Virus record (IMG/VR): IMGVR_UViG_3300029288_000168
Span: 5,394 to 69,393 of that record
Source of the DNA: a virus
Lineage: Duplodnaviria; Caudoviricetes
DNA length: 64,000 nucleotides
Direction: 5' to 3' (one strand)
Part shown: positions 1 to 64,000 of the stretch, piece by piece
Layout: every line of letters begins with the position of its first letter
Position numbering within the stretch: position 1 is the stretch's first letter
Notes under the pieces: generated by a model
What the model saw: the letters and a program-made list of their open reading frames with translations, nothing else
Database searches by the model: none
What the model was told of the DNA's origin: nothing
Translations under genes and position numbers: made by a program

Positions 1-2709
1 GTTGGATCATATACATCTATTGGTTCTTGGTTTAATAATGGTTCGTTGTTATTGAGTTCCAATGCGTTGGTTGCTGGGTGGGTGGCCCCAACTGAAAGGT
101 TATTTGTTGAGTCTCCAGATGCAGTAGTAGATGCTGTAACAAACGTTTTAGGGTTATATCATGCGGCAGGAACGTTTGCAACTGTAGGGTGTGGTACTGG
201 TTTAGTTTTTTATGGGGATTGGTCATCATCCTCGTATCAAGAGGTAGCCAATATAGAATCTGTATTGGGTGCAGCTGATGGCAGTTTGATGAACTTAGTA
301 TTTGGCGTACTTGGTGCCAACAAGATGTACCTTTCCAACCTCGGGTACTTAGGTATTGGTACATCAGATTTTGACGGTACTCCTGCAGTTGGTATGCTTA
401 CCGTCCAAGGTTCTACTAATGACGGCTCTACTAACATTTTTGTAGGTAGAGACAGCGACGGTGCAAACGTTGCATGGATAAATACTAATGGCAATTTATT
501 TTTTGGTGGTAATACAGAAAGTGGTGCATCTGGATTAAGAATATTCCAAAATAATACTGATAGTTTTATTGATTCGGTTACAGACGCTGCTACTGGTGCA
601 CTTAGGTTTAGGACGAATACTGGTACAGATGCAACGGAACGCATGCGAATAACTTCTGGTGGACACGTTCTTATCAACTCCACCGACGACGACGGAACGC
701 CAGCTACTGGTATGTTTGTTGTTAAGGGTTCGACCAATGATGGCTCTACTAACATCCTTGTTGGTAGAGATAGTGATGAGGCGAATGTTGCGACGCTGGA
801 CACGAACGGGAAGATGTCTTTAACGTCGGATGCCGTTGCTGTTAAACCAACCGCTACGATAGTTATTGCCTCGTCTACTTCGAGAGGTAAAGACGCTGCG
901 GATTACGTCTGTGATGGAACAAATGATGAAGTCCAGATACAGGCGGCGATAGACGCCCTTGGGGTCGAGGGTGGGACGATATGTTTACTCGAAGGAACAT
1001 ATACTATTGCGGCAGTAATAACCATTGATAAACGCATTACGATAACAGGACAGCAATCGGGCGATAAGGGCGGTGGAACAAAACTCGTCCTTGCCAATGC
1101 CGCAGACTGCGATATGTTTGACCTTGTTCCTGCCGTAGGTGCTTCGACTACTCACTACCAGTTGACACGATTTGAACACCTTATGCTTGATGGCAATAAG
1201 GCAAATCAAACAGCCGCTACCAAAGCTATCGACCAGAATGAGGGAAGCGCTGTAGACCTTACCCTGTATGATATATGGTTCGACTCTTGGAAGGGCTACT
1301 GCATTGACTTACAGCAGTATTGGGACTGGCATATTTTCAGGTGCGTGTTTGAACATAACGACACCTATGCGATACATCTTGAACACGTTAATAGCCATGC
1401 CCCTACGACTGGCTGGATAAAAGATTGCTTTTATCCGTCTGTCATACAGGACGGAACAGATAGAAGCACGAGGTTGATTATTGAAGGTAATTATATAAAT
1501 ACCTCGGACGCTTTTAACAACTTTGACCTGTGGTGCTCCAACCTTATATTCAAGAGCAATATGACCAACGCTTCTGCGGCAGTAAGGACGGCAAATACCT
1601 ATACCATATTAAAGATTAACTCTACCACGGGTGGGACAAATACCAATAACTATGTTATCTCCGATAATATCTTTAATGAGACGGGCGATAAATATGCTAT
1701 AGATATCGGCGGTGGCGGCACTACAATAATCAATCGTATGGTAATCGAGGGCAACGTCTTCCAATTCAGCGATGGCGCTTCAATAATTCACAACACGGGA
1801 ACAGGCCAGCTCGCCAACTTTATTGTTTCGGGTAACACCTTCCAAGGGCAGGACGATAATTCGATGAAGGGCGTATATGTCGGGAATAGCAACGTATCTA
1901 ACATTAGCGACAACACCTTTATTAACTTTGCCACGGGAGTCGATATTTCGGATGCTTCTTGTTATAACCCTATTGTTAGTGGGAATAACTTTGACGCCTG
2001 CACGACCCCTGTAACGGCAGGCGGTTCAGGAACATATAATCCTCTGGTCTATGGGAATAAAACAGGAAACACGAAGGATTTTATAGTCCCTGACGCAGGG
2101 AAACTACAGGCAAATTCTTTAGGCGACGACAAGAACATTCAGGTATATCACGATGATACGAATGGGCAAATCGTAACTTCTTCTGGAAAATTGATTCTTG
2201 CTCCCAATGGGACAACAGTTACGGTCTACCCTAAAATATTAGATGTAGATACCATACAAAATTACAACGATATAGTTCTCAAGACTTATGACGGTGGTTC
2301 TTACGATGCGGCTCTTACCGTTCACGGTGCAGGTGGAACACAAACTATTCAGATGAACGCCTATGGAGCAGGTGCCTTGACAACTGACGCTTCGGGAAAT
2401 ATTGTTGCTACTTCCGATGAACGCCAAAAGGATATTCAAGGTAATTTTACCCGTGGACTTAAAGACCTCAAAGATATAAGCCCTATATTTTATAAGTGGA
2501 AACCTGAAACTGGCTACGATACCGAACACGTTTACGCAGGTCTGTCCGCTCAAAATGTTCAGAAGAATATACCTGAAGCGGTGATGGCGAATGAGGAAGG
2601 ATATTTAGGATTACAAGACAGACCGATAATTGCGACGCTCATCAATGCTATAAACGAACAGCAGAAAGAGATAAATTCATTGAAGGCGCGTCTTGATGGT
2701 TTAGTTTAG
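1..2709 (+). CDS. Tail fibre/tailspike with parallel beta-helix and C-terminal intramolecular chaperone (Peptidase S74-like); 5'-truncated by the window
   Basis: Frame is open from base 1. Asn/Ile/Gly-rich beta-helix repeats (ISDNIF, IEGNVF, VSGNTF). C-terminus SDERQKDI..YKWK..GLSAQNVQ..coiled coil is typical of S74 chaperones. Confidence 0.85.
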   Translation, partial: VGSYTSIGSWFNNGSLLLSSNALVAGWVAPTERLFVESPDAVVDAVTNVLGLYHAAGTFATVGCGTGLVFYGDWSSSSYQEVANIESVLGAADGSLMNLVFGVLGANKMYLSNLGYLGIGTSDFDGTPAVGMLTVQGSTNDGSTNIFVGRDSDGANVAWINTNGNLFFGGNTESGASGLRIFQNNTDSFIDSVTDAATGALRFRTNTGTDATERMRITSGGHVLINSTDDDGTPATGMFVVKGSTNDGSTNILVGRDSDEANVATLDTNGKMSLTSDAVAVKPTATIVIASSTSRGKDAADYVCDGTNDEVQIQAAIDALGVEGGTICLLEGTYTIAAVITIDKRITITGQQSGDKGGGTKLVLANAADCDMFDLVPAVGASTTHYQLTRFEHLMLDGNKANQTAATKAIDQNEGSAVDLTLYDIWFDSWKGYCIDLQQYWDWHIFRCVFEHNDTYAIHLEHVNSHAPTTGWIKDCFYPSVIQDGTDRSTRLIIEGNYINTSDAFNNFDLWCSNLIFKSNMTNASAAVRTANTYTILKINSTTGGTNTNNYVISDNIFNETGDKYAIDIGGGGTTIINRMVIEGNVFQFSDGASIIHNTGTGQLANFIVSGNTFQGQDDNSMKGVYVGNSNVSNISDNTFINFATGVDISDASCYNPIVSGNNFDACTTPVTAGGSGTYNPLVYGNKTGNTKDFIVPDAGKLQANSLGDDKNIQVYHDDTNGQIVTSSGKLILAPNGTTVTVYPKILDVDTIQNYNDIVLKTYDGGSYDAALTVHGAGGTQTIQMNAYGAGALTTDASGNIVATSDERQKDIQGNFTRGLKDLKDISPIFYKWKPETGYDTEHVYAGLSAQNVQKNIPEAVMANEEGYLGLQDRPIIATLINAINEQQKEINSLKARLDGLV
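775..944 (+). repeat. 170-bp direct repeat, copy 1 (identical to 5847-6016)
   Basis: Base-by-base comparison GATGAGGCGAATG...CCAGATACAGGC shows no mismatch. Confidence 0.95.
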
Positions 2710-2717
2710 GGATTATA

Positions 2718-3929
2718 ATGTCTATAAAAATTATAAATGATGGTACAAGTAGTATGGTGATTAGAGGTCCGCATCCATCGGAAATTTGGATGGATTATAC
2801 TCTAACTCCAGTAAGGACAGTTTTAAGTGCACAGTCTAGTGAAGATGTCGTTATTGATGATTTGAATGTAAGGATAGACTATGTGGCTGATGTTCTTGTA
2901 GAGGGTCAGCTAAATGTTTATAATACAATTCCTATAGATGCTGGAATTCCTACATTTACTTCGTTAGATACTGATATAGGTACAGTCAATTCTGACGGGT
3001 ATGTAACAAGGGTAACAACTGGAACGGCTCGTATACTGATGAGTGCTTATCGTATAACTAAGGGGGCAGATGTTCCAGTATATTTGGAAGACGGTGGTAC
3101 CGAAGAAACACCATTAAGTTTTGTATCTGGCAGTTTGGGGTATAATATATCAAATAATGTAGATAGTCGGATTGTTGGTATTACTCCAGAAACTGCAACT
3201 GCTAAGAAGCCTATTTATTCAGTGCAGGATCATACTGGATCCTCTCATGGTGGGGTGCCCACCTACGTTCGCAGTACAGACTGTTGGGCGTATGGTTTAG
3301 ATTTAACTTGCATGAGTCCATGGAATAGTTATAGTGGTATATATAGGGCAGGGACGTTAATTAGTCCTAGACATTACATGCTTGCTAACCACTATGTTAT
3401 TCCAAATGGATATACACTTAGGTTTGTAACACAAGATAATGTTGTAGTAGATAGAACGATAGTCAATTCGTTGCATGTTGGCACTAACGACACACGCATC
3501 GGTGTTTTAGATAGTGATGTTCCAGAAACCGTAACGTTTGCGAAGGTCTTGCCAGATAATTGGATAGATTATATTCCTAGCATTGCTTTTGCAGTTCCTA
3601 CATTGTATACAGATCAGCAGGAGAAGGCTCTTGTAAGTCATTTAGACAAGGATTTGTCTGACTCTCTAATTTGGTTTTTAGTACCAGCTGAAACATATAC
3701 AAGTAGATTGGCTTTGTATGAAACAGTTGTTGGCGGTGATTCTGGCAATCCGATTTTTTTGGTAATTAACAATGAGTTAGTACTGCTGACATGTTGGTAT
3801 TATGGTGGATCTGGTGGAGGTCCGAATATACTTGTTAATAAAACCGCAATAAACGCAGCGATGACTACCTTAGGGGGCGGTTATCAGCTGACAGAGATAG
3901 ATTTAAGTGGATTTCCTACTTATTCGTAA
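2718..3929 (+). CDS. Ig-like domain plus trypsin-like serine protease, probably virion-associated
   Basis: GTLISPRHYMLANH (His), TNDTRIG (Asp), GGDSGNP (Ser); N-terminal Big_2-like GTVNSDGYVTRVTTGTARI. Confidence 0.75.
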   Translation: MSIKIINDGTSSMVIRGPHPSEIWMDYTLTPVRTVLSAQSSEDVVIDDLNVRIDYVADVLVEGQLNVYNTIPIDAGIPTFTSLDTDIGTVNSDGYVTRVTTGTARILMSAYRITKGADVPVYLEDGGTEETPLSFVSGSLGYNISNNVDSRIVGITPETATAKKPIYSVQDHTGSSHGGVPTYVRSTDCWAYGLDLTCMSPWNSYSGIYRAGTLISPRHYMLANHYVIPNGYTLRFVTQDNVVVDRTIVNSLHVGTNDTRIGVLDSDVPETVTFAKVLPDNWIDYIPSIAFAVPTLYTDQQEKALVSHLDKDLSDSLIWFLVPAETYTSRLALYETVVGGDSGNPIFLVINNELVLLTCWYYGGSGGGPNILVNKTAINAAMTTLGGGYQLTEIDLSGFPTYS

Positions 3930-3941
3930 AGGTAAATAACT

Positions 3942-6900
3942 ATGGGTACAATTAAAGTCGTAGTTCCTTCTACACCTACAATGCTTGTTACATTGACATA
4001 CGGGATTCCTACAGGGGTTAGTGTAGACTCTCACTTTGTAGTTACTCAGGCAGAGACAACTTTACCACATTCAACTAACTTGGGCGCTTTAGCAACTGGT
4101 TTGTTAAAAGGTACGGTTACAAACGGTGTGTCTGTAGTATCATCTATAATAGATAATTCTTCTAATTGGGATGCAGGGTATACCTACAGACTTACGTCAG
4201 TTTCTAGTACTTCGCCGTTAGTACTTGCATTGACTAACAATATTTTAAGTGGTTCGATCTTGCAGGCGTCTGCTGTAGCTTCTGGTTATTTATCTGCAAC
4301 TGATTGGCTCACGTTTAATAGCAAGCAAAGTACTCTTACATTTACAGACTCTGTTCAAAATACTGGTGGTACTGTAAACCTAGTAGGTGATAGTACTAGC
4401 CCAGGTAACTCATATTATTACGGTACAAATGGTAGCGGTACTAAAGGCTTTTACGCAGTACCAGCAGCTATGGCTTATCCAGTAGCTGGCATAGCCTTAT
4501 CTACTGGCAGTGCGTGGGGTACATCTATAACAGACAACTCCCCCAACTGGAATTTAGCTTATTCTCACAAAACAACAGAGGATGCTATAAGCGGGCTTGT
4601 ATTTGTTGACGGAGCTGGAGTATATTCGGCTAAGACTATAGGGTCGGATGTGCAAGCGTATAGTGATAACCTTGCTTCTATTTCTGGGTTGTCTTATTCT
4701 GCTACTGCATTTGTAAAGATGACAAATGCAAATACATTTACACTTGATACATCTGTATATTTAGTTACTGAGTCAGATCCCGTATATACGGCATGGTATA
4801 ATGGCGGTTCTCCGACGCTTGTTAACCTCAACGTCACCAATTCGGCAGGCTCGACATTAACCGATACAGCCGTAGTCAATATCAGGCAGAATGACGCCTT
4901 TGATGCGGTGTATAGGTATAATGGAGCAAGCGTGTTTCAAACTGATAATACTACATCAGCCAAGACCACGAGTGGTTCGTTTACGGTATTCGCCGCTTCT
5001 GGCGACCAACTACTCTGCGGCAAGACCAATACTTTTGAAGAAATATATGTTGATATAAATACCGCCTCAACCGCAGGACGAACTTTGACTTTCGAGTATT
5101 CCAATGGTGTCGGAACGTGGGACACTCTTGCCGTGACAGACGGCACGACTGCCTTTACCACGGATGGCTCAATAACTTTTACCGCCCCTGCAGGTTGGGT
5201 GACAGATACCTATAACGGCTCACCACAATATTATTGGGTAAAGATTACCTCTACAAATGACCCCGGAACAAATCCATCGGCATATATAATCGTGCCATCA
5301 AGCAAGCCATCATTTCAGGTATTTGCACAGGCGGGCGACACGACACCTGCGATATATATAAGTCCAAGAGGACCGTATGTAGGAATAGGAACCGCAAGAG
5401 ATTCATCTGTTGGAACAAATGAACTTTATGTAGTTGGAAATATATACTCTGATTCGGGGGGGATAGCCGCTAATTTAACTACGACAACAACCTCAACAGA
5501 TGGACTTGCTTTGGCTGTTGGAAATTCTGCTACTGGTGGAACTCCAGTAAGAGTTTCTCCAAGATTGCGTTTTACTTCTCGTGCTTGGGATGGTTCCGCT
5601 TCAAAATCCGAACAATGGATAGAAGAAGTTACTCCTGTCGCTGGGGCATCTCCTACGACTTCATATATCGCTTGGTCCAACGCCTCGAACGGCTCATCGA
5701 CCTTTACCGAACGTATGCGTCTGCTTTCAGGCGGTCAGTTATTTCTTAACACAACTGATACCGACGGCACGCCAGCGATAGGTATGTTGACCGTCAAAGG
5801 CTCCACCAACGACGGCTCGACAAACGTTCAGGTCTGGAGAGATTCAGATGAGGCGAATGTTGCGACGCTGGACACGAACGGGAAGATGTCTTTAACGTCG
5901 GATGCCGTTGCTGTTAAACCAACCGCTACGATAGTTATTGCCTCGTCTACTTCGAGAGGTAAAGACGCTGCGGATTACGTCTGTGATGGAACAAATGATG
6001 AAGTCCAGATACAGGCAGCAATAAACTCTCTGCCAGCTTGGGCTGCTACACCAGCTACCTTTGGTGGAGAAATAAAACTTCTTGAAGGACATTATAGTAT
6101 TGGCGCAACAATAACAGTCGATAGGTCTATTCAAATTATAGGATGTGGTTCAGGACAACAAACTGTTCTTGAATTGGCCGCCGGAGCAAACTGTGATATG
6201 TTTCAATTATCTCCTGGCACAGGCAATCATTCTTTCCCTTTGGCTAAGTTTTCTGATTTAATGTTAGATGGAAATGCCGCTAATCAGGACGTTGCTTCTT
6301 ATGCCATAGACCAAGCCGATGAAAGCGCCTATGATTTTTATTGTATAAATGTTTGGTTCAATGACTGGAAAGGTTCATCGCTCCACTTGACAGCAGACTA
6401 TGACCATAGGATAGAGAGGTGTGTTTTTGAAAACCAGACGACTTATGCCATAGACCTTGAGCGGATAGATACCACAACAGATACTGCTCCTATGCGGATG
6501 TGGATAACAAATTGTTTTGCTCCTACAATTTATTCTCACGGGGCAGGAACAGTTTTAGTTCAAGATTTAATAATTGATAATAATATATTCGTTCCGCAGT
6601 TTGATGATAGGACGGCGATGAACTTATCGGGCGTTGCTAACTTGCACGTGACAAATAACTCATCATTGGGCGAAACGACTACAGATAATACCTACGACTG
6701 GCTGTCGCTAGATAAGGCTCCTATTTTAGGAAGTGTAATTATAAGCAATAACACGGTTCGTAATGGTAAATGGAGGTATGTAGTCAACTTATCGGGTGTT
6801 AACGCATCGGCTTCCGATAGTGTTCTCATAAATGGTAATACTTTCCACGAAGATGATGGCACAACTGTTATATTCAATGACGCAAATAACATCATAAGCG

Positions 6901-7850
6901 GACTAACTATCTCGAATAATATTATCCAGACGCAGAATGACGATAGTATGACCGCTATAGATGTCGGGGCTGTTAATATGGCAAAGATTTTTGGAAACCA
7001 CTTCCAAGACGGAGCGGTGGGAATAGACATTTCCGATGCCACCTCTGATGACGTTACTATCTATGGTAATTCCTTTGACGGGCTGACAACCGAAATTACT
7101 TCAAGTGGTGATGCTTCCCATCCAGCTTTAATATACGGAAACAAATCTTCAGCAAGCGATACTTCCGTTTTTGTGGTTTCTAATGCCGGAAAAGTTCAAG
7201 TCAATTCAGCGGGAGATGATAAGAATGTGCAACTCTACCACGATGATACCAATGCCTATTTAGTATCAAGCTCGGGCTCTGTCACGGTTCAAGGAACGGG
7301 AACTTTTGACGTGAGTTGTGCAGGAACGGGTGTATTAGGGGCTTCTGCTGTCCAGAACTATGGCACGTTCTCTATAAAAACCTATGATGGCTCCGCCTAC
7401 AATTCTGGTCTTTCTGTTGCGGGAAGTGGCGGAACACAGACCGTAACAATAGCTTCTCTCGCGGGAGTAGGCTCTCGCACCGTCGTTGCTGATGCAAACG
7501 GCGTTCTTTCTGCTCCCGTTTCCGACAAGAGATTAAAGAAAGATATTACTCCTCTTTTAACTGATACCATATCAATGCTCAAGGATGAAAATATCAAGGC
7601 CATAAATTACAAATGGAGGGACAGAAGCAAGGGCGATGCGATAGAACTCGGTTTTACCGCCCAGATGTTCGAGCCATATCATATTCAAGGACTCACTTTC
7701 GAGGATAAGGGGATTAAAGGGCTTAACTACGAGAAATTGACAACGATATTATGGGAACAGAATAAGGTTCAGCAGAAGGAAATAGACGACCTTAAGAATA
7801 GGGTAAGGAAGCTCGAACAGGCAACCGAGGAAAACATCAAGGGGGAATAG
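3942..7850 (+). CDS. Tail fibre/tailspike 2 with beta-helix and S74-like chaperone
   Basis: Thr/Ser/Gly-rich stalk, beta-helix repeats, C-terminal SDKRLKKDI..YKWR..GFTAQ..LNYEKL; paralogue of 1-2709. Confidence 0.85.
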   Translation: MGTIKVVVPSTPTMLVTLTYGIPTGVSVDSHFVVTQAETTLPHSTNLGALATGLLKGTVTNGVSVVSSIIDNSSNWDAGYTYRLTSVSSTSPLVLALTNNILSGSILQASAVASGYLSATDWLTFNSKQSTLTFTDSVQNTGGTVNLVGDSTSPGNSYYYGTNGSGTKGFYAVPAAMAYPVAGIALSTGSAWGTSITDNSPNWNLAYSHKTTEDAISGLVFVDGAGVYSAKTIGSDVQAYSDNLASISGLSYSATAFVKMTNANTFTLDTSVYLVTESDPVYTAWYNGGSPTLVNLNVTNSAGSTLTDTAVVNIRQNDAFDAVYRYNGASVFQTDNTTSAKTTSGSFTVFAASGDQLLCGKTNTFEEIYVDINTASTAGRTLTFEYSNGVGTWDTLAVTDGTTAFTTDGSITFTAPAGWVTDTYNGSPQYYWVKITSTNDPGTNPSAYIIVPSSKPSFQVFAQAGDTTPAIYISPRGPYVGIGTARDSSVGTNELYVVGNIYSDSGGIAANLTTTTTSTDGLALAVGNSATGGTPVRVSPRLRFTSRAWDGSASKSEQWIEEVTPVAGASPTTSYIAWSNASNGSSTFTERMRLLSGGQLFLNTTDTDGTPAIGMLTVKGSTNDGSTNVQVWRDSDEANVATLDTNGKMSLTSDAVAVKPTATIVIASSTSRGKDAADYVCDGTNDEVQIQAAINSLPAWAATPATFGGEIKLLEGHYSIGATITVDRSIQIIGCGSGQQTVLELAAGANCDMFQLSPGTGNHSFPLAKFSDLMLDGNAANQDVASYAIDQADESAYDFYCINVWFNDWKGSSLHLTADYDHRIERCVFENQTTYAIDLERIDTTTDTAPMRMWITNCFAPTIYSHGAGTVLVQDLIIDNNIFVPQFDDRTAMNLSGVANLHVTNNSSLGETTTDNTYDWLSLDKAPILGSVIISNNTVRNGKWRYVVNLSGVNASASDSVLINGNTFHEDDGTTVIFNDANNIISGLTISNNIIQTQNDDSMTAIDVGAVNMAKIFGNHFQDGAVGIDISDATSDDVTIYGNSFDGLTTEITSSGDASHPALIYGNKSSASDTSVFVVSNAGKVQVNSAGDDKNVQLYHDDTNAYLVSSSGSVTVQGTGTFDVSCAGTGVLGASAVQNYGTFSIKTYDGSAYNSGLSVAGSGGTQTVTIASLAGVGSRTVVADANGVLSAPVSDKRLKKDITPLLTDTISMLKDENIKAINYKWRDRSKGDAIELGFTAQMFEPYHIQGLTFEDKGIKGLNYEKLTTILWEQNKVQQKEIDDLKNRVRKLEQATEENIKGE
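5847..6016 (+). repeat. 170-bp direct repeat, copy 2
   Basis: Identical to 775-944. Confidence 0.95.
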
Positions 7851-8099
7851 ATGCCATCTGAGGACCGCAGGAACGATATCGGGCAGAAGCTGACCTATAC
7901 GGTAATGACGGCGATCGTCTCGATTCTCCTGACGCTGATATTCGTCAAGACCTATCAGACCGCCGAGAACGCTTATGCCGCGTCCTGCACCAATACGACC
8001 GATATCGCGGTGCTCAAGCAGGTGGATAAGACGCTCACAGAGAAATTCGACACGATAGACAAGAAGCTCGACCAGATACTTAAAATATCGGTGCGATGA
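7851..8099 (+). CDS. Small single-TM plus coiled-coil protein (holin/XhlA-like)
   Basis: One hydrophobic helix (YTVMTAIVSILLTLIFV) followed by heptads; sits after the tail genes. Confidence 0.5.
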   Translation: MPSEDRRNDIGQKLTYTVMTAIVSILLTLIFVKTYQTAENAYAASCTNTTDIAVLKQVDKTLTEKFDTIDKKLDQILKISVR

Positions 8100-8314
8100 T
8101 GAGCAATGAAAACGGACAAGCGCCGTTTGATGATTACGCGGTATACGGCAATGTGTGTATCCGCAAGAAAGACCTTGCCGTTGCCGGCATATACAAGGGC
8201 AACGTCCTCGTTGATATCAAGGACATGACGCAAGAGGAAAAAGAACAGGCGCACAGGTATGTTAGGCAGAACACGTTCGATATATGTTTAACGAAGGTGC
8301 AGGATCTACTTTGA
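8096..8314 (+). CDS. Hypothetical protein
   Basis: 72-aa ORF coupled to the upstream gene by an ATGA overlap. Confidence 0.55.
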   Translation: MMSNENGQAPFDDYAVYGNVCIRKKDLAVAGIYKGNVLVDIKDMTQEEKEQAHRYVRQNTFDICLTKVQDLL

Positions 8315-8397
8315 TTGATGATGTATCTGGAGTTAATGGTACAATAACGGGGGCGAACTGGGCAAATACAGGATGGGGGTGGTACAATTGCTCCTAA
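8281..8397 (+). pseudogene. Remnant of a LamG/concanavalin-like domain gene
   Basis: Frame reads YMFNEGAGSTLIDDVSGVNGTITGANW, a LamG-type motif; in-frame TAG at 8263, so no full-length gene. Confidence 0.55.
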
Positions 8398-8427
8398 TTT
8401 CCTTGCATTATAACAAAGGATGGGTAA

Positions 8428-9216
8428 ATGGGGTATGTAATTACTCGCAATAAGCATATGGATGATCACAACTACGTCAGGCAAGTAATTTTGGATAAGG
8501 CTAACAGGAGCTATGCTATCAATCATAAGATTACTGAAAAGTACAACTCTGAATCGTGGATTAATCAAAAGTGCTTTATTATAGCTGGAGGCGAGAGCCT
8601 TGCAGGGTTTGATTTCAACGTTCTTAACGAGTATAACACCATAGGCATAAATAGGACATTCCAGTACTATCCCAAGTTAAAGATTAATTACTCTATGGAT
8701 TCTGATTTTTACAATGCCGTTTTGGATGGTAGATATGATGTTGAAGGCAAGCCTAAAGTTAAAGATGCTTGGGTAAAATTTGCCGGATCACGTGTGTTCC
8801 TATCCCCGATGGAGCTTAAGAAATACGGCGATGAGGTCTTTTTGATTAAGCGTATACATAGACCATCCATAAGTCGCGATATTAATCAAGGCATATTTGG
8901 CGGTGCAAATTCAGCTGTTGGGGCTCTTATGTTGTCTATTGTTTTGGGGTCTAATCCAATATATTTGCTTGGGTATGATATGAAGGTAAGTACAAAGTCC
9001 CATTGGCATGACGGATACCCCAACCGCAACCTTAAAGATTTTGCAAATAAACTAACTAGTTATAGGGACGAAATAAATAGGTTGGTGTCTCTTATAAATG
9101 AGCTTGGGGTGGATATATACAACCTGAATCCAGATAGTGCTTTACGCTGCTTTCCTTTCGCAGATTTAAACAAAGTTTTGAAGGAGCAACATGCCGACAT
9201 ATCGCAATGTAAGTAG
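8428..9216 (+). CDS. MptE/DUF115-like (Maf/sialyltransferase-like fold) putative sugar transferase
   Basis: CFIIAGGESL, IGINR and IYLLGYDM motifs. Confidence 0.6.
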   Translation: MGYVITRNKHMDDHNYVRQVILDKANRSYAINHKITEKYNSESWINQKCFIIAGGESLAGFDFNVLNEYNTIGINRTFQYYPKLKINYSMDSDFYNAVLDGRYDVEGKPKVKDAWVKFAGSRVFLSPMELKKYGDEVFLIKRIHRPSISRDINQGIFGGANSAVGALMLSIVLGSNPIYLLGYDMKVSTKSHWHDGYPNRNLKDFANKLTSYRDEINRLVSLINELGVDIYNLNPDSALRCFPFADLNKVLKEQHADISQCK

Positions 9217-9610
9217 CATAAAAAGGTTGGTTGCAAACAGGGTAGTTGAGCCAGGCGCCATAATGGCTTCTCCAATAATATACGATTCAAATGAAGCAGG
9301 GTTGCTTAAGGTATCTGATTTACCATCCTATAATCCAACTTTAATATCTGTAAAGGTAGACAAGGGATGTGAAATCGGTGTGCCGTTGAAAGACGGGTTT
9401 GGGAACAACGTATCTAAGTATTCTATACATTTGTATGTGGAATCTGGTGAAGTTGATATTTTATTCAACGACGTAAAGAACGTACCATCTTTACAATTGT
9501 ACACTGGTGCCAAGTGGAACTTGCGGTGCATGGAGCGTACTATTGACAAGTTCTTTGTATCGTCTGATGTTGCTTTTGTATTATGGGCAATTATAGAAAG
9601 GCTTTTATAG
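9191..9610 (+). CDS. Hypothetical protein
   Basis: ORF with GGAG SD overlapping the upstream gene. Confidence 0.6.
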   Translation: MPTYRNVSSIKRLVANRVVEPGAIMASPIIYDSNEAGLLKVSDLPSYNPTLISVKVDKGCEIGVPLKDGFGNNVSKYSIHLYVESGEVDILFNDVKNVPSLQLYTGAKWNLRCMERTIDKFFVSSDVAFVLWAIIERLL

Positions 9611-9619
9611 GAGAAACTG

Positions 9620-10102
9620 ATGTTAAACTTTATATTGTCAATCGGAGTGATAGTGCTGGGTGGGTATTTGTGGTGGGTAGGAGGTCATGGCATCCATAAG
9701 GTACGGTTGCTTGCCTTTCCGGTAGCAATTGCCCTAGTTAAGTTTTATCTGTTGCATTGGAACTGGGTGTCTCTTTTATACATACCTACAATGATAGCCC
9801 TCATTGCATCAATTAACTATGGTAATGGTAGCTTCCCGCACAAGTTTTGGGTTTGGGTGTTTAAGGGGCAGGGACACGATGGAACGTATTTGCCAGTTGA
9901 GTTGTGTGTTAGGTCTAGTTGTGGACTCCTTTGGTCCTTGGCTAGTATTTGGTTTGTCATGGCTGGCGGTAGTTGGATGTATCAAGTAACTTATATTGTA
10001 ATTATGGCATTGTTAGTACCAGTTTTTGGGGTTTTAGTAAACAGCGATTTTTGGTCTGAAAGAGGAGTCGGTATGACAACGTCGTGTGCCGTTCTAGTAT
10101 AA
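9620..10102 (+). CDS. Multi-pass membrane protein
   Basis: Four to five hydrophobic segments; AGGAG SD. Confidence 0.65.
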   Translation: MLNFILSIGVIVLGGYLWWVGGHGIHKVRLLAFPVAIALVKFYLLHWNWVSLLYIPTMIALIASINYGNGSFPHKFWVWVFKGQGHDGTYLPVELCVRSSCGLLWSLASIWFVMAGGSWMYQVTYIVIMALLVPVFGVLVNSDFWSERGVGMTTSCAVLV

Positions 10103-10431
10103 TGTTAAAGAACTATATTAATAAGTACAGGGTAATGAACGAAAGACATAAAGTAGTAGAGTTTAACGGGCAGGTGTCTCAATACTGCTTTGCGCATTGT
10201 GTTGCCATGGCTAACCAACATAACCTTTATCATGCTCCGTCACATTACCTAAATGGTTGGCATGAGGCAGTCGGCGCTTTATCATATAGCGATAACTGGG
10301 CAGACGAAATTTTATCTTACATGATTAATAGCGATGATGGGCATAGGTCTGTTATATTAAACTGTAGTGAAATTGCATATGCTCACTATATAAGCAATAA
10401 CTGTGTGTATGTCTGTATCCGAGGTTGTTGA
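10102..10431 (+). CDS. CAP/SCP-like domain protein
   Basis: AHCVAMA..LYH..EAVG..MINSDDGHRSVIL resembles the CAP motif; TAATG coupling gives start 10102. Confidence 0.55.
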   Translation: MLKNYINKYRVMNERHKVVEFNGQVSQYCFAHCVAMANQHNLYHAPSHYLNGWHEAVGALSYSDNWADEILSYMINSDDGHRSVILNCSEIAYAHYISNNCVYVCIRGC

Positions 10432-10679
10432 TGGGTACAAATGGTGTACGAGGAGACCAATTAATGAAACTTTCTTTGGAAACTGTAATACACAATATTG
10501 TATATAGTACTATAGATGCTTGGATAAAACGATGTCCAGATAAGCGCTTAGAAGATTATAGCAATTGGTGCGACGATATTGTAAGCAATGTAGTAGCATA
10601 CGTTAATAAGGAAAAGGGTAAAAACGCAGTTAACAAAACAAAGGAGGGAAGTGAAGATGTTGATCGGCATGCTGTTTAG
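10425..10679 (+). CDS. Hypothetical protein
   Basis: 84-aa ORF in the operon; start uncertain. Confidence 0.5.
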   Translation: MLMGTNGVRGDQLMKLSLETVIHNIVYSTIDAWIKRCPDKRLEDYSNWCDDIVSNVVAYVNKEKGKNAVNKTKEGSEDVDRHAV

Positions 10680-10782
10680 TGGTTATTTTTGGATTGGCGC
10701 GGCATTAGGATGCTTGCTTATGTACATATTCCAGCCGTTGGTAAAGTCGATGTTGGATAAGTTGTTTAAGCACAACGACTAA
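10657..10782 (+). CDS. Small membrane protein (41 aa, MLIGMLFSGYFWIGAALG...)
   Basis: Found by hand below the ORF-track cutoff; GGAGGG SD; single TM. Confidence 0.55.
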   Translation: MLIGMLFSGYFWIGAALGCLLMYIFQPLVKSMLDKLFKHND

Positions 10783-10842
10783 CATATGCGTGGGAATGGG
10801 CGTTGGTTTGTGCCGACGCCCGTCCCTACTAAAGGAGATACG

Positions 10843-11520
10843 ATGCGGAAAAAGGGATTTACTGGGATTGAAATTATCTTGTTAGTAGCTGTTATAGGTG
10901 TACTCGGGTGGTTTGCTGGTCCTTTTATTGGTAAGGGAATAAATAATATTGTTGGAGGTGCAAACAATCAGCAGAAACAAACCTATGAGGTAACAGAACA
11001 ATATTCTATGTTTTACCAAGACCCTGTAACTGGTAAGTTCAGACCAGCTCCAGTACCATATAAGCGCTCAGAGAAGTCCCTGAACTACACTACAATCCAA
11101 CCACCAGAGACTCTTTGGCAGAAGTTTTGGAAGATGGGTGCCACGGCTGTGGTAATTATAGTAGTGTTATCTTATTTGGGCTTATGGCCAGTTATTACCC
11201 TTTGGTGGAATAAAAAGATAAAGCCAAAGATAGAGGCTACCCAAGCACAACTTGAAGCTGAGCAATGTGAAAAGGAAGAACTTACAACTGAAGCTAAACG
11301 TATTGTAGTTAGTGTAGACGCTGGTTTAAAGTCGCTTAACGGAGCATCTTCAAAGGCAATGGATCTTGCCAATGCAGCCACTGATCCCAATATAAAGGCT
11401 ACTCAGTTGGCGGTTGCACAGGCTCTGATGTCAGCAAAGTCTACATTTATGACAGAAATGTCTAAATACCAGGATCAGTCTACAAAGGATAAGGTTAAGG
11501 AGCTGTTAAAGAACGACTAA
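10843..11520 (+). CDS. Membrane protein with type IV prepilin-like N-terminus and C-terminal coiled coil
   Basis: AAGGAG SD then MRKKG/FTGIEIILLVAVIGVL (G|F-x3-E class III signal); second TM; start moved from 10786. Confidence 0.65.
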   Translation: MRKKGFTGIEIILLVAVIGVLGWFAGPFIGKGINNIVGGANNQQKQTYEVTEQYSMFYQDPVTGKFRPAPVPYKRSEKSLNYTTIQPPETLWQKFWKMGATAVVIIVVLSYLGLWPVITLWWNKKIKPKIEATQAQLEAEQCEKEELTTEAKRIVVSVDAGLKSLNGASSKAMDLANAATDPNIKATQLAVAQALMSAKSTFMTEMSKYQDQSTKDKVKELLKND

Positions 11521-11557
11521 TTTGGTTATCCGTTGATCTGTAACTAGGGAGGAAAAC

Positions 11558-11728
11558 TTGAAAGTATATATCAATTCTAAAGACTGCAATGAGAACACGC
11601 CCCGCCAGATTGTAGAAGCAAAACTAATAAAAGTACAGGATCATACTATCATTGTGCAACTACCGGACGGGTCTGTCATTTCTAGGAAGAAGAAGCGTGA
11701 CATTCCAGAGGGGGAGCCAATCAAATGA
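11558..11728 (+). CDS. Small hypothetical protein (56 aa)
   Basis: GGAGG SD, TTG start, ATGA overlap with the next gene. Confidence 0.5.
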   Translation: MKVYINSKDCNENTPRQIVEAKLIKVQDHTIIVQLPDGSVISRKKKRDIPEGEPIK

Positions 11729-12843
11729 TCTCTATGTTTTCTAATACGCTTGGCAAAGAAGAATTAGAGGCTGTTGACCGTGTATTCCAGTCGCGTTGGA
11801 TTGGTCCTGGCAAAGAAAACAGTCTGTTTGAAAAAGAGCTTGGTGAGAAGGTAGGTACTGATAAGGTACTGTCGTTGAGTTCTTGTACTGCTGGGCTCTT
11901 TATGTCCATGAAGGTATTAGGTATTGGTAGGGGCGATGAAGTAATAATACCTACAGTGCATTTTATCGGAGCTGTTAATGCTATTGTCGAGTGCGGAGCT
12001 GTGCCAGTCTTTGCTGATGTAGATTCTTGTACCCTTAATGTTTTACCATCAGAGATAAAGAGGCTACGTACTAATAAAACTAAGGCAGTTTTTCTATTAC
12101 ATTATGGCGGTCACCCTTGCAATATGGGCGCCATATATGCAGAGTCAAAAGGGTTGCATTTGATTGAAGATGGAGCTAATTCGCCATTTTCTAAATATAA
12201 AGGTACAAACTGCGGTTTGTTGGGTGATATAGGCATTTACAGCTTTGATGCTATGAAAATACTATGTGTTGGTGGTGGCGGTGCTATGGTATTTAAATCG
12301 GAGGAATATTATAATAGGGCAAAAGAATATAGATACTTTGGACTTAAGAACAAAAAGCAAACCGGCATAGATTCGTTCAAGGAAAATAAAGACAGATGGT
12401 GGGAAATAGAGTTAGCTTGTACTTCTAATAAATCTACGCAAACTGATATATTGTCTGCTGTAGCTAGGGTACAATTAAGGAAAGTAGACGACTTTATTAG
12501 AAGGAGAAAGGTTATTTGGGGCGAATACCAAGGGGGGTTGAGAAACTTGGACTGGTTGAGTATTCCTCCAGAGCCATTATTGGATACTACAAGTTCCTAT
12601 TATATGTATTGGGTAAATGCTGGCAAGTACAGGGATACATTGGCACGGCATTTAGTGGATAATGGTATCTATTGTACTTTTAGATATTACCCGTTGCACC
12701 TTATTAAATACTTTAATTCTAACACAAGCCTGCCAAACGCAGAGCTAATAAATGAAACTGTCCTTAATATTCCGTTGCATCAAAATCTAACAAGCGATGA
12801 TGTGGGAAAGATAATAGACACTATAAGGAGGTTTAAGTGTTAA
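11725..12843 (+). CDS. DegT/DnrJ/EryC1/StrS NDP-sugar aminotransferase (Lys type)
   Basis: SSCTAGL, LHYGGHP, IEDGAN, SFDAMK (PLP lysine). Confidence 0.92.
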   Translation: MISMFSNTLGKEELEAVDRVFQSRWIGPGKENSLFEKELGEKVGTDKVLSLSSCTAGLFMSMKVLGIGRGDEVIIPTVHFIGAVNAIVECGAVPVFADVDSCTLNVLPSEIKRLRTNKTKAVFLLHYGGHPCNMGAIYAESKGLHLIEDGANSPFSKYKGTNCGLLGDIGIYSFDAMKILCVGGGGAMVFKSEEYYNRAKEYRYFGLKNKKQTGIDSFKENKDRWWEIELACTSNKSTQTDILSAVARVQLRKVDDFIRRRKVIWGEYQGGLRNLDWLSIPPEPLLDTTSSYYMYWVNAGKYRDTLARHLVDNGIYCTFRYYPLHLIKYFNSNTSLPNAELINETVLNIPLHQNLTSDDVGKIIDTIRRFKC

Positions 12844-13772
12844 CCAAGGAGACTGGCATACAGTTCTTGTTATTTGAAGGGGCAAGCGCTAAGTTGGATG
12901 GTCTTAATATAGCCAGAGGATGGCAGAAGCTTGGGTATAATGTGCATTGGTGGTTTCCTAGGTTGGGCAGAGGCAATTTGCTTGAACGTCCTGAATATGT
13001 GTTTACTGTTAAGCCCAGGGAAGACGATTTATTACTTAAGTTTAAGAGCCAAGGTGCAAAGATAGTACAGATTTTGGAAGATGAAACACTGGTACCAGAT
13101 CGTAGGAAGATTTACGACTTTCTGGTGTCGTCTTCCTACGGGTGGAAGGCATCGGCTGCGTTAGACTATCCAAACATCCCGTGTTATTTGGTTAGGGACG
13201 AGCAAGATTACTATACTACTAAAGTGCACACCCCAGACTCTTTTAGGATAGTAACTGCTGGTCATATGGAGAACTTAAAATGTCATTTTAATATCTTACC
13301 TATATTGGGGCAGAGATATTTGGATGTTACTATAGTTAGTAATTGGATAGATAGGGACGTCTTTCCATATGCAAACTTTGAGAAATGGGTGCCAAAGTTT
13401 GATTATTTTGATGAACAACATGATACTATAATGACGGAACAATTTAAAAAATACGACGTTGCTGTAGTTACCCAGTATGCAAGCAGGCTTTCTCGTAATT
13501 CTAGCAGGCTTAGAACCTTTATTTATGCTGGGTTGCCTGTTGTAGCAATAGACAGTGAAAACCACCGCGACTTATGGTTGAATGGTGAAGACGTTAAAGT
13601 TTCTTTAGTCAAAAAAGAAACAGATTGGTTAGACCATTTAAAGGCGTTAGAAGATTACAAAGTACGCCAAGAAATAGCCGATTATAACTATGAGAAAGTT
13701 AAGAAGTGGGGTGGCATAGAGCAGGCAGCTCTAACTTTTGTTAAAGCCATAGAGCAGTACGAGGGCAGATGA
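12837..13772 (+). CDS. Putative GT-B glycosyltransferase
   Basis: RLRTFIYAGLPVVA motif; paralogue of the next gene. Confidence 0.6.
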   Translation: MLTKETGIQFLLFEGASAKLDGLNIARGWQKLGYNVHWWFPRLGRGNLLERPEYVFTVKPREDDLLLKFKSQGAKIVQILEDETLVPDRRKIYDFLVSSSYGWKASAALDYPNIPCYLVRDEQDYYTTKVHTPDSFRIVTAGHMENLKCHFNILPILGQRYLDVTIVSNWIDRDVFPYANFEKWVPKFDYFDEQHDTIMTEQFKKYDVAVVTQYASRLSRNSSRLRTFIYAGLPVVAIDSENHRDLWLNGEDVKVSLVKKETDWLDHLKALEDYKVRQEIADYNYEKVKKWGGIEQAALTFVKAIEQYEGR

Positions 13773-14713
13773 AGATACAGTTTTTATTGTTATCTGATGG
13801 AGTAAGTCACAAGATTTTAGGGATAAATGTAGTTAGAGGGTTGCAACAACTTGGCATTGAAGCTGATTATTATTTCCCTAGTAGGGGCAGTGGCAGATTG
13901 ATGGAAAACCCTGATTATGTGTTTGTTTTGAAACCAAATAGTATCCACGTAGAACTAATTAAAAGCTTTGGCAACAGTACCGTTTGTTTAATTGTAAATG
14001 ATCAGATGGTGTCAAACGACATACTTCCATATATAGACTTTTATGTTTCTCCGTCTATAAACTGGCAAACAAGGCATTCTCCGTGCTATTTAGTTAAAGA
14101 AGAATTCGATTACTATACAGCTAAGGTGCATACACCAAATTCTTTTAAACTGGTTTTTACTGGGTACAAAGAAAACTTGATTACATACCTTGCACCAGTT
14201 ATTGATATCATAACTGAAAAATATACAGATTTGACCATAGTAAGCAACTTTACTAAAGAGGACGTAGTTGCTGATAATAAGTTACTTCCTGAATCCTTTT
14301 ATAAATGTACTTTAAAAAGGTTTAACCCGAGTATATGGGATGATGTTTTATCTGATGTATATGGCAGGGGTGTAATAGAGCAGTTTAAAGAGTACGATGT
14401 AGGTATAAAGGTGCAACCAATTGAGAAGTCTCAACGGACATCTAATGGTATAAAAATATTTATGTATGCTGGTCTTCCAGTCGTTGCTTCTTATAATGAA
14501 AATAATGCTAATTTGTGGTTTAATAAAGCTGGTGAGCGCGTGTGTCTTGTTTACGATCCATCAATGTGGATTAAACATTTAGATTATTTAAGGGATTATA
14601 AAACAAGGCAACAAATAGTTGATGAAAACTTTGAACTAATAAAGAAGAATGCAGGAGTAATTGAGTCTGCAGAGAGTTTTTTGGAGGCTATTAACTTGTA
14701 TGAGCATCGTTAA
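13769..14713 (+). CDS. Putative GT-B glycosyltransferase (tandem paralogue)
   Basis: Shares FPxxGxGxLxExPxYVFxxKP, YYTxKVHTPxSF and YAGLPVVA with the upstream gene. Confidence 0.6.
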   Translation: MKIQFLLLSDGVSHKILGINVVRGLQQLGIEADYYFPSRGSGRLMENPDYVFVLKPNSIHVELIKSFGNSTVCLIVNDQMVSNDILPYIDFYVSPSINWQTRHSPCYLVKEEFDYYTAKVHTPNSFKLVFTGYKENLITYLAPVIDIITEKYTDLTIVSNFTKEDVVADNKLLPESFYKCTLKRFNPSIWDDVLSDVYGRGVIEQFKEYDVGIKVQPIEKSQRTSNGIKIFMYAGLPVVASYNENNANLWFNKAGERVCLVYDPSMWIKHLDYLRDYKTRQQIVDENFELIKKNAGVIESAESFLEAINLYEHR

Positions 14714-15326
14714 GGGTAGAACAAATATTTTGAATCACCTAATAAAGAAGAATAACTATAATAATTATTTGGAGATAGGTATTGGATGTAATACTAACTT
14801 TAATAATATTGATATTTTTAATAAGACTGGGGTAGATCCAGTATACGATTGTAACTATAAGATGACTAGTGATAGGTTTTTTGAGATATTACTACCAGAA
14901 ATCAAATATGATATTGTGTTCATAGATGGACTTCACTACGCTGAACAATTACTTAAAGATATTGTTAATTCAATTAATAATTTAAAAGAGGGCGGTACAA
15001 TAGTATGTCATGATTGTAATCCATTGGTGGAGGAGCACCAACAAAGGCGACCTCATCCTATAGTCGGACAAACTGCTTGGACTGGGGATTGTTGGAAAGC
15101 GATATGGATAATTAAACACCATTTGCCTTGTATTGCAGATTATTGGACGGTAGATTGTGATTGGGGATGTTGCATCCTTAAACCTTCGGTTTTGAAGGCA
15201 GATAAGTTCAATGAACCCGATGTTATGAGTATGATTGGTAGTTTATCTTTTGTAGATTTGGATAATAATAGGAAAGATGTGCTTAACTTAATTTCCTTGC
15301 AGGAGTTTTATGAAAATTTTAATTAA
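14700..15326 (+). CDS. Class I SAM methyltransferase (Methyltransf_24-like)
   Basis: YLEIGIG, DIVFIDGLH, IVCHDCNP. Confidence 0.8.
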   Translation: MSIVKGRTNILNHLIKKNNYNNYLEIGIGCNTNFNNIDIFNKTGVDPVYDCNYKMTSDRFFEILLPEIKYDIVFIDGLHYAEQLLKDIVNSINNLKEGGTIVCHDCNPLVEEHQQRRPHPIVGQTAWTGDCWKAIWIIKHHLPCIADYWTVDCDWGCCILKPSVLKADKFNEPDVMSMIGSLSFVDLDNNRKDVLNLISLQEFYENFN

Positions 15327-16287
15327 AGCCCACGGTGCTACGTATGCTCTGCTAGATAATATGTGTAATTGTAACCACGTTGGTGGGTACTGGAACTTCT
15401 TGCACTATAATTGTTTTAAGCAATTGGGATATGAGGTAGCTTTTTATGGATCAACGGAAGTTCTCCCAAAGATAGTAAACAACCATGTTGGGTTTGATAT
15501 ACTGTTTTGTCGAGGGTATAACGGTATAAGATACGAACACGATTTCTTGGTTGAAGGTTTAAAGACGTTTAGAGGCAAGAAGATACTATATTTGGAGGGA
15601 GGAGACGAAAATGACATTGGTCAGTACTTTGATGTTGTTTTGGTGCCGGAGTTAGGAAAAGATGTTGACAAATGGAAAGCTCGGTACCCTCAAAAAGATA
15701 TTAGGTTGGCTACGTGGCCTGCAGCCGAAGTTTCCTTTATGGATGCCAACGTTGATAGTCCTTATCCAGATGATAAGTTTAGGATTATTTATACTGGGAT
15801 ATTTACCCAACGCTTTTTGGATGATATGATTAAATTGGCTAATTTGGGTGAGTATATAGTGTTGGGTGGGATATACTATGATGGTAAACAATGCAGGGGG
15901 TTTACGAAGGAGGAGAGGACAAACTTACCAACTAACATACAAGTCATTTCTGATAATGGTATATTTAATTACGGGGTTCATTTTCCCTACTTAAGGCACG
16001 CTGACTTAGCTCTTGGTTTTTATGCTTATTCGTTTGAAGGATCGTTGAGTTCTAAGTTAATTGAATATTTAAACTTTGGACTGCCAGTTGTCTGTGAGGA
16101 TACTGTACCAAACAGGAACAGAGTAAAGCAATATGATGCTGGTACTATTGTTAAATGGGGCAACTTTGAAGATTTATATGCTGGAATACAAAAGGAGAAG
16201 GAAATGAGACGCAATAAGGGAGATATTATGACTAAAGCTAGGGCAGTACACGATCCGATGGCAATTAGCAGGGGGATACTTTTATGA
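15310..16287 (+). CDS. GT-B (GT4-like) glycosyltransferase
   Basis: IIYTG, SSKLIEYLNFGLPVV. Confidence 0.75.
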   Translation: MKILIKAHGATYALLDNMCNCNHVGGYWNFLHYNCFKQLGYEVAFYGSTEVLPKIVNNHVGFDILFCRGYNGIRYEHDFLVEGLKTFRGKKILYLEGGDENDIGQYFDVVLVPELGKDVDKWKARYPQKDIRLATWPAAEVSFMDANVDSPYPDDKFRIIYTGIFTQRFLDDMIKLANLGEYIVLGGIYYDGKQCRGFTKEERTNLPTNIQVISDNGIFNYGVHFPYLRHADLALGFYAYSFEGSLSSKLIEYLNFGLPVVCEDTVPNRNRVKQYDAGTIVKWGNFEDLYAGIQKEKEMRRNKGDIMTKARAVHDPMAISRGILL

Positions 16288-17903
16288 ACGATTTGACAAA
16301 TGAACTTACAGTTTTTGTAATAACAACATCTGGTGAGCCAAACTATAATGACTGTGTTGGGGCATTGCAACGCCAGACTGTAAAGTTTAAGATGGATATT
16401 ATAAAGGACTACACGCCGCTATCTAAAGCCTTTCAAGAAATGCTTAACAGGTGTACGACCAAATATTACATCGAAGTAGATTCTGACATGATATTAGACA
16501 ATGATGCAATAGAAAAACTATATAGAAGAGCCTCTACTGCAGATCCAAAGCATCCTATGCTTTGTTTTCAGTTGTTGGACGTTCATCTTAATTTTAAGAT
16601 TTATGGAGTAAAGATATATCGCTTTGATGTTTTTAAAAACTACCCGTACAACTTACAACATCCGTCTTGTGAGGTCGAACAGATGGATAGGTTGCGTGCA
16701 AACGGGTATGACATGGATAACGTTTGCATTGAGGAAGTGGTTGGGAAGCACAGTCCGAACTGGACTAACGAGTCCATTTTTGAGAGATATTATAACCTAA
16801 TGGAGAAGTTTAAGTTGTTTAGGTATGTGTGGTTGGAGAAGTTGCCGGGTATGTTAATGGATATATACCACGCTAACCCAACTCCGCTTAACTTCTATGC
16901 TGTTGCTGGCATGTTATCTAGTGTTTATTCTGATAAAACAATGGAAGAGGAAAAAGACATTTGTATAAAGCGCAAAGACTTTAAGCGCGTGGAGGGATAT
17001 TTGGAACGACCGCACCAAGCAACTGTATATATGACTAGTAACTGTAATTTTAAGTGCGGGTTTTGTTACCGCCAACACGATCAAGTAGAGAAGGCTCCAG
17101 ATTTTACTGTAGCACTGGCTAACCAACTGCTGTGTAGGTTTCCTACAATAAAAGGGGTATGTATATGTGGGTTTGGGGAGCCGTTGCTAAGCCCAAATTT
17201 GGTACCAGTACTGCAAACTTTGAAGTCAGCTAATAAGACTGTTGGTCTTATTACCAACGGATCGATGCTTACTGAAAAATTGAATACTTTAGTCGGGTGG
17301 TTTAGCCCAGACTACATATCTGTAAGTTTAAACGCCCATTGTAAGGAGTTGCACCAGAAGACTACTGGTACAGATACTTGGGATAAGGTATTGGATGGTA
17401 TAAGGGTGTTGGCTGGGTCTAAGATACCTTGTTATGTAAGCTCTGTAATGACAACTGAAAATCTACAATACCTTCCTCAATTTTTAAGGTTGGTAAGATC
17501 TTTGGGCGTGCAGACAGTTCATTTGCACAATTTGTTGCCACATTTTAGGGATGATGAAGATCCAGAATTTTGGAGATTGGTATTGACAGAAGAACATCAA
17601 GCACGCATAGACGAATTAAAGAAAATGCCAGATGCTATTGTAGTAAAGAAGTGGCCTACTGTAATAAATAAAAGTGGCGGTAAACAGACTTGTAAGTTTC
17701 CGTGGTATATGATTGGGGTCAACGGAAAAGGGTCTATAAGCATTTGTAACTCAGTGTATCCGTGCAGCGCGGAGAAGTTTGGAAGTCTTAACGATTTGGT
17801 AGTATGGAATAGTGCAAAGTTGCAGAAGTTCAGGGAAGACTTTGTAAACAAGCAAATAGGTGCGTGCAAAAAGTGTTTTAGAAACTGTGATTGGGGGATG
17901 TAA
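16284..17903 (+). CDS. GT2-like glycosyltransferase fused to a radical SAM/SPASM domain
   Basis: N-terminal YYIEVDSD (DxD); CNFKCGFC; GFGEPLL; ITNGS; Cys-rich C-terminus CKFPW..CNS..CKKCFRNC. Confidence 0.85.
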   Translation: MNDLTNELTVFVITTSGEPNYNDCVGALQRQTVKFKMDIIKDYTPLSKAFQEMLNRCTTKYYIEVDSDMILDNDAIEKLYRRASTADPKHPMLCFQLLDVHLNFKIYGVKIYRFDVFKNYPYNLQHPSCEVEQMDRLRANGYDMDNVCIEEVVGKHSPNWTNESIFERYYNLMEKFKLFRYVWLEKLPGMLMDIYHANPTPLNFYAVAGMLSSVYSDKTMEEEKDICIKRKDFKRVEGYLERPHQATVYMTSNCNFKCGFCYRQHDQVEKAPDFTVALANQLLCRFPTIKGVCICGFGEPLLSPNLVPVLQTLKSANKTVGLITNGSMLTEKLNTLVGWFSPDYISVSLNAHCKELHQKTTGTDTWDKVLDGIRVLAGSKIPCYVSSVMTTENLQYLPQFLRLVRSLGVQTVHLHNLLPHFRDDEDPEFWRLVLTEEHQARIDELKKMPDAIVVKKWPTVINKSGGKQTCKFPWYMIGVNGKGSISICNSVYPCSAEKFGSLNDLVVWNSAKLQKFREDFVNKQIGACKKCFRNCDWGM

Positions 17904-17919
17904 CTACAAGGAGGATACA

Positions 17920-18477
17920 ATGAATTTTTGGGCGAGGGATATTAACAAACATCCTGAAGAACGCAGGGTTGCAATAAAAATGGCATTGGATAATTTATAT
18001 GGCATCAAGCCTTTTACGCTTGTAGACCTGTGTTGTGGTATTGGGGATTCTATTGTGTATTTATCTGATATTTTCCCAAAAGCAATGTTTACTGGTGTGG
18101 ACACATACGACTACAGGAAAGATGCGTACGGGGAGCAAAAACAAAAGTGCTGGGAAGAAAAAGATAACTTACACTTTGTATTGTACTCCATGCAGGATTA
18201 TATAAACTTGAACCTTGATTTTGATGTTTGTACTCTATTAAACTGTTATAGGAACTTCCCTGCAGATACTGCCAGTGTAGAGGGGAAAGCACATCAATTA
18301 AAGGTGCGTGATGAGTTGCATGCTTGGTTGCATAAACATGTTAATTATTTTATAACTTCTTTAAATGAACGCAGGGACGATGCACATTTGCCATTTAAAT
18401 ATAAAGTTATAGGATCAGATACTGAACCCAAGTATCCGTTAATATTGTGCAATACAAAAGAACTGAAGAATGTATAA
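17920..18477 (+). CDS. Class I SAM methyltransferase
   Basis: LVDLCCGIG, FTGVD; AAGGAGG SD gives start 17920. Confidence 0.75.
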   Translation: MNFWARDINKHPEERRVAIKMALDNLYGIKPFTLVDLCCGIGDSIVYLSDIFPKAMFTGVDTYDYRKDAYGEQKQKCWEEKDNLHFVLYSMQDYINLNLDFDVCTLLNCYRNFPADTASVEGKAHQLKVRDELHAWLHKHVNYFITSLNERRDDAHLPFKYKVIGSDTEPKYPLILCNTKELKNV

Positions 18478-19450
18478 CGTAAAAATATACAATTCTATGT
18501 TTGAAAAGCATTACTTCTGGTATACCAGAAGATGCTTAACATCTATGCGCGATGCTGGTGCTATAAAATTGGAGGTTCTAAGCGGATCTAAGTTTGAGAA
18601 GCACGATCATGCTTATGAATTAATGTTTATTGACGACTATCCAGTATTTGTCGACTTAAGGGATGATTTTACAATAGATAAGAACTTATTTGCAATTTGT
18701 GATGATTTTCTATTGTTGAAATCTAACTTTAGTTCGGAACTTTGGGATATGGCACAGCGCAGCCAGTATCCGGATGGTGTAGAATATACTTTGGATGAGG
18801 ATGAATTAAAGTATAGGAGTTGCATTAGACCCTTTGTGTTAGGTAGGACGTTTACAAACGACGTACAAGACGAATTCGAGTTTGCTAAGTATATTAAACC
18901 TGTAAAACATAAAGTTGTGTCTGCTTCTGGGGTAGGTATATTGAGTTTGCAATCTCAGACTAGGCTTAAGGTGTATGATTTGTTTGATAAAATACTTGGA
19001 GAAAAATCTAAGTTAATATACTTTGACAGAGATCACTTTGCTCAAAGGGAATACGTACCAAACTTAGATTATTATTTGAAGAAATATGTGTCTGATTGCC
19101 AACTAAACGGGTTTGATAACTATGTAGGTTTCTTGTCTACTGGTGAGTATTCTATAAACTTTCCAGGTATAGCATTAAGTACGCCGTTTAGGTTTGTTGA
19201 TGGTGTAATTTCAAATAGGTGTTGTATTTCTACTAAAATTTGGCATGATATCTACGCAAGTTTTCCGTGCGTACAACTGCCTATATGTGGATATTTAGGT
19301 ACTGGGGATTGGGTTAAAGCAGAGGAAATTCTAAGAGATTTGGATAAGGTGGATTATACAGGCGTGTTACAACAATCCAAAGAGTGGTATAATAAATACT
19401 TGTCTGCTAGTGGTATGTGGGAAAACCAATTTTTAAAATATTTAGATTAA
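18470..19450 (+). CDS. Hypothetical protein, possibly glycosyltransferase-related
   Basis: 326-aa ORF in the sugar operon; SINFPG..TPFRFVDG resembles GT-B/exostosin-like C-termini. Confidence 0.5.
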   Translation: MYNVKIYNSMFEKHYFWYTRRCLTSMRDAGAIKLEVLSGSKFEKHDHAYELMFIDDYPVFVDLRDDFTIDKNLFAICDDFLLLKSNFSSELWDMAQRSQYPDGVEYTLDEDELKYRSCIRPFVLGRTFTNDVQDEFEFAKYIKPVKHKVVSASGVGILSLQSQTRLKVYDLFDKILGEKSKLIYFDRDHFAQREYVPNLDYYLKKYVSDCQLNGFDNYVGFLSTGEYSINFPGIALSTPFRFVDGVISNRCCISTKIWHDIYASFPCVQLPICGYLGTGDWVKAEEILRDLDKVDYTGVLQQSKEWYNKYLSASGMWENQFLKYLD

Positions 19451-19474
19451 ATTATATGAAAGGAGCACAACGTT

Positions 19475-20152
19475 TTGGATATGGAAAATATAAAAGGGTA
19501 CTTTAATCATTATAGGATAGAGTTGGAAATAAAGCGACTGCCATCAGATGTTTATGGGTTGTCTTACAGACCAAGTGTGGAACCTGTTTGGCAAGATGAC
19601 GCAGATTATTATGCAGAATGGGGATCGAAAGATTGTGTGTACGAGATACAAGATGTAGATAGAGGGTTTATTATGGAGTTTTTAAGTAAGCACAAGAACC
19701 AATTTAGAACAATAGTAGAAATTGGTGTGTGTAGACGTAACTTAGAAACTTCTTGGACTAAATATTTTATAGAACTGAAGCATCTAGACTGCTTTTATAT
19801 AGGAGTAGACGCTAATGATAAATCCTTTCTAAATAACGTCCAAAACAAAGTTTATACTATTAAGGCTTGGTCTAGTGAATTGGATGGGGTTTTGCAATTT
19901 ATTGAGAAAACAACTGGTCGAAAGAAGATTGATTTGTTATTTGTTGATGGAAATCATAGCATACAAGCAACTTACAACGATTTTAGGTATGTACAATATT
20001 TGTCAGACGGCGGAGTTGTCTTGTTCCACGATGTGTCGGTTCACCCTGCAGGACTTGTCTTTGACGCGATAGATGACAAGCTATTCAGGAAAGAAAAGAT
20101 GTTTTTACACCATCCACAAAGTTCTGGGGTAGGCATAGCATATAAAAGATAG
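19475..20152 (+). CDS. Class I SAM methyltransferase (Methyltransf_24-like)
   Basis: IVEIGV, IDLLFVDGNH, VLFHD. Confidence 0.8.
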   Translation: MDMENIKGYFNHYRIELEIKRLPSDVYGLSYRPSVEPVWQDDADYYAEWGSKDCVYEIQDVDRGFIMEFLSKHKNQFRTIVEIGVCRRNLETSWTKYFIELKHLDCFYIGVDANDKSFLNNVQNKVYTIKAWSSELDGVLQFIEKTTGRKKIDLLFVDGNHSIQATYNDFRYVQYLSDGGVVLFHDVSVHPAGLVFDAIDDKLFRKEKMFLHHPQSSGVGIAYKR

Positions 20153-20160
20153 GAGAAAGC

Positions 20161-21324
20161 ATGAACATCGATTTTGCAAAGTGTGAATTTGGGCAAGAGG
20201 AAGTAGGTGCGGTCAACAGAGTATTGGAGGGATATTGGTTAGCTTCCGGTGTTGAAAATGAAAAATTTGAACACGAATTTGCTAATTACATTGGCACTGA
20301 TTATGCTGTGTGTGTCAATTCTGGAAGCTTGGCTAATTTAATAGCATTGCAGTCGCTAAACTTGCCCAAGGGAAGTAAAGTAATGACGTCAGCGTGCGGG
20401 TTTCCTGCTACGTTGTCTCCGCTTTTGCATTTAGGGTTGGATCCTGTTTTGGTAGATTACAATATTAAAACACACAATATAGACATTGATCAAGTGATAT
20501 TAAGGTTGCCGGAAGTTAAAGCTGTAATGTTTGCACATACGATGGGCAACCCAGTAGATGTAAGATCTATGTTGGCAGTAGCAAATGCCTTGCACATACC
20601 AATAATAGAAGACTGTTGTGAGGCGGTCGGTGCCAAAATTGATGGTAGGCAAGTTGGTAGCTTTGGCAAGTTGGGCACCTTTAGCTTTTATCCAGCTCAT
20701 CAAATAACAGCTTTGGGCGGGGGCGGTATGATAGTTACTAACGACAAAGAGCTGGCAAACGAGTGTAGAAGTTTGAGAGATTGGGGTAAAATATACAACT
20801 GGGATTCTTATCTAGGAGATCATAAGACTAGATATTCTGCAGAGATTAACGGTATACCTTATTTTAAGCATTATACTTACCACTCAGTTGGGTATAATGC
20901 CAAGCTTCCAGAGGCAAATGCGGCTTTTGGTAGGGAACAACTGAAGAAGTTAGATGTGTTTGTGCAGAAGCGGTTGGAGAACTATCAATACTTGCACGAT
21001 CGTATTGCTAAAATTGGCGTATTTGAAGATATAGAAATGATTGATGGGGCAACGCCTAGTTGGTTTGGGTGTATACTAACATTTAAAGATAGCGTTGATT
21101 TTAATAGAAATAGGTTTGGGGATTATTTGGAAGATAATGGCATTAGAACTAGACCATTTTTTGCCGGGAATATAACACGCCATGAACCATTTAGGCAATA
21201 TGAAGCGGATTTCCCAGTTGCTGATAAGTTAATGAAAGACTCGCTGTTTGTTGGTATATGGCAGGGTTTGGGTGCAACAGAACTTGATTATATGGTACAG
21301 ACAATTACAGACTATACAAAATGA
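20161..21324 (+). CDS. DegT-family NDP-4-keto-6-deoxysugar 3-dehydratase (RfbH/DdhC/ColD-like)
   Basis: VNSGSLAN, AHTMGNP, IEDCCEA; SFYPAH has His in place of the aminotransferase Lys. Confidence 0.85.
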   Translation: MNIDFAKCEFGQEEVGAVNRVLEGYWLASGVENEKFEHEFANYIGTDYAVCVNSGSLANLIALQSLNLPKGSKVMTSACGFPATLSPLLHLGLDPVLVDYNIKTHNIDIDQVILRLPEVKAVMFAHTMGNPVDVRSMLAVANALHIPIIEDCCEAVGAKIDGRQVGSFGKLGTFSFYPAHQITALGGGGMIVTNDKELANECRSLRDWGKIYNWDSYLGDHKTRYSAEINGIPYFKHYTYHSVGYNAKLPEANAAFGREQLKKLDVFVQKRLENYQYLHDRIAKIGVFEDIEMIDGATPSWFGCILTFKDSVDFNRNRFGDYLEDNGIRTRPFFAGNITRHEPFRQYEADFPVADKLMKDSLFVGIWQGLGATELDYMVQTITDYTK

Positions 21325-22145
21325 AATTGCACGGAAATTCCAACTACTCTGTAGAAATTAAGTCTAATTGTAACGGCTTCTTTGTTGTGAAAAAGGCATA
21401 CAACACAGATGACTGGAAGAGGTTATGTAGGCAAATACACAAACAACAAAATTACTTTCACTTTATTGAAAACCATAAAGTGATGCGTTGCTTTTTCGAT
21501 GTGCCAGAGGTTATTGATGTTGATTTTGAATCTAAACATGTTGAAATGAAATTTTGTAACGGAAGATCGGTGTTGGACATTATAGAGCAGGAGGATATAT
21601 TTGTACTTTCAAATGTGTTAGAGGAATTATTTTTATTTTTACAGTGGGAGTTTGACAATTCTAAAGTGTATATATCAAGTTGTAAGGCTTGGGACGACAA
21701 AGTTGACGACTTACGTTCTAAGGTAAAAGACAACCAGATTCTAAAAGTGTTGCAACGTCTACCTAGTGATGGGTTAAATATACCCATCGGACGGTGTCAT
21801 GGTGATTTGACGTTTAGTAATATGCTTTTTTCTAATAAGATAGTATTGCTAGATTTCTTGGATAGTTTTATAGAGACTCCGTTGATAGATATAACTAAAC
21901 TTATGCAGGAAGTAAACCTTAAATGGTCCCTTCTAATGAGTAATAGGAGATACGACTACCCAAAAATAATTATAGGGTATAACTATTTGCAAAATAAGTT
22001 TGCAGAAAGGTTAAAAAGTTTTATAGAGGAAAACAAAATACACCAACCAACGCTTGAGCTGTTTTATAAGATGACTTTGGTTAGAATACTGCCTTATTGT
22101 AAGTCTGAACGTATACACAACATCATAATAGAGGAGTTGCAATGA
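21321..22145 (+). CDS. APH/choline-kinase-like phosphotransferase
   Basis: CHGDLTFSNML and LLDF motifs. Confidence 0.8.
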   Translation: MKLHGNSNYSVEIKSNCNGFFVVKKAYNTDDWKRLCRQIHKQQNYFHFIENHKVMRCFFDVPEVIDVDFESKHVEMKFCNGRSVLDIIEQEDIFVLSNVLEELFLFLQWEFDNSKVYISSCKAWDDKVDDLRSKVKDNQILKVLQRLPSDGLNIPIGRCHGDLTFSNMLFSNKIVLLDFLDSFIETPLIDITKLMQEVNLKWSLLMSNRRYDYPKIIIGYNYLQNKFAERLKSFIEENKIHQPTLELFYKMTLVRILPYCKSERIHNIIIEELQ

Positions 22146-23197
22146 AAACTTTAATATTGCCCGTGTGTGGCAAGTCTTCTAGGTTTCCTAATGTTAGACC
22201 GAAGTTTCTGTTAACACACCCGTCTGGCAATAGTATCCTTGCTGAATCAATACGCGGAATAGATTTGAAAACTATTAATCAGGTTGTGATTGTTGGGTTG
22301 CAAGATCACCAAGATAAGTACGACTATGTTGAACCATTGCGTGATGAATTGAACTTAGAATACAATCTTGGAAGTAAATTACAGATACTTCTGTTAAAGG
22401 ACGACGTTGGCAGTCAACCGGGCAATGTAGCAGAGGGTATAAAGAGATTAGGTATAGATGGACAAGTGTTGGTAAAGGATTGTGATAATTACTTTAAAAT
22501 TGATAACGTCGATGGCAATTTCGTTGGTGTATATGGTCTTGATAAGTTGCGGAATGTAAATGCCAGCAATAAAAGTTATATAAAGTTTGGTAAGAGTGGG
22601 GAGATTGTTAATATAGTAGAAAAGTGTATTATAAGCAACGAGTTTTGCTGTGGCGTATATGGGTTTGAAGATGCCAAGAGCTTTGTGTCTACTTATGATA
22701 AATTGAAAGAATATGACAATTTGTATATGTCTCATATCATTTATCAATTAATTTTAGATGGTGTGTTATTCTTTGCAAGAGAGGCTAGTGACTATGTGGA
22801 CTGGGGAACGTTGGAGGACTGGCAGTTTTTTGTTGGACAGTATTCTACGTTGTTTGTGGATATAGATGGTATATTGGTAGAAAACTCTGGCAAGCTAACT
22901 ACTCCAAGGTGGGGGAGTACTAAGGGCATTGCAAGAAACATAGAGTTAATAAATAGGTTATATGCTTCTGGCAAGCACTATATTGCATTAACTACCACTA
23001 GAAGTCAAAATAGCATAGATCTTACTACAGAACAACTTAAACGGGAGGGGCTACAGGGTTGGCATAAGATGGTAATGGATTTGCCTCATTGTAAAAGGAT
23101 ACTAATAAACGACTACTCAGATACAAACCCTCATCCATCAGCCATTGCTATTAATTTAGAAAGGAATGACGATAAATTGGAGAAATTGATTAAATGA
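22142..23197 (+). CDS. Sugar-phosphate nucleotidyltransferase fused to a HAD-like domain
   Basis: LILPVCGKSSRF, DCD, DWGT; C-terminal FVDIDG (DxD). Confidence 0.75.
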   Translation: MKTLILPVCGKSSRFPNVRPKFLLTHPSGNSILAESIRGIDLKTINQVVIVGLQDHQDKYDYVEPLRDELNLEYNLGSKLQILLLKDDVGSQPGNVAEGIKRLGIDGQVLVKDCDNYFKIDNVDGNFVGVYGLDKLRNVNASNKSYIKFGKSGEIVNIVEKCIISNEFCCGVYGFEDAKSFVSTYDKLKEYDNLYMSHIIYQLILDGVLFFAREASDYVDWGTLEDWQFFVGQYSTLFVDIDGILVENSGKLTTPRWGSTKGIARNIELINRLYASGKHYIALTTTRSQNSIDLTTEQLKREGLQGWHKMVMDLPHCKRILINDYSDTNPHPSAIAINLERNDDKLEKLIK

Positions 23198-24885
23198 AAA
23201 CCTATTCAGTTTTGCGGTGCGGTGATCAATACGGGTGGGCTTACCATAATGTTGCAAAGGGTCATGCTAAATATTCTAGGCATGACATAAAATATGTTAA
23301 CCAGGCTGATGTCTACTATACTGGTCTAAACTTGATGTATATCCACAGTTCGGACATTAGCAACAGACATTCAGTAACCATTCCAATAGAAGCAAAAAAG
23401 CGTAAAATAAAAGTAATTGGTGCATACGCTGGTAACCCTAAATATTGGGGTAGGGACGTTATACGAATATATTCACACGCGGATTTAATAGTAGCAATTT
23501 CCCCTCAAACTTATCAATTTGCTAAAAACAACTATCCGTCTATTCCAGTTATCTTTCTGCCAGAATCTATAGATGCTAATTTCTTTACTCAGAAACCTAA
23601 TTATAATGTTAACACTTTTAATGTGGGGTGGGCTGGAGGAATACACAAACAAATAAAGAGAGTATACTTAGCAGAAAGGTTGGATTACCATGTAACTATA
23701 CAAAGTGAATGGGGGCGTACACATTTTACTAAGGACAGAACCTTGGATCACATGCGCAATTTCTACCATAATATGGACGTACTTGTAGTTACTAGTATGA
23801 CTGAGTGTATGCCACTAGTTGTCTTAGAGGCTATGTCTTGTGGGTTGCCAGTAGTTTCTACAGAAGTAGGGAGTATTAGGTTGTTGTTGGAGGATGACTG
23901 GATAGTACCAAACTCTCCAGATGAAACTGTAATAAAAGAAATAAATTGCAAGCTAAAGATGTTGAAGGAAAACCCAGAGCTAAGGGAAAGGGTTGGAAGG
24001 AGGAACGCTGAACATATAAGAAAGTGTTTTGATTGGAAGGTTAATACTACTTTGTGGGATGACGTATTTTCTGCAGTAATTGAAAACCACATTCAAGATG
24101 CTGTTGGATATCAAGATCAGTTTCTTGTGCCGTTTGTAGAGAGATTTGATAGTGCAGTTAATAAATCTGAATATACAGATATAAACCAACAGATTCAATA
24201 TATTGGCGGTAGGCTTGCGCGTTTGATAAAGCACCTATCTAGTACTAAAATATGCTTTTGGTTATCTGGTGATTCGTATCAAGACTTTTTGAAATATGGC
24301 AGGACTCATGATGAGGGCAGAGACTTGTGCATATCTGTTAGGTCAGATGCTGATAAGAATATTTTGACAGAGTTGTCAAAGAATTCGTTGTGTAGGGAGT
24401 TGCTTAATGATGTAAACCTACACATATGTGTTGACGAATCTGTTAATAAAACAAGATGCGTCAATTTTCATGGCGTTGAGGTAAACGTACCATTATTAGT
24501 AGAAGATAAAACGTTGTCACCTGTGCAAGAACCTTACAACTTTGAACAGGAATATAAACTCCTCCAGTTGATAAGTAGTGCAAATATAAGATTTTGCCTT
24601 GTGAAAGATTCTTGTTATGACTGTGTTATAAATGGCAAGTTGACTAATAAACTGTTAAGCTTGGAGGTATGGCATGATGCGGACAAGGTTAAAATTGAAG
24701 ATATAATAACATCTAACAACTTAAATATAGACGTTGAAATTAGTGTTAACGGTAGTAGAAATGCAAAGATTTTTGCTGTAAACAACATTTCCGTTCGTGT
24801 ACCAATCCCAGTTACTGTATATTTGGAGAAGCACACTGGTCAAAACTGGTCGTATTTGTGTAGGTTAATAAATACGAAGAAATAA
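23194..24885 (+). CDS. GT4 glycosyltransferase with a duplicated C-terminal domain
   Basis: VGWAG, ECMPLVVLEAMSCGLPVVSTEVG; two related C-terminal repeats (FWLSGDSY / FCLVKDSC). Confidence 0.85.
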   Translation: MKTYSVLRCGDQYGWAYHNVAKGHAKYSRHDIKYVNQADVYYTGLNLMYIHSSDISNRHSVTIPIEAKKRKIKVIGAYAGNPKYWGRDVIRIYSHADLIVAISPQTYQFAKNNYPSIPVIFLPESIDANFFTQKPNYNVNTFNVGWAGGIHKQIKRVYLAERLDYHVTIQSEWGRTHFTKDRTLDHMRNFYHNMDVLVVTSMTECMPLVVLEAMSCGLPVVSTEVGSIRLLLEDDWIVPNSPDETVIKEINCKLKMLKENPELRERVGRRNAEHIRKCFDWKVNTTLWDDVFSAVIENHIQDAVGYQDQFLVPFVERFDSAVNKSEYTDINQQIQYIGGRLARLIKHLSSTKICFWLSGDSYQDFLKYGRTHDEGRDLCISVRSDADKNILTELSKNSLCRELLNDVNLHICVDESVNKTRCVNFHGVEVNVPLLVEDKTLSPVQEPYNFEQEYKLLQLISSANIRFCLVKDSCYDCVINGKLTNKLLSLEVWHDADKVKIEDIITSNNLNIDVEISVNGSRNAKIFAVNNISVRVPIPVTVYLEKHTGQNWSYLCRLINTKK

Positions 24886-24900
24886 TTCCTATTAGTTATG

Positions 24901-24929
24901 TTGACAGCGTTTAATAACTGTGTTATAAT
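24901..24929 (+). promoter_or_regulatory. sigma70/sigmaA-type promoter
   Basis: TTGACA-17-TATAAT. Confidence 0.75.
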
Positions 24930-24935
24930 AATATT

Positions 24936-25715
24936 ATGAGTATATCAGGAAAAGTTGCAATTATATATACTACATTCATGCGTGATGATTTAATGTATAA
25001 AACGGTGCGGTCTATCCTTGATAATTGGCAGGATGAGTTTTGCCTATTAATAGGAGATCAAAACCCGTCAGTTGCTAAAGAAGAAAAGATTTGCGACATG
25101 TCTGGCAACAAAGATGTCAAATATGTTGCTCTGGGGTTTGACTGCGGATTGTCTCAAGCTAGGAATATGTTGGTTGATATTGCACATACCCTAGGTATAA
25201 AATATTGTTTTGTTACTGCTGATTCAATTGTATTTACTGCGTCTATTGACTTGAATCCCATTATTAGTTTTTTGCAGGAAGAACCAAACAGGGGTCTTGT
25301 TGGGTTTGACCTTAAAAATCGTACACCGTGGGAATATAACATGTGTTTGGACTCCTTTGGGTTTATACTAACTAAGGCAGACAAACGCATATGTATAGGT
25401 GGTATTGACTATATTGAGTGTGATATTTGTAGGAATTTTTTCTTAGCTAAAACAGAGTTGTTGCTTAAAAATAAATGGGATAATACATTAAAGTTAAGTG
25501 AACACGAGGATATGTTCTACCGGATTAAGACGCAAACGTCTTACAAAGTATTTTTTACTAAATGCGTGGTTGGTGAATATATAGATTCTAAACCGATGGA
25601 GTATGTAAAATACCGCAGTCGTATGTATGGTATATATAGAAAGAAACTGCAACAAAAATATAGTATTAGGGGATGGATAAAAATAATAGACAAGTGTCAG
25701 AGTCAGCCATCTTGA
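24936..25715 (+). CDS. GT2 glycosyltransferase
   Basis: IIYTTF, IGDQ, DCGLSQARN, FVTADS, EHED; start lies near the predicted TSS (leaderless?). Confidence 0.8.
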   Translation: MSISGKVAIIYTTFMRDDLMYKTVRSILDNWQDEFCLLIGDQNPSVAKEEKICDMSGNKDVKYVALGFDCGLSQARNMLVDIAHTLGIKYCFVTADSIVFTASIDLNPIISFLQEEPNRGLVGFDLKNRTPWEYNMCLDSFGFILTKADKRICIGGIDYIECDICRNFFLAKTELLLKNKWDNTLKLSEHEDMFYRIKTQTSYKVFFTKCVVGEYIDSKPMEYVKYRSRMYGIYRKKLQQKYSIRGWIKIIDKCQSQPS

Positions 25716-25830
25716 TTTTAACATACCTTCCTTTAGCCTTCTTGGTATTTTCCTTTTTATTTGTCGTGCAAATTGGTGTTTTGCTATTTGTTTATGATAC
25801 ATATGGAATACTATAACCTATTACATATAC

Positions 25831-25860
25831 TTGACAAATGCATATGTTATATGGTATAAT
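25831..25860 (+). promoter_or_regulatory. sigma70-type promoter
   Basis: TTGACA-18-TATAAT with TGG before the -10. Confidence 0.75.
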
Positions 25861-25862
25861 AT

Positions 25863-26060
25863 ATGTATAATAGAGAGGGTTGCATGCCAGATAAGGGGCT
25901 AGATACAGAAATTGAAGAGGCAATTGAAAAGTTGCCTAAGCTAAAACAAAGGCAATACGCCACGTTTGATCAGTTGTCGTATTTATCTAAAATAGCAACC
26001 AAGTTAGGTTTGTACGATGCCGATAATTTTGTCAGACAGGCTATGGATCTTTTTAATTAA
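25863..26060 (+). CDS. Hypothetical protein
   Basis: Short ORF after a promoter; true start probably the later ATG. Confidence 0.5.
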   Translation: MYNREGCMPDKGLDTEIEEAIEKLPKLKQRQYATFDQLSYLSKIATKLGLYDADNFVRQAMDLFN

Positions 26061-26084
26061 GATAACTATAATTTAGGGATCTAC

Positions 26085-26114
26085 TTGACAAATAGGTGTT
26101 TCTTGTGGTTTAAT
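26085..26114 (+). promoter_or_regulatory. sigma70-type promoter
   Basis: TTGACA-18-TTTAAT. Confidence 0.6.
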
Positions 26115-26183
26115 GTAATGTCTTTGTTCATGTGTTACAGTGGTAGGTGGAAAGTTCCTATAATATAATAAGGAGATGGAGAG

Positions 26184-26567
26184 ATGTGTTTAGATACAAA
26201 AACTAATTATCATAGGAAAGATTGTGGTTATGGGTGGAAGGTCTTTAACATCCATAGGTTTGGACTCTCAACGGAAAGAAAAGGAATCTTTCCCTGGGTT
26301 ATAGGTGAACATACTCAAAGAAAATCTTATCCTACTAATAAATGGCTCCGATCTAGGCAACGCACTATAAGAACTAGTATAGGAGATGGAACTTATTCAA
26401 CTGGGTTTCATATCTTTTCTAATTATCCAAGTCCATTTGGATCCAACAGCAGAATGAGAATTCTTAGGGTAAAATATAAAAATGTTATTTGCTCTGGAAA
26501 ACAGAGCGGCGAGAATGTAATAGTTGCCAAATATATGATGATCTTACCGCGTAACAGGAGGAAATGA
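26184..26567 (+). CDS. Hypothetical protein
   Basis: AAGGAG SD. Confidence 0.65.
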   Translation: MCLDTKTNYHRKDCGYGWKVFNIHRFGLSTERKGIFPWVIGEHTQRKSYPTNKWLRSRQRTIRTSIGDGTYSTGFHIFSNYPSPFGSNSRMRILRVKYKNVICSGKQSGENVIVAKYMMILPRNRRK

Positions 26568-26791
26568 TGGTTTGGGACGAAATAAAGACAGTGTGTGCAA
26601 TACTTGTTGGGATAGCTCTTTTTGTAATCCTTACCTTAGGACTTTTTCTTTTAACTCATCAACCGCTTGTAATTAAAGCAGCTGACGGATCTATTATAAT
26701 GATTATAAAGAACTATCCAAACGGCAAGGTCAAGGATGGAACTTATTTACTCGTTCCAACTGAACTGGCTAGAAGCAAAGACAATTATTGA
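26564..26791 (+). CDS. Small single-TM protein
   Basis: AGGAG SD; hydrophobic N-terminus. Confidence 0.6.
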   Translation: MMVWDEIKTVCAILVGIALFVILTLGLFLLTHQPLVIKAADGSIIMIIKNYPNGKVKDGTYLLVPTELARSKDNY

Positions 26792-26953
26792 CGGATAGGT
26801 GGTGAGATCTCCCTAACCAGAGGTCAGAAATAAGAAAGCGGAAATTAGGTCAGCCTACCCACACAGGCTCCGCAAGGAAAGGATGACCGAGAGGTTGGGT
26901 TGCAGAGACGGCTGGTTGCCGATTTAGCACCCAACCTCGACAATAAACTATAG

Positions 26954-27190
26954 ATGTGTAAAAATGCTGGTGTAGCAAACGAAGTAGCTACAGCAGTCAT
27001 AAACTGTGCTATTGAAGAGATGTGTCGTAAGAATCCACAGGAAAGCCATTTCGTTCGCCAAGTTTGTGCCGAGATTCGCAACGATATTAAGAAATTTACA
27101 AGTGATATGATTACACTTTACGGAACCGAGCTTGGCGTTATAGAGCTTATTCCAAAAGAGGAGCAAGGAGTCAATGAAACTAAAAGTTAA
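26954..27190 (+). CDS. Hypothetical protein
   Basis: 78-aa ORF. Confidence 0.45.
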   Translation: MCKNAGVANEVATAVINCAIEEMCRKNPQESHFVRQVCAEIRNDIKKFTSDMITLYGTELGVIELIPKEEQGVNETKS

Positions 27191-27296
27191 TAACAACTTG
27201 ATAATTTTAACCGTATTTACCATACTTGTGTGGGTAATAGTTAAAGTTTGCTATCTTGTTGTTGATATATGCGCTATGAACTTGGGAGGGATGTAA
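27174..27296 (+). CDS. Small membrane protein (40 aa)
   Basis: AAGGAG SD; hydrophobic core; found by hand. Confidence 0.45.
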   Translation: MKLKVNNNLIILTVFTILVWVIVKVCYLVVDICAMNLGGM

Positions 27297-27309
27297 TTTA
27301 TTAATGATG

Positions 27310-27339
27310 TTGACACTGCGTGCATTTATATGTTATAAT
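27310..27339 (+). promoter_or_regulatory. sigma70-type promoter
   Basis: TTGACA-18-TATAAT. Confidence 0.7.
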
Positions 27340-27670
27340 GTTTAATATAAACGTGCTAGGTGTAGCTCATACAGACGATGTTCAATATATTAAATATATA
27401 TGGTGGTATGACGTTGTAAATGACTTCTTTGACGGATGTGAGCTTGGTAAAAGAGTCAGAAGACATTTGAACATAAAGGGTATTGATAGAGATGGAATTG
27501 TTAAAGGTAGGGTGGTGTTGTTTGGCGGTGAGTATTACCTAATGATTCATACTGTTGGATACAAAGCTCACTCAGAATTTGTGGTGTCAAGGATAGTTGA
27601 AGCAATTTCTAATAAGTTTTTGGTACATTTCGTAATTAATGAGTCTGGGGAATTGTTGTTGAATAGATGA
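27320..27670 (+). CDS. Hypothetical protein (start uncertain)
   Basis: Track start lies inside the promoter; true start is downstream. Confidence 0.45.
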   Translation: MHLYVIMFNINVLGVAHTDDVQYIKYIWWYDVVNDFFDGCELGKRVRRHLNIKGIDRDGIVKGRVVLFGGEYYLMIHTVGYKAHSEFVVSRIVEAISNKFLVHFVINESGELLLNR

Positions 27671-27828
27671 CTGATAGATGCGTTGTATGTGGAAAGGAAA
27701 AATTAAAACGCAAGGGCAAATACTGCTTTAAATGTAGGTTTGAAGTGCGCAAGGCATATATGCGTACTTATGGTGCTAAATGGCGCAGTGAACACAAACA
27801 AAAGGAGAAACAAAATGGCAATAGTTAA
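27667..27828 (+). CDS. Small CxxC..CxxC zinc-finger protein
   Basis: MTDRCVVCG..YCFKC; ATGA overlap. Confidence 0.5.
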   Translation: MTDRCVVCGKEKLKRKGKYCFKCRFEVRKAYMRTYGAKWRSEHKQKEKQNGNS

Positions 27829-28018
27829 AATTAGAACAGCAACGCAGAAGGCTCAGCAGTGTGCGGCATGTCAGGCAATAATTGAAAAAGGTCAGCAGTA
27901 TGCCGATTCTGACGAGAAACTTACTCCACCCAAACCGTTTCCTTCGAAGAAGTACTGTCTTAACTGCTCTAAGGATATGCCGATGAAAGAAGCCAAGAAG
28001 AAGGAGGCTAGGAAGTAG
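27815..28018 (+). CDS. Small zinc-finger protein
   Basis: AAGGAG SD; CAAC..CLNC. Confidence 0.6.
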   Translation: MAIVKIRTATQKAQQCAACQAIIEKGQQYADSDEKLTPPKPFPSKKYCLNCSKDMPMKEAKKKEARK

Positions 28019-28037
28019 GTATATTTTACTAAATGTA

Positions 28038-28067
28038 TTGACATTGATGTTGCGATTGTGGTATAAT
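28038..28067 (+). promoter_or_regulatory. sigma70-type promoter driving the DIP1984-like gene and downstream RNAs
   Basis: TTGACA-18-TATAAT, with TGTGG. Confidence 0.8.
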
Positions 28068-28108
28068 GTGTAATACAATTAACAAACACTAAATAAAGGA
28101 GATGCGAG

Positions 28109-28621
28109 ATGAAGCTTATCGAGGGTATGAAGAATGTCAAATCCATCCTACGTAAAATGGAGGATATGAGGGGCAAGGTACAGAAGTATTGTGCTGATAT
28201 GGATTTCCAAGCGCCCACATACCCTAACCAGAAAGAGCAGGTTTCTCAGTGGCTTCAGTCGCATCATGATTTGGCGTTGGAACTTACTACGTTGAAGAAG
28301 AATATACAGAAGACCAACCTGTATTCTGATGTTACTATCAGGATTGGAGATAAAGATGTAACTAGATCAATAGCTGAGTGGGTTATAAGGCGCCGGGAAA
28401 TAGTAGACCTTGAAGTGCAGTGCTGGGCTGGTCTTTCCAATAGGAGTTTGCAGGATGTACAGCTTAGGACGGGGTCTGGCGATACTGCACCTGCCAAGGT
28501 AAGGTTGTACTTCGATGCTAAGGAGCGCGACGCCAACGTAGAGCTTTACAAATCGGAGAAGGAGTCGATCGATAAAGCTCTTGAGATAGCAAATGCAACT
28601 ACGAATCTTATTGAGGATTAG
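28109..28621 (+). CDS. Helical coiled-coil protein resembling the DIP1984 family
   Basis: MKLIEGM.. N-terminus, IQKTN, SIAEWVIRRR, C-terminal IANATTNLIED; family recognised from memory, not searched. Confidence 0.6.
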   Translation: MKLIEGMKNVKSILRKMEDMRGKVQKYCADMDFQAPTYPNQKEQVSQWLQSHHDLALELTTLKKNIQKTNLYSDVTIRIGDKDVTRSIAEWVIRRREIVDLEVQCWAGLSNRSLQDVQLRTGSGDTAPAKVRLYFDAKERDANVELYKSEKESIDKALEIANATTNLIED

Positions 28622-28627
28622 TTAATT

Positions 28628-28637
28628 TGTTCTTTGG
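28628..28637 (+). promoter_or_regulatory. boxA-like antitermination element
   Basis: TGTTCTTTGG directly before ncRNA candidate A. Confidence 0.55.
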
Positions 28638-28860
28638 ATAATTAAGTGGCGCGAAAGCGTAGTTATCTGAGCTGAGACTACTCGGATACGTTGCTTAGTT
28701 GCGGGCTCCATAAAACTATCAGGGAAGCCTGAGGGTGGACGACAACAGAAGACTACAAATAGCAGGGGTGTTAGTGACTGGGTACCAGTCCAATCCTGAG
28801 GGTATGTAGGGATGAAAAATAGCTTAACGTAAAGAGTTGACAAAGTCTTCACTTAATTAT
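28638..28860 (+). ncRNA. Structured ncRNA candidate A (about 220 nt)
   Basis: 11-bp closing helix ATAATTAAGTG/CACTTAATTAT, GCGC-GAAA-GCGT tetraloop, AAGACT/AGTCTT, CAGG-GAAG-CCTG, GACTGG-GTA-CCAGTC; no + strand ORF. Confidence 0.7.
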
Positions 28861-28865
28861 AATAG

Positions 28866-28880
28866 TGTTCTTTGATAACA
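28866..28880 (+). promoter_or_regulatory. boxA-like element
   Basis: TGTTCTTTGATAACA before ncRNA candidate B. Confidence 0.65.
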
Positions 28881-29430
28881 TTCACGATAAGAGATAAAAA
28901 TCGGGATCGAACTAAGCGCTTCTAATTGCGTAAATTAGAATCTATCGGGTATAAACCTAAATTGTCTCTTGACAAGACAGTATGATTATCCATACTCGGG
29001 TTACACCGGTACGGATGACAAATGCATGCTGGATAACCCAGCCGACCTAAGGCTCAAGTTTGAAGTTGAAAGACTGAAGACGAGCAAGGCTAATGGTTGA
29101 TGGTTTAAGTTTAAAGGCAATGGTGTCGTTTCCTATTGGGGAAATAGGGAGGTCGCCCGCAAATGCCGAATGACCTTGAGTAAGTTTGGTTCTTAGTTCC
29201 CAGTCGAAACTTTCAAGGCTTCCTTATTGGGGAATGTTTAAATTTCAGGTGGTAAGTTCAAGAGCGGAAACCGGGCGGGTCAGGATGGTCGTGCAGGGCT
29301 GCCTGACAAGGAAGGTGGACATGGCGAGAGGGCTGTCGTAACTGCGAATAGCGATGGGGTAGCCATGGTAGCAAAGACTCTACAAAGTCCCGTAGGGCTA
29401 ACCCTCTTAGGGTTGCTTGGACACGGCAAG
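28881..29430 (+). ncRNA. Large ornate ncRNA candidate B (about 550 nt)
   Basis: Many hairpins plus long-range pairs GAACTAAG(28909)/CTTAGTTC(29192), CGACCT(29043)/AGGTCG(29150), CTCAAG(29053)/CTTGAG(29175); GC-richer than flanks; no convincing ORF. Confidence 0.65.
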
Positions 29431-29455
29431 TATAAATATAATCTATTAAATATAC

Positions 29456-29485
29456 TTGACAAAATGGCATTTTGGATGGTATACT
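29456..29485 (+). promoter_or_regulatory. sigma70-type promoter
   Basis: TTGACA-18-TATACT. Confidence 0.7.
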
Positions 29486-29491
29486 AAACGT

Positions 29492-30025
29492 ATGGGCAAC
29501 AAACGTAAAAGGGCTATTGATCTTTGGAATTCTGGTTGTTTTACCATGCAACAAATTGGTAAACAATTGGGCTTGAGTAGGGAACGCATTAGACAATTTG
29601 TTGAAGATGCTATAAGGAGCAACCAAGCAGTTTTGTCTGCAAAAGAGTGGCAGTTGCATAGGAAAGTTGTAAGGGAGGCTTCAATAGATTGTGTGCGTAC
29701 ATCTAAACTTTGGGATATGCCACTATATACTACTGTTAGTAGAAATGGGTGGGTTAAGGTAAGGTTAAAGAGAATAATTAATAGATGGCGGTGTGAGAAA
29801 TGTGGGTGGCATAAATATCCTATAGCTTTGGTGATCCACCACATCGACAAAAACAGGAGAAACAACGATCCTAATAATTTAATGTTATTATGTCCTAATT
29901 GTCATTGGTTTATACATCAAATGTCTAAAGATTTTAGTATGACATCAAAGGGTCGGAAGAGACAAACGGGTAGTAATTATACGGAACATTTATATAAGAA
30001 GCGACACGCAATTAGAAGTATTTAA
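29492..30025 (+). CDS. HTH (sigma r4-like) plus HNH endonuclease, probably leaderless
   Basis: TMQQIGKQLGLSRERIRQ; CEKCG..IHHIDKNRRNN..NLMLLCPNCH; ATG 7 nt after the -10. Confidence 0.8.
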   Translation: MGNKRKRAIDLWNSGCFTMQQIGKQLGLSRERIRQFVEDAIRSNQAVLSAKEWQLHRKVVREASIDCVRTSKLWDMPLYTTVSRNGWVKVRLKRIINRWRCEKCGWHKYPIALVIHHIDKNRRNNDPNNLMLLCPNCHWFIHQMSKDFSMTSKGRKRQTGSNYTEHLYKKRHAIRSI

Positions 30026-30034
30026 CAAATGTGG

Positions 30035-30043
30035 TGATATAAT
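30035..30043 (+). promoter_or_regulatory. Extended -10 promoter for the tRNA island
   Basis: TG-A-TATAAT, no clear -35. Confidence 0.5.
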
Positions 30044-30289
30044 GTATAGTGATGACAAAGGCGGTCCAATATGAAACCGACTACAGGTGGTTAGATGAGA
30101 ACTGATGAACTTGAGGAAATGCGGTAATGGAAAATATTAAGAATGTTTGAGCAAAAAGATGAGAGTTGAAGAGGAAAAAGGCGCAAGGTAAATAAAGGAG
30201 TAGTACGATGTTTAGGTTATGGCAGGATAGGATGTTGCATTCGTCTGGACAGGGTCAACGCCCCGTCGAGGACGGGTGTAAGTACCCGT

Positions 30290-30410
30290 CAGCCTTAACC
30301 TGTGCTGCTCTGAATTTTAATATTATAGCCAAAACAATACTCGAATAAGCAGCAGCACTTAGGTTAAACTAAAAGGCTGTCGCAATATCGAGAGGAGTTT
30401 TGGCTTTTTT
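30290..30410 (+). ncRNA. Pseudoknot or alternative-fold leader element ending in a U-tract
   Basis: H1 30290-30309 pairs 30351-30379; H2 30327-30344 pairs 30388-30405; the two helices cross. Confidence 0.55.
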
Positions 30411-30417
30411 GTTCTTT
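30410..30417 (+). promoter_or_regulatory. boxA-like element
   Basis: TGTTCTTT before the first tRNA. Confidence 0.5.
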
Positions 30418-30492
30418 GGGGCTGTGGTCTAATGGGAGGACAAGGGTTTTTCAAGCCCTTAGCGAGGGTTCGATTTCCCTCCAGCCCTACCA
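30418..30492 (+). tRNA. tRNA-Glu(TTC)
   Basis: Cloverleaf, loop TTTTCAA, CCA. Confidence 0.92.
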
Positions 30493-30493
30493 T

Positions 30494-30567
30494 GGCGCAT
30501 TCGTCTAAAGGCAGGATAGATGGTTCTCAACCATTTGACACCGGGTCAGTACCGGTATGCGCTACCA
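30494..30567 (+). tRNA. tRNA-Glu(CTC), atypical T-loop GTCAGTA
   Basis: Cloverleaf, CCA. Confidence 0.88.
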
Positions 30568-30576
30568 AATTGAGAG

Positions 30577-31329
30577 GTGACATTGAAATGTATTAATTGT
30601 AATACTGATTTAATAGGTACTCAAACTAAATTCTGCAATAAGAAGTGTAAAGATAATTATTACCATAAACGGGATTTGGTCGATGTAAAATGTACTTGTT
30701 GTGGTAGTATGTTTAAACGCAGAAGGCAGAGATTGGGTATATATCGTAGTTTGTGTAGACATTGTAGTTCTAGGCAGAATGCATTAGATTATATGGCATA
30801 TAAATCTGGTAAAGATAGTCCAAAATGGAGGGGCGGGTACAAGTATTGGATGTCTGGGAGGTACGGCAAGGATAAAGATGGGTTATCTTGGAAGATACAA
30901 CGCAGGCTAGCACGTGAACGTGATGGGTACTTATGTCAGAAATGCGGATGTTGTGAGATAAATAAAAAAGTTAGTGTGCATCATAAAGTACCATACAGAA
31001 TTTCGTTTTCGCATGCTTTAGATAATTTGATATGTTTGTGTAAACGGTGCCACCCCAGAGATGAGTCTCAAATTAAAGAGTTGTGGGGAGGTAAGACGTT
31101 AGCTCCACCTATGAGAGGTTTACCTAAACCACGTTGTAGTATATGTAGCAAAAAGAGAAAGCTTATTGGTGGGATTTGTACAACTTGTATTAGAATTAAA
31201 AACATAACCACAGCTAGGTTGTTATTGAATGAGGGGCTGAGTTATGTTGAGGTTGGTAGGATGCTTAACAAGGATAGGCGGGTTGTTTGGAGTTGGGTCA
31301 ATATTTGTAAAGACGGTGTGGTGCAGTGA
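30577..31329 (+). CDS. HNH homing endonuclease with zinc fingers
   Basis: CQKCG..VHHKVPY..SHALDNLICLCKRCH; 3' end overlaps tRNA-Asp. Confidence 0.85.
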   Translation: MTLKCINCNTDLIGTQTKFCNKKCKDNYYHKRDLVDVKCTCCGSMFKRRRQRLGIYRSLCRHCSSRQNALDYMAYKSGKDSPKWRGGYKYWMSGRYGKDKDGLSWKIQRRLARERDGYLCQKCGCCEINKKVSVHHKVPYRISFSHALDNLICLCKRCHPRDESQIKELWGGKTLAPPMRGLPKPRCSICSKKRKLIGGICTTCIRIKNITTARLLLNEGLSYVEVGRMLNKDRRVVWSWVNICKDGVVQ

Positions 31330-31386
31330 ATAGCATACGAGCTTGTCACGCTTGAGACGCGAGTCTGATTCTCGCCATCGTCGCCA
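31312..31386 (+). tRNA. tRNA-Asp(GTC)
   Basis: GACGGTG/CATCGTC acceptor, loop TTGTCAC, GCCA. Confidence 0.9.
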
Positions 31387-31389
31387 AAT

Positions 31390-31399
31390 TGTTCTTTAA
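31390..31399 (+). promoter_or_regulatory. boxA-like element
   Basis: TGTTCTTTAA before the RNase P RNA. Confidence 0.6.
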
Positions 31400-31694
31400 T
31401 TAAGTTAACGAAGTAGTTGCGGGCCGTTTTACCAGTAAAAAGAAGATTTGGTGGTGTCATCTTCTTTTCGGTCTGAGGAAAGTCCGAGCTCCGCAGAGCA
31501 ACGTAGCAACTAACGGTTGCCCGCCGTGAGGCGAGGATTAGAGGACAGAGACGAGCCACTTAAGTGTGGGTGAGACGACCAATCTCTACGTGGAGCAAGT
31601 TCATATAGGAACCTAGCTGGCTCGGTTGATAGGTTCGGGTAGAACGCTTAGACGGATGACTACATAAACAAAACTCGGCTTATTGTTAACTTGA
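31400..31694 (+). ncRNA. rnpB: RNase P RNA, compact form
   Basis: GAGGAAAGTCC and ACAAAACTCGGCTTA P4 strands; P1 TTAAGTTAAC/GTTAACTTGA; P2, P3, P8, P9 and P15 GGTA identifiable; no apparent P13/14/18. Confidence 0.93.
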
Positions 31695-31775
31695 AAATTA
31701 AAGGGAATTCAGAAACGGCTTTGATGTAGGATCTTGTGAAGAAAACCGCTGATAACGACACTGATAGCCCTACGT

Positions 31776-31869
31776 GGAAGTGAGGTGCATAGTGGTTAGG
31801 CACGCTTGTTTGCTAAACAGGTGAGGATTAAACCCCCCTCTGCTGGTTCGACCCCAGTCACTTCCGCCA
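31776..31869 (+). tRNA. tRNA-Ser(GCT)
   Basis: Long variable arm, GCCA. Confidence 0.9.
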
Positions 31870-31873
31870 TTTT

Positions 31874-31962
31874 GGAGAGTAGCCAGATATGGTTGGCTGG
31901 GACGGCTTGGAATACCGTTTGGGATAAAACCCATGCTGATTCGAATTCAGCACTCTCCGCCA
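31874..31962 (+). tRNA. tRNA-Ser(GGA)
   Basis: Long variable arm, GCCA. Confidence 0.88.
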
Positions 31963-31967
31963 GTATT

Positions 31968-32055
31968 GGAGGATCTGGGCATATTGGTGAGCCCAACCGC
32001 CTCGAAAGCGGTAGCCGTAACAGGCTTGGTTGTTCAACTCAACCATCCTCCGCCA
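31968..32055 (+). tRNA. tRNA-Ser(CGA)
   Basis: Long variable arm, GCCA. Confidence 0.9.
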
Positions 32056-32058
32056 TTT

Positions 32059-32140
32059 GATGCTATAAGATAGGCGTTGTCCGACGGGCATAATGCGACC
32101 TATTGACCAGTCATTGACGAATATAAATCTGGCTAGCATC
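32059..32140 (+). ncRNA. 82-nt three-way-junction RNA candidate
   Basis: GATGCTA/TAGCATC closes ATAGG..CCTAT and CCAG..CTGG arms; not a cloverleaf. Confidence 0.5.
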
Positions 32141-32142
32141 TT

Positions 32143-32229
32143 GGAAGCGCTGAGCAGTGGCTGAGCTCACCCGTCTTGAACACGGGAGCTGTAAAAGGCT
32201 TAGAGGATCGTCGCCTCTCGCTTCCGCCA
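32143..32229 (+). tRNA. tRNA-Ser(TGA), atypical T-loop
   Basis: Long variable arm, GCCA. Confidence 0.88.
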
Positions 32230-32231
32230 TT

Positions 32232-32241
32232 TGTTCTTTAA
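32232..32241 (+). promoter_or_regulatory. boxA-like element
   Basis: TGTTCTTTAA. Confidence 0.6.
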
Positions 32242-32244
32242 TGT

Positions 32245-32318
32245 GGGAGTGAAGTGTTAGGGCAGCATCGCGGTCTCCAAAACCGTTGGTCAAGGTTCAA
32301 ATCCTTGCACTCCTGCCA
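32245..32318 (+). tRNA. tRNA-Trp(CCA)
   Basis: Cloverleaf, GCCA. Confidence 0.92.
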
Positions 32319-32319
32319 A

Positions 32320-32395
32320 GGTGGGATCGCCTAGATGGTAAGGCATTCGTTTCATAAGCGAATTATCGCGGATTCGAGTTCCGCTCCCACTACCA
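32320..32395 (+). tRNA. tRNA-Met(CAT), elongator (Ile2 not excluded)
   Basis: Cloverleaf, loop TTCATAA. Confidence 0.85.
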
Positions 32396-32399
32396 ATTT

Positions 32400-32476
32400 T
32401 GCGGGTTAGACTGGAGGTGGTTCCAGCATAGGCTCATACCCTATTGACATTGGTTCGATTCCAATACCCGCTTCCA
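32400..32476 (+). tRNA. tRNA(CAT), initiator-like
   Basis: 1:72 mismatch, TGCGGGT acceptor, loop CTCATAC; only two G-C pairs in the anticodon stem. Confidence 0.75.
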
Positions 32477-32477
32477 A

Positions 32478-32556
32478 GCGCAGGTACCCAAGTGGTCGAA
32501 GGGGACGGTCTGCAAAACCGTTATTACCGTCGGTTCAAATCCGACCCTGCGCTCCA
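32478..32556 (+). tRNA. tRNA-Cys(GCA)
   Basis: Cloverleaf, U73. Confidence 0.92.
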
Positions 32557-32563
32557 GATTTAT

Positions 32564-32575
32564 TGTTCTTTGTGA
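32564..32575 (+). promoter_or_regulatory. boxA-like element
   Basis: TGTTCTTTGTGA. Confidence 0.55.
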
Positions 32576-32578
32576 TTT

Positions 32579-32655
32579 GCGTTCGTGCGCCGAAATGGAT
32601 AGGCAATCGGCTTTTAACCGATACTATGAGAGTTCAAGCCTCTCCGAACGCACCA
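32579..32655 (+). tRNA. tRNA-Lys(TTT)
   Basis: Cloverleaf, ACCA. Confidence 0.92.
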
Positions 32656-32659
32656 ATAA

Positions 32660-32755
32660 AAGCTGAGATGTAGGTTCAACCCCTCGCAGGGGCAGTTCCT
32701 GCGTATACTAGGCTGTCACGGCAGCCTATAGTTTAATGGTAAAACGCAGCTTGTG
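32660..32755 (+). ncRNA. Circularly permuted tRNA-like RNA (YrlA-like topology) with an insertion in the T-arm
   Basis: Order: AGCTG, T-loop GTAGG-TTCAACC-CCT, hairpin, closed acceptor TAGGCTG-TCACGG-CAGCCTA, TA, D-arm GTTT-AATGGTA-AAAC, CAGCT. Confidence 0.65.
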
Positions 32756-32765
32756 TATAATTATT

Positions 32766-32840
32766 GGGTGTGTAGCAAAATGATAATGCATCTCCCTCTT
32801 AAGGAGAAGAATGAAGGTTAGAGTCCTTCCACACCCACCA
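32766..32840 (+). tRNA. tRNA-Lys(CTT)
   Basis: Cloverleaf, ACCA. Confidence 0.92.
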
Positions 32841-32855
32841 TTTTACAGGAGACAA

Positions 32856-33581
32856 ATGATACATAAACATAAAGTTAATGATAAGTTCTTTGACAAATGG
32901 TCTGCAGATATGGCATATGTTTTAGGATACTTTTTTGGTGATGGTTGTATTTACAAAAATAAGGGCGGGTCTAAACGAGTCATATTTTGTGGTCATCAAG
33001 ATGATGAGGAGTTTCTTAAGAAGTTGGCTAGTATAATAGGGTGTAGTGCTTTGGTATCTCAAAGTAAACGATCTAAATGTTGTAGGTTTGAATTTGTTAG
33101 TGCTAGGATGTTTGATAGGTTATATAGTTTGGGTAAGAGGAAGAGACTTGTTTGTCCTAAGGTACCCAGGGAGTTTATTAGAGATTTTGTAAGGGGATAT
33201 ATTGATTCTGATGGATGTGTAGGATTTGTGAAGTCTGAATACTATAAGACTTTGAGTAGTGGCTATAAAAAATTATATTGTTATAATAAATTGGTGGTGC
33301 AAATGACAAGTAAGGATATTGGGTTTTTATGTAAATTAGAGAAATATATTAGAGGTTTGGGTTTTAAGAAAGCAAATATCCACGGCAATCAATATTTTAG
33401 TGTTTATTATTATAGATTGCATGCACAACGATTAGTAGATTTAATATATTATAAAAATTGTTTAGCTTTAACGAGAAAATTGTTGCAGGTTCGTCTAATT
33501 GGTAGGACGGTTGGTTTTGAGCCAAAAAATCGTGGTTCGAGTCCACGACCTGTAGCCAATGCGGTGTCGACTAATAGGTAG
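32856..33581 (+). CDS. LAGLIDADG homing endonuclease
   Basis: YVLGYFFGDG and FVRGYIDSDG; AGGAG SD gives start 32856; reads through tRNA-Gln(TTG). Confidence 0.88.
   Translation: MIHKHKVNDKFFDKWSADMAYVLGYFFGDGCIYKNKGGSKRVIFCGHQDDEEFLKKLASIIGCSALVSQSKRSKCCRFEFVSARMFDRLYSLGKRKRLVCPKVPREFIRDFVRGYIDSDGCVGFVKSEYYKTLSSGYKKLYCYNKLVVQMTSKDIGFLCKLEKYIRGLGFKKANIHGNQYFSVYYYRLHAQRLVDLIYYKNCLALTRKLLQVRLIGRTVGFEPKNRGSSPRPVANAVSTNR
33484..33558 (+). tRNA. tRNA-Gln(TTG)
   Basis: TGCAGGT/ACCTGTA acceptor, GCCA. Confidence 0.88.
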
Positions 33582-33634
33582 GTCAACTGACTCTGAATCA
33601 GTTAGTTGAGGTTCGAACCCTTACACCGCAACCA
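33560..33634 (+). tRNA. tRNA-Gln(CTG)
   Basis: Cloverleaf, ACCA. Confidence 0.9.
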
Positions 33635-33642
33635 AATTTCAT

Positions 33643-33720
33643 CTGCGTGTAGCTCAGTTTGTCCAGAGCGCTCGGCCAGGAACCGAGAGGTCAGTGGTTG
33701 AAATCCACTCATGCAGACCA
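33643..33720 (+). tRNA. tRNA-Pro(AGG), rare anticodon, C33
   Basis: C1-G72, A73; stem CTCGG/CCGAG, loop CCAGGAA. Confidence 0.85.
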
Positions 33721-33724
33721 TTTA

Positions 33725-33802
33725 CGGAGTGTCGGTCAATTTGGTAGACCACATGCCCTGGGAGCATGAATAGTGAGAGTTCAAGTCTCTCCACTCCGAC
33801 CA
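33725..33802 (+). tRNA. tRNA-Pro(TGG), C33
   Basis: CGGAGTG acceptor, loop CCTGGGA. Confidence 0.9.
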
Positions 33803-33816
33803 ATTTAGAGGTAGTA

Positions 33817-33960
33817 ATGAAGATAAGAAAGAAGTTGCAAAAAGAGATTGAGAGAAGGGGGAAGCTTTCAAGTTGGGAACAGTTTGAAATCGAGACTGCC
33901 GACCCAATGTTGTTTAAGGTTCAAAAAGAGGTACAAAGGAGTAGTAAATGCGGTGCTTAG
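33817..33960 (+). CDS. Small basic hypothetical protein
   Basis: GAGG SD; 47 aa. Confidence 0.45.
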   Translation: MKIRKKLQKEIERRGKLSSWEQFEIETADPMLFKVQKEVQRSSKCGA

Positions 33961-34451
33961 TTTTAAATGCAAGCCATGAGTTTCTTGGCGTCTGTGACTG
34001 GCAGTCGGCTGTTTGTGCTACTGTTACGGGCAAGGTAATAGTTATGGAGGAGTATGATAGGGTTATACACTCTGTATCTATGGAGATGAGGGTTCCGGCT
34101 GTTATAAAGCTTAAGAACTATGTTAAGGTTTCTTATGATAGGATATCCTACGTTTCCTACACCAAGCGCAACGTACATCTCCGTGATAACTACATATGTC
34201 AGTACTGTGGCGAGAAGACGGATTCTAAGCACATAGGCATTGACCATGTTTTACCAGAATCTCGTGGCGGTCAAGACACATGGGAAAATACAGTTTCAGC
34301 TTGCAACCCTTGCAACTTTGATAAGGACAACCGAACGCCTTGGGAAGCAGGTATGAAGCTGATAAGGACTCCCCATAAGCCTCGTGGTTTTAAGGAGATT
34401 ATAAGAATTAAGGTTGGTGAAATACATGATCTTTGGTTGAAGTATTTGTAA
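33948..34451 (+). CDS. McrA-type HNH nuclease
   Basis: LVLNAS, PAVIKL, RDNYICQYCG, IDHVLPESRGG, CNPCNFDK. Confidence 0.9.
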   Translation: MRCLVLNASHEFLGVCDWQSAVCATVTGKVIVMEEYDRVIHSVSMEMRVPAVIKLKNYVKVSYDRISYVSYTKRNVHLRDNYICQYCGEKTDSKHIGIDHVLPESRGGQDTWENTVSACNPCNFDKDNRTPWEAGMKLIRTPHKPRGFKEIIRIKVGEIHDLWLKYL

Positions 34452-34459
34452 AATTTGAT

Positions 34460-34535
34460 GGCGGGTATAGTGTAATGGAAGCACAGGAGACTGTGGCTCT
34501 CCTAGAGCGGGTTCGATTTCCCGTTACTCGCCCCA
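34460..34535 (+). tRNA. tRNA-His(GTG) with encoded G-1
   Basis: 8-bp acceptor G-1:C73. Confidence 0.92.
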
Positions 34536-34541
34536 AATTTC

Positions 34542-34616
34542 GAGTCGCAGGTGTTAGTGACAGCACATCGGGCCGTAACCCCGTTGGTGAAGGTTTAAGT
34601 CCTTCGCGACTCACCA
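34542..34616 (+). tRNA. tRNA-Tyr(GTA), short variable loop, C33
   Basis: G1-C72, A73, loop CCGTAAC; lacks the usual bacterial long arm. Confidence 0.7.
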
Positions 34617-34618
34617 TT

Positions 34619-34630
34619 TGATCTTTGAAA
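34619..34630 (+). promoter_or_regulatory. boxA-like element
   Basis: TGATCTTTGAAA. Confidence 0.6.
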
Positions 34631-34632
34631 TT

Positions 34633-34706
34633 GGGGGCTTGGTATAGCGAGATTACTCCCGCCCTGCAAGCGGGCGACGGCGGTTTGATTCCGCCAGCCT
34701 CCACCA
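34633..34706 (+). tRNA. tRNA-Ala(TGC)
   Basis: G3:U70, loop CCTGCAA. Confidence 0.88.
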
Positions 34707-34711
34707 ATATA

Positions 34712-34839
34712 CGAGCAATAGTGTAATATCTTGTGAGAGTAGGTGTCGACTCCATGGTTAATAGTCAAGGCATTAGGGTAGCAGGACAGCATGATTAGCA
34801 GTGGCTGATAGGTTACGTGAAAATCGTATTGCTCGACCA
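34712..34839 (+). ncRNA. 128-nt acceptor-stem/ACCA RNA lacking a normal anticodon arm
   Basis: CGAGCAATA/TATTGCTCG followed by ACCA; T-like hairpin TACG-TGAAAAT-CGTA; internal hairpins. Confidence 0.55.
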
Positions 34840-34859
34840 ACAATTTAGGGGGGGGGGCA

Positions 34860-35711
34860 GTGTATAAATGTAAATATTGTGGTAAAGAGTTTGAAAAGTG
34901 CGGTAGTCTCGGTGCTCATGTCTTGTGTATGCATAACGTTGAGTTTAGAAGAAAGCAACGCTTACCTAGAAGGTTGCGTGAGGTTATAACTAGACAATGC
35001 GCAGTGTGCGGTTGTAAATTTTCGTATGAGAAAATTGTTGGTAGTAAGAAGGGCGACAGGAAGTGTTGTTCGGTATCATGTGCGGCAAGACGATATCCGA
35101 CGAATGTCAATGTGTGTTTGTGTTGTGGGAAAAATATAGATAGACATCTTAAGTTTTGTAGTTTAAAATGTTGTTATGAATATAAGCGTCAGGAATATAT
35201 TAAAAAGTGGTTGAAAGGCGAAGTTAGTGGGAATACTAAGGATGACTTGTCTAATCATGTACGTAAGTATTTGTTTGAAATCAATAATAATAAATGTGAG
35301 AAGTGTGGTTGGAATGAAGTAAACAAACTTACTGGGCTGGTGCCATTAGAGATACATCATAAAGACGGCAATAGTGGAAATAGTAAAAGAGAAAATGTGG
35401 AGTTGTTATGCCCCAATTGTCATTCCCTTACGTTTAATTATGGTGGGCTTAATGTTGGCAATGGCAGAGAATGTCGCAGGCTGAGTAGGCAGGAACATAA
35501 GCTCGGTATAATACATATTAAAAGATCAATAAAGATAAAGAAAAATTGTCTATTGTGTAATAAAGAATTTTTTGTTTTCCCAAGCCGAAGTAAGAGGAAA
35601 TACTGTTCTCATAAGTGTGCTTTATCTTCCCCTAAAAGAGTATCATATACTACGTCGGGGATGGCGCTTCTTAGCTCTAGTAGTGATAACGTTAGCACAA
35701 CTGTCTTGTAA
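34860..35711 (+). CDS. HNH homing endonuclease with multiple zinc fingers
   Basis: CEKCG..LEIHHKDGNSGNSKRENVELLCPNCH; 3' end overlaps tRNA-Thr(TGT). Confidence 0.87.
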   Translation: MYKCKYCGKEFEKCGSLGAHVLCMHNVEFRRKQRLPRRLREVITRQCAVCGCKFSYEKIVGSKKGDRKCCSVSCAARRYPTNVNVCLCCGKNIDRHLKFCSLKCCYEYKRQEYIKKWLKGEVSGNTKDDLSNHVRKYLFEINNNKCEKCGWNEVNKLTGLVPLEIHHKDGNSGNSKRENVELLCPNCHSLTFNYGGLNVGNGRECRRLSRQEHKLGIIHIKRSIKIKKNCLLCNKEFFVFPSRSKRKYCSHKCALSSPKRVSYTTSGMALLSSSSDNVSTTVL

Positions 35712-35748
35712 ACAGTGAGTCGGAGTTAAATTCTCCGCTAGAGCTCCA
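35674..35748 (+). tRNA. tRNA-Thr(TGT)
   Basis: Cloverleaf, TCCA. Confidence 0.9.
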
Positions 35749-35753
35749 GATTT

Positions 35754-35828
35754 GCCCGTCTAGTGATAATGTTAGCACGTCTGTTTCGTAAGCAGAAAGT
35801 CAGAGTTAAATTCTCTGGATGGGCTCCA
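35754..35828 (+). tRNA. tRNA-Thr(CGT)
   Basis: Cloverleaf, TCCA. Confidence 0.9.
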
Positions 35829-35829
35829 A

Positions 35830-35903
35830 GCTCGTGTGGTTCAAAAGTAGAATGCGTCCTTGGTAAGGATGAGACGACAGAGCGTTACTGTCCACGAGCT
35901 CCA
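35830..35903 (+). tRNA. tRNA-Thr(GGT), atypical T-loop
   Basis: Cloverleaf, TCCA. Confidence 0.88.
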
Positions 35904-35909
35904 GATTTA

Positions 35910-35979
35910 CACGGTGTAGGATAAAGTAGTCTCTCCTGCGCGCAGGAGGATTCAGCTTGACGAACTGACGCCGTGACCA
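35910..35979 (+). tRNA. Degenerate tRNA-like RNA with a self-complementary 6-nt anticodon loop
   Basis: CACGGTG/CGCCGTG acceptor plus ACCA; arm CTCCT-GCGCGC-AGGAG. Confidence 0.6.
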
Positions 35980-35980
35980 A

Positions 35981-36055
35981 GCGGGTGAAGTGTTTATGGT
36001 TACACCCCAGTCTTCCAAACTGGTATAGAGAGATCGTGACTCTCCACCCGCTCCA
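35981..36055 (+). tRNA. tRNA-Gly(TCC)
   Basis: GCG acceptor start, U73. Confidence 0.9.
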
Positions 36056-36060
36056 GATTT

Positions 36061-36135
36061 GCCGCAATAGCTTAATTGGTGAAAGCGACCGCCTGAAGAG
36101 CGGAAGATTCGGCTCGATACCCGATTGCGGCACCA
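36061..36135 (+). tRNA. tRNA-Phe(GAA)
   Basis: Cloverleaf, ACCA. Confidence 0.9.
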
Positions 36136-36139
36136 ATAT

Positions 36140-36222
36140 TCCGAGGTTGGGTAATGGTATCCCAGCGGACTGTTAATCCGTCGCCGTAAGGCATGCAGGT
36201 TCGACTCCTGCTCTCGGAGCCA
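36140..36222 (+). tRNA. tRNA-Asn(GTT) with a long variable arm
   Basis: TCC start, G73; extra arm GCC-GTAA-GGC. Confidence 0.88.
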
Positions 36223-36227
36223 ATTTT

Positions 36228-36303
36228 GCCCGCATAGCCTAGCGGCTAAGGCGACTGGTCTACACCCAGTGCATCGGTGGTTCGAGTCCATCTGCGGGTA
36301 CCA
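36228..36303 (+). tRNA. tRNA-Val(TAC), C33
   Basis: Loop TCTACAC, ACCA. Confidence 0.88.
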
Positions 36304-36307
36304 TTTT

Positions 36308-36399
36308 CGGCGGTTAGTTCAATGGTAGAACAGCGGTCTTATAAGCCGTAAGCATCCGATTAATGCGTAATCGAGGTTCAAGTCCTCGACCGCCGACCA
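36308..36399 (+). tRNA. tRNA-Ile(TAT) with a long variable arm
   Basis: Loop CTTATAA; extra arm GCAT-CCGATTA-ATGC. Confidence 0.85.
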
Positions 36400-36404
36400 A
36401 TTTA

Positions 36405-36481
36405 CCACGTGTGGCTGAGGTAGATATAGCGCCATCCTGATAAGGTGGAGAACGTCAGCGCAAATCTGACCGCGTGGACCA
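36405..36481 (+). tRNA. tRNA-Ile(GAT)
   Basis: Cloverleaf, T-loop CGCAAAT. Confidence 0.9.
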
Positions 36482-36483
36482 AT

Positions 36484-36495
36484 TGCTCTTTGTAA
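36484..36495 (+). promoter_or_regulatory. boxA-like element
   Basis: TGCTCTTTGTAA, closest to the E. coli rrn boxA. Confidence 0.65.
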
Positions 36496-36498
36496 TTT

Positions 36499-36575
36499 AC
36501 CCCTGTCGTCCAATTGAATAAGACATCTGGCTACGAACCAGAAGATTGAAGGTTTGAGTCCTTTCAGGGGTACCA
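36499..36575 (+). tRNA. tRNA-Arg(ACG)
   Basis: Cloverleaf, ACCA. Confidence 0.92.
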
Positions 36576-36578
36576 ATT

Positions 36579-36673
36579 CTTGCAGTCCTGTTGAAAGATA
36601 GGGTGGGCTGGATAACCTTTATTAGTAGAAGATGGGGGCATTTGAGGTATGCTAAAAACTCTACTACTGCAAG
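36579..36673 (+). ncRNA. 95-nt multibranch RNA candidate
   Basis: CTTGCAGT/ACTGCAAG, CCTGT/ATAGG, AGTAGA/TCTACT, GCAT/ATGC helices. Confidence 0.5.
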
Positions 36674-36677
36674 TTTC

Positions 36678-36751
36678 GCGCCTATAGTGTAATGGAAGCA
36701 TTACTTCGTCCTAAGGAGTGGGTGACAGTTCAAATCTGTCTTGGCGCACCA
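36678..36751 (+). tRNA. tRNA-Arg(CCT)
   Basis: Loop GTCCTAA, ACCA. Confidence 0.85.
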
Positions 36752-36761
36752 TTTATTAATA

Positions 36762-36815
36762 GGTTGGCATTGAGGGCGTGCCTTAAGAGTATGAATAACT
36801 CAGCCCTCTCCAGCT
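36762..36815 (+). ncRNA. 54-nt bulged stem-loop abutting tRNA-Arg(CCG)
   Basis: GGTTGG/CCAGCT, AGGGC/GCCCT, GAGT/ACTC. Confidence 0.4.
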
Positions 36816-36888
36816 GCCTGTAGTGTATCGGATCGCACATAACCCTCCGAAGGTTATAGAGTAGGTTCAATTCCTGCCAGGCAGACCA
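36814..36888 (+). tRNA. tRNA-Arg(CCG)
   Basis: Cloverleaf, ACCA. Confidence 0.9.
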
Positions 36889-36896
36889 AATTTAAT

Positions 36897-36972
36897 GTGC
36901 TCGTCACCCAATGGAAAGGGCAATCGTCTTCTAAACGGTTAAGTGCGGGTTCGACTCCCGCCGAGCACTCCA
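36897..36972 (+). tRNA. tRNA-Arg(TCT)
   Basis: Cloverleaf, CCA. Confidence 0.92.
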
Positions 36973-36977
36973 TATGT

Positions 36978-37060
36978 GCGTGAGTGGCGGAATGGCAGAC
37001 GCGCTGCTTTGAGGTGGCAGTGGTAATACCGTAGGGGTTCGACTCCCCTCTCGCGCACCA
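36978..37060 (+). tRNA. tRNA-Leu(GAG)
   Basis: Class II, A73. Confidence 0.92.
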
Positions 37061-37068
37061 ATATGCAA

Positions 37069-37152
37069 GCGAGCGTGGTGGAATGGCAGACACGGCAGCC
37101 TCAAAAGCTGTTGGGTAAAACCGTGAAGGTTCAAATCCTTTCGCTCGCACCA
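37069..37152 (+). tRNA. tRNA-Leu(CAA)
   Basis: Class II, A73. Confidence 0.92.
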
Positions 37153-37156
37153 TTTT

Positions 37157-37240
37157 GTCAGAGTGGTGGAATGGCAGACACAACAGACTTAAAATCTGTC
37201 GGGTAAAACCGTGAGGGTTCAACTCCCTTCTCTGACACCA
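37157..37240 (+). tRNA. tRNA-Leu(TAA)
   Basis: Class II, A73. Confidence 0.92.
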
Positions 37241-37246
37241 ATTAAT

Positions 37247-37329
37247 GCCCGGGTGGTGGAATGCAGACACGTTAGCCTTAGGAGCTAATGCCGTAAGGCG
37301 TGAGAGTTCAAATCTCTTCCTGGGTACCA
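37247..37329 (+). tRNA. tRNA-Leu(TAG)
   Basis: Class II, A73. Confidence 0.92.
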
Positions 37330-37359
37330 TTTTTAATAGATATAGTCTATTGTATATAC

Positions 37360-37389
37360 TTGACAATACAGTGTTTGTTGTGGTATAAT
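37360..37389 (+). promoter_or_regulatory. sigma70-type promoter for the Y-like RNA array and TerD-domain gene
   Basis: TTGACA-18-TATAAT, with TGTGG. Confidence 0.8.
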
Positions 37390-37422
37390 GTGTCCATACT
37401 AACACTGTGGAGGAATTAGTAA

Positions 37423-37487
37423 GGCATAGGAAGTTCCTATTAAAACCAAGCGCCCCACAAGGGCGCTTACTAGAAATACTTCCCGCT
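37423..37487 (+). ncRNA. Y-RNA-like unit 1 (simple hairpin payload)
   Basis: GGCATA-GGAAGT-TCCTATTAAAA..AAGCGCCC/GGGCGCTT..GAAAT-ACTTCC-CGCT. Confidence 0.7.
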
Positions 37488-37498
37488 TTACGAATTAG

Positions 37499-37546
37499 GG
37501 CATAGGGAGTTCCTATTAAAATTCAAATGGCGAAAATACTCCCCGC
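37499..37546 (+). ncRNA. Y-RNA-like unit 2 (10-nt loop payload)
   Basis: GGCATA-GGGAGT-TCCTATTAAAA..GAAAT-ACTCCC-CGCC. Confidence 0.7.
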
Positions 37547-37561
37547 CCACGAATTAATTGA

Positions 37562-37672
37562 GGCATAAGAGGTTCCTATTAAAATCTGGAACCGAAAGAG
37601 TCAGTTCGATTCTGACCTAGACTTGCGGGTCTAGTAGTGTAATGGCAGCACGTCGGTATAATACCTCTCGCC
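37562..37672 (+). ncRNA. Y-RNA-like unit 3 with a permuted tRNA mimic (YrlA-like)
   Basis: GGCATA-AGAGGT-TCCTATTAAAA; ACCGA/TCGGT; T-arm GTCAG-TTCGATT-CTGAC; closed acceptor CTAGACT-TGCG-GGTCTAG; D-arm; ATAAT-ACCTCT-CGCC. Confidence 0.82.
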
Positions 37673-37696
37673 TTTAAAAACTAAGGAGGTGTCGAG

Positions 37697-39592
37697 ATGG
37701 AAGCAACAATTAGGTTGTTTAGAGCCCTGCCTATTACTAAAACAAGTAAAAAGTATGACAAAACCCTGATGGCGAATACCATCAAAAAGGGGTTTGTTTT
37801 CTCCCCTGCAGTTATAGCCAATTATTCCTACGGAGAGTTGTGCCGACTAGCTGATGTTGTTGAGGATGCTGTTGGTTTGTCTGCAGATAAGATGAACAAT
37901 GCCTTTCATAAATCATGGAAGAAAATAAAGACTGCAGATATAGAACAGTTGGTTTTGGAACAGCTTGTTCACTATATAACTACCTACGGATATGAGAGGT
38001 TAGGTATTTATGATAAGGACACTGTTTACATTCCTCAGGAAGAATTGAAAATACCTAAGACGGATGTTAAAGGCATACCTCTTGTAGTAATTAGAGGGTA
38101 TACAAAAAAGGTGCTTAAAGATAAAATAATAGACTTGCTTCAGTCTGGAGTTGCCCTTAAGGAAGATACTAAGAGGGATGTTATAGATGTTGCTACCTTT
38201 GTTGGGTTTGATGAAACTGAGGTTTCTAATATAAAGAACAAAGAAGTTCGCGTAGCGCTATATGACTACTTAGGGATGTTTCCAGAAAACCCTATTGAGT
38301 TTTTGCGGTTTGCTATATATAAGTCTATTAACAAAACTTTGTTGATCAAAAATGGGTTTACCATCCACGAGATAAAAACCAAAGATAACTTGGCTGTTCT
38401 TGGGTTGTTGAACAAGTACGATGCCAAATTCGGGTTGGAAAGGTTAGCGGAGGTTTTCTATCGGTTCAAACCTTTGTTCTTGGCGTTTAGAACCAACAAG
38501 AAACTTAAGGTAATTATAAATAGGATAGGCAAACTTGCTAAGACTCACCACAAGCCTATGAAGGAAGACTATCTTAATACAGTTACATCCATGATTTCAA
38601 ACGGCAAGACTATAAAGAAAGATGTGCTGGTAGACGCATTGAACCAATCCAACATCTTTAGGAAAATAAGGCTGGCGTATGCTTTGAAATTTAGGACGTC
38701 GGATGCTGAGTCAATCTTATATAGAATAAGAAACGGCAAGAGCTATGCAACCAGCTTCCAATTTGATAACCATAAGGAAGCTAAAGGGGCGTTGGAGGTT
38801 GTACTTAGATCAATAGTTAAGGACATAGAACCTAAAGTTAAGGGTAAGAAAATATTTATACCGTCTGGGGTTCAGTATGCACTACCTGCAACGGAAAAGC
38901 AGTTTACTGGCAACTTACCGTCTGGTACCAGTATATCAGTGTCAAAAGATATGGTTTTTGGTGTGCACTGGGAAGATGTTGGCAATACTAGGATTGATTT
39001 GGACTTGTCATTACTTGGTTCAGATGGTTGCAAAACTGGTTGGGATGCAAATTACAGGTCTGGCGATCGTAAGATCCTGTTCTCTGGCGATATGACGGCT
39101 GCGCCTAAGCCTAATGGTGCATCAGAACTGTTTTATGTAGCAAGGCAGACGGAGGCGTCTCTTATATTGTTTGTTAACTATTTTAACCACGATGAAGACG
39201 TAGAGGTTCCTTTTAAAATATTGGTTGCTGAGGAGCCTGTAAAGAACCTTAGTAAGAACTACATGGTTAACCCTAACAATGTAGTTGGTGTTGTTGCGAC
39301 TAAGATTAAAGAAAGGCAAAGGATGTTAGGGTTGGTAACTGTATCGCCAAATGAATGTAAGTTTTATTTTGCTGAGGCTGATATAGGAAATTCGATAACA
39401 TCTTATGGTAATAAGTACTCAGATGATGCTAGGAGGTACTTGTTTGACTTCTATAAGAATGCTATTACATTAAACGAGGTTTTGGATATGGCTGGAGCTA
39501 AGCTTGTGTCTAAAAAGGATAAGTGCGATGTAGACTTGTCCTTGGAAGGGTTGGAGAAGGATACAATTCTTTCATTGATAAGGAAGTCGTAA
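37697..39592 (+). CDS. Large helical protein with a C-terminal TerD-like domain
   Basis: FGVHW..IDLDLS..GW..LFSGDMTAAP..GASE..FVNYF; long alpha-helical N-terminal region; AAGGAGG SD. Confidence 0.7.
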   Translation: MEATIRLFRALPITKTSKKYDKTLMANTIKKGFVFSPAVIANYSYGELCRLADVVEDAVGLSADKMNNAFHKSWKKIKTADIEQLVLEQLVHYITTYGYERLGIYDKDTVYIPQEELKIPKTDVKGIPLVVIRGYTKKVLKDKIIDLLQSGVALKEDTKRDVIDVATFVGFDETEVSNIKNKEVRVALYDYLGMFPENPIEFLRFAIYKSINKTLLIKNGFTIHEIKTKDNLAVLGLLNKYDAKFGLERLAEVFYRFKPLFLAFRTNKKLKVIINRIGKLAKTHHKPMKEDYLNTVTSMISNGKTIKKDVLVDALNQSNIFRKIRLAYALKFRTSDAESILYRIRNGKSYATSFQFDNHKEAKGALEVVLRSIVKDIEPKVKGKKIFIPSGVQYALPATEKQFTGNLPSGTSISVSKDMVFGVHWEDVGNTRIDLDLSLLGSDGCKTGWDANYRSGDRKILFSGDMTAAPKPNGASELFYVARQTEASLILFVNYFNHDEDVEVPFKILVAEEPVKNLSKNYMVNPNNVVGVVATKIKERQRMLGLVTVSPNECKFYFAEADIGNSITSYGNKYSDDARRYLFDFYKNAITLNEVLDMAGAKLVSKKDKCDVDLSLEGLEKDTILSLIRKS

Positions 39593-39598
39593 TGTTTT

Positions 39599-39652
39599 GT
39601 GGCGTTGCCTGGGTGTGGCTCTCCCCGCTACTGTGGGTCTTGGCAACGCCAC
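39599..39652 (+). other. GC-rich stem-loop after the TerD-domain gene
   Basis: 11-bp GTGGCGTTGCC/GGCAACGCCAC; no U-tract after it. Confidence 0.5.
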
Positions 39653-39670
39653 TTCGATATCTAAATATAC

Positions 39671-39700
39671 TTGACAAACCTATAGTTAATGTGGTATAAT
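39671..39700 (+). promoter_or_regulatory. sigma70-type promoter
   Basis: TTGACA-18-TATAAT. Confidence 0.8.
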
Positions 39701-39725
39701 GGTTGTATAACAAGGAGATGACGAG

Positions 39726-40739
39726 ATGGCAGAAATAAAAGATGGTGAGATAGTTGAGGTGCAAGGTTCGGCAGCAACCCCGTATCAAGTTAAGCGCATT
39801 GGTGATGTAATATCGTGCTCGTGTCCCGCGTGGCGCAATCAGTCCCTTCCTATTAATAAAAGGACATGCAAACATATCCGTAAAGTGAGGGGTGATGAGG
39901 CAGAATCTGCTCGTATAGGCGGGTCTCTAACTATGCGCGCCCCTAAAACTAAGGAAGGTGGTAAGGTGCAAGCAGTACCGCCGGCGCTCTTACTTGCTAA
40001 CAAGTGGACTCCCGACATCGATCCCAATGGCTGGTGGATGTCCGAAAAGCTTGATGGCATCCGTGCCTATTGGACGGGCAAAGAGCTCATTTCGCGCTTG
40101 GGCAACAAGCTCTATGCGCCGGAGTGGTTTACCAAGGACTTGGGTGAAGACCCCCTCGATGGCGAGCTTTGGCTTGGTCGTAAGAAATTTCAGGAGACGA
40201 TGTCCATTGTACGGTCGCAAGGTCTCGATGAGGAGTGGAGACCTATTAAGTACCTCATCTTCGATATGCCGGGGCTTACAATAGCGGAATTTGAGGAAAG
40301 GCGCAAATTCATGGCGCATGCAAAGTTGCCCGATCACTGCGTAATAGTTGAGCAGATGCCTTGTAATGGTGTTGATCACCTTAAAGCTACCTTGAAGGCG
40401 CTTGAGGAGAAGGGTGCTGAGGGCGTGATGCTCCGTAAACCGCACTCGCGCTATGAGGGGAGGCGTTCTCCTACGCTCCTTAAGGTAAAGAGCTTCTATG
40501 ATGATGAGGCGACAATAATCGGATACGAGCCCGGTAAGGGTAGGCACAAAGGTAGGCTTGGAGGTTACGTTTGTGTTTTGGCAAATGGGGTAAGGTTTTC
40601 TGTTGGATCTGGGCTGACAGACAAAGAAAGGAACAGCCCATTGAAGATTAATACGAAGATTACATTTCGCTATTGCGAACTGACAGATACAGGGGTGCCT
40701 AGATTTCCTACGTATGTTGGTGAATGCTTGGATAAATAG
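39726..40739 (+). CDS. lig: ATP-dependent DNA ligase with N-terminal SWIM finger
   Basis: CSCPAW..TCKH; SEKLDGIRAYW; LDGELW; EGVMLRK; LLKVK; PRFP. Confidence 0.92.
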   Translation: MAEIKDGEIVEVQGSAATPYQVKRIGDVISCSCPAWRNQSLPINKRTCKHIRKVRGDEAESARIGGSLTMRAPKTKEGGKVQAVPPALLLANKWTPDIDPNGWWMSEKLDGIRAYWTGKELISRLGNKLYAPEWFTKDLGEDPLDGELWLGRKKFQETMSIVRSQGLDEEWRPIKYLIFDMPGLTIAEFEERRKFMAHAKLPDHCVIVEQMPCNGVDHLKATLKALEEKGAEGVMLRKPHSRYEGRRSPTLLKVKSFYDDEATIIGYEPGKGRHKGRLGGYVCVLANGVRFSVGSGLTDKERNSPLKINTKITFRYCELTDTGVPRFPTYVGECLDK

Positions 40740-40750
40740 ATGCATTTTAC

Positions 40751-40780
40751 TTGACAAGGCATACATCGATGTGTTATAAT
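40751..40780 (+). promoter_or_regulatory. sigma70-type promoter
   Basis: TTGACA-18-TATAAT. Confidence 0.8.
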
Positions 40781-40792
40781 AATTATAAGACT

Positions 40793-40903
40793 GGGAGTCT
40801 TGTATGTATAAATCAAGTAAACAATTAAGAGGTAATGAGGCACGCCAAGTGCAGTCTGTCTCCGGCTGTCTTAAGTCGGCAGGACTCCTACTCGTTACCT
40901 CTG
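40793..40903 (+). ncRNA. Pseudoknotted 5' leader of the HNH gene
   Basis: 40793-802 pairs 40880-889; 40828-839 pairs 40892-903 (crossing); two inner hairpins. Confidence 0.6.
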
Positions 40904-40921
40904 TTCTATGCAGGGACTAAT

Positions 40922-41683
40922 ATGCCAACAACTGTGCAAGTTTGTAGAATATGCAAGGTAGGAAAGCCTACTACAGAGTTTTATAAACGGACAAATAAGA
41001 CTGGACATAGAACTGAGTGTAAGGATTGTAGGAGAAAATACGGAAAGTTATATAGGCTGGAACATAAAGCAGAAATTGCCAATGCAAAAAAGATGCAGGC
41101 GCAGTTGCACCCAGAGAAAGTTAGAGCTAGGAGAGAACGATATAAGCGAGCGCACCCAGATAGGGTAAGAGCTACTCAGAAACGGTATGCGCAGGTTCAC
41201 CCAGAGAATGGTCGGTTTAGGCAGAAGCGGTACCGTAAAGCGCACCCAGATAGAGTGGCTGCTAAAAATAAACGTTGGACGGAAGGTAATTTAGAACATA
41301 TAATTGCTTATCGGAAGCGGTACCGTCAGACGGAAGTGTATAAATTATCAGCCAGGGTAAATTCGCACAACCAAAAGACAAAGCGAGCAATTGTTGGTCA
41401 TTTAAGTTTGGGAACAGTGCAACAAGTTTATGAAGACAACATTAAGAAATATGGGACGCTTACTTGTGAATTGTGTTTTGATGTAATAGTGTTTGGCAAC
41501 GATTCGATTGAACATAGTATACCAATAGTAAGAGGCGGTACGCACGAGCGTTCTAACTTAGGCGTGGCTCATTTGCCGTGCAATTTATTTAAGGGTAGGA
41601 TGACGCTTGATGAATGGTTTGTATTACATTCAGAATATAAAGAAAGGAGGGGGAGTTATAATGGCAAAGGCAAAGGTTTTTAA
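40922..41683 (+). CDS. HNH endonuclease
   Basis: CRIC..CKDC N-terminus; CELC..SIEHSIPIVRGGTHERSNLGVAHLPCNLFKG; start moved to ATG 40922. Confidence 0.82.
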   Translation: MPTTVQVCRICKVGKPTTEFYKRTNKTGHRTECKDCRRKYGKLYRLEHKAEIANAKKMQAQLHPEKVRARRERYKRAHPDRVRATQKRYAQVHPENGRFRQKRYRKAHPDRVAAKNKRWTEGNLEHIIAYRKRYRQTEVYKLSARVNSHNQKTKRAIVGHLSLGTVQQVYEDNIKKYGTLTCELCFDVIVFGNDSIEHSIPIVRGGTHERSNLGVAHLPCNLFKGRMTLDEWFVLHSEYKERRGSYNGKGKGF

Positions 41684-41807
41684 GGTGGCAGAGCACGAAG
41701 CTTTGTGCAACATTTGTGGCGATAAGGTTGTTACTACTGAGTCTCGGTGCGTTTGTGATAAATGTAAGAGTGGGCTAACAAAGAAAGAGATAGCAAAGTA
41801 TTTATAA
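41661..41807 (+). CDS. Small zinc-ribbon protein
   Basis: GGAG SD; CNIC..CDKC. Confidence 0.6.
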   Translation: MAKAKVFKVAEHEALCNICGDKVVTTESRCVCDKCKSGLTKKEIAKYL

Positions 41808-41906
41808 TTTACTCAATTGGACATTTCAATGTAAGTATAGAGGAGTTCTTGAAGGTGGCGGAACCTTTGGATGCTGTGCGGTAGTATAATAAAAGGGGGC
41901 GATGGG

Positions 41907-42176
41907 ATGGATGACAGAGTATGCAAGGCGCTTGAAGTTGCCAGCGAATATGGTAGTATCGATGGGGATCATCACAAGATGTGGGTTATTGATCAAATGG
42001 TTAGATGCCTTACTAATTGCCCAACTGTAGTAGTAAAAGCAACAGATTGCCACGGCAAAGAGTATAGTTACGAATCTCTTGGTGAAAGTGATGAGTATAA
42101 AGAGTGGGTTAGAAGGTTTTGTGATGGTGAAGATGGATCAAATACATATGCATGGGATATAGGAATAGCACCATGA
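41907..42176 (+). CDS. Hypothetical protein
   Basis: IDGDHHKMWVIDQMVR..WD.GIAP, a typical small phage ORF. Confidence 0.6.
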   Translation: MDDRVCKALEVASEYGSIDGDHHKMWVIDQMVRCLTNCPTVVVKATDCHGKEYSYESLGESDEYKEWVRRFCDGEDGSNTYAWDIGIAP

Positions 42177-42775
42177 GTAATTTAAAATGGCGCCAAGCCA
42201 ACGGAAAAGAGATAAACATTAGAGATATGGATACTGTCCATCTCTTTAATAGCCTTAAAATGGTGTATAACCATTTTGCTGAGGTTTACGATTTGCCTAC
42301 ATACATGTTTGGCAACGAGTATGAATATTACAAGGCTATGGTTATGGATGATCCTTTTGGTATGCTAAAGGTAATAGAGGTACTTAACAGTGAGTTATAT
42401 GGTAGGAGGGACCTGCCTAAAAAATACGAGTTTATTTACAATTCGATAAAAGGCACTTTGACGTCTGGTAGTATAAGGGTTTTAGTTGTACAGAAGGATA
42501 TAGAAAGTGGTTGGGGCGGGTTAGGGTGTTGTCGTATGCGCAGTATTGATGAGGAAGGCGACTGGTGTAATAAAGATGTTGTAGATGGCGGTATGTTTTG
42601 TCGTAGGCATACGTGTGTTATAGAGGGTTGTAGGAAACAGGCGTCTGCTTGGTACCCCCTATTGAAGGGTGCGCCAGGGTTTTGTAGTGAGCATCACAAC
42701 GAGAAGTATGCTGGTAAGTACGGTGCTGACTTTAGTGGTCCTGATGATTTTGATGTTCCGATATTGCTATTGTAA
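42173..42775 (+). CDS. Hypothetical protein with Cys-rich C-terminus
   Basis: ATGA overlap. Confidence 0.6.
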   Translation: MSNLKWRQANGKEINIRDMDTVHLFNSLKMVYNHFAEVYDLPTYMFGNEYEYYKAMVMDDPFGMLKVIEVLNSELYGRRDLPKKYEFIYNSIKGTLTSGSIRVLVVQKDIESGWGGLGCCRMRSIDEEGDWCNKDVVDGGMFCRRHTCVIEGCRKQASAWYPLLKGAPGFCSEHHNEKYAGKYGADFSGPDDFDVPILLL

Positions 42776-42792
42776 TTTAATATAGGTTATAT

Positions 42793-43185
42793 ATGTATGA
42801 TATAGTTTATGAACTACCAAAAGATGTAGAGCTGTCCCGATATCAGAGGGAGAAGGCTGTAAACGGGGCTTACTTTCGTGTTATGCTTGGAGGTGTTAAC
42901 TATTACATACCAATTACCAAACAACTAAAAGAGATATTTGATTTGCACATAAAGAACGGAAAATTTGTGCATAAGAAGTATGACTGCATAAAGGTGGATG
43001 AGGCAATAAGGGCTATAATTGACAGTGTTTATTTGCAAGTTCGTGATGTTGTGTGTGCCGGCATTGAAGACAGTTTGGACGATAAGTTGCGTACTGGGTT
43101 TTCCCAATTGTTCGAGAGGTATTTGCATGAGGAAGTTAGTGCGAAGGTTAAGTTGGCGTTGCCGTACAAACCTAAAGATACTTGA
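42793..43185 (+). CDS. Hypothetical protein
   Basis: 130-aa ORF. Confidence 0.6.
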   Translation: MYDIVYELPKDVELSRYQREKAVNGAYFRVMLGGVNYYIPITKQLKEIFDLHIKNGKFVHKKYDCIKVDEAIRAIIDSVYLQVRDVVCAGIEDSLDDKLRTGFSQLFERYLHEEVSAKVKLALPYKPKDT

Positions 43186-43211
43186 CAAACCTATGCCTTA
43201 TATGGTATAAT
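43182..43211 (+). promoter_or_regulatory. sigma70-type promoter
   Basis: TTGACA-18-TATAAT. Confidence 0.8.
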
Positions 43212-43236
43212 GGTAGTACAATAAGGAGGTGTTGAG

Positions 43237-43653
43237 ATGGCAAAAGGTAAATCGAGATCGGCGAGGGCTGGATGGGCGGCAGACGGTATTCGTACTATAG
43301 CATCTGAATTGCAGGATTTAATCGATGATTGCGGTGGCGATCTGGATAGCTTAAGTAAGACTAAAAAGGCGACAGTTGTCAAAGAAGCCAATAAGATACT
43401 TAGCAATGTTGATTTCAGCGAAGTTGAGTCGCTTACAGAAGAGATGACATCGTGGCGTGACAATATGAGCGGCGCCAATATGGAGCATCTTCCTAAGTAC
43501 GATGAGGTAAGCGAGGCGTGTGACGAGTTGGAGAACATAGACACTGGTGTGGATACAGAAGTTGCCGATGTTGGCGATATTGGAGATGCAATAAGCCAGC
43601 TTGAAGATATAGCAGACGCGCTTGAGGGTGTTTGTTTTCCGGGGATGTATTAA
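43237..43653 (+). CDS. Acidic helical hypothetical protein
   Basis: AAGGAGG SD. Confidence 0.7.
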   Translation: MAKGKSRSARAGWAADGIRTIASELQDLIDDCGGDLDSLSKTKKATVVKEANKILSNVDFSEVESLTEEMTSWRDNMSGANMEHLPKYDEVSEACDELENIDTGVDTEVADVGDIGDAISQLEDIADALEGVCFPGMY

Positions 43654-43671
43654 TAGGGGGAGGGTGTCGAG

Positions 43672-43938
43672 ATGTTGGGAAAAGGTGTAAGAATATTAGA
43701 GGTTGGATCTCCTAGTAACAGTGGTTCTTGTTGGTCAACCCGTGATCTTGTTGTGCAACACCCGGATGGAACTACTGGAAAAGTACTTATGAGAGAAGAC
43801 GAGTACGAGGTGGAGGTGCTGGCACAAAGGATTCTCAGTTGCGGTGTACCATACGATCTTTTGTCGGAGTTTAAAGATAAGGTATGGTCGGTTGCACAGT
43901 TTGAGGAATCCCTTAATAACGCAGGTGAAGACCTTTAA
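43672..43938 (+). CDS. Hypothetical protein
   Basis: GGAGG SD. Confidence 0.6.
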   Translation: MLGKGVRILEVGSPSNSGSCWSTRDLVVQHPDGTTGKVLMREDEYEVEVLAQRILSCGVPYDLLSEFKDKVWSVAQFEESLNNAGEDL

Positions 43939-43951
43939 TAAAGGAGTTTAA

Positions 43952-44137
43952 ATGGTAAAGAAGGATCAGTTTAAGGGTAAGCCGGTAATTAGCTTAATGA
44001 AGGATGAGGAGGATACATACCCGTTTACGTTTGGGGTTGCCAAAGCCAAACTTATCCTTGAGAATATATCAGAAATACGTAACTTTGTGGCTGAAAACGA
44101 TGCTAGTATTAAACCTGAGGATAGTGTTAAAGGATAG
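43952..44137 (+). CDS. Small conserved protein (FKGKPVI..YPFTFGVAKAKLI), possibly PC4-like
   Basis: AAGGAG SD; fold guess only. Confidence 0.55.
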   Translation: MVKKDQFKGKPVISLMKDEEDTYPFTFGVAKAKLILENISEIRNFVAENDASIKPEDSVKG

Positions 44138-44139
44138 TC

Positions 44140-45021
44140 ATGAGCCACTTTTCTGTACTAGTAGTTGGTTCAAACCCAGAGGAACAGTTAGCCCCGTTTA
44201 ACGAGGACTTAAAGGTAGATCCATATATGGAGAATTGCTACTGTATAGGTCGGAGGGCTTTAGAAGAGGTTGAAAAAAGGGTGGCATCAGAATGTTTGGT
44301 TGGGGATGAGAGTGTAAAGACGATACTGACGAACGCAGAAGATGGTATTTTTCAACCCGTATCTGAGGTGGAGGTAGTTCGTCGCAAGGCTGTGTTTGAT
44401 GTATATATAGAAAAGCGCCGTCAGCTTGTGGACAGGTATCTTCAAGACCATCCACTTAAAGATAAGCCAGACTTAAAGTGTAAAGAGTGTAGTGGTTCAG
44501 GGAAAAGGGAAACTACTTATAACCCAAACTCTAAATGGGATTATTATGTTTTGGGTGGCAGGTGGTGCGGTTTCTTTAAACTGAAGTCTGGAGCGTGCTG
44601 TCCTAAAATTGTATACAGGGGCATCTTTAAGTACGATCCTGAATTTGATACTGATGTTGCTTGTAAGGGGGATATTGATTTTGATGGTATGAGAGTAGCT
44701 CGGATTGAGAAAGCTACAAAGATGTGGGATCTTTTAGCTCCGCAGTTGGATAGTAAAGTTCTGTTAGAACGTCAAGAAGCATTTGCTCAATTGTTTGGGG
44801 CTGGCAATGTACTAACAAAAGACCAATATATTAAGGAGTCGGCACCTATTGCAACGTTTGCTGTATTGATGGATGAGGTATGGTATGAAAGAGGATCTAT
44901 GAAGTGGTTTGGCACTGTCAGCAATGATAAAGGCATTGGTGTTTGGGAAGATTGGTTTTGTAAAACCATCAATGCTTTGCCAGATAATACTTTGCTTAGC
45001 GTTTATGATTGTCATATTTAA
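44140..45021 (+). CDS. Hypothetical phage protein with a DnaJ-type CxxCxGxG finger
   Basis: MSHFSVLVV; CKECSGSG; NPNSKWDYYVLGGRW; YDCHI. Confidence 0.7.
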   Translation: MSHFSVLVVGSNPEEQLAPFNEDLKVDPYMENCYCIGRRALEEVEKRVASECLVGDESVKTILTNAEDGIFQPVSEVEVVRRKAVFDVYIEKRRQLVDRYLQDHPLKDKPDLKCKECSGSGKRETTYNPNSKWDYYVLGGRWCGFFKLKSGACCPKIVYRGIFKYDPEFDTDVACKGDIDFDGMRVARIEKATKMWDLLAPQLDSKVLLERQEAFAQLFGAGNVLTKDQYIKESAPIATFAVLMDEVWYERGSMKWFGTVSNDKGIGVWEDWFCKTINALPDNTLLSVYDCHI

Positions 45022-45027
45022 ATATAC

Positions 45028-45057
45028 TTGACAAACCTGTGTTTCATGTGGTATAAT
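45028..45057 (+). promoter_or_regulatory. sigma70-type promoter of ncRNA candidate C
   Basis: TTGACA-18-TATAAT. Confidence 0.8.
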
Positions 45058-45078
45058 GGATGTTGGTGGTAAAAATAT

Positions 45079-45090
45079 TGATCTTTGAGA
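45079..45090 (+). promoter_or_regulatory. boxA-like element
   Basis: TGATCTTTGAGA. Confidence 0.6.
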
Positions 45091-45511
45091 TTAACTTGGG
45101 GCAACCCTTAGAGCCGAAGCAATGCCTTTGTTAGGATTGGGTTAGCAGTTAGGATAGAAGGTAGCCAGGAAACTGGAGCTGGACTTAACTGTGGTGACCA
45201 AGTTAAAAGTGGGTGTTGGCGTAATGAATACGCTGCAAACTTTATAAGTGAAGACCGGATGCGGGGCCACTGAACGTAGCTAATTTCATTGCAATGAAAT
45301 TACATGCTGGCTACAGCCGGACGCGGTCGCGGGCCATATGTTCAGTCGCAGTGAGGTGACGATACCTTATAAGGTTGAAGAAATTGATGGGATGTAGCTA
45401 CTCCCTGGGCGCCTTTTATGAAGAATTAGGACGCGGGATACCTAACCCGTAGGTTAATAAAGTTCCGAAAGCTAAAGCTGGTAAAAATCCAGCCACCCAC
45501 TTTATAAGTTT
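45091..45511 (+). ncRNA. Large structured ncRNA candidate C (about 420 nt)
   Basis: AAAGTGGGTG/CACCCACTTT (10 bp), ACTGAAC/GTTCAGT crossed by GACCG/CGGTC, CCAG-GAAA-CTGG, 22-nt palindrome; own promoter and boxA; no ORF. Confidence 0.72.
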
Positions 45512-45553
45512 ACAAACGGTTAAGGCACAACACTCTAAAAAGGAGATGGGTAC

Positions 45554-45757
45554 ATGGGGAAGGGTTTGAATGAGATGACGCGAGACTTGTACGGAATGGA
45601 TTATGATAAGTTAACAATGTTTCAGCAGGCAAGGGTAAGGTCAAAGGTTGGTAGTGTTGTGGTTTCCTTATGCAAGTCTTGCAAGAGTGTTGAGTATTGT
45701 CCAAGAACCCCGAAGGATAAAACAATAGAGTGCGAGTTATATAGCAATAATACTTGA
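45554..45757 (+). CDS. Small Cys-containing hypothetical protein
   Basis: AAGGAG SD. Confidence 0.55.
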   Translation: MGKGLNEMTRDLYGMDYDKLTMFQQARVRSKVGSVVVSLCKSCKSVEYCPRTPKDKTIECELYSNNT

Positions 45758-45783
45758 CAAACCTGTGTTGCATGTGGTATAAT
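45754..45783 (+). promoter_or_regulatory. sigma70-type promoter
   Basis: One mismatch to the 45028 promoter. Confidence 0.8.
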
Positions 45784-45808
45784 ATTTTTATACAAAGGAG
45801 ATGGCGAG

Positions 45809-46516
45809 ATGGCAGAGTGCATTAAAGTAAAGTGTGTTGTTTGTCACAGGGATGTTCTAGTTTATACGAATGATAAGAAGTTGCACCAGTCCAAAATAGT
45901 TACGGAGAACAAGGTATGTAAGTTGTGCGAACCTAACGTGTCTAGGATTAGGGTTGTACTTAAGTGCTCTAAGTGCCAGCACGATTTTCAGACTAAGGTT
46001 CTGACAGAAAATAAAGATAAGTACGGCGCAGATTGGGTTTGCCCGATGTGTGTCAGCAACGACCTGCCTCAAGTAAAATCCAAAGAAGAAAAAAAGAAGT
46101 GTGTAGAGCTCAACTGCGACGGATGTCGTGTAGGGCGCGGTGTGTGTGTGCATCCAGAGCTTAACTGCACACTTTCCAAGAGCTTTGCGCGGTTTGGTAC
46201 TGGGGACTTGTATTCCGTAAAGAAAGCGTGTACGGTACTTTCTGTGCACAACGTGATTGCTAAGAGGAAAGACGTGCACTGCTTTGAATATACTCCGCTG
46301 TACAAGGAGAACTATAGCATTTCTGCAGATAACTATATAGTTATAAAGCAACGTATGGGGTCTAAGAAGAACTTTGTAACTAACATAATCGTGTACCAGT
46401 ATGACAAGGCGCACCACCAGTTTAAGGTGGCTTTGGATGTTAAGTATAACCGAGGGGAGGATTGGATAGTCCCTACTCGTAATTTTATGCTAAAGAAAGG
46501 GGAGAACGTTGGCTAA
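45809..46516 (+). CDS. Multi-zinc-finger hypothetical protein
   Basis: Several CxxC pairs; AAGGAG SD. Confidence 0.65.
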   Translation: MAECIKVKCVVCHRDVLVYTNDKKLHQSKIVTENKVCKLCEPNVSRIRVVLKCSKCQHDFQTKVLTENKDKYGADWVCPMCVSNDLPQVKSKEEKKKCVELNCDGCRVGRGVCVHPELNCTLSKSFARFGTGDLYSVKKACTVLSVHNVIAKRKDVHCFEYTPLYKENYSISADNYIVIKQRMGSKKNFVTNIIVYQYDKAHHQFKVALDVKYNRGEDWIVPTRNFMLKKGENVG

Positions 46517-46676
46517 ACAGGACAAGTTTTATATTGGGTTTGATACTAGGTTGAGAGGGGAAGTTTTTTCATCAGATGATCCGTCCCAAGCAACTCCAGA
46601 GGCAACTGGATACTTTGCTGTGTCGATGGCGTTTGATACTGAAGAGGAAGCAGCAAACAACTTAAACAGTAGGTAA
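46509..46676 (+). CDS. Small hypothetical protein (55 aa)
   Basis: GGAG SD, TTG start; found by hand. Confidence 0.4.
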   Translation: MAKQDKFYIGFDTRLRGEVFSSDDPSQATPEATGYFAVSMAFDTEEEAANNLNSR

Positions 46677-46783
46677 ACTTTGGTAAACAGGGGGGGGGCA
46701 ATGTTTCTTGATAGGGTTATGACTGAAGTTTATCATAACACATTGTAAGGCAATTGAGTTGCAAACAAAGGGAGGTAAAAGAG

Positions 46784-47143
46784 GTGGACAATAAACCTAA
46801 CCAATACTCGCATTTTTATTTGTATGCAAAAGATTGGTATAAAAGAGGAAATATGTTTGAGGACTTAAAAATCCTCTTAGGTAATTATTCTGGAACAGAC
46901 CCGAAGCATTTGAGTATTGATGATGTAATAACCTTCCTGTCTGGGATTGTATCGGAAGAGATGACTCCACAAAGGTTTGAGAACTTTATTAGGGATATGA
47001 TTAGCGATGTAAGGTGGAGCCCAGAAAAGACAGCCGATATAATATTGACGGAGAATTTCCTCCGTGTGCTTAATATGACAGTTGTAAAAGGGCGTATGGT
47101 GTTAGCTAAGCCTGACGGGAGTATATTGCCTTTAAAAACATAG
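46784..47143 (+). CDS. Hypothetical protein
   Basis: GGAGG SD, GTG start. Confidence 0.6.
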   Translation: MDNKPNQYSHFYLYAKDWYKRGNMFEDLKILLGNYSGTDPKHLSIDDVITFLSGIVSEEMTPQRFENFIRDMISDVRWSPEKTADIILTENFLRVLNMTVVKGRMVLAKPDGSILPLKT

Positions 47144-47169
47144 CAGTAAGCTATAACCTATTAAAGGTA

Positions 47170-47199
47170 TTGACTTTGTGCGGTGCAGTGTGGTATAAT
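47170..47199 (+). promoter_or_regulatory. sigma70-type promoter
   Basis: TTGACT-18-TATAAT. Confidence 0.7.
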
Positions 47200-47250
47200 G
47201 GTGACGTGAACAGGCAAGGTGTGTATAAATAACAACAAGGAGATGGGTAG

Positions 47251-47994
47251 ATGAAGGTACAAAGGAAAGAGAAGGTTGACTTAGTCTGGGTTGATCCTAA
47301 GAGTTTACAGCTTTTACAAGGTAATCGATATGTTAATCCAGATCACGTTGCTGTATTGAAAGCGTCTATGTCTAAAGAAAACCTTTTGCATCTTAATCCT
47401 ATTAAAGTTGATTCTCATATGCAAATAATAGACGGTCAGCACCGCGTGGAAGCTGCTGTCGATCTTGGATTCAAGGAGGTGCCGTGTTTTGTTGTAAATG
47501 CCGGACTAGAGGAGGCGCAGAAGCTTAATCAGTTTAATAGGAATTGGACTGTGTATGACTTTGCAAGGTCTTACGAGTCCCTCGGAAATGAAAACTATAG
47601 GCAATTTCGTATTTTCCATGAGGCAACTGGGTTTGATGCGACTGCGTGTATGTATATGTTGTCAGGTTCGCGATCAAAGCATAGCAACTGTAGCCATGCC
47701 AACTTCAAAGCAGGGTTGTTTAAGGTTAAAGATGCCGAGGCAGCTGAGGAAATTTCGTATTTGATTGACGATTTCAAGCCATACCTGCCAGATCATTACA
47801 AGAGTCGGTCGTTTGTACTGGCGTTTTTACAGGTATATGATACTGCTGGATACAACCACGAGAATATGATGCACAAGTTAGAGCTTGTACCTATACGCAG
47901 GTGTCCAAATTGCAGATATTATGTTGAGGAACTAGAGCGTATATACAATTATAAGGTGTCACAGGAGAAGAAACTAAGGTTTAGACAAACCTAA
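47251..47994 (+). CDS. ParB/Srx-like N-terminal domain protein
   Basis: NPIKVD..IIDGQHRVEAA. Confidence 0.78.
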   Translation: MKVQRKEKVDLVWVDPKSLQLLQGNRYVNPDHVAVLKASMSKENLLHLNPIKVDSHMQIIDGQHRVEAAVDLGFKEVPCFVVNAGLEEAQKLNQFNRNWTVYDFARSYESLGNENYRQFRIFHEATGFDATACMYMLSGSRSKHSNCSHANFKAGLFKVKDAEAAEEISYLIDDFKPYLPDHYKSRSFVLAFLQVYDTAGYNHENMMHKLELVPIRRCPNCRYYVEELERIYNYKVSQEKKLRFRQT

Positions 47995-48011
47995 CAAGAG
48001 GAGGCAAAGTA

Positions 48012-49037
48012 ATGGCAGAAGTAGAGAAGAAATATGTAGTTATGATGGGTGCTGAGGTTATGTTCGGTCCAGAGGCGGATTATGCAAAGGTTAAGGCGTT
48101 TGCGGATAGCTTGTCACCTGCGATTAAGAGCAAGTGCACTGTAAAGACGACTACGTCTTCCAAGCCAAGTGCAACTGCAGCACCTGCAACAGCGACACCG
48201 GCTACGGCAAAGGCGCCTGCTAGTGCAGCAAAAGAGGCATCGAAGCCGGTTGCACCTGTTGATGGGGATGCTGTGTTTGGATCCTACTTGGAAGGTGGCG
48301 GTCCGTCAGACCTTTGGAAGCCCAAAGATGGGAAGAATATAATTAGGATTCTTCCTGTCGGTGGAGTGTTGCCGTCTGATTGGTCAACCCCGTATCCATT
48401 CATATTGTCTGGCGTGCACCCGAAGGTAGGGTTGTCGCTGAATGATATGGTGTACTGTGCTAGGCTTACTCACAAGAAGGCGTGTCCTTTGTGCCAGTTT
48501 ATCTGGAACTTGTATTCATCCAAGGACGAGAACGATGTAAAGTTAGCAAAAAGGATGAAGGCGTACAACCGCGTTATTGCTAACATTATAGACCTTTCTG
48601 ATGTAGAAAAGGGCGTTCAGAAGTTTGCTTTTGGTAAGACCTTAGCACGTAAGATCTTCTCATACATGGAAGATCCAGAGTTCAAACCCTTATTGGACGC
48701 TGAACAGGGTCATAACTTTGTAGTTATCAAGAAGACAGTAGATGGATATCCGAACTATGACGATTCCCGTCCAGAGGTTAAGATTACTCCGCTTTCCTCG
48801 ATTTACCCGAAGTGGAAAGATGAGGTGTTTGACCTTAGGAAAGAGATAGCGGAAAAGTCTTACGAAGAGCTTGCAGAAGTCCTTGCAAATACCAAGAAAG
48901 CCATTATGTCCACCGATCCTGGGGATATCCTTGGCGATCATACGTCCAGAAGGAAACCTAGTGGTGCCGTAGATGGTGATGTGGTAGTTGTAGAGGAATC
49001 GGAAGACAGTATACAAAAAAGGCTTAGCGAAATATAA
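48012..49037 (+). CDS. ssDNA-binding protein, T4 gp32-like, with an N-terminal Ala/Pro linker extension
   Basis: IRILP, CPLC, FAFGK, GHNFVVIKK..GYPNYDDS, acidic tail. Confidence 0.82.
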   Translation: MAEVEKKYVVMMGAEVMFGPEADYAKVKAFADSLSPAIKSKCTVKTTTSSKPSATAAPATATPATAKAPASAAKEASKPVAPVDGDAVFGSYLEGGGPSDLWKPKDGKNIIRILPVGGVLPSDWSTPYPFILSGVHPKVGLSLNDMVYCARLTHKKACPLCQFIWNLYSSKDENDVKLAKRMKAYNRVIANIIDLSDVEKGVQKFAFGKTLARKIFSYMEDPEFKPLLDAEQGHNFVVIKKTVDGYPNYDDSRPEVKITPLSSIYPKWKDEVFDLRKEIAEKSYEELAEVLANTKKAIMSTDPGDILGDHTSRRKPSGAVDGDVVVVEESEDSIQKRLSEI

Positions 49038-49107
49038 AGACTAACAGGTAAGGAAAGTAAAAGGAGGATGGGCAGGTCGCCTAGCGACTGGATACCCCAC
49101 CTGCCAA

Positions 49108-49992
49108 TTGGTCTTTTGTGCAACCATGCAAAACTTACATGTTAAGCCTAACTCTACGAAAACTAAGTTTTATGCCAATTGTCCGAACTGTGAAAATACA
49201 GGGAGAACGGTTGACACGAAGTTTCATCTTTATATAGTTCCCGGAAGGTTTGCCTATTGCTTCCGGTGTGGTTGGAAGATTTCCTACAGAAGGTTGATAG
49301 AACTATATAGAGTAGATGCGTCTGGTCTTAAAGATGACCCCGTAAGGAAGCCTGCCGGAGAATTTGACAAAGACATATCAGAGAACATTATACCATTCGG
49401 GGATTCTGTATATTCTACTGGGGCTATGAACTATTTGTTAAAGAGAAAACTGGATGTAGACCTAATTAGTAAAATGGGGATACATCTAGGTACCAATAGG
49501 TTGTTTGGTAGAGTTGTGTTTCTTGATCAAAAGAATAGGTACTATGTAGCGCGCGCTTTCCTTAAAGGTTTGGATCCGAAAACGTTAAATCCGCCATCTG
49601 GCACCTCTGGTAAACCTCTTATGTACTTTACTAAGCGGGAATATGATACATTGTACTTGGTTGAGGGTTGCTTCGATTCGGTTCCATTCCTGAAGACAAA
49701 TAGGTCTGCAGTGTGTGTGCTTGGCAAGGATGTTTCGGCAGATCAGATGAAACAACTGAAGTCTGTGTTGATTAAAACTATAATTATAGCTTTAGATAGT
49801 GATGCATTTGATGGAGCTAAACGGTTGGCTCAAAGGATTGCTGACGAACTTCCATTGACGAATATTGGTGTGTTAATGTATGATGATAGGGAAGGAAAAG
49901 ATCCGTCAGATTATGACGTTGAATTGTTTACTAAAACTAGTATTTATTGGGTCAGAATAATGAGCCAAAACTGTATGTTGGAGCGTGTATGA
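49108..49992 (+). CDS. DNA primase (Zn finger plus Toprim)
   Basis: CPNC..CFRCG; YLLKR; LVEGCFD; ALDSD. Confidence 0.85.
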   Translation: MVFCATMQNLHVKPNSTKTKFYANCPNCENTGRTVDTKFHLYIVPGRFAYCFRCGWKISYRRLIELYRVDASGLKDDPVRKPAGEFDKDISENIIPFGDSVYSTGAMNYLLKRKLDVDLISKMGIHLGTNRLFGRVVFLDQKNRYYVARAFLKGLDPKTLNPPSGTSGKPLMYFTKREYDTLYLVEGCFDSVPFLKTNRSAVCVLGKDVSADQMKQLKSVLIKTIIIALDSDAFDGAKRLAQRIADELPLTNIGVLMYDDREGKDPSDYDVELFTKTSIYWVRIMSQNCMLERV

Positions 49993-51257
49993 AAGGCAAG
50001 TTAAAGCCATATCAAGAGGCAGCAGTTAAGTTTATATTGGATAGACCCAAGTCTGCCCTTTTAATGCCAACTGGAACTGGGAAAACGATTGTAGCGTTGA
50101 TGTATTTGAAGGTTTTAGACAAGCCAGCCATGATTATATGTGAGGCGTCTAAGAAGCACATATGGATAAATGAAAATAAAAACTTTGAACTTGGATTAAG
50201 TCTTACAACTGACTTGCGACACCCAGGTAAGATATTTATTACATCCTATGACTGGATAAAGAATAATACTGAAGTAATGGAAGATTATGATATTTTTGTT
50301 TTTGATGAAGCGCATTGCATATCTGATCCAGAGACTGCTAGGTATAAAAACATTTCTGAGGTTCTTAAAAACAAAAGTCGTGTGGTGCTCTTGGCGGGTT
50401 ATCCAGTAGAGAATAAGCTTAATGAAATATTTGTATTGTCTTTGGTTACGGACGTGCTTGGTAAAAACTATTATCATTTCTTGTATAAGTTCTTTACAGT
50501 TATAAGGAGGAATGGTAGGATTATTAAGACAGTTGCTAAGCGCGGCTCTTTTGATAACATCATTGCGTTGATTAAAGATGTTGTTTTCATTGTCGATAAG
50601 TCGGAAGCTGTGCCTAGTACGGTAAAGAAAGAAACTGTAGTTGTTAGATACGAGTTGAGTGACTATCAAAAAGGCATAGTAAATGCTATTGCTGAGTTTG
50701 GGGAATACGATGATGGTAAAGTACATGTTATATGTAATGATGGGTTGTCTGTGTTTTCTAAAATGATGCAGATTATTTCTGGGTTTGTATACGTAGAAGA
50801 CCCAACAGCAACTAGTACTACATTTGATGAGAGTGCTGATAAAAAGCAAAAAGTGCCAGTGGTGCCAGTGTTCTTTGATTCACCAAACCCTAAATTGGAG
50901 GCGTTGCAGAGGATAGTTGCAGATCGTAGCAACTTTTTGTTGTGGTATTTCTTTGACGCTGAATATGAAATGCTAAAGAAGTTTGGGAGGTGCTCTCGCT
51001 TATGTAAGTTACAAGTAGATTCTCGCGGTTTAAACCTACAAAGCTTTGACTTTGCTATGTACTTTTCAATACCGACATCTGGTGGGATGTATTTTCAGTC
51101 TCAAGATAGGCTACATAGGATGGGCAGGACGAAGGATGTAATATCTGTGGTGTTGGTACCAAACGGGGAGTTCGGGGATAGGTTGTTGCAGATGCTTGAT
51201 CGCAAGCACAAATTGACTAAGAAATTTATAGACAGGTTGCTTCAGGTGAGGGTATAA
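49989..51257 (+). CDS. SF2 (SNF2-like) helicase
   Basis: LKPYQ, MPTGTGKT, DEAH, QSQDRLHRMG. Confidence 0.85.
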   Translation: MKGKLKPYQEAAVKFILDRPKSALLMPTGTGKTIVALMYLKVLDKPAMIICEASKKHIWINENKNFELGLSLTTDLRHPGKIFITSYDWIKNNTEVMEDYDIFVFDEAHCISDPETARYKNISEVLKNKSRVVLLAGYPVENKLNEIFVLSLVTDVLGKNYYHFLYKFFTVIRRNGRIIKTVAKRGSFDNIIALIKDVVFIVDKSEAVPSTVKKETVVVRYELSDYQKGIVNAIAEFGEYDDGKVHVICNDGLSVFSKMMQIISGFVYVEDPTATSTTFDESADKKQKVPVVPVFFDSPNPKLEALQRIVADRSNFLLWYFFDAEYEMLKKFGRCSRLCKLQVDSRGLNLQSFDFAMYFSIPTSGGMYFQSQDRLHRMGRTKDVISVVLVPNGEFGDRLLQMLDRKHKLTKKFIDRLLQVRV

Positions 51258-51700
51258 TGGATATAATAGTATTGAATAGAGGGTTGATACAACAATATTA
51301 TTCTGATACACCGCATATACTTATTTCTATATGTGATCCGTGCGATGTGCATCCGCCGTTGCCGCAGATAAAGGCAAGGGTAGGAACGTTGCAGTTGAAG
51401 TTCCATGATTTTAATGGTACTAAGTGCATAAGCATACGCAAAGATAACTACGTCGACAAATCCGGCAAAATGGTGGCATTTTCCCGCGCACACGCCAAGA
51501 AGATACTTTCCTTTGTAAAGAAACATACTTTGGAGATAGGGTTGATAGTGTGTCAGTGTGATGGTGGTATTAGTAGGAGTGCTGGTGTAGCAGCGGCACT
51601 ATCTAAATGCTTTAACCAAGACGATTCTTTCTTTTTTAAATGTTACTTGCCAAATAGCTTAGTTTATAGTACAATATTAAAGGAGTGGCATGGGGTTTAG
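51257..51700 (+). CDS. Cys-based (PTP/DSP-like) phosphatase
   Basis: CDGGISRS (CX5R). Confidence 0.75.
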   Translation: MDIIVLNRGLIQQYYSDTPHILISICDPCDVHPPLPQIKARVGTLQLKFHDFNGTKCISIRKDNYVDKSGKMVAFSRAHAKKILSFVKKHTLEIGLIVCQCDGGISRSAGVAAALSKCFNQDDSFFFKCYLPNSLVYSTILKEWHGV

Positions 51701-52976
51701 TACTGATCAATATGAATTGCTTTTACTGTCTACAATAGTAAAAGATGACGATGCGTTTAGGAAGACGATGGGCCTTGCTGACTCCCAGATGTTTTCATCT
51801 GCCATGTCTTCAGACGTTTATGATATACTTCGGGTGTTTTATGCAGAATATAACAGGGTACCTACTCAGTCTGAACTTTTGTATTTGTATAAGCGCGATC
51901 GTACAATTGCCGACGATTCTATTGTTGTTGGTTTCTTAAACCTTATATACACCCAGGAAGTAGACACCAAATTTGTTACCAACGAGCTAAACAGATATGC
52001 TAAGTTGCGTAAACTCGAAAACTTATTTAAGACTTCCTATGAGAAAATTAAGTCTGGTTCTGATGTAGATGTATCATCTACTGTGTCTAGCATGTTTAAG
52101 ATACAGATGGATTCTATAGAAGATAAACATATATATGGAGTTAACATTGATGAGTCAGAGTATATACTGGAACAAGGCAAAACTAGGAAATGTGTGCCAA
52201 CAAATATAAGTTTCTTAAATGATATTCTGCGTACTGGATCGATTGGGGAGGTTGGAGGTCTTGGTGCTGGTCAACTCGGCATAATACTAGCTCCGCCGAA
52301 CTACGGGAAAACGATGTCTTTGTTGAATTTTGCATTATATGCGTGGTTGAAAGGTCACAACGTTTTGTTTGTTACGCTAGAAATGCCAGAGTTTTCCATA
52401 TTGAGGCGTGTAATGATGTTGTTGTCTGGCGCTTTGAAAATGGATATTACTATGGATGGCATTAAGGTTATTAGTGAGAAGGTAAATAAGAAGTTTATGA
52501 TACTTTACAGACCAGTACGATCTATTTCGGTGGATTATTTGTATTCGGTCTACCATCAAGCAGATGCGGATGGTATTAAATTTGATATAATGTATGTAGA
52601 CTATGCAGATTTGTTGTTATCCCAAGCTCGGTACAAGGAAAAACGGTTTGAGTTGGCAGATATATTTAGTGCATTAAAGGCATATTCTCAGATTTTGCAG
52701 ATTCCGGTTTGGTCAGCTACTCAGGCCAATAGAGAGGGCTTGCGAGCCGAAGTGGTTACAATGGAGCATATGTCTGAGTCTATTGATAAAGCATTTGTAA
52801 GCGATGTTGTACTATCGCTGTGTGAGAAGATGGAACCAGGCAAGGTGTCTAAGTTCTTTTTAACAAAACATAGAGAAGGTAAGTCAGATATATACATAGA
52901 TATGTTTGTAAATGATAAAATGTGGGTGGAGAATAGTGAACGAGCTGTTTCCGTTTCTATGGACAATGTAAGCTAA
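51690..52976 (+). CDS. DnaB/gp41-like replicative helicase
   Basis: APPNYGKT, TLEM, YVDYAD, SATQANR, KHREG. Confidence 0.9.
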   Translation: MGFSTDQYELLLLSTIVKDDDAFRKTMGLADSQMFSSAMSSDVYDILRVFYAEYNRVPTQSELLYLYKRDRTIADDSIVVGFLNLIYTQEVDTKFVTNELNRYAKLRKLENLFKTSYEKIKSGSDVDVSSTVSSMFKIQMDSIEDKHIYGVNIDESEYILEQGKTRKCVPTNISFLNDILRTGSIGEVGGLGAGQLGIILAPPNYGKTMSLLNFALYAWLKGHNVLFVTLEMPEFSILRRVMMLLSGALKMDITMDGIKVISEKVNKKFMILYRPVRSISVDYLYSVYHQADADGIKFDIMYVDYADLLLSQARYKEKRFELADIFSALKAYSQILQIPVWSATQANREGLRAEVVTMEHMSESIDKAFVSDVVLSLCEKMEPGKVSKFFLTKHREGKSDIYIDMFVNDKMWVENSERAVSVSMDNVS

Positions 52977-53044
52977 AACTACTGAAGAGGTGAGGTTATA
53001 TAGTTTGCTAATTAAAAATAAAGCGAGAAAGGCGGTAATGAATA

Positions 53045-53377
53045 GTGAAGACAAAAAGATTAAAAGAGATAGAACCAAGAGAGCGACCGACTGTACATTG
53101 TCTTAATTGTATTAACTTTAAGACTCGGTTGATTACTAAGAGGATGATTAAGGATGCGCTTAGAATGAAGTCGCGTGTAGCGTTAGAAGATGAAGGAGAC
53201 AGGCTTGGTTTCCCATTAAACTATATTGTGGCACGCAACGTTAAAAAAGACGGGCAGGCGCGTATTTATTACTGTAGCAAGGGTATGATGAGGCGGAACG
53301 TGTATGTGTGCAAAGATGACAAAAGGTTAAGTACGTTTTGCCCAGAGAATCCCCATTATTGCCAGTGTTATAAGTAA
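53045..53377 (+). CDS. Cys-containing hypothetical protein
   Basis: ORF between helicase and polymerase. Confidence 0.55.
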   Translation: MKTKRLKEIEPRERPTVHCLNCINFKTRLITKRMIKDALRMKSRVALEDEGDRLGFPLNYIVARNVKKDGQARIYYCSKGMMRRNVYVCKDDKRLSTFCPENPHYCQCYK

Positions 53378-53395
53378 TATATTCTACAAAAGTAG

Positions 53396-53424
53396 TTGAC
53401 GTTGTTGTTTAGGTGTGGTATAAT
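53396..53424 (+). promoter_or_regulatory. sigma70-type promoter
   Basis: TTGACG-17-TATAAT. Confidence 0.7.
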
Positions 53425-53449
53425 GTTGTATACAACAAAATGAGGTGAT

Positions 53450-56400
53450 GTGGTGGATTTTAAAGTAGACAACTTTGAATCGTCGGCAAATTGTAGTGCT
53501 TGCACACTTAATAACACTCCTAAAGTTTTTTCCTGTATATCTAATGTAAGTCAGGTGGATATTTTGGTTATTGGTCAGTCTCCAGGTCTAAACGAGGTTA
53601 AAGAGGGTAAGCCGTTTGTCGGTGCGTCTGGTGAGTTGATACACAGGGTGCTTGATCAGTATTCGAAGAATACTGCTATGGTTAATATAATATCCTGTCG
53701 CCCTGAGGATCAGGAAACTAATAAAGACAGGCAACCGTCTACCATAGAGGTAAAGTGTTGTAGACCTAGGCTAGATGCTGATATCAATTACATAATATCT
53801 CATTTGCCCCCAAAAACCATTCTTGTATTTGGTGCAATTGCTAAAAAGGAAATGCAACGCATCTTAAAGTCTAACCCCTCCTACGAGAAAATCCCCATTG
53901 CTACATTCGACCATCCTGCATACATACTTCGCAATAGGCACTTGGAACCTCGGTATGTAGCACAGTTGCATAACCACATGAAGTCCATATTTGGTAATAG
54001 CAGTACGGTAAGTGTAGAAGAGAAATTTGTTACCTATACTGACAACCTTAAACATCAGTTTGTAGAGGATGCTTATAGTTCTAAAAACGTTGGTGTAGAT
54101 ATTGAAACTAATAGTTTAAATGTGTTTAGTTTGTCTTTTATTATAGGAACTATAGCAGTTAGTTGTGATAAGTTTACATATTTCTTTGATTGCAGGGAAA
54201 AAGATATTAAGGAGTACGATGTATTGGTTGACTTCCTGCAATCAGATAAGGTTCAGAAAGTTTTTGCGGATATACTATTTGATGTTGTTGCTTTGGCACA
54301 ATATAATATAAAAGTAAGAAATTATTCAGATTTGTTTCCGTTGGCCTTTATATACGATAATACATACAACGAGTATGGATTAGAGGCAATTAGTATGAGG
54401 TACATGCCAGACTTGGCTGGGTACAAGTCTAAATTCAAGTCTTCTTTGGTAGAGCATGATTATTTAGGGGCTCCAACCGAAGAACTAAAGCGCTATAATG
54501 CCTACGACTCTTACATGACGCGTATGTTGTACAACTACATCTACGACCGTCTGGATGTTAAAGCAAAGACTATATTTGAGAAAATTACTGTAAAGTTGTT
54601 GCCGGTACTTGTAGTGTTGAAATGTTCTGGCATGAAAATAGACGCTGACTTGTTGGATCAATATACGGGTATATTCAAAGGCAGGATAGACGAACTTTCT
54701 AAATATTTTAATGATAAATATGGGGTAACCAACATAAATTCTACGCCCCAAATAAGTAAGTGGTTGTTTGAGACGCTGAAGCTTAAACCTATAAAATATA
54801 ATGATCTAACTGCTACACAAAAAGCAAAGGGACAGAAGAAGGGATCTCCGTCTACGGATAAGGAGGTACTTGAGGCATACGCTAACGAGGTGCCAGATGT
54901 CAATCCGCTTTATGAGGCACGTAGGGTGACCAATGTGCTTACTTACTTTTTGCCGTCCATTAAAGAAAGTTTGGATGATAGAGACATAGTGCATCCAAAC
55001 TTTAAACATTATGGTATACAAAGCTTCCGTTTAGCCTGTAAAGCACCGCCGCTTCAGGGAATTCCGCGTGATGAAACTAAGAGCGAATTTTTAAATCAGT
55101 ATCCGTTACGCAGGTTGTTTGTAGCTAGGTTTAGTGACTCGTATATATTGGAGTGTGACTTCTCGCAACAGGAAGTCAGGATTGTTGCTGAATTGGCTCG
55201 TGATAAAGGCATGATGGATACATTTGCCAAGAACGAAGACATTCACAAGTTTGTTGGATCTCTGGTTTTTGAGAAGCCAATAGATCAGATAACTAAGTTT
55301 GAGCGTCAGATTGCAAAAGGTTGCGTGTTTGGTGCAATTTTTGGGGCATCGGCAAAAGAAATGAGTGTTAGGTTGCATATGCCAGAGAAGCAGGCACAGA
55401 CGTATTTAAATAAATTTGTAGATGCGTTTCCGAGTGTTAGTGACTACCTCGCCCTACAACACAGGGCAGTTAAGAAGAACGGTGTAATTCATACGGTACT
55501 TGGCAGACCGCGAAAGTTTTTGATAGATTCTAATAGCAGATCTGCTATTGCTGATGCGGAACGCGAAGCTGCGAATCACTGTTTTCATTGGGATACTCGT
55601 GTGCTTTTAGAGGGCGGTGCTTCAAAGACAATCAAGGAAATTGTAGATAAAAAGCTTTCTGTTAAAGTTGCTTCGGTGAACAGTGCTACAAATAAAATTG
55701 AATTTAAACGAGTAGTGAATTGGTTTAAGAATGAATACAAGGATCCTCGGTGGTTGCGTGTAAATGTACAAGGTAGCAATGGTAAACATGGAGCGGTGTG
55801 TACACCAGATCATAGATATTACACTTCACGTGGTGTGGTGGAGGCTAAGAATTTGAGAGTTGGTGATATGTTATATACGAATTACTTACATATTCCGTCT
55901 ACCACATGTGAACAAATAATTCTTGGCAGTTTGCTTGGTGATGGTGGTATAAGCATGAGTAATGGTGTACGATTGTATATGACGCATTGTAATAAACAAC
56001 GATCTTATTTAGAGTACAAGTGCAGTATATTACAACCTTATATTGGTGGTAAAGTATCAAAAGGTGTTGCTGGTCTTAAAAGTTTTAAGCCTGGCAATAT
56101 AATGTGGAATTATCGTTCGAATGTGCATTGGAACCTTGCCGAGTATTATAATTTAAAATACCCTAATCTTGGTGTAAAGGATATAGTTAATAAAATAAGT
56201 TGGCTTGGGTTGGCTATATGGTATCAGGATGATGGGGGTTTGTGTCGTAGTAGGCACAATGTGGGGCGTAGATCTCATCACAGAGAAGGTTGGAGGCAGT
56301 TTATAAGGATTCATACAGAAAGTTTTAGTTTTGACGAGTCGATCCTGCTTGCAGAACTGCTAAATAAAAAATTTGGGTTGAAGTTGTATGTACGCAAGAG

Positions 56401-57046
56401 AAAATGTCACGGGGTGGTTGTTCCTGTGGTTGAAATGTATAGTAAACAACATTTAAAGGTGTTCTTTGATAATATTAAAATGCATATTCACCCTGGTTTG
56501 AAGTATAAACTGCCAACTACCTATTGTAATTCTAAATTTGATGGTGGCAGTGGTGGCAATGTTGCTAGAGTTCCGGCGTTGGTTAAGTGTGTTGGTATAA
56601 CTGAGGTTTGTTATTCAAATGACAAACGTAGGGGTTATTTAGATGCTTGTAAACACAAAACTAAATACAATATTGAGGTTGAAGATAACCACAATTATTT
56701 TGTAGGAGGAGGTGCTAAATACTTTTGTTTAGTTAAAAATTGCATTCAATCACTAGGTGCTGACATTTCCTTCCTATCCCTTATAAAAATACATGATAAA
56801 TTGGTTGCAGATGGGGTGTTATACAATGGTGTTTTTATTATAAATACTATACACGATTCTATACTGTTTGATGTGAGACGCCAATACTTAAAGTATGTGT
56901 GCGATGAAATAGCGCCGATTATGACAGATGTGCCAAAGATGCTAGGGTTTAAGGTTAAGTTTCCTGTGGATATAAAGGTAGGCAAGCGCTGGGGTGAGTC
57001 ACTGAAATTGGAGGATATACTAAAACAAGAGGTTGAAAGTGCCTAA
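53450..57046 (+). CDS. polA: Family A DNA polymerase with N-terminal family-4 UDG domain, 3'-5' exonuclease and an intein
   Basis: GQSPG..GKPFVG, HPAYILR; DIET; DFSQQEVR; RQIAKGCVFGAIFG; IHDS. Confidence 0.92.
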   Translation: MVDFKVDNFESSANCSACTLNNTPKVFSCISNVSQVDILVIGQSPGLNEVKEGKPFVGASGELIHRVLDQYSKNTAMVNIISCRPEDQETNKDRQPSTIEVKCCRPRLDADINYIISHLPPKTILVFGAIAKKEMQRILKSNPSYEKIPIATFDHPAYILRNRHLEPRYVAQLHNHMKSIFGNSSTVSVEEKFVTYTDNLKHQFVEDAYSSKNVGVDIETNSLNVFSLSFIIGTIAVSCDKFTYFFDCREKDIKEYDVLVDFLQSDKVQKVFADILFDVVALAQYNIKVRNYSDLFPLAFIYDNTYNEYGLEAISMRYMPDLAGYKSKFKSSLVEHDYLGAPTEELKRYNAYDSYMTRMLYNYIYDRLDVKAKTIFEKITVKLLPVLVVLKCSGMKIDADLLDQYTGIFKGRIDELSKYFNDKYGVTNINSTPQISKWLFETLKLKPIKYNDLTATQKAKGQKKGSPSTDKEVLEAYANEVPDVNPLYEARRVTNVLTYFLPSIKESLDDRDIVHPNFKHYGIQSFRLACKAPPLQGIPRDETKSEFLNQYPLRRLFVARFSDSYILECDFSQQEVRIVAELARDKGMMDTFAKNEDIHKFVGSLVFEKPIDQITKFERQIAKGCVFGAIFGASAKEMSVRLHMPEKQAQTYLNKFVDAFPSVSDYLALQHRAVKKNGVIHTVLGRPRKFLIDSNSRSAIADAEREAANHCFHWDTRVLLEGGASKTIKEIVDKKLSVKVASVNSATNKIEFKRVVNWFKNEYKDPRWLRVNVQGSNGKHGAVCTPDHRYYTSRGVVEAKNLRVGDMLYTNYLHIPSTTCEQIILGSLLGDGGISMSNGVRLYMTHCNKQRSYLEYKCSILQPYIGGKVSKGVAGLKSFKPGNIMWNYRSNVHWNLAEYYNLKYPNLGVKDIVNKISWLGLAIWYQDDGGLCRSRHNVGRRSHHREGWRQFIRIHTESFSFDESILLAELLNKKFGLKLYVRKRKCHGVVVPVVEMYSKQHLKVFFDNIKMHIHPGLKYKLPTTYCNSKFDGGSGGNVARVPALVKCVGITEVCYSNDKRRGYLDACKHKTKYNIEVEDNHNYFVGGGAKYFCLVKNCIQSLGADISFLSLIKIHDKLVADGVLYNGVFIINTIHDSILFDVRRQYLKYVCDEIAPIMTDVPKMLGFKVKFPVDIKVGKRWGESLKLEDILKQEVESA
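55580..56740 (+). mobile_element. Intein (387 aa) with LAGLIDADG endonuclease
   Basis: AANH|CFHWDTRV ... YNIEVEDNHNYF..VKN|CIQS; LGSLLGDG and AIWYQDDG. Confidence 0.92.
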
Positions 57047-57269
57047 AGCAAAGGTTCCGAGGAAGCTTAGTATTGTTAAGTTTGTTACCAAAGGGTTTGA
57101 TACAGACTACATTAGGAGTCTTCCTTTTAAAGAGTCCTATGTTTATGTTTTCTTAGGAGAAATACCGAATATGCGTGGTCGTTGTATAGTTATGAACTAT
57201 AAAAGTGGTTGTATATTTAGCGGGTATCATACGAATAGTTTTGTTGAACTAACCAGGGATGAAGTTTAA
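57033..57269 (+). CDS. Hypothetical protein
   Basis: Overlaps both neighbours; VFLGEIPNMRGRC. Confidence 0.6.
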   Translation: MKVPKAKVPRKLSIVKFVTKGFDTDYIRSLPFKESYVYVFLGEIPNMRGRCIVMNYKSGCIFSGYHTNSFVELTRDEV

Positions 57270-58314
57270 AACAAGGAGGTGTGTTGTGCAGGAAGGAAAG
57301 CTTAACGTTTTAATTGGAATTTCATTTGGGTCAGAAGGTAAAGGCAATGTTGCCAATTATTTGGCTGTCAAGCATCCGGATTTGGATTTGTGTATTGCTA
57401 ACAATTCTCCGAATGCTGGTCATCAAATAAAGCGTGAAGATGGTACGGTAGAGACTATAAAGATGTTGCCTACTGCTGGTGTTATTTGTAAAGGTGCCAA
57501 CATCTTGCTTGGATCTGGTTCTGTTATAGATAAGGATAAGTTGATCGAGGAAATAAACAAATACGACGTTGCTGGCAGGCTTACTGTGTCGGCTTTTGCT
57601 CCTGTAGTAAGCGAGGAGTGTAAAGAATATGAAAGGGAGAACTTAAAGTATATAGCATCTACGTTTCAGGGTACTGGTGCGGCTATCGGATTGAAGGCCA
57701 TGCGATCGCCGTCTATTAAGTTAGTTAAGGATTACCCTGAATTGGAAAAGTGGTGTCACTATCATACACCCGATATTATACTTAATCGGGTAGGCAAAGC
57801 TGGTCATACTGCACTAGCGGAGGTTTGCCAAGGATATGGGCTGTCCGTAGATTCAGAGCACTATCCTCACGTTACGTCGCGCCCAGTTAATGTTGGTCAG
57901 GCTTTTGGGTATTTAGATGTACCCCCGTCGTTGTGTGGTGATGTAATCGGAGTGGCGCGTACCTACATAATAAGAGTAGGTAACGTGGAAGGAGGTTCAT
58001 CTGGTGATACCTTCTACGATTCTAAGGAGGTATCTTGGGAAGAAGTATCTGCTAAGTTGAACAGACCGACTATTGAGTTTACGTCTGTAACTAAGCGCAA
58101 GAGAAGGGTGTTTACTTTTTCCAAGTACTTGTTTAACCAAGCTGTTAAGCGCAACGGTGTAAATGTACTTTTCCTAACTTTTGTCGATTATTTGTTGCCC
58201 GATGAGTTGAAGGAGATGACTGATTATGTAACGTCTGATGAGTTCAACTTTAAGGAAATTTACTTTGTACGTGGGTTCGGAGAATTTGACAAATTCGTGG
58301 AAAAGATTAGGTAA
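57259..58314 (+). CDS. purZ: Adenylosuccinate synthetase-like protein with the PurZ/PurZ0 Asp-to-Ser signature
   Basis: FGSEGKG, PNAGH, QGYGL..YPHVTSR, VTKRKRRVFTFS, LTFVDY. Confidence 0.7.
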   Translation: MKFKTRRCVVQEGKLNVLIGISFGSEGKGNVANYLAVKHPDLDLCIANNSPNAGHQIKREDGTVETIKMLPTAGVICKGANILLGSGSVIDKDKLIEEINKYDVAGRLTVSAFAPVVSEECKEYERENLKYIASTFQGTGAAIGLKAMRSPSIKLVKDYPELEKWCHYHTPDIILNRVGKAGHTALAEVCQGYGLSVDSEHYPHVTSRPVNVGQAFGYLDVPPSLCGDVIGVARTYIIRVGNVEGGSSGDTFYDSKEVSWEEVSAKLNRPTIEFTSVTKRKRRVFTFSKYLFNQAVKRNGVNVLFLTFVDYLLPDELKEMTDYVTSDEFNFKEIYFVRGFGEFDKFVEKIR

Positions 58315-59003
58315 TGAATCCGTGCTTTGAGACAGAGCTGGGCAAGTTGTATAATGCAGACTGTATGTCAGTATTGCCTAGTATTGATGATTCAAGTGTG
58401 GATTTGGTAGTTACTGATCCGCCGTATAACTTCGATTGTCGTGGCAGAGGTACTGTACATACGGCTAAAGACGATTTTGCTAATAATGCAATGTCGCCAG
58501 AAGAATATGTTGCTTGGTTTAAGCAAGTAGTTGATCAGTTATATAGGGTTGTAAAAGACGGCGGTGCTGTCTACGTTTATTGCGGATGGAAATTGTACCC
58601 GCATGTATACCCGATAATTGGTAAGTTGTTTGATATAAAGAACTGTATTGTTTGGCGGAAGCAACATTTTGGGGTCGGTTATCACTTTAGGTTTCAGCAT
58701 GAGTTTGTAGTATTTGCTACTAAGGGTAAACACCAACTGCGCCTACAGAAGCGGAATATATCAGATGTATGGGACATTGACAAGGAGAACAACAATCGTG
58801 TGCATCCAGCTCAAAAGCCTGTTGAGGCTATGTCACGTCCGATATTGTACTCTACTGATGTGGGCGGGTTGGTGTTAGACCCTTTTAATGGATCTGGTAC
58901 AACGTCACTTGCAGCCGAACGATCTGGTCGCAAATGGATAGGCATTGAGATGGACACAGAATACTGTGATAAAACCATAGAGAGAATAATTAAGAATGTA
59001 TAA
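58314..59003 (+). CDS. N4-C/N6-A DNA methyltransferase (beta class)
   Basis: VTDPPY, HPAQKP, VLDPFNGSGTT. Confidence 0.9.
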   Translation: MNPCFETELGKLYNADCMSVLPSIDDSSVDLVVTDPPYNFDCRGRGTVHTAKDDFANNAMSPEEYVAWFKQVVDQLYRVVKDGGAVYVYCGWKLYPHVYPIIGKLFDIKNCIVWRKQHFGVGYHFRFQHEFVVFATKGKHQLRLQKRNISDVWDIDKENNNRVHPAQKPVEAMSRPILYSTDVGGLVLDPFNGSGTTSLAAERSGRKWIGIEMDTEYCDKTIERIIKNV

Positions 59004-59080
59004 GTTTATTGCGTGGATTATAAGGCTGAATTTGAAGCCACTAGAGTGGAAGATTAATAGTATGTTGAGGAGGATTAAAG

Positions 59081-60802
59081 ATGCAACTTAGCCAGAACGC
59101 TATACAGGTGCTTGAGAAGAGGTATTTAGCAAAAGATAGGACTGGAAAGGTAATTGAAACCCCAGAACAACTTTTTGAGAGGGTAGCACGCACTATATCG
59201 GGTGCGGAGCGCGATGAGTCTATGAGTGAGTATGAGGAGAAATTTTATAAGATTATGACTAATTTGGAGTTTTTGCCAAATACTCCTACCCTTATAAACG
59301 CTGGGCGTGCAATAGGGCAATTATCCGCATGTTTTGTACTCAACATTGATGATAGCATGGAGTCTATATTTACCACGCTTAGAGATGCTGCATTGGTTCA
59401 AAAAAGCGGCGGAGGTTGTGGGTACAGTTTTTCCAATGTTCGTCCGTCTGGCGATTTAGTTAAGAGTACTAATAAGTGTGCGGGTGGTCCAATAGCGTTT
59501 ATTCGTATATTTGATAAGGCCATGGAAGCAATAGAGCAAGGCGGAGTGCGCCACGGTGCAAATCTTGGAACGTTAAGGATAGATCATCCGGATATAGTGA
59601 GTTTTATAGAGTGTAAACAAAAAGAAGGGGATATACCTAACTTTAACTTGTCTGTAGGTATTACTGATGAGTTTATGTCTGCAGTTAAGAGTGATAGGAT
59701 GCACCAATTGATTAATCCTCATACTGGTGCTGTTGTTAAAGAAATTAAGGCTAAAAAGTTGTTTGATCTAATAGTTCACCATGCTTGGGCAAACGGGGAA
59801 CCGGGCATTTTGTTCCTTGATGAGATGAACCGTCACAATATGATACCAAATGTTGGTGCCATAGAGTCGACGAATCCGTGCGGAGAGTTGCCACTTTTGG
59901 CGTATGAGTCGTGCAATTTAGGATCTGTAAACCTTGGAAGATTTGTCAAAGCTGAGAAGGTGGACTACGATCGCCTTGAGTATGTAGTTAGGCTTGCAAC
60001 AAGGTTTCTTGATGATGTGATAGACATGAACAAATACCCTATATCTCAAATAGAAACAAAGACTAAAATGACTAGGAAAATTGGGTTAGGAATTATGGGA
60101 TTTGCGGACATGCTTATTAAACTAAATATACAGTATGATACTGAAGAGGCAGTACGTTATGCGTCTGATGTTATGAGAAAGATTCGGCAATGGTCTATTG
60201 ATGAGTCTTCTAAGCTTGCTGAAGTGCGCGGTGTTTTCCCGGCTTGGCGCGGGAGCCGTTGGCAAACTGACGAGGGAGTTAGGTTAAGGAATGCAGGACT
60301 GACTGCTATAGCTCCTACAGGCACATTGTCCATTATTGCTAATGCATCTAGTGGGTGTGAGCCATATTATTCGAAGACTGTAAAGAAGCATGTAATTAAT
60401 ACTATACTCGAAGAGGAGGTTGAGTATGCTAAATCAGACTGCTTCATTACAGCTAAGGAAATATCGCCAGAATGGCATGTTAAGATCCAGGCGGCTCTTC
60501 AGGCGCAAACGTGTTCGGCAGTTAGTAAGACTATTAATTTTCCGAATGATGCTACTGAGGATGATATTAAGAGATCTATACTGTTAGCTTATAAATTAAA
60601 ATGTAAGGGTATTGCTTTGTACCGCGATGGATCAAGGGAAAAGCAAGTTTTGTATAGTGGAGATGCAAAGAAGGATGTTGTACCTACTAAGGAAAAGGCG
60701 ATAGAAAAGTGTCCAGAGTGTGGGGCTGATGTTGTAAATGAGTCTGGGTGCGTCAAATGTTCAAATGCGGGTTGTGGCTGGTCAGCTTGCAAAATTTCGT
60801 AA
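59081..60802 (+). CDS. nrdJ: Class II (B12-dependent) ribonucleotide reductase
   Basis: PNTPTL, ACFV, TNPCGE, ESCNLG, GLGIMG, IAPTGT, C-terminal Zn ribbon. Confidence 0.88.
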   Translation: MQLSQNAIQVLEKRYLAKDRTGKVIETPEQLFERVARTISGAERDESMSEYEEKFYKIMTNLEFLPNTPTLINAGRAIGQLSACFVLNIDDSMESIFTTLRDAALVQKSGGGCGYSFSNVRPSGDLVKSTNKCAGGPIAFIRIFDKAMEAIEQGGVRHGANLGTLRIDHPDIVSFIECKQKEGDIPNFNLSVGITDEFMSAVKSDRMHQLINPHTGAVVKEIKAKKLFDLIVHHAWANGEPGILFLDEMNRHNMIPNVGAIESTNPCGELPLLAYESCNLGSVNLGRFVKAEKVDYDRLEYVVRLATRFLDDVIDMNKYPISQIETKTKMTRKIGLGIMGFADMLIKLNIQYDTEEAVRYASDVMRKIRQWSIDESSKLAEVRGVFPAWRGSRWQTDEGVRLRNAGLTAIAPTGTLSIIANASSGCEPYYSKTVKKHVINTILEEEVEYAKSDCFITAKEISPEWHVKIQAALQAQTCSAVSKTINFPNDATEDDIKRSILLAYKLKCKGIALYRDGSREKQVLYSGDAKKDVVPTKEKAIEKCPECGADVVNESGCVKCSNAGCGWSACKIS

Positions 60803-60815
60803 AGGAGATGTATCG

Positions 60816-61304
60816 ATGAGCGAACAATTGGATGAAATATTAAACAACATCAGTTTGGCCTTTGGTATAGATAACCTAGAGGTAGTGTTTCCAGAAGATA
60901 CCTTAGTTGAATTGTCTTTGTTTAGGATATCCAAAATAGATGCTACTAGGTTAGATGAGGAGTTGGTATTTGAACCAAAGGTTTACATGTTGTTCTGTGC
61001 AATACTGGCGCACGTTTCAAATAAATATGAGCGCATGGAAGCTCATGTGGAGCAGTTGGATGCTAAATTATCGCTGAAGTACGAGAAGCATTTAATAAGT
61101 TCTGATGAGCGTGTTTCTGACAAGAAGATTGATAAACTGGTCAAAGCTGATGATGATTATGTAGAGGCTGTTAACAAATGCCTTGAGTATAAAAACATGG
61201 TTATTACGTTTAGGAATATACTTAATGGCTTGGATAAGAAGCATGATGGTTTGATGCAATTATCATCAAAACGTAACAAAGAAATTTCACAGAGGATGAT
61301 ATGA
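60816..61304 (+). CDS. UvsY-like recombination mediator
   Basis: Coiled coil, KKIDKLVKADDDY..GLDKK; upstream of RecA; AAGGAG SD. Confidence 0.65.
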   Translation: MSEQLDEILNNISLAFGIDNLEVVFPEDTLVELSLFRISKIDATRLDEELVFEPKVYMLFCAILAHVSNKYERMEAHVEQLDAKLSLKYEKHLISSDERVSDKKIDKLVKADDDYVEAVNKCLEYKNMVITFRNILNGLDKKHDGLMQLSSKRNKEISQRMI

Positions 61305-61642
61305 ATTTATTGATGGCAGTAGTGTTTGCGCACTACATTGCTGATTGGGCTCTCCAAACGGAGTTTGTAGCTAGGAACAAGGGCAAATATGGGTATATTA
61401 TGTTTAGCCACAGCATGGTGTGGACTGGAGTTATTTGCTTTGTTTTAAACTACTACAATGCTTATTCTTTATGGAAACTTGTATTTTTGTTGGTTGGTCA
61501 TATGTGGATGGATCAATATAAAATGGATAGGGTAAAAGAAGACTGTTCTGCTAGCAGGGAAACAGAAAAACACAATTTAAGACTGCTTTATATAGATCAG
61601 GCGTGGCATTTTGTGCAGTGTGTTGTTGTTAGTATATTTTAA
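61301..61642 (+). CDS. DUF3307-like membrane protein
   Basis: AHYIADWALQT, HSMVW, HMWMD, DQAWH. Confidence 0.75.
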   Translation: MNLLMAVVFAHYIADWALQTEFVARNKGKYGYIMFSHSMVWTGVICFVLNYYNAYSLWKLVFLLVGHMWMDQYKMDRVKEDCSASRETEKHNLRLLYIDQAWHFVQCVVVSIF

Positions 61643-61654
61643 AGGAGATGTACA

Positions 61655-62836
61655 ATGGCTAAAAAAGAAGAGAAGGGTGTTGTAAGCAAGTTGGAATCAG
61701 TTGACATATCAAAGCTTGTTAGTGGGTTGGTTGATGAGTATAGGAAGAAGAATATGCTTATCGAAACTGGGCACATTAACTGTGAGTTTTTTGATTCTGG
61801 AAACTTGGCGCTTAATTATATTTTGTCTGGCAAGTTTGATGAGGGATTCCCTACTGGTCAAGTTATTAACGTCCATGGTGATCCTCAGACTGGGAAAAGC
61901 TTGTTAGTATGCAATGCCATAGCTAACTTCCTAAAGAAATACCCAGATGGTGTTGCCATATTGGATGATACAGAGTTTGCCTATGTTGAATATTTAGGCA
62001 GTAATTTAGGTATTGATGAGTCAAGGTTTATAAGGTTAAATACCTCTACTGTTGAGGAGCATTCTAAGGCAGTGTTCTTTGGCGGTAAGATTAAGACAAT
62101 GGACGTTGATACTGGAAAGGATGTGGAGGTAGAGGTAGAGCCTATTGTACCTAAGCTTTGGAATAAAGGATGTAAACACATCCTTATAGCAGTTGATTCT
62201 ATAGCTATGTGGTCAACTGAGCATGAGCTTGCTATAGTTGGTTTAGATAAGCCTGATATGGGCAAGGCAAAAGTGTTGAGGGCTCTGCTCCGTACTATCA
62301 TGCCAGAGGTAAAGAAATACGGTTTAACATATATAATTACTAATCATTTGATATTCAACATAGGCGATATGTTTGGACCGCGCAAAATTGAAGGTGGTGG
62401 TCAGGCGCCAGCGTATCAGTCTTCTATAAGGCTTTGTATGCAAATTGCTGGGAAAATAAAGGTTGACAGTAAGGGTAAGAGTGGGGAACTAGGGGGAGAC
62501 AAGGATGATAAGAATGCCAAGATAGTTGGCGTAGTTGCTAGGGCTACCACGGTTAAAAACAGGTTTGCACCTCCATTTAGAAATTGCCTTATAGACATTA
62601 AGTTTGATGCGGGTATGTCTAGGTTTTCTGGGTTGTTGAAGCTCCTACAAGATTTGAGCATTGTATTGCTTGCGCCCGGTGGATGGTACGAAACTTGCGA
62701 TAAGAAAATAAAGTTTCAATCTAAAGACTTTGAAGCTAAGTGGCCTGAAATAAAGGCATTGATAACTCCAGATAGGGTAAAGATGCGCGAGTCGGAGTCT
62801 CCTATAATAGTTGAGGATATAAAAGACGAGGAATAA
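61655..62836 (+). CDS. recA: RecA/UvsX recombinase
   Basis: SGNLALN, GDPQTGKS, DTE, VDSIA, VKNRF..P. Confidence 0.9.
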   Translation: MAKKEEKGVVSKLESVDISKLVSGLVDEYRKKNMLIETGHINCEFFDSGNLALNYILSGKFDEGFPTGQVINVHGDPQTGKSLLVCNAIANFLKKYPDGVAILDDTEFAYVEYLGSNLGIDESRFIRLNTSTVEEHSKAVFFGGKIKTMDVDTGKDVEVEVEPIVPKLWNKGCKHILIAVDSIAMWSTEHELAIVGLDKPDMGKAKVLRALLRTIMPEVKKYGLTYIITNHLIFNIGDMFGPRKIEGGGQAPAYQSSIRLCMQIAGKIKVDSKGKSGELGGDKDDKNAKIVGVVARATTVKNRFAPPFRNCLIDIKFDAGMSRFSGLLKLLQDLSIVLLAPGGWYETCDKKIKFQSKDFEAKWPEIKALITPDRVKMRESESPIIVEDIKDEE

Positions 62837-62850
62837 GAAAGGAAAACGCT

Positions 62851-63981
62851 ATGTTTAAATACTCACATCAGTCTATAAGCTTAGATGAGGTATCTGTAAT
62901 ACCAGAGTCGGTAACTACTATAAGTGACGACGATGTTGATTTAACTATGTGGATAGGGGACTTAAAGCTCAAGTTGCCTATTGTAGGCGCCGCTATGGAT
63001 AGCGTTATGTCGGTCAAGTCGTTATTAGAACTAGGAAGGCTTGGTGGCATCGGCATTGTTAACCTATGCGGTTTGATCTCAAGGTATCCGTTAGATAAAT
63101 ATAATGATATATATGCAGAACTTGCAAGTTCCCCGTCTGTGTCTACCTTACAGAAGATTTATAACTCAGAGCCGGTTAATATGGTAGTATTGCAGAGCAA
63201 CTTGGCAAAATTGCAGGAGATAGTTGGGGATGTAGAATTTGCTGTATCTGCTACTCCACAACAGGCTGAAAGGTTGTTTGGCGTTGCAATGCAACAAGGC
63301 ATAAGAGCTTTAGTTATCCAGTCGTCGTTTATATCACCGTACTGGTCGTCGAGTAAGGCTACTGGTCTCAATGTTGGAAAATTTATCCAATATGCGCGCC
63401 AAAACGGGTGCACGGTAATGGTTGGTAATGTGGCCAGTTTGAATGCAGCTGTACCCTTTATAGAGGCTGGTGTAGATGCTATTATTGAAGGTGTTGGACC
63501 TGGAGTCCAGTGTACCACTCGCTTTGTTTTAGGCATAGGAGCTGGACATGTTACTACGATAGACGACTTACGTGGATATATTGAAAAGCAGAAATCTAGG
63601 ACAATTATTATAGCAGATGGTGGCATACACAATAGTGGCGACATTGTTAAATTGATGTGTTGTGGTGCTCATGCTGTTATTTTGGGCGGTATGATATCCA
63701 AAACAGTAGAGTCGCCGTTTAATGGATATCATTGGGGCATGTCGGCCTATCACCATACTCTGCCCAGAGGCACGCTTTTGCATTATGAGGTTGAAGATGG
63801 GGCTACAATAGAAAGGTTGTTAATGGGGCCGTCCACAAGAGCCGATGGTACATTGGCGCTCATTCCAGCCATAAAGAATGCTTTATCTAATTTGGGTTGT
63901 AATAGTATAAATAATGCCTACAGAGATACATTGGTAACGCGGTTTGCTGGCATACTAACAGAGGGTAAAGATAAAAAATGA
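62851..63981 (+). CDS. IMPDH/GMPR family protein (GuaB3-like, no CBS domain)
   Basis: AAMDSV, GVGPGVQCTTR, IADGG, YHWGM. Confidence 0.82.
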   Translation: MFKYSHQSISLDEVSVIPESVTTISDDDVDLTMWIGDLKLKLPIVGAAMDSVMSVKSLLELGRLGGIGIVNLCGLISRYPLDKYNDIYAELASSPSVSTLQKIYNSEPVNMVVLQSNLAKLQEIVGDVEFAVSATPQQAERLFGVAMQQGIRALVIQSSFISPYWSSSKATGLNVGKFIQYARQNGCTVMVGNVASLNAAVPFIEAGVDAIIEGVGPGVQCTTRFVLGIGAGHVTTIDDLRGYIEKQKSRTIIIADGGIHNSGDIVKLMCCGAHAVILGGMISKTVESPFNGYHWGMSAYHHTLPRGTLLHYEVEDGATIERLLMGPSTRADGTLALIPAIKNALSNLGCNSINNAYRDTLVTRFAGILTEGKDKK

Positions 63982-64000
63982 TGACGAATAAGGAAGCGAA

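Follow-up and report, generated by a model that had tools for sequence, protein, structure and literature searches.

Two configurations of Z-DNA genes, Z being 2-aminoadenine, have been described. The first combines an ATP-using PurZ with DatZ, MazZ and a phiVC8-like DpoZ polymerase, and the second a GTP-using PurZ0 with DutZ, DmtZ and a Wayne-like DpoZ. The Z-clusters of S-2L and phiVC8 contain genes for PurZ, MazZ or DUF550, and DatZ, with DpoZ present in phiVC8. The actinophage PurZ0 systems, known from Gordonia phage Archimedes, Ghobes and Arthrobacter phage Wayne, encode DutZ, DmtZ, DUF5664-1 and a Wayne-like DpoZ; PurZ0 reportedly uses GTP, a result attributed to Tong et al. in 2023. Both configurations occur in phages with genomes of 38-83 kb.

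The window analyzed here (the whole stretch of 64,000 nucleotides) corresponds to bases 5394-69393 of a 69,393-base IMG/VR contig with a CheckV completeness of 37%. Its lineage mixes characters of the described systems: a synthetase of the PurZ branch, a donor pocket of the PurZ0/PurA type, DUF5664 as the sole helper, and a family A polymerase fused to a UDG domain (UDG-PolA). The chemistry and both helper families have already been published, whereas the literature examined contains no description of the gene combination, of the clade or of the genome type.

Identity and phylogeny of the PurZ-like protein

The purZ-like gene (N6-succino-2-amino-2'-deoxyadenylate synthase type) lies on the plus strand at 57259..58314, where the longest ORF is stop-free, encodes 351 amino acids and matches the adenylosuccinate synthetase fold in Pfam (PF00709, E 1.5e-33). 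The true start is probably the GTG at 57286, yielding a product of 342 amino acids, because a perfect AAGGAGG (57273-57279) is located 6 nt upstream of this in-frame GTG, the gene-caller product has this same length in three other assemblies, and the alignment of relatives begins at query residue 10. Residue numbers below refer to the 351-residue ORF.

The P-loop had been read in the first-pass annotation as one in which the catalytic Asp of PurA is exchanged for Ser, and this reading holds: FGSEGKG occupies residues 23-29, with Ser at the position of Asp13 in the GDEGKG motif of PurA. The same Ser was found in all 43 alignable members of the clade described below and in 272 of the 274 homologues that have any residue at the corresponding column, the only sequences with Asp being the PurA of E. 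coli and S. aureus, so that a chance substitution can be set aside. The C-terminal motifs were likewise found as reported, VTKRKRR at residues 277-283 and LTFVDY, with its Asp, at 306-311. The accompanying statement that PurZ0 enzymes keep the PurA-like Asp is correct for this C-terminal Asp; it fails if the P-loop Asp was meant, since the P-loop of PurZ0 also has Ser (PMC12884076).

Sequence searches against the PDB placed the PurZ of S-2L first (7ODX, E 2.7e-38) and that of phiVC8 second (E 3.9e-34), with matches also to P. horikoshii PurA (E 1e-21) and PurZ0 (7VF6, E 5.6e-16). An AlphaFold model of high confidence (pLDDT 95, pTM 0.93) gave a similar ranking, with TM scores of 0.84-0.86 against 7ODX and 6FKO, 0.79 against P. 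horikoshii PurA, which ranked directly behind the PurZ structures, and 0.78 against PurZ0. The top NCBIfam model was amino_Aden_PurZ (NF038379), at 182 bits and thus short of its curated cut-off of 300, and the short archaeal-type PurA model was second. The protein is no more than 35% identical to any cultured phage protein, and a megablast search with positions 50000-64000 of the window returned no match among cultured phages.

The closest relatives form a clade of about 46 proteins known from metagenomes only, with identities of 51-81%, beyond which identity drops to 40% for the next relatives. Clustering at 50% identity, in a library that yielded 3192 homologues (E ≤1e-3), reduced this clade to essentially one full-length representative. 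Phylogenies were estimated with FastTree (271 rows) and IQ-TREE (70 rows; LG+C20+F+G4 PMSF, ultrafast bootstrap and SH-aLRT) and rooted on two bacterial PurA, with archaeal PurA left out; the two methods agreed. The clade was monophyletic in the rooted IQ-TREE phylogeny (100/100) and fell within a strongly supported group of 50 rows (100/96) containing all seven reference PurZ (phiVC8, S-2L, SH-Ab 15497, PMBT28, BUCT555, Bm1 and vB_BpsS-140). This group excluded the four PurZ0 references, a kinase-fused clade, and the PurA of E. coli and S. aureus, and the clade is therefore not part of PurZ0. Its sister group within the PurZ assemblage was poorly supported (34/10). A phylogeny with PurA, PurZ and PurZ0 had been proposed as a check on the first-pass annotation, and in it the clade groups with PurZ rather than with canonical PurA. 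The tree placement, together with the P-loop Ser, the dGMP pocket and aspartate loop described in the next section, and the sequence and fold matches, bears out the original call of a PurZ-type enzyme as opposed to PurA.

Active-site pocket and phosphate donor

The ligand-contacting residues of S-2L PurZ (PMC8342488) were mapped onto an alignment of the query and its clade. The residues binding dGMP and phosphate were retained in the query (G24, S25, N52, A53, G54, H55, S134, T135, R149, Q191, T206, R239, V240 and R282), and the mapped S-2L pocket residues and the T-x-V-T loop are conserved in 43-46 members of the clade as well as in the query. In the query, the aspartate loop has the sequence T-S-V-T, as compared with T-T-V-T in PurZ and PurZ0 and G-A-T-T in PurA. 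Other pocket positions differ, with Q56 for Thr, A133 for Gly and H204 for Tyr. The protein thus shares with the PurZ of S-2L (7ODX) and phiVC8 (6FM1/6FKO) the fold, the P-loop Ser, the dGMP pocket, the T-x-V-T loop and the side of the tree on which it lies, whereas identity to these enzymes is 31-35% and the base pocket is of the T/D type here and N/(N,Q) there.

The nucleotide-base pocket of the query is formed by T307, F308 and D310, with Thr or Ser at position 307 and Asp at position 310 in all 46 clade rows; F308 and Y311 are PurZ-like. D310 aligns with Asp333 of E. coli PurA, the guanine-specifying residue of that enzyme, and with the Asp of PurZ0 (present in four actinophage enzymes as well as in those of Archimedes and Ghobes, and likewise in DrRobert PurZ0), whereas ATP-using PurZ have Asn or Gln at this position. 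The residues of the adenine-specific donor pocket (N305 and Q308 in S-2L, N297 in phiVC8) are absent from the query, which has T307 and D310 instead. In S-2L PurZ, N305 and Q308 bind the 6-amino group of adenine, and a base with a 2-amino group would collide with Q308 (PMC8342488). We therefore predict, with moderate confidence, that the phosphate donor is GTP or dGTP rather than ATP, given a T307/D310 pocket resembling that of PurA and PurZ0 as opposed to the N..N/Q arrangement of ATP-using PurZ. The prediction is rendered uncertain by position 342, which is acidic or polar in the clade and therefore lacks the base-stacking Pro found there in PurZ and PurZ0. The published accounts of donor use also call for some care, as the wording on GTP use by PurZ0 is indirect in one of them (bioRxiv 10.1101/2025.10.22.683976) and another states the ATP and GTP preferences in an order opposite to that of its own introduction (PMC12884076).

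The residue aligned with D310 was Asp in 146, Asn in 101 and Gln in 18 of 271 Ser-type homologues. The GTP-type Asp in 146 of these sampled sequences indicates that a "PurZ0-like" donor pocket is common, rather than a peculiarity of actinophages. The query and the actinophage PurZ0 (Archimedes 7VF6, Ghobes, Wayne) have in common the P-loop Ser and the PurA-like Thr/Asp base pocket, but the query lies outside the PurZ0 clade and reads GSEGKG where PurZ0 reads GSEAKG. Similarly, the query and P. horikoshii PurA (5K7X/2D7U) are both compact proteins of about 340 amino acids with the GTP-type Asp, whereas the archaeal enzyme has the catalytic Asp and uses IMP, and the query has Ser and the PurZ-type loop.

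Gene neighborhood, polymerase and associated hydrolase

All the features within the window that are given with coordinates in this section are on the plus strand. The polymerase gene was confirmed to lie two genes upstream of purZ, as first annotated, with an intervening ORF of 78 amino acids (57033..57269) that has no assigned function and no Pfam or PHROG match; a small ORF is found at this position in relatives, too. The block upstream of the polymerase (48012..52976) encodes a gp32-like SSB, a Toprim primase, an SNF2-type helicase, a 147-residue ORF and a DnaB-like helicase, and is syntenic with the relatives. One of these relatives, G001, is a complete genome of 97.9 kb with a PurZ 68% identical to that of the window, and is syntenic with it from the SSB gene to the GuaB3-like gene. 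The purZ stop codon overlaps the start codon of the next gene (TAATG), which encodes a beta-class DNA methyltransferase with a DPPY motif of the adenine type (58314..59003; PF01555, 5.9e-43). The top NCBIfam models for this methyltransferase were adenine-specific, none scoring above its cut-off, and its tblastn matches bore annotations of both kinds, adenine and cytosine methyltransferase; in relatives, Dam-like or N6_N4 methyltransferases are repeatedly found next to purZ. The translational coupling of an adenine-type methyltransferase to purZ is odd if the DNA contains no adenine.

Further downstream are the genes for NrdJ, a class II (B12-dependent) ribonucleotide reductase (59081..60802; TIGR02504, 642 bits, cut-off 400), a weakly matching UvsY-like recombination mediator conserved in G001 (60738..61304; PF11056, E 3.3e-4, just below cut-off), a DUF3307 protein, a RecA/UvsX-like recombinase (61655..62836; PF00154, 2e-18) and a GuaB3-like protein of the IMPDH/GMP reductase family (62851..63981). 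The downstream position of the NrdJ and GuaB3-like genes agrees with the original description; the best model for the latter, TIGR01304, scored 231 bits, below its cut-off of 342, and the protein retains the catalytic-loop Cys (GVGPGVQCTT). The description of the phage as rich in tRNA genes was also borne out, with an array of 34 identified by ARAGORN at 30418..37329.

The polymerase (53450..57046) comprises, according to Pfam, a family 4-like UDG domain, a 3'-5' exonuclease and a family A DNA polymerase, with an intein and LAGLIDADG endonuclease at approximately residues 711-1085; its orthologue in G001 is intein-free and has 804 amino acids. Its candidacy as a DpoZ was rejected, as it scored far below the cut-offs of both NCBIfam models (82 bits against 500 for DpoZ_1 and 39.5 bits against 350 for DpoZ_2; NF038380, NF038381). 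The generic PolA model outscored both, and phmmer matches to three DpoZ had E values of 1e-3 to 1e-8. The same arrangement, with a family 4 UDG-like domain at the N-terminus ahead of exonuclease and polymerase domains, is found in the UDG-fused PolA of N4-like phages (cluster 17) and of SPO1, SP-10 and SP-15, the SPO1-type phages containing 5hmU (PMC10201439). The window polymerase, by contrast, shares no more than 28% identity with the PolA of any cultured phage, and its UDG motif A reads GQSPG, with Gln for Glu; the His of motif B (HPAYILRN) is kept. The classification in which these polymerases were grouped describes no link between UDG-fused PolA and purZ (PMC10201439). The UDG Pfam domain has been associated with contigs experimentally enriched in dZ (bioRxiv 10.1101/2025.10.22.683976), which fits the window lineage and proves nothing for it.

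The absence of DatZ and MazZ from the window, already pointed out in the first-pass annotation, was confirmed by profile searches. That no hydrolase appears within it is due in part to where the contig ends, as the window stops 19 nt past the GuaB3-like gene, the last gene of the contig. An exact copy of the GuaB3-like protein was found in four other assemblies, which show no difference from the window in overlaps of up to 11,150 bases, and two of these extend 10 kb beyond the window end. One of them, L034, is 100% identical to window positions 52851-64000 and carries, 2.2 kb past the window end, a gene of the same phage for a DUF5664 (PF18909, dGTP_diPhyd_N) dATP/dGTP diphosphohydrolase of 141 amino acids (L034:13353-13778, equivalent to window positions 66203-66628 and thus outside the window; 50.2 bits, cut-off 27). 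The intervening genes encode a GIY-YIG/NUMOD3 endonuclease, an RNase T-like exonuclease and a KTSC protein, and the further 10 kb of extension encodes SbcCD, Cpn10/Cpn60, a peptide deformylase and a CCA-adding enzyme, with no DatZ. Joining the contig to a JGI contig through the identical overlap would give a genome of at least about 100 kb.

This DUF5664 protein is very divergent: a phmmer search with the SH-Ab fusion matched it only at 3.9e-5, and DrRobert gp46 gave no phmmer match to it. An exact 43-mer of its gene had no match in IMG/VR. A PF18909 gene nevertheless adjoins purZ or lies near it in five further relatives: directly after the GuaB3-like gene in G001 and L033, directly after purZ in L004 and L005/L006, and after RecA in L007. 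None was found within 10 kb in the relatives L031 and L032. A stand-alone DUF5664 diphosphohydrolase is thus common to this lineage and to the actinophage PurZ0 systems.

The other hydrolases of known Z-clusters were sought more widely. No DatZ, MazZ-1, DUF550, dUTPase or NDT was detected in the 69-kb contig, its 20-kb extension or the complete G001 genome. Neither the HD_3, YfbR-like, HD, MazG and DUF550 models (PF13023, PF12917, PF01966, PF03819 and PF04447) nor PF00692 (dUTPase) and PF05014 (NDT) had a match in the 69-kb contig or G001, and hence no DutZ or DmtZ was found; the named control genomes scored for all the hydrolase models tried except DUF550 (PF04447), for which the negative result is uncontrolled. 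Searches by phmmer with the DatZ and MazZ of phiVC8, S-2L and SH-Ab gave nothing convincing, and those with DatZ, MazZ, DutZ/DmtZ and their neighbors from phiVC8, S-2L, SH-Ab 15497 and DrRobert recovered only DUF5664-type ORFs, in relatives. A match to S-2L MazZ at L034:19929-20348 (phmmer E 0.0026) had no Pfam support and was rejected, and a second GuaB3 with GuaA in L039 was not used, because this end of the contig might come from another strain or from the host. The lineage genuinely lacks DatZ and MazZ, and the classical set of PurZ, MazZ/DUF550 and DatZ is found neither in the 69-kb contig nor in G001. The search of the rest of the genome proposed in the first-pass annotation has thus had a mixed outcome, with no HD-domain dATPase or MazG/DUF550 found, and a dNTP diphosphohydrolase of another family, DUF5664, recovered.

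Compared with S-2L and phiVC8, the window phage is alike in the proximity of purZ to a gene for a family A polymerase, but it lacks DatZ, MazZ and DUF550, has UDG-PolA instead of DpoZ, and has a genome of at least about 100 kb with 34 tRNA genes and T4-like replication proteins, as against 38-45 kb. It differs from the actinophage PurZ0 systems in having neither the dUTPase-like DutZ nor the NDT-like DmtZ.

Proposed pathway and alternative explanations

The purZ-like gene is probably part of a working dZTP pathway of a third configuration, in which a PurZ-branch enzyme with an ancestral-looking donor pocket of the GTP type is combined with DUF5664 as the sole pool-editing hydrolase, a UDG-PolA, and NrdJ and a GuaB3-like enzyme within one block. 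Z-DNA is likely in this phage, to judge from gene content and the conserved pocket. The gene identity, pocket residues, tree placement, neighborhood and presence of DUF5664 were established directly. In the proposed scheme, NrdJ would supply deoxynucleotides, and the GuaB3-like enzyme would perhaps contribute to guanine nucleotide supply. The DUF5664 enzyme encoded beyond the window would convert dGTP to the dGMP substrate and drain dATP to dAMP; DUF5664 of Wayne hydrolyzes dATP, dGTP and dUTP to dNMPs (PMC12884076). The PurZ-type enzyme would then join dGMP and aspartate into N6-succino-2-amino-2'-deoxyadenylate, the committed step towards dZTP, which the PurB and kinases of the host would complete, and the UDG-fused PolA would place Z opposite T. 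We infer the enzyme activities, the donor choice, the role of the GuaB3-like protein and the presence of Z in virion DNA. Several points count against the pathway: the NF038379 cut-off was missed, DatZ, MazZ-1, DUF550, dUTPase and NDT are lacking, the polymerase is not a DpoZ, two relatives have no DUF5664 within 10 kb, and genes resembling DUF5664 are present in some phages whose genomes are canonical (PMC12884076). Restriction-site counts were considered as a proxy for modification and found to be uninformative, as 47% of the enzymes tested still cut dZ DNA.

The strongest competing explanation, which we nonetheless consider unlikely, is that the enzyme is of the PurZ type but adenine is replaced only partly, or the reaction serves mainly to manipulate the nucleotide pool. 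Such an outcome would follow if the phage had no dedicated dATPase and no Z-selective polymerase, and it is consistent with the lack of DatZ and DpoZ, with the adenine-type methyltransferase coupled to purZ, with the slow turnover of dATP by the Wayne DUF5664 (kcat 0.48 per s; PMC12884076), and with the finding that Z clusters alone lead only to partial substitution in E. coli (bioRxiv 10.1101/2025.10.22.683976). However, the polymerase of S-2L is non-selective, and substitution in this phage is nonetheless full when dATP has been removed (PMC8342488, PMC10201439), which shows that a phage can do without a Z-selective polymerase (PMC10201439). Moreover, DUF5664 prefers dATP over dGTP about tenfold (PMC12884076), and purZ is strongly conserved across the clade of about 46 proteins.

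It is more improbable still that the enzyme acts on another 6-oxopurine nucleotide (GMP, dIMP or dXMP), with a product that is not a Z precursor. The divergence of the lineage, at no more than 35% identity to characterized PurZ, and the pocket changes at residues 56, 133 and 204, together with the acidic residue at 342, would be compatible with a different substrate, but all the contacts to the dGMP base and the Ser beside its 2-amino group are conserved, and a dGTP/dATP diphosphohydrolase travels with purZ. An ordinary PurA-like auxiliary metabolic gene, making adenylosuccinate from IMP and so boosting AMP supply, is highly improbable, since the PF00709 fold, the GTP-type Asp and the neighboring genes of nucleotide metabolism on which it would draw are set against the replacement of PurA Asp13 by Ser throughout the clade, a PurZ-type aspartate loop and a tree separation supported at 100/96.

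Within the preferred reading, that of a working dZTP pathway, the gene set might represent a third, independently assembled Z-DNA system, a suggestion that we regard as tentative and rather doubtful. It would consist of a GTP- or dGTP-using synthetase of the PurZ branch, a lone DUF5664 providing both dATP removal and dGMP supply, and a UDG-PolA that became Z-competent independently of the two DpoZ families, in tRNA-carrying phages of at least 100 kb; the DPPY methyltransferase might then methylate Z. Should the mixture of characters in this lineage be confirmed, a minimal Z toolkit would consist of two genes, and a third polymerase family would cope with Z, which would be useful for enzymatic Z-DNA synthesis. 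The switch to ATP would also have arisen inside the PurZ branch, whose GTP-type donor pocket is ancestral-looking in this lineage. The phage is much larger than those of the two described configurations, and encodes chaperonins and a class II ribonucleotide reductase as well as its tRNAs.

Short palindromic sites and methyltransferase genes

The complete genome of a relative (G001, IMGVR_UViG_3300035208_003134, loci L010-L014; 97,890 bases) contains no GATC, TCGA or CATG sites, for each of which about 366 occurrences would be expected from base composition, and GGCC is present at 0.31 of the count expected on the same basis. Site avoidance is just mild on the window's own contig (0.5-0.7 of expectation). 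The stop codon of purZ is overlapped (TAATG) by a gene encoding a beta-class methyltransferase with the adenine-type motif DPPY (58314-59003). In several relatives, among those represented by loci L004-L007 and L029, purZ is adjoined by unrelated methyltransferases, either Dam-like D12 or N6_N4.

Polymerase gene and mobile elements

The PolA gene of the window (53450-57046) is interrupted by an intein with a LAGLIDADG endonuclease, at about residues 711-1085. The orthologues of G001 and of loci L029, L032 and L033 from other relatives are intein-free and 789-825 aa long, whereas at a further related locus, L007, PolA and the ribonucleotide reductase both contain inteins. The replacement of the family 4 UDG motif GE(A/G)PG by GQSPG in the UDG domain of PolA (53450-54010) makes its predicted glycosylase activity doubtful, although the motif B His is conserved (HPAYILRN). 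Homing-type endonuclease genes are numerous in this phage: LAGLIDADG and HNH genes lie within the tRNA array (32811-35711), an HNH gene follows the ligase gene (40835-41683), and a GIY-YIG/NUMOD3 gene follows the GuaB3-like gene in another assembly of the same phage (L034:11155-11925).

Kinase-fused PurZ-like enzymes

One group of Ser-type PurZ-like enzymes, about 535 aa in length, carries a fused nucleotide-kinase domain (AAA_33/AAA_18) and formed a single clade with strong support (100/100). This clade, consisting of metagenomic proteins (P0059-P0121; about 48 in the FastTree phylogeny), fell on the same side of the tree as PurZ0 and PurA, and the GTP-type Asp is present in every member.

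Genes downstream from the window

Past the window, another assembly of this phage (L038:10001-20708) encodes Cpn10, Cpn60, peptide deformylase, a resolvase and a CCA-adding enzyme. Together with the tRNA array, these predicted products would constitute a large translation and folding toolkit. A strain variant (L039; ENA ERZ27247363 k141_2956219) shares the DUF5664-SbcCD-Cpn10/Cpn60 block, which is followed (L039:13763-19185) by genes for a bona fide GuaB3 (468 bits, exceeding the cut-off of 342), the GMP synthase GuaA (832 bits) and DNA polymerase III alpha. Either the phage itself carries genes for guanine nucleotide synthesis, or phage and host DNA are joined in this contig.
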